64,000 nucleotides of DNA from Marsupella aquatica (GCA_973895155.1 OZ316896.1:18898754-18962753); one strand, 5' to 3'. Positions 1 to 64,000 are shown, numbered from the stretch's first letter. Notes: generated by a model not told the origin, from the letters alone. Program-made: numbers and translations.

Positions 1-109
1 GTTTGTGAGGCAAGGCAAAGAAAAACAGTTAGACCAGTGAATGTAAGAACAATGGAAAATTGAAAAGTAAACAATGAAAAAGGTGAAAATGGGGTGCAAC
101 AATCTCACA

Positions 110-385
110 TTCTGATGGGTTCTCGGGGGTTTCACTTCCACAAATATGGCACATCATGTGCCGCGAAACATAGGGTCGTTTGATTGGTTCTAAGGGAAGA
201 CTTAAGAATTTTCTCAGAAGAACAATATGGTCTTTTAAATTCAATTTTGAAACTTAGAAGATTATTAGGGTTTTGTAATCAAAATTGGAATATACCAAAG
301 CGAGATAGCAAGAATATTCAAACTTTATAGGGTTTAAAAATTAATATTTTTTCTTACATTTTAGGGGGTCTGAGGCCTTAAAACA
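110..385 (+). repeat. Diverged inverted copy of the element's internal subterminal region (~10030-10350), lying outside the left TIR
   Basis: e.g. ggaagacttaagaattt and aacttagaagattattaggg match the reverse complements of aaattctaaagtcttcc and ccctaatattcttctaagtt. Confidence 0.6.
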
Positions 386-613
386 TTGCAGGTGATGGGG
401 AGACCTCCATATAGTGAGACCCCTGAGGATGGGGTGAGATTGACATATCACTATTTTCTGCTAAATTTTAAAGAATTTCCATTAATTTAATTGGCAAAAA
501 TGGGTAGAAAGAAACACTTCAGCTACTGTAACATTTACCAACTAAGGTAAAGTAAGGTTAGTTTTGGCTACTATGGACAGAAGACTAACAAGATAATGTA
601 ACTTCCATTGTTG

Positions 614-727
614 GAGAAATTTGCTTGGTGGGACCTTGCTTGAAAGTTGCCGACTTAACCAATCCCCAAAAGTCCAAAATGACTCTGTGGGGGCCTCAAA
701 CCTATGTTGGAGCGGGTTTAGTAAGAA
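614..727 (+). repeat. Left terminal inverted repeat
   Basis: gagaaatttgcttggtgggacc...gttggagcgggtttagtaagaa matches the reverse complement of 10768-10880. Confidence 0.85.
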
Positions 728-1309
728 ATTAACTCCTCCCCCCCACAACGCAGCATCAAGCAACGACTCTGCTCCCAGCGCGCAGTCCACTTGGTGCTGA
801 CTTCTCTTCCCATTACAAGTCAACGGCTTCTCTCTCCAGCACGCACCTAAATCACTCTCGGGGGCCTCAGTATATAGAGACCCCCATATCACGCTCGACG
901 TTTTGGACCCTTGCACCCCTAACTTATTAAGTAAAATTTTTATTTCCCCTTCCCTATCATACTTAGAAGAATTCCAAATCCTAACATTTTGACCCCTAAA
1001 AATAGTTAAGTAAAGTTTTGTTGTGAATTAAACACCCCTTAGTAAGAAAAGAAAAGTTCATTCAAATGCGCACCTTATCTGGGTCTTTGTCAAGCTTATT
1101 TGAACCCTAATGTGCTCCTTAGGCATCCATATCTCAAGGAAAACTGATAGTATATAGTGTTGATGCTTCCACTAAGAATACCAATTCTAGTAGAAGCTTC
1201 AGCAATATACAGTATGAGTTATTCATATTGCAATCTGTTGTGCTTGTCTGATGTGAAAGGTAGGTATACCAAAAAGGAATTGAGTCAAGAATCTGAATGG
1301 TGAGTGTCC

Positions 1310-1369
1310 GTGGCAGAGGGGAATTGAACCCCTGATTGAGCAAGAAGCTCAAGTATCCAAATCTGCCAC
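1310..1369 (-). ncRNA. D-armless tRNA-like (mascRNA-like) 60-nt structure in the transposase 3' region
   Basis: Minus strand GTGGCAG-ATTTGGATAC-TTGAG CTTCTTG CTCAA-TC-AGGGG TTCAATT CCCCT-CTGCCAC: 7-bp acceptor stem, 5-bp stem with 7-nt loop, 5-bp T stem with canonical TTCRA loop. All pairs are Watson-Crick. Confidence 0.65.
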
Positions 1370-1441
1370 CCCCTAGCCTATCCCCCTAACCTATCCCCTA
1401 TACATACTAAAACCACTACCATGACTATTGATGCATGAAAA

Positions 1442-4400
1442 TCATTCAACTCTAGACATGGTCTCCAAATAAGTATCCAAAGCTTGTTTATCAACTCGAT
1501 CTATCACATACACTAAACCAATCCCTTGTTTCATGGTTAAAGTAACATTAGTCATCACCATTTCTATATCAATCCATTGTAAATCAGTTGTATCATAAGT
1601 GAATTCAACTTTGCTTGAGCTTGTTGGCTTATACCAATTGAACAAGAACTGACAAATACTCCCTACGTGTCCATGAGGAGGTGTTGGTCTATCAAGCAAA
1701 TCAATAGCAGATCTCACTCTAGTCCATTGTCCTTTAACTTTTTGTCTCATCATCATAATCCGACCAAGCCAAAATTCTTTCTTTGCTTGCACTACTGGCT
1801 CTTGAATCCTAGATTTACCTCTTCCCTTACCTTTCCCCTTTTTTGATCTTGTAGAAGGGCCTGCATCATTAGCACTTTCAAATGCTACTCCACAATCACT
1901 CCCAACATCAACAAAACAAGTCACAGTATTCGGATCACATTGTTTCCTCTTACCAAGATTATAGTATGCCACTTGCTTCACCCTTGTCAGCCTATCTTTA
2001 GACAAATGAGGGTTGCCCACTAGTTGACTCACCAAAGTTGATTTGTAAATTGTTCTGCCCTCATATGTAACTGTAGGCAAAACCTTCTTCTTTTCCTGTA
2101 GAGGGCTCTGAAAAGACTGTGTAAACTCAGCTACAACAGAAGACAACACATGACGAACCTCATGCCCCAAAGTATCTACCTCCACAGAATGAGGTTCTGG
2201 TATGTCTAACTCAACCCCATCCTGCAAAACATCATCAGGAATGGTTAGCTCATCTGTCAACCATGCATCAATTCGATTTAGATCTTCCTCAGGGTCTTCA
2301 AATTCATGAAAATCTCCTTCTGGACGAGGTCCAATTGGAGATATGTGCTCTACATGCTCTTCAGAATCATCAACAATAACTGCCTCTGCTATTATAGCTG
2401 AATCTGGCCATGTCTGAACTTCCACATCCCAAGGGTGAGTCCACCATCGCTTTCTTGCTGCTGGCAGATCACTTCTGGGAGACATTTGTAACCTTCTAAG
2501 AAACTCTCTTGCTTCTTCAAAACCTTCTTTCAAGGCTGCAACCACCATCTCATTAGTTTGCACTTTAGAGTAATCAAAAAGATTAGGTGCATCTTCACCT
2601 TCAAGTAAAGGATGAAGCTTGGCCCATACATGATCTTGCTTTTTATGTGATCGAGCTACTTTCAAGCCCTCTGGTCCACATTCTAATCCAGCAAGACGAT
2701 TTAACCCAACAGCACTGTCCAACAAGGAGCCAAAATCATAATTCCTCTCATGGCCACTCATTCCACCTACTTTGCTGAAAAATATCTCACAACAATCAGA
2801 ACCTAACTCATGAAATGGAATACACAAGTGAGAAAACTTATCACGAAATGCACATATAAGCAATACAATAAATTGACATGACATGTTAACATCATGAAAA
2901 GCCTGGATTGAAATCATATTTCTCTCTGTATGTGAAGCAACATTTCCACCTACAGCATGATCACCATACCTCAACCACAACCTCCACAATCGAAAGAACC
3001 AAGAAACTTTGCCTGCCAGCTTCACTCTAGTCCTCAGGTCATGTCTCTGGGAGTAGAAAATGTCAATATAGTCTGCACAAATCTGCAGATACAACTCTGT
3101 CCCCAAACTTCGTTCATGCAACAGATCAATTCTTCCATGCAGATCTGCTAAACAGTCACGCACCTTTTCTGATGCTATCCTTTGGGGACCAGCCCAGTTT
3201 TGACGGTCGGATCTGTTCACATCATCCCAATTCAATCCATGTTGATAGATTGGATAGTTATTGTACACATTACAAACATGAAATAGGGAAGCATGTTGGT
3301 CTCCAAGTGCCATTATTGAGGACACTCGATCTAGTGGGTTAATCAACTTTTTTCCATTGTGAGGCTGGTCTTGATCACCAAAACCATACAGGTCCCCATT
3401 AGGCAATATGGCAACTGAGTAAGGCCATCCTTCCCACCCTACAGAAAACCTAGGGTAAGACCCATTAGCTCCTCTGTAATCTTCTAACATCAATTTCCTG
3501 CGCCTTGCATCACCATCACTAGCATGCCCAAGCAAAGGACCTACAGAGTCTCTGCAATGTAGATCCCAAGATTCTTTCAATTGCTTCCAGTGCTCTCTAA
3601 CCCATTCTGCCTTGAACTTGTTACATGTTGATATAGCACAGAGGGCCAACTTTGGCATTCCAACATGCAATGGATTCACAATGACAACTCTAGCATACAT
3701 TCCCTTGTTAAAATCCTCAAATGTATTTACAATCTTGTTATAGCCATCCTCACCATCACCTACAAGAATTTCTAATCCAAATTCACAGGTATGCCCATCC
3801 TTATGGCCACAAAAACCAATCAGAGTGTCATATTTGGCCTCCCACCTGCAGAGAGCCAATTTCAAATGAAAACCAAGTCAATTTCAAAGAATTGGTAAAA
3901 CTATGCATCACAAATAATCTTCACCTTCAATTGCATCATTATGTGCTATAATATGCAAACATACCTTGGGCTTTCCTTGATCCTAGTTTCATCCTCTGCA
4001 AGCATGACAGGTACATGTCCTTCAATTCCCAACATCTCCTTTGCAGCAGACAGAATTCGAGCCACCTCCTTGAATGTTTTTGGCCTAATTCCAGCACGAA
4101 ATTGAACAAATTTTGCTCTATCTCGTTTTAGTGTCTTCAGGCTTGGCCCAGCTAAGTTCCTTGCAAAAACATGGGCCACCTGCCGGCCCCCATATTGAAA
4201 CATAGCCTGAGCTATGGCTTTTGTTTTCTGACTATAACGAAACCCCCTTGCACTTCTCTCCAAATTTCTACCTACATCTTTCAGAAAATCCCACAGACCT
4301 TCTTTTCCACCAAATGCACCATTCCTATGACCATTGACTATACTCCTTAGGAAAAGTCTCAAATCTTTTCTGTCTGCAGCTACTCCTAAGAGTTCTTGCA

Positions 4401-6021
4401 ATTTTCTCTTCCTAGTACTAAGGGCACACACTTTCTGAGTTTGTAATGCCAACAACCATCTCTCTTTTCTTCTCTTGACATTGAGACCATGCATCTGTGT
4501 GGTCAACTCTGGACGTGTCAAGTAGCGTGCATTCAAACCACCCTCTGTGCTTCTTTCCCCTCTCTTTGCTAAAGCCTCCGCTTCCCTGTGCACCCGCCCA
4601 CGAAAGTCATCTTCTAGTGTTATAGCATGACATCTACTGCAAGTTAAGTTCAGAAACCCCCCACCATACAAGGACAGCCTACAACACTGTTTATGCCTAA
4701 ATAGTCCTTCTATATGTACAATAGAATTTGTATTAGGATTGTAGACATCAACAGAGACTGTGGCATTTACATCCCATACATGTCCTCCATGCTGATCCTG
4801 TAAGATACCCTTCACAGCATACTTCACATTCTTCCACTCTACATATTCATCCCATATTCCCCAACAGAGCAAACTTAGGCCCATATCAATGTCTACAGAC
4901 CCACCTGTGCCAGAGCTGCTGCTTGCATTGGAAGCATCCTCCTTGAAGAATTTTAAAATTGAATTCTGTGAAGGATGTTGATCCCTCTCATCTGGCTTCC
5001 TTGGTCTGCCCCTCTTTCCAGATCTCAATGCAAGTTCAGCAGTATTCTCTCTGGCTTCAACTACATCCAGGTGACCTCGACTGACCAAGTGTGTCCTCAG
5101 GTTGTGATCCAAAGTCCCCTTCTTACAAACCAGATCCATGATTGCCCCACAAACCTTACACCTGACCTTATACAGGAACCACTTGTTTGCATTATTGGCT
5201 AAACCAGGCACAGGGGGCACATGAAATAGCTCATCATCACCTCCACACTCAGCATTCAAATTCTGTACTATCTCTAGGCCAGTTGCTATGGCCCCCTCAT
5301 AATCAAACTCAGGCTTTTGTGCAAGATCTGAGGGCTTCACTCCAATCATAGCAATTCCCCTTCTCCTACAGTAATTGTCTTTGTGTTTAGCAAAGGCAAG
5401 GTGCTTGGTCTTAAAATTGCTAAACAGATTAGCAATTGACTTCTTATCTTGGGAATTGTCTGCCCTCCCATAGATAACTCTGCACTCAAGACACTCTAAA
5501 TGGCCTCTCACATCCTGTCCTTCATCCCATGTACGAATTCTCCAATTATGATTTTTATAACCATTCTTTTGAACCCACTTCTCTAGTCTTATAAATTCAT
5601 CATTCCAAACTTTGACAGCTGCCTTAGACATAAGAATAGACTCAAAAGAAGCTCTCACAGGGGGAGCTTCTTGCAGTTGTTCACCTTGGGAAGAGTCCAC
5701 TGCAACTGATTGGGTGACAGCAACAGAAACCGATGGGAACTCTGTCCCAACAGTCGGCAAGGATCCAATTTGTTCAATGACAGCAACTTTCCCATCCAAT
5801 TCAGACAGCTCAGTCATTTTCTCACTCTTGACCTTCATTCGACCAGGAAGCCTATAATCCCAGAAATCAAAATCAAAATCAACCAAATCAGGAATTCGAT
5901 TTCGAAAATCAGCTAAAGTTTGACCTTCTTTGAACGCCAACACAGCTATTGGTTCTTCATCTTTCCCATCAGTCACCACATCCCTTTTTTTGTGCAATAG
6001 TTTTACAAACTGGGTAGCCAT
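1442..6021 (-). CDS. P-element/THAP9-like DDE transposase, ~1486 aa, two exons (6021-3965 and 3845-1442)
   Basis: The 709-aa and 807-aa ORFs join in frame (ESPR|WEAK) via a 119-nt GT-AG intron 3964-3846 (ccaag|gtatgt ... tgcag|gtgg). P-type motifs occur in the expected order: RYSxxTK...GPSLKTLKR, MLAEDET (D at 3991-3993), ASDGD (~3508-3520), DQPH (D/CxxH, ~3359-3370), GTELYL...DIFYS, GSDCCEIFFS (E at 2786-2788). Start taken as the first ATG (MATQ, 6021). Confidence 0.8.
3846..3964 (-). other. Spliceosomal intron (119 nt, phase 2) of the transposase
   Basis: GTATGT donor and TGCAG acceptor, AT-rich; splicing joins the two long ORFs in frame. Confidence 0.85.
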
Positions 6022-6246
6022 TTCAATGAATTGGTTCAAGTAGGTTAAAGTATCAAGGGTTCTAAATACATTCACAGATACATAATGGACCTGCCATACA
6101 CAATGAACCTGTCATACAACACAGTAAACAACACAATATGAAGCAAATTAGACATTGTTCAAAAAACCTTTTCAAAACCAGCTTTTAAGAAGACCCAAAC
6201 AAAAACTTGCTGGTCATTGTTCACATGTGATTAGTCTAGTGAAACT

Positions 6247-6912
6247 CTAAGAAGTATGAGGCTGCACAGGAACTAGTTCACCCTCAGCTATTCTATGCCT
6301 ATGACAATAAATGAAACGCCAGCCTTCCACATCCCAGTGGTCCCTGCCCTTCACACACCTCCTAAGGTGTTTCACTCCCCCAGTTGTCTCATCATGACAC
6401 CAACTTCGAGGGCACCTACGACACTGGACAAAGTCCTTAATCCCATCCTTGTACACTTTACAATACTCACAAAAGTGCCTTGGGCACATTAGGCTCTTTG
6501 GATTCCCTGGCTGAGACCTTTGAGACAGTGCTGCAACCATAAGCAACACCCTAAGGCAACCAGGGTGGTAATGAGAAAAGCAATCGGGGTGGGCACAATG
6601 GAGCACAAGAGATTCATTTTCTGTGGGGTGCTCAAATCTGCCAATGAGTCCACAAGCAAAGCATCTAGCTTTGCCAGCAGCACATAGTTGACAAACCCAT
6701 GGTGCCGTCCAGTCATTGTTTTCAGGCAGTGTGACAGGAGTGCAAGCAGGCCCATGTATACCTTCTCCACCAACAAAGTGAAAATGTCTACTACAAGGCC
6801 CATCACAAAATACCACATCATCTGTCTCATCACAAAAGAAACAACAAGGAGGATCCATGCGGTGGTGCTCCTTGTGGGAAAATATGTCAATCCTGGGCAC
6901 ATTAGAAGCCAT
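6247..6912 (-). CDS. Stand-alone EDM2/NSD-type tandem PHD-finger protein (~221 aa)
   Basis: CFFCD...FCDGPCSRHFH...WVCQLC...RCFACGLIG...CAHPDCFSHYHPGC...CPRHFCEYC...CRRCPRSW...IYCHRHRI...LVP follows the Cys/His spacing and terminal motif of the plant EDM2 PHD cassette as I recall it. ATG at 6912 lies after an acceptor at 6951. Confidence 0.75.
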   Translation of the reverse strand: MASNVPRIDIFSHKEHHRMDPPCCFFCDETDDVVFCDGPCSRHFHFVGGEGIHGPACTPVTLPENNDWTAPWVCQLCAAGKARCFACGLIGRFEHPTENESLVLHCAHPDCFSHYHPGCLRVLLMVAALSQRSQPGNPKSLMCPRHFCEYCKVYKDGIKDFVQCRRCPRSWCHDETTGGVKHLRRCVKGRDHWDVEGWRFIYCHRHRIAEGELVPVQPHTS

Positions 6913-7149
6913 CTCTGCTTGTTGGATAAGTTGCTGGATAGTGGATTTACCTATGCACACCACATTCATTAAACACTGAATAGCCAATTGAGGTTATTGG
7001 TGCAACTACATAGCATATATCATAAACAAAAGCATACCTTTTATTGATCTCTTATCTGACTAGCAAGAGCTGCAACAAATGGTGTATCTTGAGGCTTGCT
7101 CCTTCCACAAGGTTCACATATAAACCCTGGTATATTGCTGAAGCTTCTG

Positions 7150-7383
7150 AGATGCTTTGACTACATCGTAAGCCAATCCATCCTGCAAGAAGCTCAAGCC
7201 AATAAATCCCGCAAGCTCGAGTCAAGATCTAGAATAACAATTAAATCCAAGAAGACCTAACACAAAAGATGCTTCGACTACATCGTAATTAAGCCAATCC
7301 ATCTGCAAGAAGCTTGAGCCAATCAATCCTGCTAGAGTGAAGATCTATAATAACACATCCAAGAAGACCAAACACCAAAGATA
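7150..7383. repeat. Tandem duplication, ~117-bp unit x2
   Basis: agatgcttYgactacatcgtaa..gccaatccatc.tgcaagaagct at 7150 and 7267. Confidence 0.75.
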
Positions 7384-7945
7384 CAAGGAAGCGGGCAGGG
7401 AAGAACTTGAACAAACAGTAATCTTGAGAACTCTGGAAAATAGCGGCATGACATGGAAGTCTTACTATAGATCATGAAATGAACTTTCAATTCAACTTCA
7501 GCCAGAGCTAGGCCAGAGATAATATACCTTGGCAATTATTGGCTCCAAGCTATAGACGTGGAACAAATCCTCTTGTTGGATAAGCTGCACATTCAACATA
7601 GAGCCATTCAAATGAATGTTATTCAAGATTGCATTGAACAAATACCACTATGAACAATCACTGTTGAACAACTTACAGTGAGACTAATCCAATCAATTAA
7701 TCAGGATTGAAACAGGAGTTGTTGAGGACGCTGCTATGGCAAGGGCGCCTGCAATCCTACTTGCAAGAAGTAAAACACATAAGATAGACTAATCAGGCAT
7801 GCAAAATCTCCAAGCAAAGAAAAATGTGAAATTGGCAATGGAGTCGATCCCACTGACATTTTCTCACAATCAGTTCCCTTCCAGCATTTTCAATCCAAAT
7901 CTCATAGACAAACTGCAGGGAACTCAGAAGTGGACCATTGAGATA

Positions 7946-8056
7946 GACTACAACATTTTCTACCACAGACTACAACAGACAATCGGGCTGACATTGAAAG
8001 GACAACATTTTCTACCACAGACTACAATAGACAGTCGAGCTGACATTGAAAGGACC
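7946..8056. repeat. Tandem duplication, ~56-bp unit x2
   Basis: acaacatttYctaccacagactacaaYagacaRtcgRgctgacattgaaaggac twice. Confidence 0.8.
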
Positions 8057-8439
8057 ATGAGACAACTTTCAAAGTTGACACACACAAACAAGACCTGCCC
8101 TTACCTTCACCAAGAGCCAACATGCAAGCGCAAATAGAGAACTAAGGACCAAATTTGATCGACTGTGAAGTTGACAATCAGTTCCTTCACCATTTTTGGG
8201 CATGAGACAGACAACTTTCACCAGCATCAGCGCAGTATGACAAACGGTGCCCCCAACAAAGCTTGATCTACCAAGTAATCAAATCACAATGAATCAAAGG
8301 AAGCAATTGAAAACTAGCAGGACAATGAAAGAGAACTCCACCACAAGTACTTGCAGATCGAATGACAGTGCATCCTACCAAGGTCAATCAGCTCCTTGGT
8401 GCCCGGTCCAATCTCAACATGTACAGTCTTGATCGATCG

Positions 8440-8630
8440 ATTGACCTTCAGCTTGATTGATCAATCAGCTGCTCCAACACGGCCGCTACACCAAAGACGA
8501 CCCTTCAGTTGGATAGATCAGCTAGGAGCTCAAACACAACCGCAGCACCCAACGACGACCCTTCAGCTTGATATTTCAGCTGGTTGCTCAAACACAACCG
8601 TAGCACCCAGTGGCAACCTTCACCGCAGCA
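8440..8630. repeat. Diverged ~58-bp tandem repeat x3
   Basis: accttcagYt.gat...tcagct...gctcMaacac..ccgYa..ac recurs three times. Confidence 0.65.
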
Positions 8631-9318
8631 CCCAGCAGGACAGCCGCAGCCGTGACCTTGATCACACTCAGTCGCAACGCCCACGTTCATGCAATTGACT
8701 TCAGCCCCAACTTCAGCTACACCTCGATCATAGTTGCAATGCCCAGCTGAGCGCCCAACTTGAAGCAACACCCACAATTGCCCGATCACTTTCACTCCCA
8801 GAATGACTGCAGCTGATCAAAATCGCAGTAGATCACGCTCGCAGCTGAACAGACTTGCAGCTGAATAGACTCGCAGCTGCCACCTAAGTTTGATCAACAG
8901 AGCCACAATGCCCATCCCATGTGTAAGCATTTCCTTCAAAAAAGCTCGAAGCAATACCCAGAAATGCCCACCGTGTGCAGCAAGCTCAGTCATTGCCGCA
9001 GCACCCAACCTGAGTCTAAGCATTTCCTTCAAGAAAAGATCAAGACCCTGAGTGCAAACTTTGTCCACTATCTACGAAGGAAGCAACACGATTGAGGAAA
9101 CAACATGATTGAAGGCAGCAGCTTGCACAAGCAGCTTAAAACGAAGGAAGCATCACGATTGAAGGGAGCAACTCGATTGAAGGGAGCAGCATGAAAAGCA
9201 GGGAAGCACTCGACAAACAAAAAGGGATCAAGGAGGTCAGCCAAGAGGAAAAGTTCAAAGAAAGGGAGGAATACCTCAGTCTTCAGTTCAACCTGTGGAG
9301 TCACGCTTTTGCCCTTCG

Positions 9319-9392
9319 CCTTCAAGCTTGCCCCGGGCCTTCAAGCTTGCCCCGACCTTCAAGCTTGCCCCAACGTTCAACTTGCCTTCAAT
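9319..9392. repeat. 18-19-bp minisatellite (ccttcaagcttgcccc..) x3-4
   Basis: Directly visible tandem units. Confidence 0.75.
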
Positions 9393-10767
9393 CTCGCCCC
9401 TCTCCCTTTGCCTTCAAGCTCGCTCTCTGCCTAGCCTTTTCCAAGTGCTCCGTAAGGGATCGCAACACATTGATTGGGAGAACCTCAATCTCCCGAGTTG
9501 CCAAAGCCTCCCACTTAGTCGACCTCAATGAGCGCCCACCTCCTTCAACTGACCTTGCGCAACCACTGTCACCTCACATCCACCAACCTCAACGCAAGCT
9601 TGTGCAGCAGTCAATCGAACTCTCGTTCTAGCTCGCAACTTCCTTCACAGAATGCACTACTTTCCTTAAAAAAAACAGAGGCAGCACCCAACCTTCGATG
9701 CGCAACTCATCGTGACTCATCTTGTGCACTCTCGTGTGCACTTCCCTTTGCAAAGCTAAACCCTACCTCCCATCCAACGGTCCAACATTTGCCCTAAACG
9801 GCTCATATTTGCCTTTGCCCTGATCGTTGGATGCCCCTCCAAATGGATGGATAGATGGCCCTGCGAGATTCACCCCCTAAACACCCACAGCCATCTACAA
9901 AGAATTTGGCAGTTGCACCTGGGAGAATGGATGTCCCCGACACTTCCTACCCCAACCCTTCCCCTTCCCCCCTTGTGGTCCACCAAACCATCCACGTCCC
10001 GCCCAAAAAATTCAAATTTTGTCCCTTAGTGCTCGTCTTAAGGCCACCATGAAACCCCCATTAAGCACTATAACCTGTTTACATAAGGATGGGCCACGTG
10101 GACCAATTAAAAACAGACACGTGTTCCTCATATATGGCCAGGCCAAAAATGCCCTATCTTCAACTAACAACTTATATTGAAGAAGTGGTGTTTATAATAC
10201 CCCTAATATTCTTCTAAGTTGCAAGATATATTTTTCAACCCCTATAGTTCTTCAACAAAAATTCTAAAGTCTTCCGCAAAATTGAATTAAAAAACCCTAT
10301 ACTTTTTCGCGCGTGATGGGTCGGAAGGAAATAAGTGAGGACCCCGGGAAATCACTTCTGTCCCCAGCACGCAGCTCAATCAGTTTCAGGTGATCTCCGG
10401 TTCACTCTGCTGGTCGAAGCTCTCCTCACAGCGTCAACCACATTACTCTAAACGATCCTCACAGCCTCGCAGCCCAGCCCAGACTGCAGTGCAGCTTCAA
10501 TGCATCACTCTCAACGATCATAAATCCTCTCCTCTCGATCAGTGCAGCGCAGCTTTGACTCCTGGCAATCCACCACAATGTGTCAACATTGGGTTCTTGT
10601 TCAATGGCACCCAATGTTTGCTTGGGAAGTCCTGGGCCTGGCCTCATGTGCGTGTTGCAGTGGGGTCCTAACGGGTACACAAGAAGTTGTCCCTGCCCTC
10701 TCTCCCAACGTCAATTTTTGCCGTTCTCACCCAGATTTGGTGTGAGACATCTGTAGAGCCTGACAAG

Positions 10768-10880
10768 TTCTTACTAAACCCGCTCCAACCTACTATTGAG
10801 GTCCCACTGAGTCATTTTGGACTTTTGGGCACTGGTTAAGTCAGCAACTTTCATTAGTGGTCCCACCAAGCAAATCTCTC
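10768..10880 (-). repeat. Right terminal inverted repeat
   Basis: ttcttactaaacccgctccaac...ggtcccaccaagcaaatctctc is the reverse complement of the left repeat (~86% by eye). Confidence 0.85.
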
Positions 10881-11652
10881 TCCTTCTTGCTATCAAACAG
10901 TTATCAAGGTAATGTAAGCAATACTTTAAATACTAAGGACAAAAGAGTAATAAGGGAACATAAGAAACACTTCAACTTCCATTCTTGCTATGTAGTTCAC
11001 TAGTTTCCACCAGATTTCAATTCATGATTGTGTGTCCATACTCCATAAAGTTATATTTAGCCAGGGCATATTTGGCACCAGCAAGAGCTACTACAATTTT
11101 TCCATGACAGTTGCAGACAAACTGCATTCCACACTGTTGCAGACAAACTGCATTCCACACTGTTGCCAAAGGATTTGGCAAATTGAATATGGTGCCTAAA
11201 CAAAGAAACGCCCCAACTTGTTGAACAAAATCAAGTTTACATAAGCTAGGGGTAGTCCAACTAATTTTCCTTGAAATGGTTTTTCTTTCATATAATTTAA
11301 TAGTAAAAACACCACGGGAAGGGGGAAACAGTGTGAGTTTCAACACAACCGACCGAACACCCCAGAGTCATAGCCAGACCACGTCCTCCAACTAATTTTA
11401 TAGCTTATTGTTTGACTTCATATGTTAGGACAAGTTGGGTTGAAGAAATGTAAACCTTTGACTCGAATGACTTATCCAATGGAAGGGAAAGAGGCATTGA
11501 TGATAGATTCATTATTTTATTGTCTGGCACAACTTTTGGAGGGAAGAAACAAAGAAGGAAGGATCGAAGGAAACTGCACGAGAGTCACACATACAAGTCA
11601 TGTTTCACACCAATGCTAGAGATATGCTTAGTAGATCCCCTTCTAGAAAAAG

Positions 11653-11783
11653 TTTGCTTAATCAACCCCCTCCATACTTTCCCCCAATTTGGACCATTCA
11701 TGGACCTTCTATCTCAGATCTGGACTGTTGATAGACCTCAGGGAGTAGAGAACAACTTTCATTTTGGGAGTTGATCAAGCAAA
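11653..11783. mobile_element. Possible small MITE (18-bp inverted ends)
   Basis: tttgcttaatcaaccccc vs reverse complement of gggagttgatcaagcaaa (16/18); no TSD seen. Confidence 0.3.
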
Positions 11784-12399
11784 TCCTCTTTGCCCCATTC
11801 CCATACTGTCTAACAGTTGTTTTCAAGGCTCAAGGAACATGTGCTAAGGAATCATGCTTCACATGTGCTAAGGAATCATGCTTCACATTTCCTGCGGTAA
11901 TCACACATCAAAATGTGGCTGCATTCATTGATTGAAAGGAAAAAACAGGAAAAAACTAGGATTATCACGGTATGCAGGGGTGTCGTACAATGTATATGTC
12001 ATATTTTGCCTTCACATTCATCCCCTCAAACAAAATCCCCCTTCCCGAATTCTATGCATATGATCCGGAATCCCAGATGTTCTCGAGGCTCAAAGGAACA
12101 TGATTGTGCAGAATCTGATCACACGAGAAAAAACTGCTTTGCAATCATTGCTCTTGGTTTCCAGTTCAGTTTTCGAGGCAACATCTAGGTTTTAATCAAG
12201 AGTAGGTCTGATTCATCTAATGTTGAAACTCACACTGTTGTTGTTTGATATTAATGGACCTAGTAACATAATGCACAGTAGGTTGTGTCATGGGTGTCGT
12301 GGAGGACGTCATCATATGTATCGAACTTTGACACGAGTTTTTCTTACGCCGTCAAGCCGTCCCTCCTTCTTACTTGTTTGCCAGATGATGGTTTCTGTA

Positions 12400-15300
12400 G
12401 CTTGAATTGGTAGTACATAACCTGAAGTCTTCATTCTATCGATGAGGACTGACAGTTTATCATTGTAATTCCTTTTCTTTAGAAAGGAAAAACCAATCCT
12501 CGCAATTTTGCCATGTCTGACTAAAAGGTCGTGTAAACCGTCTTCTATTCTTCTCGTCTATACCCCAAAATTAATTCCCTTGACGGCTGCATACTGACTC
12601 AGGTTGACGAGACCTGCTCATTCTGCCGGATCTGGGATGGGCATTTTGATCTCCAGATCCGAACATGTCGCATGCACAGTCTTTCCATCTGGTCCAAAAC
12701 CACGGACATGAAATTGGATGATTGAAAGAATTTCAAGTGCAGGAGGACTCAACCTCTAATGGGATAGGTACGTACTGAACAACTTCTCTGACCGCGAACC
12801 AGGTCAATTGCAACCTTGGACTTCTCGTAGCTCTGTGCTGTACGCTTAGGTCAGTTTCAGCCTTAGACATCTCTCTCCACCGACAACGAAGCACCAGACG
12901 ATCAGTGATTGCGTGGAATGAATTAGCAGGCGTTAAAGACATTGGGTTCCTTGGTAACCGGCCTGCCCCTTCGTACTCAGCCATGTCGATCATACGGGTA
13001 GGGGCGAGCTTACACTTTCAGTATTGAAGGAGGTCGCAATTCGGGCAGGGGTGGCAATACGGTTTCAGGAGACTCTGACAATCACCTTTCAGGTGAGGGG
13101 TGGAATGCGATTCTCTGCCGACATGCGAGGCGACATGTGCCATTGCGCCTTAACATATTCTGTGGGTTTCTCAAAGAAGCCGGTGGGTAAAGCCGTCGGT
13201 GCTCTCAACAAAGTCATGATGCCGTTAATGATTGGTCAGGTTATGATCCCCAAATTACTCAAATCGGGTAGTCTGTGGGATGTTTTTGTTTGTTGGTGGG
13301 ACTTCTCATCGTCTTTGTGGTAATGTGGTGTAAAGTAAATGCCAGCTAAGTATTTGATCGTAATGTTGAGAATTTTCAGCATGTGCCTTGATTAGTTTAC
13401 TGTTGATATGGAACTGGAATTTATTTAATCTAGACACTGGGTACCGATTTCATCACTGCAAGGAGTACCTTCCATGTTTTTCAGACTGCGACATTCCGCA
13501 CTGATGAGAGGGTTTTCACGACACGACGAATTGTTCGACTAGTAAGAGAAGGAGTTGAAACATTTCCAGCGAAAGGATCGCCATCCTCATCTCTTCTTCT
13601 GTTGTTGAAGGCTTGAAGCGTTCTGGAATGCTGGTCACCCGGACTATGATCTCCAGTCAATCGAGCTTCTGCACGATGCTGCTTCTTGTCATTCCTTGAA
13701 GTGATTTCGGGAGTGATCTGGAACTGTTGATAGTCGGAACCGTGAGCGGTTTTGTCTTCTGCCCCGTCTTCTGCCGATCAAGCTTGGAGGAAAATTAATG
13801 TTGTTTGGTTTCTATAGTGTGTGCCAAGGTAATCCAGAAACCGCTGCATTCATTGTTCTTAAGAACACAGTCTATGATCTGTGGCTGTACATGAAGTTAG
13901 CCTTCATCTGAAGATTGCTAGTGCTCTAACTGCCACGCAAAACAAAACGTTTCGAGTGAGACACAGCCGGGGCAGAGTGTCCCCTCTGAAATCAAAATTT
14001 CTGAGCCATTTGGATTGCGTCGGGTCGATTTGTGTCTAAAGGTGGAATTCATACTTTAACAAACTTCTTTTCTGCTAGATCGCATACTGCAGCAATGCCA
14101 CGCCCGCACTTGTGTCGGGGATTCTTATTGTCTGGGTCCTCGTGTATGTGATTTGTATCTTGCTCTCCTTTTCTAAGAACTACTTTGATCTTGCGCCTTG
14201 AGGACTTTGACGGCGACTAACTCTGCAGCGAGACCATGCATGACTGGATTGTCCCCTTCCCAAGCCCCTTCCGTGTGGGATTCTAATCGCATGCGTTCTC
14301 TCAAGTTCAATTTACTTCTTGTTCAATATTTTTCAATACCTAGCTAGTACTTTTGAAGATTTCAATTGCAAGCTCAAGACAGAGGGCATTAATGTGCCTG
14401 CTGTCATTGAAATGGTCAATTGTTCTTGGAGGTGCTCGGTCAGCGATGGCTTCATTCTTCTTTGGTTACGTACATTTTAATCTGAGCTCCTTCTTTACCA
14501 ACGGAGCAGATCCTAATGCCTCCAATTAAGAGTTCGGGAATACTTGCGGCAGCTCCGTCGTCCATACGATTAGTAACCGAGAAGGCAAATACTCCTTAAG
14601 GTTCGGAGAGGTATATGGTCCAGAGAATTTCCACTCGTTCGGTCTTCAGCAAAATCGAACCTGCTGTCTTCATTGACGTACTGTCCATCGATGCGAAGTC
14701 ACCGTCACCAAGTACTGCGTGTCCAAGTAGCCAGTGGAGTATTATCAATGGAATTTGCATACGATTGGAGTCAGCATCACCGTTCCATGAATCTTCTTTT
14801 CAAGTACAATACGTCGTTTGTCGAGCTCAATCTACCTGCAATCTCTGTAAGGACTTCGTAATCGTGGGTTAGATGGTCGATCAATCTGCACGACCTTCGA
14901 TCGCTTTCCAAGCCAGTACAAAATTGTCCGAGAAGACTGGCATTGCATGATCCATGGCAGGTTTAACGGTCTGGTTGCACATGGGGTCGAATAAAGGTCG
15001 ATAGCACGATGTTAGGGGTCGCTCGGTCTCGAGAGACAATGGACATGTATTGGACAACCTTACAAATTGTGAGGGACGAGAATCTCCGAGTGTGCATATA
15101 TGGTTGGCCGGTAAGATCGATCAGCAACTAATGGTCGAGAAACAATCGAAATTTATCGATAGAACTACGGTAAGCACTGCCAGAAATGAGAGTGATGTCG
15201 CGGCTTGTACTGTTCGTAATCTGTGAGCAACCAGTGGTCATGCAACTAATTGTCGTCGGACAATTAATATTTGACCTACGTTGCTGTAATAGATGAGTGT

Positions 15301-17250
15301 TCTCGCCGAGCGTGCATTGTACCTTTGGTTTCTAGGACATTGATTCCTGAATATTCACTCAGCTTTGGAATGTACTTGGCTACGACTGAGAACTAGTGAC
15401 ACTTCAATCCCCACTCGGCTTCTCACCATTTTAAGCATGTATTTTGGAGGCTCAAGTGCGGGCTCGCACCTTCATCTTTGCTTGTATGCCAGGGGACATC
15501 GTCTAATGAAGCTTTGTTCACATTAAAGACTCCTGTAACGGAACTCTATCCGGTATCAAACGATATATCGATGGTGGTTGGGCTTGAAAATGGTTCTGAG
15601 ATTAAATCACTTTGGTCGTTGACGATGATTGAATGGGATCGCTGATTTGCAACGTTACTCTCAAGAATCGAAGCCCATGGAGAAGCTTTGCGTTATATTG
15701 CATCGAGGTCCGAAAGTCAAGGAACCTGAGTTTCAGGTGTTAGCAGCCGAGATGAGAAGAGCTTAACAATCTGTCATAGCTTTTGGAGAAAACACAATGA
15801 ATCTCATTCAAATAAGCCATTCATTTGGTTTTTCGAGGCAAAAAGAAAACACAACACAATGAATCAATTAATTAACGTTCCAATATATCTAAATCGAACT
15901 AAGTTCGATCTCCTTCCAAGCCTGGGTATATCTCTAACGCTGAACTTGCCGAACTGACTTATGGAGGCCTCTGCTGGCGATGCTTTATGCAACAGAAGTC
16001 CACCTGTCATCTGTATTGAAAGTCACCTTTTGAAGTCGCTCAACAACAATTCCAAACTTGCGCTGAGGCTAGATTACAAGGCAGATTGAGATTCATAATC
16101 TGCAGATGGTGTGATGGATTGCAAGTGAGAGCCGGCGCAGATCAAGGAGATAGCTTTGTTCAATTTACAAATTTCGTTCACAGTTTCGTGCCAAAACTGC
16201 AGTCTCTAATGACACCTAAAACTGGAGGCAGACGAACGTGAATTGAAGCTCAAATTTTTCTTCAACGTAACCTCCATCCTTTGTCCAGCTTCTTCTCCGC
16301 TGTAAACCATCTTTTCGCTAGCAATGAAGTGATTACATCTTGAATTCCACCCCAAACTACAAATTGTCAGTTAATAGAGCAAATCCCTACCTGCCAGGAA
16401 TGTTTGCGTGGATATTTCAAATCTCTCCTTGTCTCAAACTAGTTGAGCATTACTCGAACCTTTGCACTTTCAATAATAGTGTAAAATTGTTACGATTGAC
16501 CAGGAAGTACTTCTTTGCAGTACACGCGCGCCAAGCTCACTCTCCTTCGCATTGAAAATGAACTGTAATACAGAAAGAAAGACAGAATACAGAGGGCGAT
16601 TGACAGGGGAGACAGAGCCAAGGGCCAAGCTGACTGCCACATTGAAGACAAATTGGTGCACGATCAATTTTCAATGTTTGCAAATCTCCAGCAAATAAAA
16701 TGTTCCCTTCTCTCCTTCAAGACTAAGGTGTTGGATGAGTGCAAAATCACCTTATTCACACTCATTTTTCTACTAGAACTTTCCTCTGTTACGAGGGCTC
16801 CTATGCAATACCTACAACTAGCTCCTACTCAATCGTGGGAGAATTCATCCAGAATCCTTGTATTGCCCCGAAAAATACCATTCATATTTTCATAGCTATT
16901 TTTTGATCAAGAATCCTCCACAAGACAAAATATGACTTCCTTCAAAGTCCTAAACAACAGTTTAATAATGTGCATTAATTTTTTAAGATCCGTTCATGAC
17001 AGATTTTTAGGGGGAATGGGAGCCTGAAGTGCTGCCAATTTCGCTGTACCAACAGAATCTAACCGAGGCCAAGCCTACAACTTTGATGAAACTGATATGT
17101 CCTGTAGGAATTGTTCTCTGACAGTACTTGGGCTTCAATGATTCCTCCCATCAGTTGCCCGTAGCTGATCGAGCTTCTATTAATTTGTGTATGCACATCG
17201 AACACATATCTAGAACTCTATTTTGCAGGATCTTCCATGTGGGCCAGAGA
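12400..17250 (-). pseudogene. Highly degenerate TORNADO1-like LRR-Roc-COR gene remnant
   Basis: No long ORF. Minus-strand fragments in plausible order: RI-like LRR pieces (GEEAGQRMEVTLKKNLS, ~16300), Roc-like VCDLAEKKF (~14080, cf. WDLAGQ) and C-terminal KMPIPD (~12640). Many stops and frameshifts; boundaries approximate. Confidence 0.35.
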
Positions 17251-19047
17251 ATTGGCTAGACTTGTGTGATGGGTGTACAGGAAACTTCGTCCTTGATAGG
17301 TCATTCATCTTTAGAATTCACTTGATGGGGTCCTTGACCGGGCATCTATCCTTCGCATTCACTCAATGAGCTGCAGACGACGGCAACTACCAAAGGCTTC
17401 CCACTTCGTAATCACCTATCAAGTGAGTTTCAAAATAAATCACGATCAAGGGCTACCTCTGGTTTAGACCCCATTGACCCCATCAAATGATTCTGTGATA
17501 ACTTTAAATTCGATCAATGTGAAAACAAATATCTCCCCTAGAAGACGAAACGTGACTGTGGTCCCACTCCACGAATCGTTAATAGGTAGACTCCCCAACT
17601 TGCAGTGGGAAGCTGTATGCTACTACTCTTGTCAAACCTATTGAATCGAGAACCTCTCACTGATCTTAGTCATCAAGGTTTTAACATAATTAATCTAAGC
17701 CTCGTCTATGGTGGTTTAGTATTGAACAGAGGAATTGCGCTCCAGTCCTATTGAGTGGTTTGAAAATGGGACGGGAGGAGTTTCATCCATCTTCTCGAGA
17801 GAAGAGTATTTTTGCAGCAATAAACTGAAGCCCGGAAAACTAAGAAATCTCACAGCACACAACGAGAAGCGGATTTTCTAAGATTTAGCTGGTCAAGACA
17901 AAGTTGACGTGCTGTGAATTTGTAGCTGATCTTAGTCAGCAATCAGGCATTCTGCAACAGCAGAGGATGTCATCCCAACAACAATCCTCGACTCGAGATG
18001 CAAGGCCACATGACTACTCCGTCATTACAACACTTTGCCTTGGCAGAACGCCTCACGGTTTCGTCCGCAGGAGTCAAGTACCGTAGAAGGCCTCGATTGA
18101 GATCAATCTCCCTCTGCTCAACTGTAATTGGACCGTCACTCTTAAACGTGTGTGCCGGCTAAACTACAGATGGGGCAGTTCACTTTACTACTATTCTCAC
18201 ACAGTCTTAAGAATTCACGTCGAATTACGTACCACCTCGTGCACTCCGTCACTTGCCTGGCACCAACAAATTCTGCATCTTGCCGTCCTCCCGCCAACAC
18301 TCCTCAGAAACTAATCCTACTCACACAGATCTCTTGCCCAGTCCCTCCTCTCCCCAACGGCATTCGACACGCGGGTCGACACGACTACATTCTTTTCATT
18401 AAAGGCGATGAACCCTCAGAATCTATCCTACGCTACCTGTAGAAGCACATTTTGCGAATTGAAGATCTGGACTCATGCATCATACAACAAGCTCCAATAT
18501 CCGGAAAGAATTTACACAAACACACTGCAAAGATCTTGGTAATGGTCCTATTGGACCTCAGTCTTTATTTTTTTATAAAATGTGTTTGCTTGGGGACTCA
18601 CTGTCCAAAGAATTTGACTCTCATACGTAAGATAGACCACTGAAATTCAGCATCATTCGATACTTTACACTAGGAAGTATATTGGCCGGCTCGTAGCCGA
18701 GCTCCTATGATCTGCATCTGTGCAAGCGCTCCAAACTCTTTTGACTGAGAAAAACTTCTGTTATTCAGCAAACTGCTGACTCAAATTTCCTTCACGGTCC
18801 AACGCCGTTTTGCGCCCCTCAGTACAATGAAAACCACCCCCAGTCGAGCTCGAGGGGATCCATAAAACCCCTCAAGCTCGGAACGAAAGTCCACTGTCGT
18901 AGTTAATTCCTGAACCATCCGGACGAAGATTGTGAAGCCCCCTGGCAATCCTGTTATTCATCCATAGAGCTGCGCGCCATCCTGGAAACTGATGTTTAAC
19001 ATCCATTGTTGCCCGTCAAATCTGAAGTTGAAGAATCCGCTGCACAT

Positions 19048-19257
19048 TTACAAGTGCTTCAGGGCCAAATACGAGAGCACGGTCATGATGGCCGGCGCTG
19101 CAATGGAAGGCAGCAAGGCGGTGGCGTATGATCCAGGAGTTGGCGCCGGTGAGGGGGCTTGAGCAGCTACAAGGCCTTGGCTCTGCACAATTGCCAACAT
19201 GGCCATTGCAGCCACCACCACGGTGTTCCTCATTGCAGACTTCATGCTGAAAGCCAT
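19048..19257 (-). CDS. Arabinogalactan (AG) peptide, GPI-anchored (divergent member)
   Basis: Signal peptide ending AA|Q, QAPSPAPTPGS glycomodule, hydrophobic C-terminal GPI signal; TATATAA near 19462-19469 upstream. Confidence 0.88.
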   Translation of the reverse strand: MAFSMKSAMRNTVVVAAMAMLAIVQSQGLVAAQAPSPAPTPGSYATALLPSIAAPAIMTVLSYLALKHL

Positions 19258-19674
19258 TGAACCACGCGAATTATCGATAAACTCTCCGAAAAAATACGGT
19301 GCGAGATCGAGAAAGAGCCGATTTCCTGCTGCAAGTAGGCTAGACTTGCAGTTGACGATCGAAGAAAGCAGATCGCCGGAGATTGAAGTCGGATTGGGAG
19401 ATAAAGAGGAAGACGAAGAGCTGAAGAAGTGAGTGATAGGAAGCGGAGCAAGGCTAGAAGCTTATATAAGAAACTGGGCCGATGGAAACTAGGGTGACGC
19501 ACATGTCCAGCCCGCAAATCAGGCAGGCATCACGCGGAGGCAGGCCGGCAGCACGAAACTTAACGCGGAATTGAGAATGACAACTAGTGAAAGTTCGTGC
19601 CTTGCCTTGTCATTCATTGCTTTTGCGGAGAGGGGAGTTGAACGCTTCCTTACGTTACGCACTTTCGCCATATC

Positions 19675-19890
19675 TTGTCCGGTCGATTCCGGCTGGTGTG
19701 ACTGGTTTGTCCAGTCACACTAGGCAGATCTGACTGGCTAGTCCAGTCACACAAGGCAGATCTGACTGGCTTGTCCGGTCGATGAAGGCTGGGATGACTG
19801 AGCTGTCGGGTGGGCATACGGAAGATATGACCGGATTGTCCGGTCGATTTACCGATTCTGTGACTGGGTTGCCCGGTTGTCCAGTTGTCG
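19675..19890. repeat. GC-rich ~31-bp tandem/inverted repeat block (gtccagtcacac.aggcagatctgactggct), probably TE-derived
   Basis: Two near-perfect tandem units plus recurrent tgtccggt/gactgg motifs. Confidence 0.55.
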
Positions 19891-22800
19891 ACCCCACAGC
19901 TGCCGTGTTCAACCAGCATAGATAAAATCCAGTCCATTGGGTCTCTGAATGGAGGGGCACCCCGCCTCCAACCCATGGCAGCCATTTACAAAGAGAAATT
20001 TAATAGATTAATTTGGACTGACTCCTTCAACACCCAAAGAATAAGGCCAAGTCGTTGTTGACAACTTTGACAATTTTGTTGGGGAAGAGGGGATGCCAAG
20101 GGAAAATTAATGTGGTGCAACTACTGTAGAATGAAATATTGGGACATGCACCACATTTATTCTACCACGATGTCACAATTATTTGTAGATAAAATCAGAA
20201 TAAAAATGATCCATGGAGTACAATTTTTTCGTTGACCCATCCTTTCTTTGCTTCCAAAGCAAAAGCCAAAGCGAAAGATTTTATCAGGAAGGGTTGCACT
20301 TCACAACTTTTAGATTAGAAATGAAGGTAGCAACCATCCCTACCATTTTGGCCAGGCTTTCGCTTTTATTTTGAAGCACACAGTTCCTGCTCTAGACGAC
20401 TACGACTTTGGCATCTAATTTTAGGAAAATATAAATTACAAAGGCCCTATCATAAGAATTACAGAAGCTTCATCTGACCTTGTCATGAGAAATTCAAGGT
20501 TGCGTCAATTTTGTGACCAGGTTAAGGAAGGATGCTGAATCGTTGGTGACCGTGCGATGCTTTGTAAACTTCATGGTAACTGCAGAGTATAGTTTTGTTA
20601 AGGAAAGTCTACTATAGAAGTTTGAGGGTAGCCCAAGCCAAAGAAGAAGAAAATAACACCATATTTTGTCGACAAGCATATACTCATCACCATAGTTTGT
20701 AGACAAACATATACTGTAGACAGCAGATCCCATCATTATTTTGAATTAAAATAGTGCACTTGGATCTTTTTGGAAGGAGTTATTTATAATTAAAAATTTG
20801 GAGGAGAACGGCGTGTGCAGTCTCAAGGAGTCAAGGGGAATGGAAGTAATCATGCCCAGGACAATAAGCACTTGGAATTTTCAGCCGAATAAAAGAAAAA
20901 CATGTCCAAATACAATTACAGTATCCAGCTCATGCATACGTCCACATTTTGGACCCTCGGCTACAGTTCTGTACTTGTGAGTCGAGAAATGATAGCCTAC
21001 AAGATTCGCTGTTGCTGCAATTTTCATCATGCTATCTTTATTGCGAAAGAATACAAGAGTGCCTCGGTTCTTGACAAATTTTGGCGTGATTGTGATTTGT
21101 TAGTTTTCCTCGAATAATTTTTAAATAAAATTTCAGAAAATCAAGGGTAGAAAGGCACAAGAATCGATTGGGATTCTTCGCTCTGCTGTAGTATGACAAA
21201 TTCATGATGCTTCCTTTATTTAACCAGCAAACAAACAATAAAATAATAATTTCATCACCTATCTACAGGACTACTATTGTGTGTCAGATGCAGTATCGGG
21301 TTGTCAGATTACTCAGGAGCTCCTACTGTATGTGTCCTTGTGGGATGGGGGGCTTCTCTTTCCGAGCTCCTATGTGGTTTACAGTTACACCATATCTCTA
21401 CCATACTTCTACTGTAGTTGGTTCTCTACTTTTTGTGTCCTTGTGGGGTGGTCTTCTCTTTATTGGGTGGCTTGACATTTGGGACCCTGTCGTATTTCTT
21501 TGGTCATCTTGCGGCTTTCTCCTCCTTTTATTGGGTGACTTTTGCCTTTGGGACATTATCGGGATAACATTATTTGTCCTTTGGCACTCTGATAAATATT
21601 CGGAGTCACATGTCATACCCTTGTCCTGCAAGGGAACTTAATCACACCACCTCGCGCCCGTGAGGCCACTGCCACGTTCCGGGTAAAACGCCGGTCCGCC
21701 CCTGGCTGCCAGTTACCGGGACGAGGGAGCGGTCCTCCGCATTTGATCGGTCATTCTGTACGTCTGATACGTGAGTCCCTCTCTGGACCGGTCGCAGGAG
21801 ACCGGACAACCCCACCAACCGGTCCATTGCGGGTAACGTCGTATGACCAGGACCGTCGCCAAATCGGAGCATATTGTACCGTGGCGGTAACCGAGTGTAG
21901 CTATCGCCGGCGACTAGGCGGTCGGCAGTTCCCGTGAAGCCAGGCAGCCCGGCTGGGACTTTCCCGGTGACCAGACAAAACGGCAGCTCGGGACCAACAT
22001 GGTCTTTTTTCTTCGGGAATCTCGAATATTTCCCCCTCCTTTTTTTCCCAGTTGTGAGAAATTTAATTTTGCGACCATATCCTAAATCGAATTTTCGGGC
22101 ACACTTAATCTACTCTAGGTGATTTTTAGTTTAAGCGAAGTTTTTGCTCCTGTTAGTTTTCAATGGGCTCCAATAATTTTGAAGAGTGCCAACGCACATG
22201 GGATGGACCAATTTTTGTATGGATGCCAGTGCGACCACCACCTGATTTCACATTTTGAGGGAACTGTAGATTTTTGGTCTGGAACCCTGGCTTGCAGCAT
22301 TTCGGTCATGGAAACTCATTTGAGATGGTAGGTCTTTCTTTTTATTCTTTTAAGTTTTGTGGGGTTTGCCCTCGTCGTTTGGAGTTTACTCTTAATAACA
22401 CACTACAGTAGATATGGACCAGCACTACACCTTTGCCTGCGTAGCTTTTACTGTAATTTACCACAATAGACATGGACAATCATCAAACTATTGAGATGGT
22501 ACCTGTAGATCTTTCTTTTTATTATTGGGGATTACCATCTTTGTTGGAGTGTACTGTTTGTCCTCTGTGTGCCTCTTTTGAGTCTTTTCGGTGTACTGCT
22601 CCATTGTCCTTTTCTAGGTACTTTTTAATAAATCGTTCTTTGTGTCCAAACCCACTTCCTGGAAAGGCCTAAATAATATACAGCGCCGGGAGAAACAAAG
22701 CTATGCTCTGGCGATTTTGGTTTCTAGATCTAATGCTCAATGTGTCAAGCTGTCGAGGGAAGCTTGCCGCATGTTTCTTTCTCCACGGCAGCTTGTGCTT

Positions 22801-24859
22801 TGGAGGTTAGTTGGTGCGCCGTCGGACTTCAGAGCAGTGAGGCACCGAGCTTCCGAACGTGGGCACTACAAATACGTGGGGGAATCGTTCGGGAGGCACT
22901 GTGGCAGGCAGTGTTACTTTACAGTACGTCGTCCTGGGCTTCGTGCCTTCGTCTTCCATGAGCTGGGCAGGCGGATCCACCGTGAAAGGCCTCACGTGGA
23001 TTGTAATCTAGTCCTGGGAACGTTGTTGTCATGCCTCTCCCTCAGGTGGGATTTCCCCTCGCAGCACGTTTCCGAACTGGCATTTTTGTCTTTTGAGCCC
23101 ATGGTTGTCATGCAGTAAAGTTGCATATTGGACTACGTTCAAGTAAAGCTTCGCGTGAAATTTGCATATCTGGACAGTAGAGTGAATTCTTTTATTTGAG
23201 CTTGTCTGAAGGAACAGATCATCATCACAGCAGCTTTTTTATCTTGGACTTTGTGTTTGACGTTTGACCATGACCATAATAATTGAATAATTATATGAAA
23301 TGGGATTCAGGTCGAGAGGTCCGTAAAATAAATTTCACTCTTCAGTTGGAGACATTGGGAAGTCCGATCTGTGCTGAAATCTTGCAGTTTAGAGCTGCAA
23401 TTCCAAGGAATTCCAGTTCACTGACTATTGATTAACATGTACCGTTGAGCTGCAAATGCTTTACATGCTTCAAGTAAGCCTAGCTTTACTTTGTGAGAAT
23501 CCAGCGAAGACTTTTGAGACCGGGATATTCGGTTCAATAACAGTGATGCCGATGACGAAACCTTGATGCGTAGCTCAGATGCAACATGGCTGCCACCAAG
23601 ATCAGAGGCGGTAGAACTCAAGAATTTTGTCCCATCTCAGTTGACGGTAAATACAAGTGATTAGAGACGTACCGATTGGTTTTCGTTGAATATGATTAAG
23701 GTGTACCCTTCATCTGAAAATGGTTATTTATGTTACATGATGATGATTATGATTATATGTCGTTGCTGTTGGTAGTACGAAGCCAAGAGTTGTAGTAAAG
23801 GAATTTCCTGTTTCAATTTCGAACTGTCAATGACGAAACCATGATCAGAGCTCGATGTCACCAGGCTAGGAGATCAGAGGCGGCCCTCTTCAAGTCTTTT
23901 GTTTCAAATGGAAGAAATTTTCCCCATCTAATGACGGCAATTACAAGTTAACTTTGCCTGGCACAACGCAAGACTGAAACAGCCTGATCGTCCCACTTCG
24001 AAGCCTTCAATTGACTTCTACATGCTTGAAGCTATCACTATCACTGTACTAGCTCACGGGATTCCCAAACGAACAATCACTCGTCCTTCGATGTGTGTTT
24101 GGCAATGATTATGATCGTCTGCTTAGGAAATGCCAGCTTCCATGTTTTCCTTTCATTGTAGAAGTCCAGAGAGGAGATTGTCTACACTGTTCTGGCCGGA
24201 AACAGTCATAAATATTCATAAAAGCAAGAACATCAGGATTTTCTCCAGGGCGGAGGCTATTGATACTAATGTCCGTTGCTGTAATATTTCTGGGGGCTTA
24301 GGATATCTAACCGTTGGATTGCAATTCGTTTTCCACCATCTTGGGTGTCTTTCAGATTCGCTTAGATGACTAGACAAGGGCGCTTCAACTCAAACACATT
24401 GAAAAACATAAATTTTGTGTGAGGATTGGTACTTCTACGATTTAGCGACCCTTGCGTGATTCAGACTTCGTGACTCCTACCACTGACGTTATTGCTAGGA
24501 TCATATCCGGAAGCGAATTTCCCAACAGTGAATTTCATCTTCACAAGCTTAGTTGCAGTGCTCTGAAGCTGAAGACTTGTGCTGTGGAAGATTCACCTGT
24601 TCTATAAGAACCCTGGTAGTTCAAGGTACCTTCGAAGTGTGCAAGAGACGAGACTCTCAGGAGGATCATTTGCTCGATCAATTAATTGTATGGTGCTACT
24701 ATATGTCTGACTTATTCCATGGCACGGACGAAGAATGGATCGAGAACAATTATAATCCAATTTGCTTTATATACTACTATATAAGCCGAAAAAATGTATC
24801 AAAGAATTGAACTCTCTGCAATAGAGCGTCTCTGGTGAAAGTTACTCGGTGTGGACTTT

Positions 24860-25095
24860 AACCATGAGTTGCATAATTTCCGAGACTGAAGGGAGAAAAT
24901 CATCGGTGCTGCAATTGAGTGCAGGAAGCTACCAGCACTGCCCGGCTGTGCAGGCTGGTGATGGAGCCAAATTTTCCGAAAGAAGAGCCATATTCGCTGC
25001 CGACACCAAGCTTTGGTTCTCAATCATTACCACCTATACCATCTGCACGACCATGAAGCTGCTCCTCCATCACTTTAGTCATGGTCAAAGCCCAT
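24860..25095 (-). pseudogene. AG peptide pseudogene
   Basis: Clear homology to neighbouring copies (ENQSLVSAANMALLSENLAPSP) but with a +1 insertion right after the ATG, further indels and a stop. Confidence 0.85.
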
Positions 25096-27745
25096 TTGGT
25101 ATAAAACTCCACGAATCTTTCAAAAGCACTTGGAACCTATCTAAACCAAATTTGCGTTTCTTCCTAGCTGTCCTTCGCGGGGTCTTTTAGTCCTTCACGG
25201 CTTTTGCCACAGTTCGTTGAGGAATTGAAGTTTTGTCTCCGCGCGTGAGTGAACAGAATGACCGAATTGATGCAAATGAACTAATGAAGACTCTCGTTTC
25301 GGATTTTGTGCATAATTATGTATACGACACACGACACGACTTACTACTGGGTCAGCGAAAGCGTGCGCACCATGTGGGACCCGAAAGACAGCGAAACGCA
25401 TATTAAGGCGGCTCCAACCAATCGTTCCTCACAGGCATGTTCATTCAAATGGACCCGATGGCGAAGACAAGTGCGACTCATTTTGTAGAAGTTCATTACG
25501 GGCAGCTTCATTCAAGTGGACCCGAAGGCGAAGACAAGACAGTGCGAATCGCTTGGAAGACCTGTTCTCTGTACACAGACTGTAGCGGCCGAACTGTTAA
25601 CACTCGTGCGATAGTGACGGAAGTTCTTGTGCCAGGATTGGCTATACCTCACGGGGAGATAACTCTGGCGTTCGACTGGACTAACACTTTCGGATTGTAG
25701 TCTACAGTACAGGGATTTGTAGTCATTGTTGGTCCTTCGATCCGATGCCTGCGAGGAGCATAATTTCAACTCCGTATTTGTTTGGAGCTCGCTACTTTCA
25801 TGGAATTGGGCCGTAGCTTGCCACTGGCCACTTTTTGGAGTATCTGTTGAAGCGAATCTGACGGCTCACAATAATCGCTGTCTTGGATCTGGTGCTCGCC
25901 GTTTGACACGCTACTGTAGTAGTTGCTGGACAAAACGGGTGCTTAAAAATGAATTTTCGCACTTCTTGCAAAGCAAAAGTTTGAAGCTTCGTTCGAAAAG
26001 GTATTTGGGTGTTAGGTACTAGTTAATTAAGTGCTTTTTCGTTTCAAGGCTGTTTCCTACTGTAGGATTTCAAATTTCTCAATGCCTCCAAAAGTTGCAC
26101 AATTACATAGTCCATTGCTAGTGCGACTTCACCAGGTTATTGACAGAGGAGATAGCAGGGCTTAAATTACATGCCCGGATAGCAGGGTTTCAAATTTCAT
26201 GCACATGCTTATAAATCTCCCTAAATTGAAGCAGCAAGTCCACTTTAACTAGTTCATGAGATGAAGAAATTCATTCTCTTTGACCTCAAATACGAATGCT
26301 TTCTGAATCCAAGTGTACTCCCGAGTGTACTCTAATTTGCACCAAGTTGCATACGATCAATGAACTAAACAGCAAAATAATGTCTTGTCAGATCTAAAAG
26401 GGGGGAGTCCAATTCCGAAAGAAAACCTTAGGGCTCTTACAGATATGACAAGATAATGTGTTCTCAAAAGACAGTAAGCTAAGCTCAAGACTGACATGTC
26501 TGGGAATTAAGAGACGACTAGTGCAGAGTTTGAACGCATGAAATCTTCAAATTTTTAAGTTGGTAGATGAATGCAAGACTCAAACGACCCATCTGTCCGG
26601 ATTTAAGAGTCAATCGGCTCCTAAAGGAGTGGCCGATGACTTCATGCTATCCCTGGGGTGGGCACAACAAACCCCTTGTCCACCCCGGTTGAATACTCGT
26701 TTCATCAGACCAAGGCTCTTCAATTAAAACAAATTGTCATTCCTACCGTGTGTTTTGATAGGATGATGGAAGCGAACTATCCAGCAGAGAAATTTCATAT
26801 TCAAAGGCTCGGTACGTTGCCTACTCCAAACCCTAAACCCAAGAACCTCCACGGACAGGTTTCATACATTCAGTAGAGCTAGAGAAATCGATATTTTGGT
26901 CGGGTGATCTCACAAATATAGCCAGAACTGTCTAAAGAAGAGAAGACAATTAAGTTGCCTGACCTATTAGCTCGACCTTAAGCAAGCAAGAAATGTTGTT
27001 TTGCTTCTTGAGTTACCGGGAACAAACAAATTGTGGGAGTGGGGTTCGGAGTACGAGCAGGGAAAATTATTCCGATGGTACAACTACATTTCTGGATTGT
27101 TCATTGCGAACATGAACAGCAGGGATTCAATTGCTTTACATGTTACTGCATTGTAATAGAAACACATTTTGGTCTCCACAATGGAATCTCACGGGCGAAA
27201 AATGTACGTTTCAGTACTCAGGACGAAATTTGGAATTTCGGAGACTTTATATCTTATAGTACAAATAACACTTTCAGGGCTCTGGGATGAGCCAAAGAAT
27301 GGTATCAAAGAATTGCGCTCCGCAAAAGAGCGTCACTGCCGAGACATGTATGAGTCCAAGGACGAGACCTTCAACCTTGAGTGGCAATTTCTAATGATTG
27401 CTACAGTATAACTGTAAATCGATGCGGAGACTTATTGATGTCAAAGCTCTCAGTACTGCGCTTCGCCGAGCACCAGATGATAATATCGAATGCCGTCCAA
27501 GGATTTTATCATTTGCTGGACATGTCTTATGCCAGTACGCTGAGCAATTCTCTCAATGTGATTTGATGCTGATGCAAGTGACATCATATGATTGAGTCCT
27601 TGACCAATTCAAAACCTTAGTTAAGGCGACTCGCTTGAACATAATCCATTGTGATTGTCCCCGTATAGAAAGCTTAGCTCTAGCTTTCCGGTAACTTAAG
27701 CTGTACTTCTGGTGACAAGAACACCATGTAGAGTGGAGCACCTTC

Positions 27746-27982
27746 TTACAACTGCTTCAAAACAAGAAGAGACAGCACGGAGAAAATCATCGGTGCTGCA
27801 ATTGAGGAGAGCAAGCTACCAGCGCTGCCAGTCTGTGCTGGCGCTGGTGATGGAGCTAAACTTTCCGAAAGAAGAGTCCTGCTCGCTGCTGACACCAGGC
27901 TTTGGCTCTCCATCATTACCAGCATTACCATCACTACCAACACCACGCTGCTCGTCATCACGGAAGTCATGCTCAAAGCCAT
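27746..27982 (-). CDS. AG peptide, subtype A
   Basis: Signal peptide, SRTLL, APSPAPA glycomodule, TGSAGS plus hydrophobic GPI signal; 78 aa. Confidence 0.88.
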   Translation of the reverse strand: MALSMTSVMTSSVVLVVMVMLVMMESQSLVSAASRTLLSESLAPSPAPAQTGSAGSLLSSIAAPMIFSVLSLLVLKQL

Positions 27983-30804
27983 TTCGATTCACAAGTCCAC
28001 AAAATTGGCAGATGAAGTAATCGGAACGTACCTATGATACGATTTCAGACCGATTCTGAGATTTACTGTGTCCTTTGGATTCTAGTTCTTGCTACACCTC
28101 AGAAATTGAGGTTCGATGACGAGGGTGAACGCGAAGATTGGGTTGATAGAACTGAGGCCCTCGTTTCGGGTTTTATTCATAAGATGAGTCGACTTGAACT
28201 GCGGTTGACACCATCTGGGTCAAAACGGAGAGACCGCCGTGTGGGGCCCGTGAGAAAAGCGAAACGCGTGCGAAGCTTTTTACCTTCCGAAAGTCATGTT
28301 CTTCCAGTGGTCCCGATTGCTGAGACGACTACCTCTCGTTGTGTCGAACTTACGCTTCGGGCCCTCTTAGGCATGACGACCGCCAAACTGGTGACAGTAG
28401 TTGACACCTACCTGAACGTGCCATTAGTACTTTTTGCTGGGACGGGCTGTCTCTTACTTGGGCTGGGAGAGGAATCTGGCTTTCTCCTGGACACCTGGAC
28501 GTACCTTCTCATTGTAACAGGACAGCAATGTACACAATCGATCTTTCTTTTGAGCTCGCAACTTTGATGTATTTGAGCAATTACAGATAAAACTTCGCGC
28601 ACGTTGGCAAACTTTCGAATAATAATTGAAGCTACCTTATGTTATTTCTGTCTTGGATGCTGCGGAGGACATTTGACCTGCAGCTTTAAAGAACAGTGCC
28701 TTGAATGCCACTTCTTCGAATGTAAATAGACATGACGACAAAACAGACCTTGCAAAAAAAAGGGATTCTCTACTATTCATCTTTATCAAATGATTTGCTC
28801 CCATTCAATCGTCCTGTTTTCTGACTGCACCGCAACTTTCAGGTGCCCCTACTTTCAGGTATGCCCCCAGTCACGGTCGAAGTGTTCACTCTAGACCCTG
28901 AAAGTAGCATTCCATTTGGACTAAATAGTTATAGATAACCTGAGTCAAAGGGTGCTGATGTTGACGGCCAATAGTAGAGTAGGTGCCTCATATCAAATTT
29001 CATTTGCTCTTGCACTCGGGTGTTCATTCTGGCTGTGCTTTTGTATTTGTATTTAATGAAAGCTGGCTTTGAAGGACTCCACGGGTAATGCCTATTGTAA
29101 ACTAAGATATACTTTTGAGGTGCAAACGTTTCACAAGTATACAGTGACGAATTAAGATGAGTTTGACTAAGAAAGATCAGGTGAAACTGATATCTCCACT
29201 TAAGTCACTTAAGTAGGATATCCTGATAAATGAAAGCAAGCAGTCAAGGCTATTAAGTAGTACATATGACGAACAAATTCATCCACTTTTCCGTCCACTT
29301 TGCCTCTAATGAAAAATGATTTTGAGATGCGAGCATGCACCAAGTTCCACACAACGCACGATCAACAAGCTGGCAACTCCGACATAAAACAAAAGCACGA
29401 AAGAGTGGAGTATGCTGACTATCTCGCTTTCCTTCTCAGTTGACGTCTGAGCTAATCCAATATTTTGATCGAGCTCATAAAGCAACCGGTGTTGAATTAT
29501 TGTTGAATTACAGTTTTGTAAATTAAATGATCCCTCTCGGTGAAAATCAGCTAGGAAATGCCGGCCTAATTCCGCCTTTTGATATGGAATCCTAACGGCC
29601 AACTGGGACGCGAGCGTACATAACAACTAAGTGTTACAATTCTCCTGAGAGATTATGGGGTATGTAGAGATTTCCCAATGAATTCATTCCCTGCATCGTA
29701 GATAATCAGACCAGGTCTTCGTTTGGCCCTTTTGGTAAATAAGCTTAGAGTGGACTTTAAGAAGGGCCCTCAAATGAATCTTAGTAACAAACGGAATTCT
29801 GTGGCAGGATTGGGACTTCTCGGATCTTGCAGTATTTTTGTAGCGACCCAGAATCTAATTATCAAGTTTGAAAGGCTCGGGTTGCAACACTTCTGACGCA
29901 CTAGACATTATGCCCCCGCTTGTTGAGCGTTCTGCGTTTGAGAAAGTACCTTCGTAACTACCTGAATTTAACGTCTGCGTGTATTTTTCGTAATAAATCG
30001 ACCCAGGCACGCACGAGGAAATGTTCGAAACCATCACCAGAACAGAGGAGAGAGTGCAATTATGATATTCTTAGTACGCTTATAGCTTAGTGACCATGTA
30101 AGGTTGAGACAAGACTAGCCAGCACATCTTTTTGCTTCCACTTAGAAAGAAACAAATGTCACTGGCGATGTCATACTTTCTGAGCTCTCTTTCAGAAGCA
30201 TTGTGCACTGACTCAAGAAGAATGGAGAATTCCTGTCAGTATATATTGTATAATATATTGTATATATAGAATCACAGTATATATTGTACAACGCACTGTA
30301 CAAAATTTTAGGATTTTAGGACTCTGATTAGAGCAAAGAATGGTTGGTATAAAAAATGGTACACAAAAAAATTGCCCATCTCCTTGAGTATGGGCGTATC
30401 TAGGTGTACTCCATACTCCTAGATCAAGGTGTATACTCCTTGCCTTGAGGCGCTTGTATTTCCATATCCTATTAGTGACTACAAAATTTCAAAAATCTTT
30501 TCTTTCTTCGTGAATTGCTCGGCAGAGCTCTATTGCGCTTATTCAACCGATTACTACAGAATATGCGGTGAAGAATCTATCCGATGAACCACGCAAAGTC
30601 TCCTTTCGGCTGAGCTTAGAGATGTCGAAGGACGCATTTATTTGATCAATTTCAAAACGTTTGGGCTGCATATTCGCTTGTAAACCCTCGTGCTATTCCT
30701 CCTATTGAAAGCTCAGAGCTGGCGTCTCAGTAACTTAGATTGACTGGTTTTACTCATAAGAATCCGATGTTGATGGAATTTCTCCAATTGTGGCGGAATG
30801 ATGC

Positions 30805-31041
30805 TTACAAACGCTTCAAAGCAAGGAGCGTCAGCGCAGCGAAAGCCATCTGTGCTGCAATTGAGGGTAGTAAGCTACCAGAGCTGCCAGTAGATGCAGG
30901 GCTGGGTGCAGGGGCCAAATGTTCCGAAAGGGGAGACCTGCTCGCTGCCGATACGAAGCCTTGACTCTCCACAATCACCACCAACACCATCACCACCAAC
31001 ACTACGGTGCTCCTCATCAAGGCACTCAAGCTCAAAGCCAT
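30805..31041 (-). CDS. AG peptide, subtype B (alternative ATG at 31047)
   Basis: MALSLS...ESQGFVSAASRSPLSEHLAPAPSPASTGS...LKRL; homologous to the other copies. Confidence 0.87.
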   Translation of the reverse strand: MALSLSALMRSTVVLVVMVLVVIVESQGFVSAASRSPLSEHLAPAPSPASTGSSGSLLPSIAAQMAFAALTLLALKRL

Positions 31042-32361
31042 TGCCATATGCTCTTCCACGAAGTCCCGCAAATTAAATACGAATTCGAATTGGAAACTTA
31101 ATATATTCCTCCTTCTGATCGATTCCAAGACTTTTCCTGACCTTTGAGCGGCAAATCGTTCTTAGTAATCAAGACCTGTTGGAAATTATTTTGTCGTAAT
31201 TGAACGAGCAGACAGGAATGATTGATAGAAAATGAAGGCCTCATGTCGGGTTTTATATGTGGAGCGCACACAAACGACCATCATTCTGGAGGGTGAGACA
31301 CAATGAGCGTGTCGTGCGGGGCCGCATGGACAGCTGAATGCTTGCGAGGTCTGATTGTCGAAGGCATGTTCGATGAATGGGGTCCGCCAGCCAGGAATGT
31401 TTTACTTGAACTGTTCGCGTGCCCATCGCAAATTGGTGGAAGTCTTGGAAGTCTTCCTGTAGTCGGGTGATCACACAGATACAGCCGCGATTGTTATCAA
31501 AAGAAGACGAGACAAAAAGTTCGCCTGACCTATTAGCAAGCAAGAAATGTTGTTTTGCTTTTTGAGTTACGGGAAATGAACAAATGCTGAGAGTATGACA
31601 AGGAAGAATTGTTTCGATGGTGCAACTTCATTTCTAGGTTGTTCCATTCCAAACTTGAAGAACAGGGATCAATTATAATTCAATTCGATTGACATTTTAC
31701 TTCAAGGTAATAGAAACACCTTTCGGGGATCTCACGGGCTCGGGACCAACTTGAAACCTTGAGATAGCATTTGCTCATGATGAAACGAAAATTTGAAATC
31801 GTGTCGTCGGCGACTTTATATCTTAGTTTATAGCACAACAAACACTTTTAGGGCTCTGGGATGAGCCAAAGAATGGATCAAAGAATTGCGCTCTGCAAAA
31901 GAGCGTCACTGCCGAGACTGATTGTAAGGACCAAACCTTCAACCTCGAGTGGCAGTTCCTAAATTACGTCTAATGAATAATGGTAAATCGATGCGGAGAC
32001 TGTCATTGATGCCAAAGCTCTCACTACTGCGATTCGCCGAGCACCGGGTCAAAACTATCGAATCGAATGCCGTTATAAAAATCCATCATTTGCTGGACAT
32101 CTCTATCATGTCAATACGCCGAGCAGTACTCTCAATGTGATTTGATGCTGATACAAGTTGACATCATATGATTCAGTACTTGACCAATTCGAAACCTTGG
32201 GGCGACTTACTCGCTTGTACATAATCCATTAATTTTGATGGTCCCCGTCGGTGTTGAAGATTAGCTCTAGCTTCCCCGTGACTACAGCCGAACTTCTGGT
32301 GATAAGGTGTTCTGTATCGTGCTCGACATCGAACACCAATCATGTGGAACGGAGCACCTTC

Positions 32362-32598
32362 TTACAGCTGCTTCAAAACAAGAAGAGACAGCACGGAAAA
32401 AATCATGGGTGCTGCGATTGAGGGTAGCAAGCTACCAGCGCTGCCAGTCTGTGCAGGCGCTGGTGATGGAGCTAAACTTTCCGAAAGTAGAGTCCTGCTC
32501 GCTGCTGACCCTAGACTTTGGCTCTCCATCATCACCAGCATTACCATCACCACCAACGCTACGCTGCTCCTCATCACGGAAGTCATGCTCAAAGCCAT
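32362..32598 (-). CDS. AG peptide, subtype A
   Basis: 78 aa, near-identical to the 27746 copy. Confidence 0.88.
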   Translation of the reverse strand: MALSMTSVMRSSVALVVMVMLVMMESQSLGSAASRTLLSESLAPSPAPAQTGSAGSLLPSIAAPMIFSVLSLLVLKQL

Positions 32599-33231
32599 TT
32601 CGATTCAGAAGTACACAAAATCCGCAAAAACATTAGGAACCTGTGATACGATTTCACACAAATTCTGACACAGATTCTTTCACTTCGCTGAATTGCTGCT
32701 TCCTGCTAGAAGTGAAGAATTGAAGCTTGATAAATAGAGCGAACGAGACAATTGGATTGATCCAATAGAGGCCCTCGTTTGGGGTTTTATGCATAAGATG
32801 CGTACGACTTGAACGGCACTTGACACTACCTGGCTCAAAAAAGAGAGCACGCCGTGTGGGTCCCCGAAGCACAACGAAACGCGTTCGAGCTGATACTCCT
32901 TACTCAAAAGTGGATCCGATTGATTGGTAAGACAGGTACTACTCGTTCTGTCGAACCTTCTCTTCCTGTCATCATTCTATTGTATGTCGGCTGCCAAACT
33001 GTTGACAGAAGGTTTTTTCTGCATTTAAACATCCAATTGAAATCTATTCAAATAGACAAAATACTGTAGTTGACATCAATCGATCGTGCCTGTAGTACTT
33101 TGCGCTTAGACCAGTTGTCCCTTGCTGAGATGGGAAAGAATTCCAGAATTCCGGCTTTATGCGACAGACCTGGACTTTTTTATTTTAAAAACTACTACAC
33201 CAAACCTTGCGCCACTTTGGCAAACTTTTCT

Positions 33232-33851
33232 AGCCTTGAAAGAACCACTGTGTGAGGGTGGGACGGGTTTTGTGGGTAGTGGAGGGGAGTTATGATTATC
33301 TTCTTGGCCATTGGAGGTTGTCCAAATTGAGTTCCTGATCAAATCTTCTCTCCCTCCTGGTGCGGGTCTCTCCCTCCTGGTGCGGGTCTGTCGCAAGTGA
33401 GTTCCCTACAATGAATGTATGTCAGTATTTGGGAGACTATATTTCTGATCTATAAACCAAATGATTTGAATTACATGTGTCTTGGTTTATGTTCTGGTTG
33501 TATGGTTGACATAGATTTAACACGCGGTCTAAGAGTCCTTCCTAATTTTGGATCAAGACTTAGAAAGAAACCAGTTAAATTTCATTCAAAAGGCCAGCAT
33601 ACAAGGGGGGTCAGCAAAGGTGATGGAGCCCAAAACATGGGGAGGCCGGCACCAGGAGAGAAGTAGGTCTAAAAGAAAGGAAGCTGAACCAGAAATTTAA
33701 CTAATGCAGCAGGAGCGGCAGAACTCTGAAAGACAGGCCAGTGAAGAGGGAAGGCCAGTGAAGAGGGACCAGCGGGGTGGGTCTCTGATAGTATGCAATA
33801 CTATCTTTAAGTCTAGACTGCAGTGTAACTTGAACCCCTGAAACTAAAGAG
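33232..33851. mobile_element. 620-bp insertion flanked by a 19-bp direct repeat
   Basis: cactttggcaaacttttct at 33213-33231 and 33852-33870; the paralogous promoter near 28600 has a single related copy. Confidence 0.5.
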
Positions 33852-34646
33852 CACTTTGGCAAACTTTTCTGACAAATATTGTAAGTATCATAACTATTAC
33901 TATGTCCATCATGGATCTAATACTGAAGGCTCTCAATGGGCCCTGCTTGTAAACCAAAAACTGTCCAAAAGGGTGCCTCGGCTGTTGCTAAAAGGGTGCC
34001 TAGAGCAAAAGCAACTTGACCACATAGACTAATGATGTGGGTGTTGACCATCCAAACGAGAGTGAAAATAAGTAAAGGTCTCTGGTAGGAACTGCAAGCA
34101 AAACAGTAAAATGTGCAATAGCAAAAAGAGTGTGACTCAAAGGACCTCCCTCATATGTACACTGCCAAATTATTATTATATATATATAATTCTTGTAGAG
34201 GTGTGATGACTACATAAAAAGAGAGTGTCACCTAAACATGTATAACACCTATGAATGGGTTGGATGTCTAAATCTGTGAAATGTGATTCCTTGTGAGAAT
34301 TTGTTGAACCCATTGAGACATCCATCTAAAGTACAATCAAATTACGGTGTGTATTGAGGGTTGGTCTAATACCCACAATGACTCTCCCTAAACTCCTATT
34401 TCAAAGTAATGTGGAGAAAGATGGAAGCTCATAAAGATACTATGACGAGGGTGTTTGAAACATATTAAGATGTAGAAAAGTTTCTCCAATAGAAGTCTTA
34501 GCCATGACTAGTAAGCAAGATGTACCCAAAACTGAGGTATTTGAGTTGACAAATGCCATGCTGGAATGTAATGGCAAAAGGAAATGGAAGTGTTAACCTA
34601 ATTGAGGGCAAAAGGAGATAGAAGTGTTAACCTCGTCTCCAGCAAT

Positions 34647-34802
34647 AGGGCATCTCAAACCTTGGAGTTGCAGGGAAAAAACGATGCCCGGACCTATCAG
34701 TTTCGATCACGGTTCAGCAATGTGTGGACACGGATTTTTGTGTCCGCCACTTTTTTCCCAGGAATCGGTCACTGTCAAGCAATGCCATGTTTGAGACACC
34801 CT
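34647..34802. mobile_element. Tourist-like MITE (PIF/Harbinger)
   Basis: TIRs agggcatctcaaac / gtttgagacaccct (12/14), perfect 3-bp AAT duplication on both sides, 156 bp. Confidence 0.65.
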
Positions 34803-35540
34803 AATGGTAACCTCCCGGGAACACCTCATACTGCCCTATACTTGAGACCCCCTAATATGTAAACAGAATGTGTAGAAGTTGAGTATCCTGACCGTTACGC
34901 TTCCCCTTTCAGTTGAGATCTGAGAGCCGTATTCCATCAGCCCTCGATGGTTGGCATCCACGATCACCCTCAAACCTCCGCCCTTCTTGGAAACAATCAC
35001 AGCCGTTCACGACTTCAGGGTGGCCCCCAAGTTCAACTTCGGGGTGGAAGGCTCATCGGGCCTTCCACTCTGCTTTGACGGCCCTCGTGATGACTGGTTC
35101 CGACGGTGAACGGGTGTTCTGACCGTCAATAGCCGTTTTGCAGTCGGTTGCAGTCGGTCATATCGATGACGACATTCGGGGTCATGACGGGTTTTCCTGA
35201 TGGAGCAGGCTGACATTACATGGCGCTAGCGCCCCTTTTTGCTGATCAATCTCTCAAACATGGAGAATACGTCTTGGAATTCCTGCCCGTTTGCGCATCA
35301 TCTTCGTCGCTGCGCTCAACTTGGATGCAAGGAAAAGTTTACCAAATTCACTAGCCCTCGGTGAGCTTCACTTTGTATTGGAAATTTTGTGAATTGCTTG
35401 TTTTCATTGGGAACCGATTCTTGTGCTAACCGTTGGGAATTGATGTCATTCGTCTTCTTTTCAGAGAAACTTGTGAGCATTCAACTCTGCGATCACACTC
35501 CTCCCCGAGCTCATCTGTCAAATCAAGCTTCTCAGGTATA

Positions 35541-36566
35541 ATGGCGACTCAATCTGCTAGTGGAAGTGTTCAATCTGGCTCAAATCAATCTCGAGAAGTT
35601 GGTGGAGCTGTGGCAAATGGGCCTCGTCCTTCTGCACCTGCTTCAGATCAACCCCCCACTAGGCAATGGAGACTACATGAGCTGCTTCTATTGATTGCAG
35701 CGAAGCGGATGGAACATGAGACTTCCTTGAATCACACATCGAGAGAGTGAATCAAGACTGCGGATCAAAAGTGGAGAGAAATTTTGGCAATCCTTGCAAG
35801 AGATAGTGTGACACGACAATCAATGCAGACCAAGAAACGTTGGGAGAAATTGGTAACAGACTTCAAGAAAGTGTATGATTATCAAAATCATGTAGGGAGT
35901 GGCCAATCTGACTACTATGAAATGGGCAGCGATGAAAGGAAGAACAGGAAAATTCCCGTGAATTTCACTCACGAATTATTTGATGCCATGGAGTGCTAGA
36001 TGGGCACTCATCGAGCGATCAATCCATCTCCAAACCAGGTGGTGGACAGTGGAGATGTCGAGGAAGAGCTCATGCAGGAGGCTGGGCAAACTGATATCGG
36101 GCATACTCAACATGCTATAAATACAAATTACAGAGAGGAAAATAATGTGGAGGTAAATTCTCCACTTCCTATTCCCGCTCCTGCAATGGAAACTTCAGCA
36201 GCAGGATTGCAGCAAGGAACGCCTCCATCAGGGGCAACAGGACTACACCAAAGATCGCCCCCATCAGGAACGCAATATACTGGGGTCAAGAAAAGTCGTC
36301 GAGATAAACTTGACGAGCAGTTCAAGAAGACTACAAGTTCCTTTTTGGATTTCCTTGGGAAAGACTCAGCGAGGAAGATTCTTGAGGATGAAACTAGTTG
36401 CACCTGGGACAAGGAAAAGCATGAAAGTCTTGTAGATCTTGACAAGAAAAAGCACGAAGAAATGATACGTCAACAGTCACAGATGGCTGTCGCTATGTCA
36501 AATGCCATCACAGGGATCTCCGACCCAATTCGATTCTTTGCCACAGAAGTAGCACGTAAGAAGTAG
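35541..36566 (+). pseudogene. Harbinger Myb/SANT (trihelix-like) DNA-binding protein with two in-frame stops
   Basis: Three ORF pieces in one frame: W..HE...LI.AK...KW.EI...R...Q.KKRWEKL..DFKKV.DY...YYEM...ERK...P.NF. Stops TGA 35748-35750 and TAG 35997-35999. Confidence 0.82.
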
Positions 36567-38486
36567 AATTGTATCTTGAAAACGGCTAGAACGCAAGCTA
36601 GTACATTGGATCAATTGTCTGTCGTCATTGCCCGTAGAACATTCCGCAACCGATCTGTTTTGTGAAATTCCTGCTTCAGTTGGTACTGTGCTAGCTTTTC
36701 CTCTCACATTTTTCCAACACCCTCTACATTTTGGGAATGCGACTGTTGCTCTTCGTCGTCATCGCGGCAACAACGGCTTTAGGACAGACTTGTGGTTTGA
36801 AGAAGCAAAACTACGGCACTGTTGTTATCGAGATGAAGACATACAGTAGGGCGAAGTTTTAAAGTAGGAAGGCGGTCAGCTGGAGTAATTCTCTGTTGCA
36901 AAAGAGAATGAAGTTTGGTTTGATTTGTAGATATCACTTTGAATGTGTCTCTCGCAGGGTGCTGTTTTATATCATTCGAACATTTATTGTCGCACAATTC
37001 TGTTCTTATGTGTATATACATGTAATTCCATCTATATCAATAAAAAAGGCTGCTCCCAATCACGAGCACTGTTGGCATCCTTCGTACTGTGGGCCCTGGT
37101 TAAATATGATTCCCGAGAGTATGTTGAACATTTGTGTATTTTCTATGTTGGAATGGTGATTGTCAACCCATTGTTAACATATTTCAACACAAACATAGCG
37201 ACAAGTATGTTTGTCATGTCGATCAATTAAGCTTAGAAAACTTGACAACCATAGCTCAGACAATTGGATAGGTTTACGAGTGGAAACGCAGCGGCTAGAA
37301 CGCAAGCTAGTACATTGGGTTGAATGTCTATGGTCATTGTCCGCAGAACATTCCTGCAGAGTTTAGCTGTAAACACTTGCCAAACAAAGATGAGCCAATT
37401 GTTCTTCAAGACGCCCAGGGACTCAAATGGGACACTAAGTATTTGGCCAGGAAGAATTCTCTGAGCGAGGGACGGAGTTAGTTTGCCATGGACCACCGTT
37501 TAGAGCCAGGCGATGCCCTTGTTTTTGAGTTAGTCAAGCCTCTGGGATCCACTTTGAATGCATTTTTTGCTTCAATTTGGAGACATTGGGAGTATTGGAT
37601 TAGCTGAGGATTTGGATCTCGGACAATTCTCGGTGTTTGTTTGATTGGACTTTCAAATTGGTTCGGTCGATGCAAGAATAGTGCTCTGAATCTGCAATTG
37701 ACAGGGCAGAGGAGTTCCTTGGCCGCCTACAAAGATTTCTTTGTTCCGAGCGCTTTGTGGATCTCGGGATTTCACAACTCAAAGTCATAGCAGGAGGAGT
37801 TGCTCATCAAGGTTGATGGATTGACATTGGATGCAAATTTAATTCAAGCTTTGACGAACGATCAGGAGGTGACCAGTACGTTTTTGGGAGCGCTTGTTGG
37901 CAGTGGACGCAAAACACATTATCTTTGCTCTCTTTGTCGCCGTGACAGTTGTGTTGAGCATGAGCCATCACGTTTTGGCTAGGCGTCTCCTTAAAGGTAC
38001 GCTGAGAAATAGTAGGAGTTCAACACATTGCAGTGTGTGAAGTACTTTGTTACCAGGGCATTATGGGCAGTAATGGTGAAGCCCTAGTTTTTGGAGCATT
38101 ACAGCCCACAATGTCCTGGAAACACGGGATCAGTATATACAAAGGACAAGTGTGCATATATATTCTTCTACCAAAAGAGTAACTTTTTACTTATGCTCAG
38201 AAAGAAGCTTCATCAAAGAACAATGCCAACCGGAGCACAAGGTTTGGACTTCTCATCTCTGTAGCGTACAACAGCTGCTCGATTATGATTGTGTAACTCT
38301 GTTGGACAAACATATCAACTTAGGATTCTTGTTCATGTTCTTGGCCCACACAATAATGCATCGTATAGACGATTAGACAGGCAACTAGATTTGTCACTAT
38401 AGCCAACCGTCGGCCAGCTCACAAAACAAATACTGTACATGTACATGGACTGTGGTTTGCGATGGCGTGTTACTGTTGGCGGCCAG

Positions 38487-39863
38487 TCATTTGCTCGATA
38501 AGTTGCTATTCTCTTGCTCTAGTGTATCCCACAGCTTCACCGGGACATCCCAGTTGTGACGTCCAGCGTATCCACCTGGATGGGGTGTAATACCCCGGAG
38601 CAACTCAGGACTGAAATGCTCTCCTCTCTCAATCAAATAGTTATGCAGAATGCAACAACAATAGATCATTGGACCAATTCTCTGCTTTTTTGGTTTCCAC
38701 AACATTAGACTGAGTATCCGCCACGTTCCTTTTAGCTGCCCAAACGCTCTTTCAACTGCCATCCTAGCTTGAGAGTGGCAGTGGTTCCACAAGTCATGCT
38801 CGTCTGATAATCCCCTTGCAAAAGGCACCATGAGCCAGGGATACAAGGGGTACCCTGCGTCCCCAACTATGTATTCCCTTAGAAGTGTCTCTCCATCTTG
38901 ACAATTATAATCCAAGCCCTGCAACTTGACTCTTCTATACTCAACGTCTCTGTAAAATGTAGACACTCTGAGCAAGCGTGTGTCCTGAATGCTCCCAGGC
39001 CAGCCAGCTACAACGTGCAAGAAGCTCAACTTCAAATCGACTATAGCCTGCATAGACACTGAGGTTTTCTTTTTAAAATCAAAATAATCCTGGCTGCGCT
39101 CTGATGCTGGCAACTCTACAGGAAAATGGGTGCCGTCAATGGCCCCACAGCAATTTGGGAATCCCCATCGATCAAGAAACTCACTTTTCACCTCATCCAG
39201 CTCTGCCCCAGTTGGCCACTTGATAAGTCTTCTCCCTCGTGCATTGATTGCCTGAATAAACTTCCAGGTTACTTTGATTGCGGTAGGACAAGAAACTCCA
39301 AACAGCTCCGAGATTCCAAGGAATTGGTCTCCAGTGCAGAGTCTCCTAAGCGCAATAGCTACCTGCCTCTCAACTGTGAGTCGTCTGTTTGGCAGTGTAC
39401 AAAACGCCAATGGTGGGTTTGTCAACATGTCGTCATGTACCATGTCACAAATTGCATAGAATGTCACTGGGCTGACCCGAAAGAACTCCTTAAATCTCTC
39501 AGGATCGTCATGAGGCACAAAGTCAATGAAAAGGTAAAACCACTGAATGCTCCTCGGCTTGATGTACCACCGGCACTCGATCTCTCGTTTCCTCATGAAG
39601 AAACTTTGAACAACCTGAATGAATAGGCAAACCTGCTTCCAGTTATCTTCATCATCTCGACATCTCTTTCTTGACTTGGAATTCTTCTGTGCACACAATC
39701 TTTGCAAGATTGTGCTCCTTCCAAGTTGATGTTGCCTGGTCATGAGGGATAGAAGAGAAACAGCAAGCGACACAGCCATTGTTGCATTCATGATTACAAA
39801 CGCTGTCATCGACTCCCAATTCTGAGAAATGTTGTCTTCTTGATCTGGACCTGGAAACTCCAT
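38487..39863 (-). CDS. PIF/Harbinger DDE transposase (HARBI1/ALP1-like, DDE_Tnp_4)
   Basis: FKEFFRVS..TF, GAIDGTH, GWPGSIQD, GDAGYPL.PWLMVPF, R..VERAFG.LKG.WRIL, CCILHN; 458-aa open frame. Confidence 0.93.
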   Translation of the reverse strand: MEFPGPDQEDNISQNWESMTAFVIMNATMAVSLAVSLLSLMTRQHQLGRSTILQRLCAQKNSKSRKRCRDDEDNWKQVCLFIQVVQSFFMRKREIECRWYIKPRSIQWFYLFIDFVPHDDPERFKEFFRVSPVTFYAICDMVHDDMLTNPPLAFCTLPNRRLTVERQVAIALRRLCTGDQFLGISELFGVSCPTAIKVTWKFIQAINARGRRLIKWPTGAELDEVKSEFLDRWGFPNCCGAIDGTHFPVELPASERSQDYFDFKKKTSVSMQAIVDLKLSFLHVVAGWPGSIQDTRLLRVSTFYRDVEYRRVKLQGLDYNCQDGETLLREYIVGDAGYPLYPWLMVPFARGLSDEHDLWNHCHSQARMAVERAFGQLKGTWRILSLMLWKPKKQRIGPMIYCCCILHNYLIERGEHFSPELLRGITPHPGGYAGRHNWDVPVKLWDTLEQENSNLSSK

Positions 39864-40504
39864 TTTGAATTGATTTCCAATTCACCTTCCGCACTTCCTC
39901 CAGCAATCCGAAGCAGCACAAAAAGCAACAGTGGTGGGGCCAGCTACAGGTCCAAGACAATGCACCAGAAGCATCTCATCAAGCAATCAAAAGCCTCCTA
40001 TGGTCATCGAAGCAACATGAAAACAGCAGCAGTGGGGGCAGCCTGCAGGTTACGATTTGCAGTAGATTTTACCAAAATAGATGTTTCAAGTTTTAGTAAA
40101 CCAAGAGAACAGTCTATGGAGGATTGAAAACTACGAGTGGCATCAGGCTGCTAGAGGACTATCCAAAGCAAGAACTCGAGGATCTGTACCAGTGACCTCC
40201 CTCAGTGTCTCAACCAGAAAAACCTGTATTGCCTATCGCGAAAAAATTTCTGCAATCCAAACAATAACAAATAATCTGCTATTTTAACTTCTATTGTAAA
40301 CTCATTACTGGAAACTCAGGTACTTGCAAAATAAGACTTGATGAGTCAAGTGCGAGCTTGCCTAATCACATTTTGGAGTTATGTTAGTTATAGGTCAACA
40401 GCAACTACTTCAGTACTTTAGCGTAGGTTTGCTTTGCAGTTTCTAAGTTTTTCTTTTGACTCTGAAAAAACCACATGCCAGAGCCGCGGCATTTGAGTCC
40501 CGGA

Positions 40505-40585
40505 TCTACCAGTAGTCTACCACTAGATTCTAGTAGATTCTAGTAGTGAATTCTAGTAGTGGATTCTAGTAGTCTACCACTAGAA
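40505..40585. repeat. Short tandem repeat (attctagtag / tctaccactag)
   Basis: Repeated 10-12-bp units. Confidence 0.6.
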
Positions 40586-41016
40586 TGCATATTTATCAAA
40601 AATGGAGACCAGACACTATACTTTACGGTTTCAATGCGCACCACATTCGGATTTTAGTTGCTTTGGAGTGCAGAGTAATGATGTCCCGGAGTCCTGGCTT
40701 GGGTAGCTCGCCTTCTGTAAATCCAAACATTCTTACCTGCTTAGCAAAGCTTCTTGAAGTGTGCCTACATTAGGCAAAGAATGAGAGTGGAAGAGATAAT
40801 GGGTAAGATACGGTAACCTCAATCTCGTAGTTATTTCTGTTCTCAACAGCAATGAGGCCAACTTCTACTTGCTCCAGATCAGCTCTCACTGCGGGTGGGC
40901 TGAAAATCTCATGGCCTGGTGACAATCTCATCGCATTGGGCAGATTTACTCATACCAGCCAAACAGTGTGAACAAAGCATGTCAATCAAGAGCACCATCA
41001 CGACCCCATTAACTTC

Positions 41017-41121
41017 TATAACACAGGAGCACGGCTGGTTCTAGACAAGCTCAATTTACATCTGGTGCCGCATACTAATGACGACCTCGACTGGCTTCAA
41101 ACTGCGGATCAATACCACGTT
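41017..41121 (+). pseudogene. Orphan fragment of a GH38 alpha-mannosidase N-terminal exon
   Basis: YNTGARLVLDKLNLHLVPHTNDDLDWLQTADQYHV matches the GH38 motif [23 protein letters not shown]; no other exons seen and a stop follows. Confidence 0.75.
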
Positions 41122-41719
41122 TTAAATGAGAGCAGCTGAATGGGAATCGATTGGTAGAGTCCGTCCGAGCCTATGTAATAACAGAATGAATAGATAAGCC
41201 TTCAGAGATTAACGAACCTTTTTACAAGTGGACTGAGAAACCTTCTCTGCTGTGTTTGCTTGAAGCACAGAGAGCTTCCGCTGAGGTCCAATCGAGCCCC
41301 AATCGAGCCCCAGTTACTTTTCTTCTGCTTCGTTGCCATAGAAGAGAAGTGGTGATCAAATAATTTGTATGGAGACTTCAGGAAACGCCAACTACACAGC
41401 GCTTTCAAGAGGGGAGAGAGTAAATCGAGTATTGAACTTACAAATTGTCCTCTGCGTTCCCCTTCTAATCTGTCCTCTGCATTCGATCGAGCTCCCGTTT
41501 TTCGTGCAGACGTCTTTTCGTTCAGATGCGGAATTTGCATTCGTTCAGACACAAAACCTTTGAGGCACATGGACTCCAGCGTTTCGGAAACTGGCACCAC
41601 TCGTTCCCCTTCGCACACCGTCGTTGAATACCCGGTTACAGTCAGTCGATAATTCACCCTCATCAAATGATGCGGGCACCATGGAATGAGACTCGGACTT
41701 GCCCTCAAACGCACTTTGG

Positions 41720-43713
41720 GGTGACGACAGTTTGAGGGTGAGAGCCGGGTCAAGGGCTGATGGAACAGTACTCGGAGCTGGTCCAATGTTCTTATCACGC
41801 TCAAAGCTATCCGTGTTCGATTACTGCAATTCCTGGACACTTTTGTACATTGAATGATGTGAGGTTTTCGGTGAAATTCAGCTAGAAGTGTGAGCCTAAT
41901 TCTGTTCTCTCCTCTGAATTCTAACCGGTAACTGGGATGCGAGTGTAGATGACAACTGCTATAAATTTCCCGGGAGTTCAGTCCGGTATGCAAAGATTTT
42001 TCAATTCAATCATTCACCTACATCGTGGACTTAAACATAGTGACGGAAGAAAACTCTGGCAGGATTGGCGCTTCTACCAATTCAGTGATTTTCTACCTAC
42101 CGAGAATCTAATTGTCAAGTTTGAAAAGGTGGGTTTGCACGACAGCTGTAGACATGTTTTCCGCTGGTTAAGAGTTGTATGTTTCAGGAAATACCTGTGT
42201 ACTTGAATTTATCGTCCAGTGTGTTCTTCGTGATAAGTAGACCCAGGCCAGCACGAGGAAAATGTTCGAGACAATCATCGGAACAGAGGAGCCAGTGCAA
42301 TCCTGAGGATCTTACGGCCCACAGTTATGGGGCATGATCTTCTGAGTCCACAAGACTTGTGATCTTAAGTCAAGCTCGACCGAGTGGCAAAGTAAGTAAG
42401 CCATGCTTTCGCTTCCACTTACAAATGTCAAATGAATAGGGATGTCCACCTCTCTGAACGCCCTTTTGAGAAGCATTGTGCACGGACTCAAGTAGAATGG
42501 AGAATTCCTGTCCAAATCACGTTTGTATTTCACACGATTGTACAACGTGCAGTTTTATTTTAGGGCCCTGAGTGGAGCCAAAGAATGGTTCGACAAAATC
42601 CTACATAAAAATGTTGCCATCTCAATATGGAGGTGGATGGACGAGTTTCATCGGGGCGTGCCATGTCCTAATAGTGACACTGAAGATTTAAAATCTTCCC
42701 TGCTTGAATTTGCTAGTCAGAGCTCTGCTGCGCTTAGTCAACCGATTACCGAGTCACACATCTAGTATGCGGTAATAAATCTAATGAACTACGCGCTGTC
42801 TCCATGTGACTCCGCTAAGTGATGTCAAAGGACGCATTGATCAATTCCAAATGCTTTGGTGCATATTCACTTATTCTCCCTAGTGGTTTCCCTCGTGTGG
42901 AAAGCTCAGCTCTAGCGTCTCATGAGTCCGTAACTTAGCTGCAATGTGGTTATAGTGCCGCAAGTGGATGGAAATGTCTCAGTTCTCACATAATAATGTT
43001 TACAAGCGCTTCAAAACAAGAAGCGACAGCACGGCGAATGCCATCGGTGCTGCAATTGAGGGCAGCAAGCTACCAGCGCTGCCAGTCGATGCAGGGCTAG
43101 GTGCAGGGGCCAAATCTTGCGCAAGTAGAGACCGGCTCGCTGCTGATACGAAGCCTTGACTCTCCACAATCACCACCAATACCATCACCATGACCACGAC
43201 GCTGCTCCTCATCAAGGAACTCAGGCTCAAAGCCATTGCGATACGCTCTTCCACGAAGTCTGCAAACACCAATTGGAATCGGAAACTTAAAACGCTCCTC
43301 CTGCAGATCGATTCCTAGCCTCTTTCTGTGCTTTTAGTGGCGAATCGTTCTCAGTAATCGATCAGTACCTGTTGAATTTGTTGCGTCGAAATTAAACGAA
43401 AACACAGGAATGATTGATGTAAGATGAAGGGCCCCATTTTGGGTTTTATACTGGGATTGCACTGCGCGCGGGAACAAGCACCATCATTCGGGAGGATGTC
43501 TGAGACCCAACGACCGCGTCATGTGGGGCCGCGTAGACGGCTGAATGCGTGCTCGGACTGATTGAAACAAGGCATGTTCAATGAATGGGGTCCGCCAGCC
43601 AGTAACTGTTGACGGGATTGTGGAGACAAGTCATACTCATTTTTGCTTGTACTGTTGGTCTCCGCATTGGAAACCTGGTGGAAGTCATGGAAGTCTTCCT
43701 GTACTCGTGTCAT
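41720..43713 (-). repeat. Left arm of ~2-kb inverted duplication (subtype B unit); direct paralog at ~29430-31480
   Basis: Gene, promoter and ~1.2 kb of 3' flank align in reverse complement to 45375-47320. Confidence 0.8.
43000..43236 (-). CDS. AG peptide, subtype B
   Basis: MALSLSS...SRSLLAQDLAPAPSPASTGS...LKRL, 78 aa. Confidence 0.88.
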   Translation of the reverse strand: MALSLSSLMRSSVVVMVMVLVVIVESQGFVSAASRSLLAQDLAPAPSPASTGSAGSLLPSIAAPMAFAVLSLLVLKRL

Positions 43714-45372
43714 TGTAACCGAGGATCAAGAGGGTAGTAAAAATTTTAGTTCCAGCAGGGCCAGGTCAAAACAAGACTAACTCTAAAATTATCTTTTTAA
43801 GCTTAGTTGGGACAATTAGCTCAGAGGGCATGCAAGTTGCTTGTCTATATTATGTATAGGGTAATGCAGGTCTGGACGCACGTTACTAGGCTGTAACCCT
43901 GCGTCCGGAATATGAAAAGAAACTGACCGGCGGCAGTCGGGAAGCTTCTTTGAATATTCCGGGAGCAGGTTACAGCCTATAACCCTAGCCCTGCCTTGCA
44001 TTAGCGTACTTAACTCCTGCCCGGAAAGAGGTTACCAGCTCAACTTTTCAGGACACCAGATTATGACTATAGGAGGCCCTTGTAGAAATGGTTACACACA
44101 GGTAACCTCTTCTCACACAGGTAACCTCTTCACCTCTTCTCACACAGGTAACCTCTTCTCCTGACATGATTTATGTCCAAGGTCTAATCCATGAAGTTGA
44201 AGCTCTACTGCTCTCCCTCTGGCCTGGTGTTGAACAGATTTAAAGTCAGATTTAAATACTCTGGACAGCATGTACCTGTCATGTACCTGTCATGTACCTT
44301 TACTCGAAGCCAGCATTTCTCGTACTGCTAGAAATTTTTGAGTGGCAAATATTGTCCATATTCCAAAAGTCAATGCTAAAAATACACCTCCTTTCTTCCA
44401 TTAGGTTAGGGTTCAGGGCAGCGTATTTTTTTAAGGATTTCACTTTTTAGTAGGAGTGGCGAATGTAAAGTGTGTGAGGGAGAAGATGCTCAGAAAATTC
44501 CTTATTCAATTATTTTCCTGACCGTCAGATCTCCCTAGATTTAAGGCTTACCGTTAGATTCTGGCTAATGGGGCCTGGGATTTCAGATTTAAGGCTTACC
44601 GTTAGATTCTGGCTAATGGGGCCTGGGATTAGGTGAAACACTGGCTACTGAGCCAGCAAAATAGTAGCTAATTTTTGCCAAAAGTGTTAGATATTGCTCT
44701 ACTCTTGTGACTTATGAGCTAATTATAATTAGGCTAACTCGGGTTAGGACTTAGCTAATGTTAGCGGTAGTGCTGTTATGCATATAGCTAGGGTTGGTGC
44801 CAGACCCTGGTGAAACTTAAGTTCATTGTTACGAAGTTAGTTGAGAGATAGGGAGAGCTTGTGCTGTGGATGCTTGGTATGGCCGGTCGACCTAGAGTGC
44901 AGTAAAACTCTTGTGTGGTCCCGTGGACGTAGCCTCATGTGGAGGTGAACCACGTATCTCTCTGTGTCGACTCTTGTGTGTTGGATGGTTCATGGGCTTG
45001 CCGTTACAAATGTCGTCTATGCTCAACAAAAAGTGGCGAAGGATTTTTTGGGAGGTGGAATCTAGCTAATTTTCGCCACTAAAAAAAACACTGGTTCAGG
45101 CTCCACCTAGCCCCCTCATTAGCTAGCATCAAAGTCTTTATCCTTAGATCTAAATCCAATTAATATGGTCTCCCATATTTGATATTTCTCCCCTCATAAG
45201 CGGGTAGACATACTTTCACCCTATACTTAGTAAAGGTCACCCTATACTTAGTAAAGGTCACAGTACGCCCTAATACTATACAACTTCTTCATCACATTTT
45301 GTGATGTTGGCACACACACTGGCAAAGAAAGAAAAAACTTAGAAATTACGCTCTAACACCGCCCTGGTTACA
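43714..45372 (+). mobile_element. Solo-LTR-like insertion between head-to-head AG peptide promoters
   Basis: TGTAACC...GGTTACA ends; LTR U5-like cccgtggacgtagcc...gaaccacgta (~44920-44956) followed by an internal GTTACA at 45008; internal micro-duplications; no clean 5-bp TSD and no coding sequence. Confidence 0.5.
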
Positions 45373-45374
45373 AA

Positions 45375-47320
45375 GTGTCATACACAAGCTTCCAGGAAGA
45401 CTTCCACTGTGTTTCCGATAGGCAGACGAAGAGCTCAAGCGAAACGAGTACGACTGGTCTCCGCAGTCACGTCAACAGAAGGTTCCTAGCTGGCGGACCC
45501 GATTTATCATTCCATCAGCCCTGGCAGGCAATCGGCTGTCCACGAGGCCCCACACGACGCGCTCGTTGGGTCTCATCCTCCAGAATGAAGGTGGTTTGTG
45601 CGCGCACTAGAAGTACCACGTATAAAACCCGAGATGAAGCCCTTCATTTTACATCAGTCAATCAGTCTTCTTTGACGCAACAATTTCAACAGGTCTCGAT
45701 TACTGACAACGATTCGCCGCCCAAAGGACAGGAAAAGGCTTAGAATCGATCTGAAGGAGGAGTATAAGTTTCCAATACCAATTGGTGTTTGCGTACTTCG
45801 TGGAATAGCATATAGCAATTATGGCTTTGAGCTTGAGTGCCTTGATGAGGAGCAGCGTCGTGCTGGTGGTGATGGTGTTGGTGTTGATTGTGGAGAGTCA
45901 AGGCTTCGTATCGGCAGCGAGCAGGACTCTCCTTTCGGAAAGTTTGGCCCCAGCACCCAGCCCTGCAGAGACTGGCAGCGCTGGTAGCTTTCTACCCTCG
46001 ATTGCAGCACCGATGACTTTCGCTGTGCTGTCGCTCCTTGTTCTGAAACGCTTGTAAGCATCATTCTGTTGCAAGTGAGAAAAATTTCATCCACAAGGGA
46101 TTCTTATGACTAAACCCAGTCTGGCTAAGTTGGTGGTGAGACGCGAAGAAGAGTTTTAAGAGGAACACCACTAGGGAATCCAAGCGAATGTACAGCCCAA
46201 AGGTTTTGAAAATTGATCCATGCGTCCTTGACGTCACTTAGCGAAGTCACATGGAGACAGCGCGTAGTTCATCCGATTTATGACCGCATAGTATCTGTGA
46301 CTCTGGAATCGGTTCTCAAATCGGTTGACTGAGCGCAGCAGAGCTCTGACTAGCAATTCACCAGGACATGGCACGGCAGCCAGGATGAAAGTTCTCGTCC
46401 ATCGACCTAGATACAGTTCCGCCATACCCAATTGAGTGGCAATTTTTGGTGTACCATTTTTTTTACCATTCTTTGGCTCCACTCAGAGCCCTAAAATTGT
46501 GCAGTACGTTGTACTATCTGAAATATAAAACGTGATTTGAACAGGAATTCTCCATTCTTCTTGAGTCCGTGCACAGAGCTAACTCAAAGTCAAAGAGAGT
46601 TCAGAAAAGTGGGAGTCCCCATTGACATTTGTTATTTGTAAGTGGAAGCGAAAATAGGTCTTCCGTATTTTTGTCAGTCGGACGACCTTCACTTGCCTCC
46701 TTTCGAGGTCACTACTTGTTCTCACCGTAAGATCCTGAGAATTGCACTGTCTGTCTGGCTTCTCTGTTCTGGTGATTGCATAGAACATTTCCTCGTGCTT
46801 TCCCGGGTCTATTGATCACGAACAAGACAATCCGACGATAAATTCAAGTACAAAGAGAGTTCTAGAAACGAAGAACCCTGAACAAAAGGAGCACATGTCC
46901 ACAGCCTCAGAAGTGTTGCAAATCCATGCTTTCAAACTTGAAAATTAGATACTGGGTAGGTACAAAATACTGAAATTGGTAGCTAGAAATGCAAATCCTG
47001 CCAGAGTTTTGGTTTGTTACTACGATTAAGTCCACGATGCAGGGAAATGAATTCGTAGATCTTTGCATACCTGACTTAACTGCTGTGAAAATCATAACAA
47101 TTATCATGTACATTCGCATCCTGGCCAGTGACCCGTTAGAATCCGAAATCAGTAAACGGGATTGGGCTTGGATTTCGTAGCTGAATTTCAACAAAGGTAT
47201 CATTTAGTTTGCAAAACTCTCCAGGAGTTGCAATACTCACGGATTGCTTATGAGCTTCATGAGAGTATTGGACCAGCTCAGATCTCAACTGAAAGGGAGG
47301 CGGACGGTCAGAACACTCAG
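45375..47320 (+). repeat. Right arm of ~2-kb inverted duplication
   Basis: Reverse-complement homology to 41720-43713. Confidence 0.8.
45821..46057 (+). CDS. AG peptide, subtype B
   Basis: 78 aa; signal peptide, SRTLL, APAPSPA, GPI signal. Confidence 0.88.
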   Translation: MALSLSALMRSSVVLVVMVLVLIVESQGFVSAASRTLLSESLAPAPSPAETGSAGSFLPSIAAPMTFAVLSLLVLKRL

Positions 47321-49363
47321 CTTTTATACATTCTGTTAGTAGTTGCCAGCTTCTGGATCTTATGCTTGGTGGCAAACCCACTCTGATGGCCCCAATGTTT
47401 TGTTACAGATCTGACCTTATCCCCAATTTTGTAGATTGAGTTTTTGTATGGTGCTTTAGTGCAAGGTTCACCATGCATTTCAGTTTAGCAAGTCACGAAA
47501 GGCAATGCCACAGATTAGTACATTAGTACAGCTTAGTTACCAGAGTTGACGGCAGTTTGCACGCGATGCTGAGCCTACCACAGGATGCAGTTTGCTGCGG
47601 CCCCATGTTGTCTTCAAGTGGTTTTTTCAATTTAGCAGCTGAGCTAGTTACACTACTTTGGTGTGTAGGTTGAGCAGAATGTTTGTAGGAGCAGAATATT
47701 GGGATGTGTCCCCATAAGTCGTACTTGAAACCTTATGACTATTTGCATGAATTCTTTCCCCATATGAACGTAATTAAGTGGCCTTGACTCGTTCAACTGG
47801 TCATTATTTACTACTAACTAGTATGACTACGATAATAAAAGTATTATCAAAATATATTTTTTATTCATATTTTTTAAAGATTAATAAAATAACAAAAACT
47901 TATCATTTTAATAGTCATATATAATATATTATTCTCTTTTATGTGCAGGTCAGTCTTTTTGTATACATGTCTATCTTCTTTGCACATATGTTGTGGTGGG
48001 CCATAGTGCCCATATATTTTTTGAATATAAATACTTAAAAATTATCACAAAATACTTGCATGAACAGGTTGACATACATCATAGTCATGTCACCAGTTTT
48101 TCCCATGCACATGATAACTATAGAGTCACAGTGTAGAGGCTTCACTCTAGACCTAGGCTCTTAAAAATAGAACTCAATTGACACTTTTATAGTACAAATG
48201 TACCATGGGCTCAATATTTTACCATTATTTCACATCTTACTAACTACTTTGTGTAGAGTTGTCATCACCCACCCCTTGTGTATCTTCCCCTACCTGTGGG
48301 ATGACACCCACCCACCTCTTTGGACCTCTTTTTCTTGCCTTTCATTGTACTTTGTTTTTTTCCTGGTATCTAAACTTTGGTGGAACCGTTTTGTAAACCT
48401 TTTCAAATTGTTTCTGCTTTAGTCATTGTTTTAGCAAAAAGGATAACACCTTTAGTGGTCTTTTCAGCAAAATCGACTCTGTTGGGTTTACATGTTCAAC
48501 CAGTTAAAAGCCATGCTACATCCAAGCCACTATTGTTAATCCAAAAGCTTGCCTAAGTGACCCCAAGGTTTCATTGGGGTAGTTTGTAGCGTGCAGCAGA
48601 CCGTAAAAAATTTAGTGCCATGAGTAAAAAAATGCCCATTTCATTAGCAAAGCTAGTCCCAAGCTACTCAGGACCTGGTTAATAAAATCCAATTTAGTAC
48701 TCCTCTTCTGGCTAGCGAGCTGGCAAGCCATAACCCATAAAAATACACTGAAATTTTATAAGTAAGCAAATATCAAGTGAAATTTAAAAAAACCACTAGT
48801 GACTCCCTAACAACACTCTCCTCCCTATCCAAATTGCTGTTTGCATGCATCATACAATACCTCGTTTAATTGTATGCAACTTGTTTTCCTAGCTGTTCGA
48901 ATCAGAAAGTCCAGGTCTCCATGAGAAATCCAGAAATATTTCCCATATTCTAGAAGAGTACAGCCAGTCCCAACAATGCCACATAGGTGTCAACTGCTGT
49001 CAACAGTCAACATATAATAGATGACAGGAAGAGTAAGTTCGACAGAACGTGTAGTACTTACTATCCAAATTGCTGTTTGCTTGCATCATACAATACCTCG
49101 TTTCATTGTATACAACTTGGTTTCCTAGCTGTTCGAATCAGAAAGTCCAGGTCCAGGTCTCCATGAGAAAAACAGAATTCTCTCCCAGATTTCAGTAGAG
49201 TCCAGCCAGTCCCAGGCAAAGTCACATAGGTGTCAACTTCCTGTCAACAGTTTGGCGACATACAAACGTGTCGTACTTGTCTCAGCAATCGGATCCACTT
49301 TTTGAGGAGGTATTCTGGTATTACAAGCTCGACCGCCTTCGCACGCGTTTCGGTGTGCTTCCG

Positions 49364-49446
49364 GGTCCCACACGGCGCGCGCTCTTTCTGACCCAGGTGG
49401 GGTCAGGAGCAGTTCAAGAAGTATTCACCTGATGCATAAAACCCGA
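49364..49446 (+). promoter_or_regulatory. Conserved AG-peptide core promoter: TCP-type GGNCCCAC, TGACCCAG and TATA-like ATAAAACCC (representative copy)
   Basis: GGNCCCAC ~65-75 bp upstream of ATAAAACC recurs in most paralogous promoters. Confidence 0.6.
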
Positions 49447-49458
49447 GACTCGTGCCTC

Positions 49459-49601
49459 CATTCCATCAATCCAATTCTCTCGTTCGGTCTCGTCATCAAA
49501 CTTCCGTTCAATTTTGGGGGTTCAATTCTGCATTCCATAATCCAATTCTCTCGTTCGGTCTCGTCATCAAACTTCCGTTCAATTTTGGGGGTTCAATTCT
49601 G
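49459..49601. repeat. Recent ~72-bp tandem duplication in the TSS/5'UTR region
   Basis: Two units identical except for a 1-nt indel. Confidence 0.9.
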
Positions 49602-49709
49602 CAGAAGCCAGCAATTCGGAGGATTGAAAAAATCTTTTTTCAAAATTTGTCTGAAATTACATTACGGGTTTTGGTTGCTTTCGCGAGTTTTGTGGACTTG
49701 TGAATTGAA

Positions 49710-49946
49710 ATGGCTTTGACCATGACTTCAGTGGTGAGGAGCAGCGTCGTGTTGGTGGTGATGGTAATGCTGGTAATGATGGAGAGCCAAAGCCTGGTGT
49801 CAGCAGCGAGCAGGACTCTTCTTTCGGATAATTTAGCTCCATCACCAGCGCCTGCACAGACTGGCAGCGCTGGTAGCTTGCTGCCCTCAATTGCAGCACC
49901 GATGATATTCTCCGTGCTGTCTCTCCTTGTTTTGAAGCAGCTGTAA
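49710..49946 (+). CDS. AG peptide, subtype A
   Basis: 78 aa, SRTLLSDNLAPSPAPAQTGSAGS. Confidence 0.88.
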   Translation: MALTMTSVVRSSVVLVVMVMLVMMESQSLVSAASRTLLSDNLAPSPAPAQTGSAGSLLPSIAAPMIFSVLSLLVLKQL

Positions 49947-51104
49947 GGAGGTTCTCCGTTCTACATGGTGTTCTTGTCATCAGAAGTCCAGCTTAAGTTA
50001 CGGCAAAGCTAGATTGGGACAATCACAATTATGGATTACGACAAGCGAGTAAGCCTAAAGGTTTCGAACTCAATCATGCGATCTCACTTCCATCAGCATC
50101 AAATCACGTTGAGAGAACTGCTGGCGTATTGACATGATAGAGATGTCTGGCAAATGATGAATTTTTATGACGGGATTTGATTCGATAATTTTGACCCGGT
50201 GCTCGGCGAAGCGCAGCAGTGATAGCTCTGCATTCAATAATATTGTCCGCATCGATTGACCATTATTCTTTAGTCGTTATTGAGAACTGCCACTCAAGAC
50301 TGAAGGTCTCGTCTTCAGAATCATAGAGTTCTGGTAGTGACGCTCTTTCGCAGAGCACGATTCTTTGATACCATTCTTTGGCTCATCCCAGAGCCCTAAA
50401 AGTGTTTCTTGTACTTTACACTAAGATATAAAGTCTCCGAGTCGATTTCAAATTTTTGTGCCATCATGAGCACATGCGTTCTCAAGGTTTAAATTCCTTT
50501 CCGAGTCCTGAAACGTACATTTTCGCCCGTGAATTGTATTGTGGAGTACAAATTCGATCTTTAATACCATTCGCTGGCTTTTCCGTAGCCTGCAAGGTGT
50601 TTCTATTATCATGCTACATGTAACGCGACTTGAATTGCAATTGATCACTGTTCTTCATGTCTGCAATGGACCAACCCAGAAATGTAGTGATCGGCATTCA
50701 TACTCCCAACATTTGTCAATGTCCCGTGACTCAACATTGCAGTACCACGGCATTGTTAAAAGGAAAATGCTCCACAACACACGTCGCTGGCTTCAGGAGC
50801 ACTGCAGCGTACCAAGCCGTTGAAATATGAAATTTCAGTGCTGGGTAGTTCGCCAGCGGATATCGTATCAAAACACAGGGTAGGAGAGGAAATCCAAAAC
50901 AGAAACCGAACGAGAATTTGAACTTTCAGTTCTTAAGCAAATTAGTTTCAGTTTCTCGATATGTTCAGGTTGAAAAGCCTCTGTCACTCCGTCTGGTTAA
51001 ATAAGAAGTCTGACTGAAAGGAAAACCCAAGATGGCAGAACATACATGAAAAACTCTTGAATTTCCTTATCCCTGAGGAGAACCATAACTGGTCTAGTAC
51101 ACTG

Positions 51105-51340
51105 CACAGTTGAGCTGCAGTAAATCCTTTAGATTCTCTTAGCCGTTTGTATTTGTACAACCTGACTGGGCTTCCACAGGGCTAAAACTTGCAGTTCGGA
51201 ATTTTTTTATTTCCACGGGCGCCGCCACAGTTGAGCTGCAGTAAATCCTTTAGACTCGCTTAGCCGTTTGTATTTGTACAACTGACTGGGCTTCCACAGG
51301 GCTAAAACTTGCAGTTCGGAATTTTTTTTATTTCCACGGT
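51105..51340. repeat. ~120-bp tandem duplication
   Basis: cacagttgagctgcagtaaatcc...gcagttcggaattttttt.atttccacgg twice. Confidence 0.85.
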
Positions 51341-53771
51341 CGCGTCAACGGTGACATGGTTGCAATGACAACTTTGCAACCTAGATTGGGCTAGTCTCAC
51401 ATGATAAGTCAGTGGACTGCCAACTATGGAATGATGCAATTCTTTGACATTTCAAAAAGAAGTGTATCAAGATTCAGATAAACTTCACCACTTAACCAAA
51501 GCTTGCCATGTGCCAACAAAAAACATGACCGAATACAATGCAATCCTGGTTACTAACGGGGTCTTTGCCTGCCACCGTAATTATGTTGGCCAATGAATAC
51601 ACTTGGTGACATTCTTTGGACAGTTGTACTACATCTAAATGTTCCTCCTAAATGGAAGACAACTCAGTGTTGTTCTTGTATTCCATTCCTGTGACTTAGT
51701 ATGATACCCGGTCACCAAGTATTTATTTTTGTTAAAGAGTCGTGATATACTACCTTGGTGAGGGAGCTAATCACGATATGTAAATGTTCGCCCCCAAATC
51801 TAGGTAAATCCGATGGCTCCTATGCCTAATTATGTCTAAACAAGCCCTATGCCAGTGCTTTGCACTGTGCAAGGAGGGCAGGCCCGTAGGGATTGGCCGG
51901 GGGCATTACGGGGCAGCGGGAAACAAATAAGTGATAGGGGTGTACATTTTTCTCATCAATGGTGAGCAAAAACAGCTAATCAAATCCAACGACTGTGGAT
52001 CTTTCCCACCCATAAGCTTTTTTGTATGGTGACGAAGGATGAAAAAAGACAGGATCCCTTATTATAGTTGTAGATGATTTTGTCAACATAGCAACCTCGT
52101 AGGGTGGGAATAGCTGGCACCTCTTGTTTTACCCAAGGGTTGTCTTGTATGTGCAAAGTCTTCAGAAAATCGGCCTGAGTTAACACTACCAAATTGTCCT
52201 GCAAAAGTGCTGAGCAATTGTGGACCAGGTGTAATCTGCTGCCACAATTGCAGCAGGTGTGGCAGCAGATCACAATTGCTCAGCACTATACACAAATTGC
52301 TGAGCAATTGTGGCAGCAGGTTACACCCTAAACCTGCTGCCATAACTGCTTGGTTTCTCTGTCATATCCTCATGCTCAACAATTGTACAGGATGTTTGGG
52401 GAAACTCTTGCAGTGGAAAGTAGTTTCTGCTGTCTTATTCACATATGAAACTCTTGTGTTTGAAAGCTGGCAATTTGATAGACGTTAACCCTCTACAGTA
52501 GTTACAGGTTAAGGACACAAAAGGTTTAGGACCACTAAATTCATAGTCTATAGCTTTTTGCCAAGAGCATTGGTCATATGCCATTATCATTAGTCACTCT
52601 AGAGTCTTTTGGAAAGAAAAAACAAAAAGAAAATATACATAACTTTGTGAAAAAGTTATGATCATTATTTTATTGCTGATCATTCCTAATTTCTCACCTT
52701 TAAGACACCATATTGAAGGCCTGAAAATTTCTGGCCATTGCCCTTCAAAAGTCATTATTGCCCTGAGCACTTTCTCAGTTGGGGGAAAGTCCCTCACTCA
52801 TAGCCTGCCACCAGTTGTCTAACGGGCCGTTTTTTCAGGAGAGTCTAGATGTAAGACGGCCCTAATATGTAGCTTTTATTCAAACTGCCCACGTCACAAT
52901 TCAGGAGGTAAATTAACACCTTGCTGCTTACAATGACTAGGGTACATGAAGACTTCCATGACTTCCACCAAGTTTCCTATGGGTACACGAAGAGTTCAAG
53001 CACAGCGATGGTGACTTTGTTGCCACAATCGTTTCAACAGTTCCTGGCTGGCGGACCCCATTATGTTGTTCCTTTCCTTCTACTTAATTACATTTTATTA
53101 ACGTGCTTTTCATGTTGTTCCTCCCCTTCTACTTTACAGCTTTTTATTTTGTGCAAGTATGGTCATGCCATAAAGTGGGGCTAGGGGCTACAATTAGAAA
53201 CTCCACATCTCCAGCGGAGAAAGCCAGACTCCTCTCTCACCAACAAAGGACAGCCAGTCCCGGCGCCACGGCGAAAGCCAGACTTGTCGCTCCAGTAAAG
53301 GACAGCCAGTCCCACCGCAAAGTACTACAGTCACGTTCCCATTTTGCTGTCAATGGCTGTCAACAGTTTGGCGGGCGTCATTCCAATATTCCATGGAGTA
53401 CCGGCAGAGTAAGGTCGACACAACGAGTCGTACTTTAAGCCGTCAGATCATGATTTCTGGGAGCTGTAAAGCTGTAAATTGGAATGTCTTAGCACGCGTT
53501 TTGCTGTTCTTACGGGCCCCACACGGCTCTCTCTTTTCTGACCCAGGTGATGTCAAACGCAGTTCAAGTGGTCTCGTCTTATGCATAAAACCGAAACGAG
53601 GGCCTCAATTCCATCAATCCAATCTTCTCGTTCACTCTTGTCATCAAATTTCAATTTCTCAAGTGTAGCAAGGACTGGAATTCAAAGGACAGAAAATCTC
53701 AGAATTGATCTGAAATCGTAGTACAGGTTCCGATTCCTGAATTTGTCAAATTTGTGGACTTGTGAGTCGAA

Positions 53772-54008
53772 ATGGCTTTGAGCATGACTTCAGTGATGAG
53801 GAGCAGCGTTTTGTTGGTGGTGATGGTAATGCTGGTAATGATGGAGAGCCAAAGCCTGGTGTCAGCAGCGAGCCGGACTCTTCTTTCGGAAAGTTTAGCT
53901 CCATCACCGGCGCCTGCACAGACTGGCAGCGTTGATAGCTTGCTGCCCTCAATTGCAGCACCGATGATTTTCTCCGTGCTGTCTCTTCTTGTTTTGAAGC
54001 AGTTGTAG
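53772..54008 (+). CDS. AG peptide, subtype A (omega-region variant TGSVDS)
   Basis: 78 aa intact ORF homologous to the other copies. Confidence 0.85.
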   Translation: MALSMTSVMRSSVLLVVMVMLVMMESQSLVSAASRTLLSESLAPSPAPAQTGSVDSLLPSIAAPMIFSVLSLLVLKQL

Positions 54009-56800
54009 GAAGGTCGTTCGTTCTACATGGTGTTCTTATCATCAGAAATCCAGTTTGAGTCACGGAGAAGGTAGAGCTAAGCTTTCAAAACCGACGGGGA
54101 CAATCACAATGTACTATGTACAAGCGAGGAAGCCGCCTAAACGTTTCGAATTTGTCTCATTGATGTGATGTCACTCGCATTAGCTTCAAATCAAGCTGGG
54201 GAGAGCTGGTCGGCGGATGACTTGCATAGAGATGTACAGAAAATGATAAAATTTTATGCCGGTATTCGAATCGATCATTTTGACCCGGTGCTCGGCGAAG
54301 CGCAGCAGTGAGAGCTCTGGCATGAATAACAGTCTCCGCATCGATTTAACATTATTCTTCATTTGTAAGTAGGAATTGACACTCAAGGTTGAAGGGTCTT
54401 GTCCTACAATCATACAGGTTCAGCAGTGACGCTCTTTTGCAGAGCACAATTCTTTAATACCATTCTTTGGCTCATCAAAGAGCCCCACAATTATTCCGTG
54501 TATCGTACAGTAATATATAAAGTCTCGTACTTCGAGTCTAGCCGGATTCTAAATCTTCAGTGTCACTCACGAAATGCCACTCAAGGTTGAAGTTCCCGTC
54601 CTGACATCGTTACGAATGCGCTTGTCACGCCCAGTTGCAGAGTGCAACTTGATTTTGATGTCATAATTTGGCTCATCCCTGAGCCCTAAACTAAGGTGTT
54701 TCTACTACCTGAAGTGTTTGTATTACCATGCAGTCACCTGTAAAGCGAATTGAATTCTAAAGAGTTGATCCCTTTTCTGCATTTGCACTTGGAACATCCT
54801 AGAAATGCAGGTGCACGATCAGAATAAGTCTCGCTTCTCATAATCCCAATGTTTTTTTTCCCGTTACTGAATGAAAATAACATTAATTTCGAGCTGCCAC
54901 TGGTCAGGCTACCTAAGTAATTGGCTTGTCTGCTTTTGACAACAATTTTGGCTACCATCTCAATCATCACTTCCGTTGAACATTAGGGGCTATTGTCTTT
55001 CAAGTTTGACAATGCCTATGACTCATGGGACCATGACCTGAAGTCTGAGTCTAAGCGCAGTTACCATTATGTTTCTATTAATGGGTTCAAACGTTTTGCC
55101 TCTGGCTTAACTTCAGGGTTTTCCCCCATTGCTTTCTTTTGCAGTGCTAAATCAACCTTATAATAACCCCGTAAACTTACTGTATTCTTCAGGCCTTGAG
55201 TCTGGAGTGAAACCTCTAGACGGTAGATGGGGGGCAGGGTGACTCTTTGAAATGGTGTTGCTTATAATGAGTCATCGAACGTGTGATCACTTAGTGCTCA
55301 GGACCCATAGTCTAAAGTGAAGCCTGTAGACTTGGTGTATGTATGAAGTTTGGGGTGTGGGTGGAAAACCGAGACTGTGGGGCGATTGTGTGCAGGATGT
55401 CTTTGAAAATAACATAGCATGTGAGAAGTCACCGACCTCTGTAGTAGTGATGACCTAGTGTTTGGACTATCTAAACCCTGGTTTTCACTGTGGGACAATA
55501 TGTGTCCTTGTTTAACAAGACAAATGATAACAAGGACAATTGACAAATGATAACAAGGACAAATGATAACTTGTCCGCCCAAAAAAGAATCTAAACACAT
55601 ACTCTTTGGCCAACTGAAGTTGGGGGTGCGAATGGGAAAGGCCGATTCGGGAGTGAGCCTTGAAATATTGTGCAGCATGTGCAGAGTCACGCGAAACCAA
55701 TAGAAAGTGAATAGCTGTTAATATGGCGGAGCAAATGAAAGACTATTGAAATTGAATAGACTAGCGAGCAAGAGCCTTAATGTGCTCACCTCTATTATGT
55801 ACTTGCGTTCAATGAACGGGCAATCAGGCTACTCAACTATAAAGAGCCGGCCCAAGTCAACATAGAGAAAAGCAGGACTACGTATCCAAAAGCCATACCG
55901 GTTGCGATGAGCCCCTGGACTGGAAATCGGACTGACCGTGCTCACCGACTCACAAGCACTTCGTATTGCTGTAAACCGGTGGGACACGCGATCCAAGACT
56001 GAGATCAATGTGGCATTCCAATGTGTAGCAACATTAATCTTGTAAAGAATAGTTCCTTTGACAAAGCTACTTCCTCAAGCAACAAAACGGGAGATGCAGC
56101 GTTTTAAAAAGCATGACCTTGCGTGAAATTATCAGAAAAATTAATCATTGTCATCAAAAGAAGAGGAGTCCAGCTCGACAAGACCCGGCGATAACTTTAC
56201 AGAAAAGAATATGGAGATTACGGACACATTTAGTGGTGTCAATAGCGCCAATACAATTCTGAGCAACCTGCGTTTCTGAAGTATTGCACGGATAAACAAT
56301 AGAGAATAAGTATTCAAATCGCATCATAAATGTTGTACAATATTTTCTTTTATTGGGGCTCTTTATTGAGCCAAAGAATGGTATCACATGATTGCACTCT
56401 TCAATAGAGCGTCAAATGAATGGCGGGAGTATATCTGTGGAAGGCTAAAACCTTCATCCTTCAACGGCATGTCCTAGTGACCTTGAAGATTTTAAGTGAG
56501 CGATGCCTTTCGTGACTGCCTGGCAGAGCTCTTCAGCCCTTAACTGAACACCGTGATAAATGTATCGACAATTTCATGGTTTGCTGACATGAACTGCTAC
56601 CAATTCTTGAAAAAACTTTTTCGCCAGCTCCGTTTAATCTCGTAGGTGCCGATGAATGATGTCACATGACCAATTGATCACTTCGAAACTTTTGGGCTTC
56701 ATATTCACTTGTAATCCCCATTAATACTCCTTGTTCGGACAGGGTAGCTTAAGCTTCTCGAAAGCTTCGCTCGACATTGGCTCCAAATTGTAGCAGCTCC

Positions 56801-57037
56801 TTACAAGAGTTTCAGAACAAGAAAAGATAGCACAGAGAAAGCCATAGGCGCTGCAATTGCGGGCAGCAAGCTACCAGCGCTGCCAGTCATTGCAGGGGCG
56901 GGTGCTGGAGCCAAGTTTTCCGATAGAAGAGCCCTGCTCGCTGCCGAGACAAAGCCTTGACTCTCCACAATCACCAGCAATACCATCACCACCATCACGA
57001 CGCTGCTCCTCATCACCGAAATCATGTTCAAAGCCAT
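56801..57037 (-). CDS. AG peptide, intermediate A/B subtype
   Basis: MALNMIS...SRALLSENLAPAPAPAMTGSAGS...LKLL, 78 aa. Confidence 0.87.
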   Translation of the reverse strand: MALNMISVMRSSVVMVVMVLLVIVESQGFVSAASRALLSENLAPAPAPAMTGSAGSLLPAIAAPMAFSVLSFLVLKLL

Positions 57038-58304
57038 TGTGATGTACAAAATCACACAAGTCCCAACAGCGGTTCGAAAACTAGGATGCGATTGCAGACA
57101 AATCTCAAGCTTTTTTCCTTCTCTTTCGAGATTTCAATCGCTCGTCGGATTTCAGGGTGAATTAGAACTGGGTCGTCAATATGGAATGATTGAGAAGATG
57201 GAAATGAAGGTTGTGGCTGGGGGGTTTTATACTGATGCTCTCCTTTGACATTCCCACAGAGCGATGCACCACCTGGGTCAGACAACTTTACCGAACACGT
57301 CATGGTGGGGCCCGAGAAGGATCGCGAACGCGTAATAGGGTTGTTTGATCCGGTGCTCACGATGACAGAAACTTTCAACTTTCAAGCAATCCAGCTGCCG
57401 ATGTGGACCAGAAGATTGCGGAGACAAAGGCGACTCTATTCCGTGGAAGCTCTCCAGTTGTATAATTTATGACGCGCTCAAACTCTTACTGAAAGTGGGA
57501 GTGACCGAAACATTTGTGTGAGAGTGACGAAACATTTGTGTGAGACATTTGTGTGAGACTGACGAAATTAGCTGTGTCTCGCAGTTGGCCATACCTTACT
57601 TGATAGTACAACAACCACAGCGCAATCTGGCAAATGGACTTGGACATTGCGCTGTGTCATTGCCTTCCAGAAAAGCCGTCAGATCAAAACTCGTCACGAC
57701 CTGCCCAGCGTCGAACACTTGTAAAGGTTAAATTCCTTGCGGAAGGATTCTAATAATGTGCCGTTTGAAACAAGGTTAAATTCCTTTTCGAAGGATTCTA
57801 ATAATGTACCGTTTGAAACATGTCCAATCTCATGCTCGATGAACTTTATCTGACCGTCACGTTAATTACTGTGGCTCCAACCGTGCTTCGAATATCACCG
57901 GCTGCTTAAAAAGGGAAATAGAATGAGGGAAACCCAATTTCCAGGCAAATCCATCTACTGGCATATCGTCTCACTCGATCTAGTGGTCTCCAAACCTGAA
58001 AATTAGCCTTCATTTACCAAACTAAGTGAGATTTATTAGATTGTCATCTTTTACAACTACAATAAAGGGATCCAGTCTTTTTTCATCCTTTGTTCCAATA
58101 CAAAAAAAGTTCCCAGGTGGAAAAGATGGGTTGTTTTCATATGTTTTCCCTGACCATTGATGGAGGAAACATGCACCCCTAGCACATATGTGCTTCCCGC
58201 TGCCCAATAAATGCCCCAGCCGGACTCCCTATGGGCTGGCCCTCTTTGTTTGTGCAATGCACTGACATAGGGCTCGTTCTTGACATAGTACATACCTTGT
58301 CACT

Positions 58305-58738
58305 AGTTCTTGACATAGTACATACCTTGTCACAAATTATTTTTCCATTCATCAGAATGCCATTGTTTATTTTGTGGGTTAAAAAAATTAACCCAAGTTA
58401 GCTCATCCACATTCAATGGATGTCATTGTATCTAGATCTCCTCAATGGAGGTAATTTGAGCTTACCCTTGGGTTAGTTGATGGAGGAGTGGGTCAGGTGA
58501 TCCTCTCCTCTGATCCTATGCCGAACCTCAATCTCTCTAGAGCCAGCCTGTCCCTGTCCCTAAACCCTCTTGCTAAGCGTGGTCAAAGTCACTTTGAAGG
58601 ACACATGAGCTAAATCTGGGTGTGATGATGGATGTGAAAGAACTAACACGAGTAAGTTTTTTAACCCGCAAACAAAATCAATGGCATTGTGGTAAATAGA
58701 AAAAAATCAGTGGCAAGGTACTATTATGTTAAAAAAAT
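58305..58738. mobile_element. Foldback/MULE-like MITE with ~110-bp imperfect TIRs
   Basis: aatgccattgtttattttgtgggttaaaaaa vs reverse complement of ttttttaacccgcaaacaaaatcaatggcatt; also taccttgtcac / gtggcaaggta. Confidence 0.6.
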
Positions 58739-61700
58739 TATTGGCAATCCAGCAAATCCCAGGAAAACAGGCTGGCTAATGATACGAAGGTTGAAATTAT
58801 TCATTTTCATTTGTCACCACCTAATGCACTATGGGGAGTGTTTAGCCAGGAATGACTCTACAATAGTTAGAAAGTACTGTAAGAAAATATTCCATAACCA
58901 GACCTATGCTTGACAGCAGGGTAAAAAATGCTGATTGGAGCCCTCTGGCCCTTAGTTGCATACATAAAGATACACAGACGGCTTCCATTGGAAAATTAAG
59001 GGTGTGTTCTTCTGGTATTTGTTGGATTCCCTCTTTTTTAGTTTTTTAGTTTTTTTTTGGAAAATACGTGTTCGATTCCCTCTAAGAATGGCAAATTTCT
59101 TTCTAGTCAAATCAGTCTTCAAGTAACTTATCTTGTGAATAAACCATCCGAAACCAACTGTTTTCCCATGCTGCGGGCTGGGTCACAAATTGGAAATATG
59201 CAGTCAGCACACCCAGGTCTGCTCCAATTATGATTTTTCTTTGTCCATTCAAAAATTAGTGATGTTGACTGTGAGAGCATGTTTTAAACACATCTCCAAC
59301 CCAAAATGTCCTGGATTAGGTTTGCTCCAATGGACAGTTTCTCGGGACCTTACTCCAAGGGAGTCCCATATCACACTCATATTTTTTGGGGAATAAACAC
59401 ACTTAAGTAAATAAATCAAATTTAAGTGACTTTCCCCTAATATTTTGGAAATATTCTCATATTTGGCATGGTACTTTTAAACACGGCTAATATTCTTTTT
59501 TTACTAAAACCAGTAAAAGTCCATCTACTTACTCATACATGACTGGCGGGAAGAAAAGAAATGAGGATCACTAGGAGGGTTTAGATCGAGTTTGTAAATT
59601 TCACACAATTACGGACTGAAAAAAATGGGATCGCTGATTTTTCCTTTATCGAACAGAAATTAAAAAATAAAAAACAATTGACCACTAAGTTTCATGCCTG
59701 AAAGAACTTCATGAGATGGTTTATGTTGCCCTATACTTATCTACGAGTAAACTCATTTCTTTGGGAACTACGGACATTGGGATAGGTGGCCCGATCATTA
59801 CATCAACCCCAAAAATGTACTATAAGAGTCAAAACGGTACACTTCTGTGTAAATTGTTTTGGGTAATATATCTTGTTTGTTACTAACTTTCAAGGTACCC
59901 ATGAGGTATCATTAGAAAGCTTAGGAACAAATCTTTACAATGGTAGCAAGAACTCCTTGGAAAAGTTTGCCCATTAAAGAAACATCCTGGTTAGAGGGCA
60001 CTGTTGGCCCAGGTTAGGGAGGACATGATGGTCCACATCCCTCTAGCCAGAGCTATCGTAAAGTCTAGACCCTAAACCCTAAACTTGAGTGAGTTTTGAA
60101 ATGGAGAAAGAAGAAGACAATTGTTGGATTCTTTGAATTAAGGTCATGCAATAGTCTGTGGAGATATTAAGGTCTTTTTGTTTCATATGGTAAAACTTTT
60201 GTACTTTAAGTTACACTAGCCCAATTACCATTTCCTTGAAAGTAAATAGATATGAAGAAAAACAATCTTGCACAATAAAGTTTCTATGCTATTTAAGTTA
60301 ATCTTTGCCCCATCCTTGTTTTTTGTCCACCCTCATTTACTCATGATCATTTTTGTCCGTATTAAATTGTTATGGTCTAGTCTTTACTCTAGACTCTGGG
60401 CCTTATGAGTAGACTTAGTTTGAGTTTTTATAATAAGATATGCCTAGAGTGATTGGTCATTGCATAATTCCCTCCTCAAAGCAAAGTGTCCTTTATAGAA
60501 ATAAGTGCCCTACAAAATACAAAACCAAAACTCAAGAAAGTACTTTAGTATATACCAAAGTCCTGTTTACAGTGGCATTGTGTTTTGAGGCCTGGGCTAT
60601 TCTTGCCCACAATGCTCTGGTTGATAAATTTTCATTTCCTGGAAAGCCTAAGAGGAGTTTATTTTAACAATATAGTAAAAGAAGAGGGAATTTTTCATAT
60701 TGAGGTTACCAAATCTTCACCGCATTCTTCTCCATAATTATCCTGAAAATTACAAAGAGAAATATCTTGATTGTTTTCAGGAAAATATATGATAACGTGT
60801 ATTCATTTTTTTTTCTTGTATCAAATTTGTTTTTAGTCTCTCCCCATAGGAATAGTGACATATATTCATTGTAGAGAAACAATTTCAGGGTGAACCCCAT
60901 GGATCCCACAATGGGCCTGTACCAAGAGGGAGAGAGAATTGAAGCTGGGTCACAAGCTGGATAACCAAAGGCCTAATAAATAATTAGAACTATCATCGAT
61001 TACTCACAAAACCCATCCCACCCATATAATATACTCTCGAGATACATACCGGGACGTGGAAGGGAATTGAACCTAAAACAAAATATAATAATAAAATAAT
61101 AATCAGGTCTTTAGTTGGAGTTTTGAGAGGCTACTGCTCATCATGGCCTGGGAACATACATTAATATTAATATATTTAAAGGCCTTGGGGAAGGTTCATA
61201 ATGAGCAGATCCATAACTGCATTTAGAATCCGAGATGGCCCCAAGTACTCATAAGAACGTCATTGTGAAATGATGACATCATCACCTTGAGTAGGGGTGT
61301 TCTGTGACTAGCATTGGTTCATGTGTTCATCAGTTCATGTGTGACGAGCATTACTTCAATGCCTATTACTGGTTTGATACTTTGATTGCTGCCATGATCT
61401 AAGCTGTTGCCTCATAAATGGTGAGGGGGAAATAGAATCCCCCAAGTTTAGTTTGCCACCAATAGAACCCGAAAACCCAAATGGTCTTGCACTTCTAGAC
61501 AAAAATACGGTGTAAGTGCGAATGAAAAGTACTTTGCACCTCCACATAAGCGTGCAAGTACAAAAGACTTTGCAAGACTTTGCATGGCTACATAATTTGC
61601 ACAGAGCGTACCCAATGTACACAAACACAAAGCATGGGGTTATTGTAATTGCACATCAAAATATAAATATGACATATACGGGTTCCATATCATTCCATAC

Positions 61701-63594
61701 CATGATATATATTTTAAATCAATGAATGCACACCTTATAATATCACATTTTGATGTGTCATTACCTGCAAGGCAAAACATGTCAACATCCCACCTGCATC
61801 TTGGTACCTTTGCCTCATAGATGCCTAGTAAAGCAAAATTAAGGATGGATTCAAGGATGGGTTAGTGCTTGTATTACTATGTGTACCTGTAGCATGGTCT
61901 TATATATAAGGGCAATCAATAGCACTACGCATTTGTCCATACTGCATGTACATAGTTATCCATGTTTGCACTTAGCTAGGTATATGTCATCTAGTGAGAC
62001 CCTACTTCCACTTACAAAACTGCAAGAAAAAAGTGCAAATACATGTAAACAGATAGAATTTTTCGAGGAAAAAGCCAATACCTTGCATTGACGTACGTTT
62101 TGCACTTATCCACTGCCCAGTGTGTTTTATGGTGCTCCAAATATGGTAGAAGCTGCTTTAATGAAATCAGCGAGCCAAATTGGAGCTGAGCCCCGAGCTG
62201 AGCGAGTCAGCGAGGCCATTCGAGGTTTGTCACACTTGCGCCAGAATCTACATGCGGAACCGCGTTTCATCACTGGAACGAGCTGTGATGGAAGGTGGGA
62301 AGTTTGGCAATCAAGAGTTCTCTACTGTAGCTTTGTGGCTTGATAATCAATAATGGGACCAGAATCGGCTTGAAGAAGTTATTTTTAACTACTTCACGCG
62401 TTGGGTCATAGCAACGTGGCGCTATAGCCCGAGGACAGTAATGAACACTTGCAATTGCGGCCGGATCGAGGTTGGTCCGTCACCAACTTCCAGTTCAGTG
62501 TGATGCGAATTGCGGGATGTCAGGAGCCACAAAGCTTCGACCTTCTAATCAAGCAGTAACAATTCAACAAGGTTGCCGGTTGCTTTTTTACGACTTATGG
62601 CCAATGTCAAACGGCAGGTCATGATGACGGCCAACTGCCTCAAAATCTGATAGTCTGATTGTGCCCGGCAGGAATTCTCTTGTGCATAGTATGGCGGTAT
62701 GGCCGGATACGTGGTGAGATGCACTTGTGTGGTCTCCTGGTGGGAAACAAACCAGAGAGGTTACCGATCTACTCTCCATCCCACTTTCCAGATAGACGCT
62801 GCAAAGTCCAGACTTTCCGGGCGGGTCGGATTGTCTGTTCTTGCTGCAATTCTCTTGGCTTCCTCCTTTCTATCAGTCTATCGGTACAAGTTAAGAAAAG
62901 CACGTTAGAGGGCTCGTACTGGGAAACAATTCAGATCGTTTTCCCAGGTCGGTCGAATTGTCCGTTCAAGGCAACTACGGAGTACAGCACTGTCCAGTGT
63001 ATCGCGATGGACTGACCCAGAGGCCGACAGATCTGATGGCTGCACTGTCTTCGATGCCGACCGATCTCATGCCGCAGCACTGCAGCAGTGTATTGTACCG
63101 GTGTAAGTTGCATAGAGAAAAACAAATCTAATAAAGCCCGTTCCCCACAATGATTTCCACTTCTCCAGGTTGGCAGCTGTATGTAACGGGCCGCCATCGC
63201 TGTTACGTACCTGGGCCTAATTAAAGCTTAAAGGACTGAATTACTACGGAGTAAAATAATGCGTTCGTCTCTCCCGTCTGGTTGGCTTGCGTTCTGTGGG
63301 TTCTTCCCGTTCAATTGCCAGTTTGCCACCGCACCGAGTCACGACTTCATGCATGCGGGAAGTACATGTCTGCTGGAATCCAAAGCTCCAGGATATTCCA
63401 GCTGATCGATCAACTGTGCTGCTGTGCAGTAGCACGTAGTAGACAAGTTTGCTGGCCATGTTCAGTTCATCTGCCTGCTAGAAACGTCCATTGCGAATCA
63501 TTAATGGTGCTTTGGCTTCGTTAGCAGATCCCTTGCTAGCGTCGGCATTGGGTCTGCCCCGAGGCAAAAGATCGATTGGAGAGTACTGATTTAG

Positions 63595-63740
63595 GGCTAA
63601 CCGTTACCGTTAGACAACCAACGTTTCCCATCTGGACCGTCTATGATCTCCACCAACGGTGAGATGCCTTTGCAACCTGCTTGCTGAGTGAAATGTGACT
63701 GCGGTTGAGTCTATGTGAGACATTCCAGTCTTATATAAAC
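63595..63740 (+). promoter_or_regulatory. Putative promoter of a gene beyond the window: AACGG (MSA-like) cluster plus TATA box
   Basis: ccgtt at 63601 and 63607, ccaacggt at 63653, TATATAAA at 63732-63739. Confidence 0.35.
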
Positions 63741-64000
63741 CTTGAAAGGAACTCACTTTCTCTCAGACTGCGAGTTAGAGCTTTTTGTCAGGAAAGCTAT
63801 TGCATTCTCCAAGTGGGCCTCGCTACTATCTGCCGAGGAGAACCCCGTTAGCGTGCGTGTCTTGTTTACGGACAAAAACTGGCTTCTGTCACCTCTCTCA
63901 AGCAGGCCAAGAGAATTCGAGAATCACATTGAAGTTTCTTCTCTGTACGCGACAGGTGATTGCGGTTTCCTAGAGCGTTCTTCATTCCCCTTCGTGACAA

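Follow-up and report, generated by a model that had tools for sequence, protein, structure and literature searches.

A P-superfamily transposon, probably of a land plant, carries a selected EDM2-family PHD cassette as its second gene

The stretch of DNA analysed here (the window, 64,000 nucleotides) contains a DNA transposon of 9.5 kb, spanning positions 857-10348, in which a stand-alone PHD cassette and a transposase are encoded one after the other on the minus strand; the host is likely a liverwort or another bryophyte. The features of the element and of its immediate surroundings are as follows.

122..427, unstranded: separate MITE of 306 bp with the same kind of ends as the element; target duplication matching at 7 of 8 positions
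849..856, unstranded: left copy of the 8-bp target site duplication, identical to 10349-10356 letter for letter
857..897, plus strand: left terminal inverted repeat, imperfect, beginning CTCGGGG, complementary to the right end
1192..1210, plus strand: perfect internal inverted repeat of 19 nt (subterminal-type), left arm, lying 335 nt inside the left end
1310..1369, minus strand: tRNA-like stretch in the transposase 3' region (Rfam mascRNA-menRNA, E 0.21, under the gathering score)
1442..3845, minus strand: transposase exon 2, with catalytic D797, D846-x-x-H849 and E1040 and a C-terminal beta-barrel, BAH-like at weak Z
3846..3964, minus strand: predicted GT-AG intron of 119 nt, phase 2, the splicing of which restores the frame
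3965..6024, minus strand: transposase exon 1, with N-terminal Cys/His motifs, no THAP match and the first catalytic residue, D678
6103..6123, minus strand: conserved spacer block of 21 nt resembling a 3' splice site (AG at 6110-6109), predicted to serve the transposase mRNA as an acceptor in its 5' UTR
6247..6912, minus strand: stand-alone EDM2-family PHD cassette, the accessory gene, 221 aa with 2.5 fingers (ATG at 6912, stop at 6249-6247)
6913..10307, unstranded: upstream arm, with short tandem repeats and no ORF with a family match
7130..7148, minus strand: right arm of the same perfect internal repeat of 19 nt, retained by diverged copies; 3200 nt separate it from the right end
10308..10348, minus strand: right terminal inverted repeat, beginning CCCGGGG on this strand, complementary to the left end
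10349..10356, unstranded: right copy of the 8-bp target site duplication, identical to 849-856 letter for letter

Between the two ends of the element, 11 of the 13 outermost bases are complementary (25 of 41 overall), and at the left end contigs of the single-copy flank stop at 886-905. Inward-facing pairs of the end motif with at least 7 of 8 flank letters alike made up two of the ten pairs in the real window, and none were found in 60 resampled windows; because the motif was derived from the element's own ends, this control tests the flank match and not the motif. The perfect 19-nt repeat was rejected as the terminal repeat, because it has no target duplication and its copies extend beyond it. 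Its arms are placed asymmetrically (335 versus 3200 nt from the element ends), and at the joint at 7130 a diverged contig matches for at least 64 nt on either side. A previous reading of the same DNA, made from the sequence only, had placed both genes inside one pair of terminal repeats for which it gave no coordinates. Both ORFs do lie within the ends at 857-10348, and within the target duplication, but the obvious perfect repeat is internal, and the extent of 5.5 kb then proposed is too short. The upstream arm presumably holds the promoter and a first exon; one contig, with 2 differences, spans 6962-8300 and continues for about 1965 letters further. The tRNA-like stretch is possibly, on a weak match, a SINE remnant. 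The ends of the nearby MITE align to those of the element with scores of 58 and 105 (shuffle maxima, 38 and 46), and its summed contig depth is very high, although depth sums are not copy numbers; the similarity of the ends suggests that the family of the P-type element likely mobilised it.

The first ATG of the transposase is at 6024, and Riccia homologues start at the corresponding place. The gene had been called intact, and so it is once spliced (1487 aa with a single terminal stop), although the ORF is interrupted by the intron. Two intron-less homologues, P0012 and P0018, read straight across the junction and are collinear, and contigs from four of four runs diverge over 3857-3944. A model of P0012, which is 42% identical to exon 2 (pLDDT 76), matched the Drosophila P transposase (6p5a) with a Z score of 25.9 and an rmsd of 4.0 over 415 aligned residues, the next row scoring 8.7, and Foldseek gave an E value of 2e-9; the folded sequence is that of the homologue, the window's own protein being in the alignment. 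Among 28 aligned sequences E1040 was invariant and D797, D846 and H849 were present in at least 90%, the residues of the DDE triad being assigned by motif rather than by superposition. Both the D(2)H motif (PMC3698922) and a target duplication of 8 bp (PMC7776569) have been described for the P superfamily. With a DDE triad plus the D(2)H motif, a P-type fold, the 8-bp duplication and terminal and subterminal repeats all present, the transposase was assigned to that superfamily, as the label "P-like" in the sequence-only reading had anticipated.

Elements of the canonical animal P/THAP9 family have CA...TG termini. These are absent from the ends of the present element, which are CTC... and ...GGG, and a Pfam search of exon 1 returned no family, including THAP, a domain confined to animals (PMC7776569); on both counts, the element was not filed in that family. 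Pfam searches of the transposase relatives gave only sub-threshold TNP-like_RNaseH_N matches (4/51), PDB sequence searches with single proteins or with the transposase profile gave nothing useful, and no relatives were found in the viral contigs or prokaryote genomes searched. In the model, the C-terminal domain resembles BAH folds with a Z score of about 6, within the range that the tool calls common.

The cassette-only PHD ORF of about 221 aa is likewise intact, as had been claimed (Pfam PHD_NSD, E 9e-9, passing the cut-off), and has no RFD, acidic or methyltransferase-like part. It lies on the same strand as the transposase and precedes it; the gap from its stop to the transposase ATG is 222 nt, the 225 bp given originally including the stop. 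No DNA-binding or effector domain match was obtained with the PHD protein, nor any VANC/MAIN-type Pfam match. Two relatives with 55-56% identity have the same start, length, stop and zinc ligands, and all three element-type proteins retain 23 of the 25 host Cys/His columns within the cassette. Relative to host cassettes, the Cys at position 175 is lost, as are the acidic run preceding finger 1 and the conserved C-terminal tail, and there is a new, invariant His182. Finger 1 is the best-kept part: D20, D37 and W72 are retained, and a His stands at the position of the Trp of K4me3 readers. The single-finger neighbours of the cassette profile in the PDB are AIRE, CHD4 and TRIM66/24/33, presumably all readers of K4-unmethylated H3, and the nearest solved structures are the PHD cassettes of NSD proteins (E 4e-26). 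An AlphaFold model from the three-sequence alignment had a pLDDT of 31. Searches of metagenome contigs with the protein and with the alignment found no relative, and a search of viral contigs with the protein matched 32 residues at one locus.

EDM2 contains 2.5 atypical PHD fingers (PMC7529245). The element cassette is 28-33% identical to host cassettes, and its best-scoring host relatives are liverwort paralogues of EDM2, e.g., Marchantia MPTK1_1g03210 and Riccia R1sor_003797, in which the cassette is already C-terminal and the protein ends there. Profile scores (six sequences each) were 120-131 bits for the liverwort paralogues, 94-101 for non-seed EDM2 and 74-95 for angiosperm sequences, although pairwise scores overlap. 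A 42-row tree placed the element cassette with the liverwort C-terminal-cassette paralogues (support 91/89, unstarred) on a very long branch of 2.7 changes per site, whereas a grouping with canonical EDM2 was not rejected (p-AU 0.32). This tree replaced a FastTree analysis of 152 of 164 cassettes (12 shorter than 150 aa were dropped), in which the element clade fell among other long branches.

The EDM2-family identity of the cassette is upheld, its nearest host genes by both profile score and shared motifs being the liverwort paralogues. As it has the 2.5 fingers but neither the acidic regions and C-terminal methyltransferase-like (ELP) domain of EDM2 proteins nor the N-terminal RFD that many of them have, the protein was filed as derived from the EDM2 family rather than as EDM2, and its donor was likely a liverwort C-terminal-cassette paralogue, which both profile and tree favour. 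Capture from this family agrees with the original proposal; the accompanying loss of a methyltransferase-like part need not be assumed, because the nearest liverwort paralogues already end at the cassette. Because of the very long branch, the lost zinc ligand and the lost acidic run, the specificity of EDM2 cannot be assumed, and the ligand of the cassette may be something other than a histone.

Pieces of the PHD gene were found in runs with four organism labels from four studies, one of which is possibly the window's own source. In organism D a single 622-nt contig spans both genes, with 26 differences in 170 positions of the PHD 3' part and 17 in 160 of the transposase start, and with a spacer unlike that of the window; a contig of organism B joins 6100 to 6246, and in organism E (run X12) just 33 nt of the PHD ORF were covered. 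Among the variants listed, 17 of 31 in the PHD gene were silent (expected fraction 0.21-0.28; p 4e-5 to 1e-3; omega roughly 0.22-0.31), as were 29 of 40 in the transposase (omega 0.11-0.15), in a test that used the best-supported rows (the best 40 of 240, and 37 of the best 40 of 695) and in which variants sharing a contig are not independent. None of the 14 PHD replacements affects a Cys/His ligand. Some contigs are frameshifted in the PHD ORF (at 6376, 6453 or 6821), including the sole contig of organism C over 6376. None of 172 cassette proteins matched the transposase, and none of 53 transposases contained a cassette. Many relatives of the transposase may transpose without a PHD gene, since Riccia proteins make up 21 of its 51 matches and searches returned no Riccia counterpart of the element's PHD protein.

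The PHD ORF is therefore joined to the transposase in other family members, does not evolve neutrally and is not a single-copy host gene outside the element ends; linkage, the excess of silent changes and conserved distant relatives identify it as selected cargo. Taken together, the ends, the target duplication, both reading frames, the P-type fold of the homologue, linkage in diverged copies, purifying selection and the stand-alone state of the cassette are established with high confidence.

The element is a two-gene transposon of the P superfamily, and would transpose by the GTP-dependent cut-and-paste mechanism of that superfamily; its second gene, a PHD cassette from a host EDM2-family gene, has been kept by selection. 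We infer that both genes are expressed, possibly from one promoter by a choice between two predicted splice acceptors, near 6951 and 6109. The most likely role of the PHD protein, which we propose tentatively, is that of a transposase partner reading H3 tails of silent chromatin. Its cassette is predicted to bind H3 tails unmethylated at K4; the transposase would thereby be tethered, for excision or insertion, to silent chromatin that is poor in genes. Lacking a DNA-binding or effector domain, the protein could favour its own family over other transposons only by way of a family-specific partner, and the element's own transposase, being the one on board, is the candidate, with which it would be in contact; this argument is a theoretical one, and a general decoy could also be selected. 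At the single insertion site available, no recognisable host gene was found among the long ORFs of the 64-kb window. Complex prediction for the PHD protein with the last 227 residues of the transposase, without alignments, scored 0.00, which argues neither for nor against.

The mark H3K9me2 is bound by EDM2, which acts together with ASI1 and AIPP1 to suppress proximal polyadenylation (PMC7529245, PMC7472560), and VANC came from a captured chromatin regulator (PMC13547354). In an anti-silencing role, the lead of the sequence-only reading, the cassette might instead bind H3K9me2 on the element and recruit host factors of the ASI1/AIPP1 type, which would allow the long transposase mRNA to be finished within heterochromatin. 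The observed/expected ratio of CpG is 0.16-0.20 in the coding parts versus 0.69-0.72 outside, low coding values being expected after long residence in methylated chromatin, and the transposase has a BAH-like domain, as does ASI1. We nevertheless consider such transcript protection unlikely: every part of EDM2 beyond the cassette is absent, the likely donor is an uncharacterised paralogue rather than EDM2 itself, nothing in the protein would bind DNA to give family specificity, and the BAH match is of a commonplace kind. It is rather improbable that the cassette has been repurposed as a cofactor, i.e., an activator or repressor of the transposase that binds non-histone proteins or nucleic acids, like TnpA or the P repressor. 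The very long branch, the changed ligand set with its His182, the lost C-terminal tail and the NSD cassettes as nearest solved relatives would be consistent with this, but finger 1, which is of the histone-binding type, is the part kept best. A decoy that competes with host readers or silencing enzymes for marked H3 tails or for the partners of the host paralogue, broadly weakening silencing, would account for the reader-only architecture and its conserved stand-alone state; it is an improbable role, because in theory all transposons would benefit, and because a faithful imitation of host contacts is less likely at an identity to host cassettes of 28-33%.

Very improbable is the splicing of the PHD ORF, as an upstream exon, to the transposase, giving a fusion protein. 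The 21-nt spacer block is kept in the diverged contig of organism D (joints at 6023-6103 and 6123-6242), resembles an acceptor and is in frame with an open stretch preceding the transposase ATG, and conservation among homologues stops at a possible G/GT donor near codon 213. However, this donor is in phase 1 and the acceptor in phase 0, a 4-nt deletion at 6040 in contigs of four of four runs would break the frame, conservation continues beyond the PHD stop to 6242-6246, and no fused form occurs among the 172 and 53 proteins. That the PHD ORF evolves neutrally as a Pack-type passenger, or is a host gene lying next to the transposon, is largely refuted since, although broken copies exist and for most relatives of the transposase no PHD neighbour is known, the ORF lies inside the target duplication, is linked in diverged copies, has an excess of silent changes and intact relatives at 55% identity, and accompanies an intact transposase.

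With other members of the P superfamily (Drosophila P, 1360 and Galileo; zebrafish THAP9), the element shares its fold, the residues of the DDE triad and of the D(2)H motif, terminal and internal repeats, 8-bp duplication, spliced transposase and associated MITE (PMC7776569, PMC3698922). It differs in its probable land-plant host, its size of 9.5 kb, its separate second gene, its transposase of 1487 aa, which has an additional C-terminal barrel and gave no THAP match, and its imperfect ends, C(T/C)CGGGG. Its PHD protein shares with EDM2 and the liverwort paralogues the 2.5-finger cassette, at the identity and with the Cys/His columns given above, but differs from them in being 221 aa long, cassette only, transposon-borne and very fast-evolved. 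VANC proteins, which are encoded by VANDAL/MuDR elements, target DNA motifs. VANC is also a plant transposon accessory gene from a host chromatin regulator, under weaker selection than its transposase (PMC13547354), but it induces hypomethylation of its elements (PMC6446971), whereas the PHD protein is unrelated to it and has no DNA-binding domain match. Rehavkus, another DNA transposon encoding a PHD finger (PMC6446971), has it within an animal Mutator-like transposase and not as a separate gene. RAG transposons, with a RAG1-like transposase and a Kelch-PHD RAG2-like gene, combine a DNA transposon with a separate PHD-finger accessory gene (PMC4411706), but are Transib rather than P elements, are animal, and have a single PHD on a propeller. 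The RAG2 finger reads H3K4me3 (PMC5175335), which is not predicted for finger 1 of the element. The RAG2-like Kelch-PHD proteins of Transib-type transposons are a separate precedent for the partner role.

A bolder possibility, which we regard as doubtful, is that a plant P-type transposon independently built a two-part machine like RAG1/RAG2: a stolen EDM2-family PHD module would dock on the transposase, perhaps forming a split BAH-PHD reader with the C-terminal BAH-like barrel, and let the element read the host's silencing marks so as to transpose from and into heterochromatin, driving a very abundant MITE family; other stand-alone cassettes in databases may represent this invention in further elements.

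To our knowledge, P-type elements have been known as animal transposons with a single gene. No P-type element with PHD cargo, and no such paralogue, was found in the literature searched, which did not include Repbase Reports or genome supplements; P-type families may already be listed in the repeat tables of such supplements for bryophytes. An intact, apparently recently amplified P-type element with a selected second gene in a land plant is unexpected in itself. The finding points to an uncharacterised family of EDM2 paralogues in liverworts, and the element protein offers binding studies a minimal, natural form of the EDM2 cassette. Should the cassette read histones on behalf of the transposase, it would be a compact, separable module for studying how chromatin is chosen by DNA transposons and how silenced copies are mobilised, and RAG's transposase-plus-PHD design would have a second origin.

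The element is a real, selected and, as far as searched, undescribed transposon, and its structure is well supported.

Features of the element and its left neighbour
122-427: MITE of 306 bp, with the same type of ends as the element and a 7-of-8 target duplication
857 and 10348: ends of the element
1192-1210 and 7130-7148: arms of a perfect 19-nt inverted repeat, with both ORFs between them
6912-6247, minus strand: PHD ORF, 221 aa
6024, minus strand: start of the transposase gene, 222 nt past the PHD ORF
3964-3846, minus strand: predicted 119-nt GT-AG intron of the transposase gene

The ends were found by comparing the end zone with a small neighbouring repeat. The terminal repeats are imperfect (11/13 complementary among the first 13 bases, 25/41 overall), an identical 8-mer lies on both sides, and taking the element out rejoins a short tandem repeat unit at the insertion site. 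Among 60 resampled control windows, no pair of end motifs had seven or more matching flank letters. A contig piece of single-copy flank stops at 886-905. The MITE aligns to both element ends with scores above 100/100 shuffles; it also shows extreme depth in all four runs aligned. The 19-nt repeat was ruled out as the terminal repeats, being without a target duplication and having copies, in contigs, that share sequence past both arms. These observations, together with the true ends, make it the counterpart of the internal inverted repeats that PMC7776569 describes for P elements, along with 8-bp duplications such as that found here. The sequence-only reading had placed the element at 1442-6912; both ORFs do lie within one element with a target duplication, but its span is 857-10348.

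Outside these ends, 614-730 and 10765-10880 are inverted copies, 85% alike, of another short repeat. In the element's left arm, a tRNA-like stretch occupies 1310-1369 (minus strand), and other contigs branch away at 1354. Further along, 38487-39881 (minus strand) is an intact ORF of 464 codons for a PIF/Harbinger-type transposase (Pfam DDE_Tnp_4, E 1.5e-33); no clear terminal repeat turned up within 34000-44000. In 24800-57100, a repeat of 1-2 kb occurs in about ten diverged copies (70-85%) that face either way and have a better-kept 240-bp core in common; the long ORFs tested had no Pfam match. Two imperfect palindromes of 80-100 nt were seen at 43882-43983 and 52206-52287.

The transposase gene consists of two open stretches. 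Contigs of all four runs diverge exactly across the predicted intron, and one-piece homologues are continuous across the junction. Spliced, it encodes 1487 aa with a single terminal stop, as expected of the intact, co-oriented transposase first proposed downstream of the PHD ORF. A protein search (5721 candidates) gave 51 relatives, and all 21 with an organism name were from Riccia; taken with the liverwort host genes described below, this points to a bryophyte as the likely host. Pfam and PDB sequence searches gave no match, nor was a THAP match found with Pfam. The model of P0012, a one-piece homologue (pLDDT 76), aligned to the Drosophila P transposase with Z 25.9 (rmsd 4.0, 415 residues; next row Z 8.7), and by Foldseek with E 2e-9. 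The DDE and D(2)H signature of P-type transposases (PMC3698922) is matched by D678, D797, D846-x-x-H849 and E1040; with the model match, these residues support a P-like element. The C-terminal beta-barrel (P0012 residues 913-1063; 1442-1950 here), present in at least 11 close homologues and weak in two distant ones, has several BAH and chromo-barrel structures among its structural matches (Z 5.5-6.4), a range that the tool grades as common, and this modelled resemblance is taken as a lead only.

The PHD ORF matches Pfam PHD_NSD above the cut-off. Two relatives of similar length (43 candidates) are 55-56% identical to it, with the same start, end and zinc ligands. The longer matches (1680 candidates; 24-33% identity) all carry the same Pfam family (16/16), and two are annotated EDM2 or EDM2-like; with the Pfam match, they uphold the EDM2-like cassette originally read from the sequence. 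Inside the cassette, all three element-type proteins share 23 of the 25 Cys/His columns seen in host proteins, a 26th column lying in the unaligned tail, outside this count. Host C175 is lost in these proteins, and the invariant H182 may substitute for it. A further group of short EDM2-type cassettes, likewise stand-alone (database proteins P0172, P0198, P0202, P0208, P0212, P0113 and P0089), is possibly the cargo of other transposons; in several of them an F-x-x-x-E motif precedes finger 1, as it does in the element's protein.

Among the best 150 of 249 profile matches, six proteins from Riccia, Marchantia and Calypogeia ranked directly after the element-type sequences. Their cassette is C-terminal, 1-34 residues from the protein end, and they share a D(D/P)PPxC start and a VQCRRCPxxW motif with the element's protein. 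Profile scores between these paralogues and the element's protein were 120-131 bits, versus 94-101 for non-seed EDM2. A 42-row tree placed the element clade among them (support 91/89, branch 2.7 substitutions); an AU test did not reject a grouping with canonical EDM2 (p-AU 0.32), and pairwise scores for the two overlapped. Profile scores, common motifs and tree placement favour as the probable donor an EDM2 paralogue that never carried the methyltransferase-like tail. Capture from the EDM2 family thus stands; the loss of that tail, once proposed, is not needed. The liverwort paralogue family with a C-terminal cassette (P0075-P0080) includes Marchantia MPTK1_1g03210 and 4g03050, Riccia and Calypogeia proteins; a literature search, with Repbase and most subscription journals outside its scope, gave no paper naming MPTK1_1g03210 and no study of the paralogue.

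Finger 1 keeps the acidic residues and the tryptophan that characterise binders of K4-unmethylated H3, and it has no K4me3 cage; the single fingers nearest to the cassette profile in the PDB, behind NSD cassettes, are those of AIRE, CHD4 and TRIM proteins. Because the PHD protein has no DNA-binding or effector part, it could most simply benefit its own family by binding the element's transposase and so tethering it to silent chromatin; we favour this tentatively, at rather less than even probability. Protection of the transcript is an appreciably weaker candidate: according to PMC7529245 and PMC7472560, EDM2 is a binder of H3K9me2 that acts together with ASI1 and AIPP1 to promote transcription to full length, but EDM2 is more than a cassette, whereas the element's protein is nothing else. 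A role as a cofactor that does not bind histones is unlikely. That the protein acts as a decoy is improbable. CpG is strongly depleted in the coding parts of 1442-6912, with observed/expected at 0.16-0.20 versus about 0.7 (0.69-0.72) elsewhere in the window; this agrees with prolonged exposure to methylated chromatin but does not choose among the explanations considered here.

A fusion of PHD protein and transposase is very improbable, since no cassette protein matches the transposase (0/172) and no transposase carries a cassette (0/53), contigs often lack 4 nt at 6040, and conservation in contigs passes through the PHD stop. One conserved stretch of the spacer, 21 nt long, is a predicted splice acceptor, and a similar site precedes the PHD start by about 40 nt; the two genes may thus use a single promoter with a choice of acceptors. 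At 6962-6970, runs X1, X2 and X4 are longer by 28 letters plus a second copy of these 9 bases, so the window's copy has lost 37 nt shortly before the PHD gene, close to that gene's predicted acceptor.

Contigs aligning to the PHD ORF came from four studies, whose runs bear four organism labels. In organism D, one contig of 622 nt aligns both to the 3' part of the PHD ORF (85% alike) and to the beginning of the transposase gene (89%), its spacer being unlike the element's, and an organism B contig joins 6100 to 6246; the two genes are therefore linked in other copies. Among the best-supported variant rows (40 of 240 and 40 of 695, 3 non-coding ones of the latter dropped; neither random nor independent), 17/31 in the PHD ORF were silent where a fraction of 0.21-0.28 would be expected (p 4e-5 to 1e-3), giving a rough omega of 0.22-0.31, as were 29/40 in the transposase (omega 0.11-0.15), and no PHD replacement variant examined fell at a Cys/His ligand. 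Pointing the other way, some contigs, notably of organism C, contain PHD frameshifts, and Riccia, despite its many transposase relatives, yielded no PHD protein of the element type. Given the silent excess, neutral cargo is scarcely credible.

VANC, derived from MAIN, is a plant-transposon accessory gene captured from a host chromatin regulator (PMC13547354), RAG transposons have a separate Kelch-PHD gene (PMC4411706), and Rehavkus transposases contain a PHD (PMC6446971). No P-type element with a PHD cassette cargo was found in the literature searched (Repbase and most subscription journals again outside its scope). Captured chromatin-regulator accessory genes and PHD fingers in transposons were thus known already; new, as far as searched, is a P-type element with this cargo.
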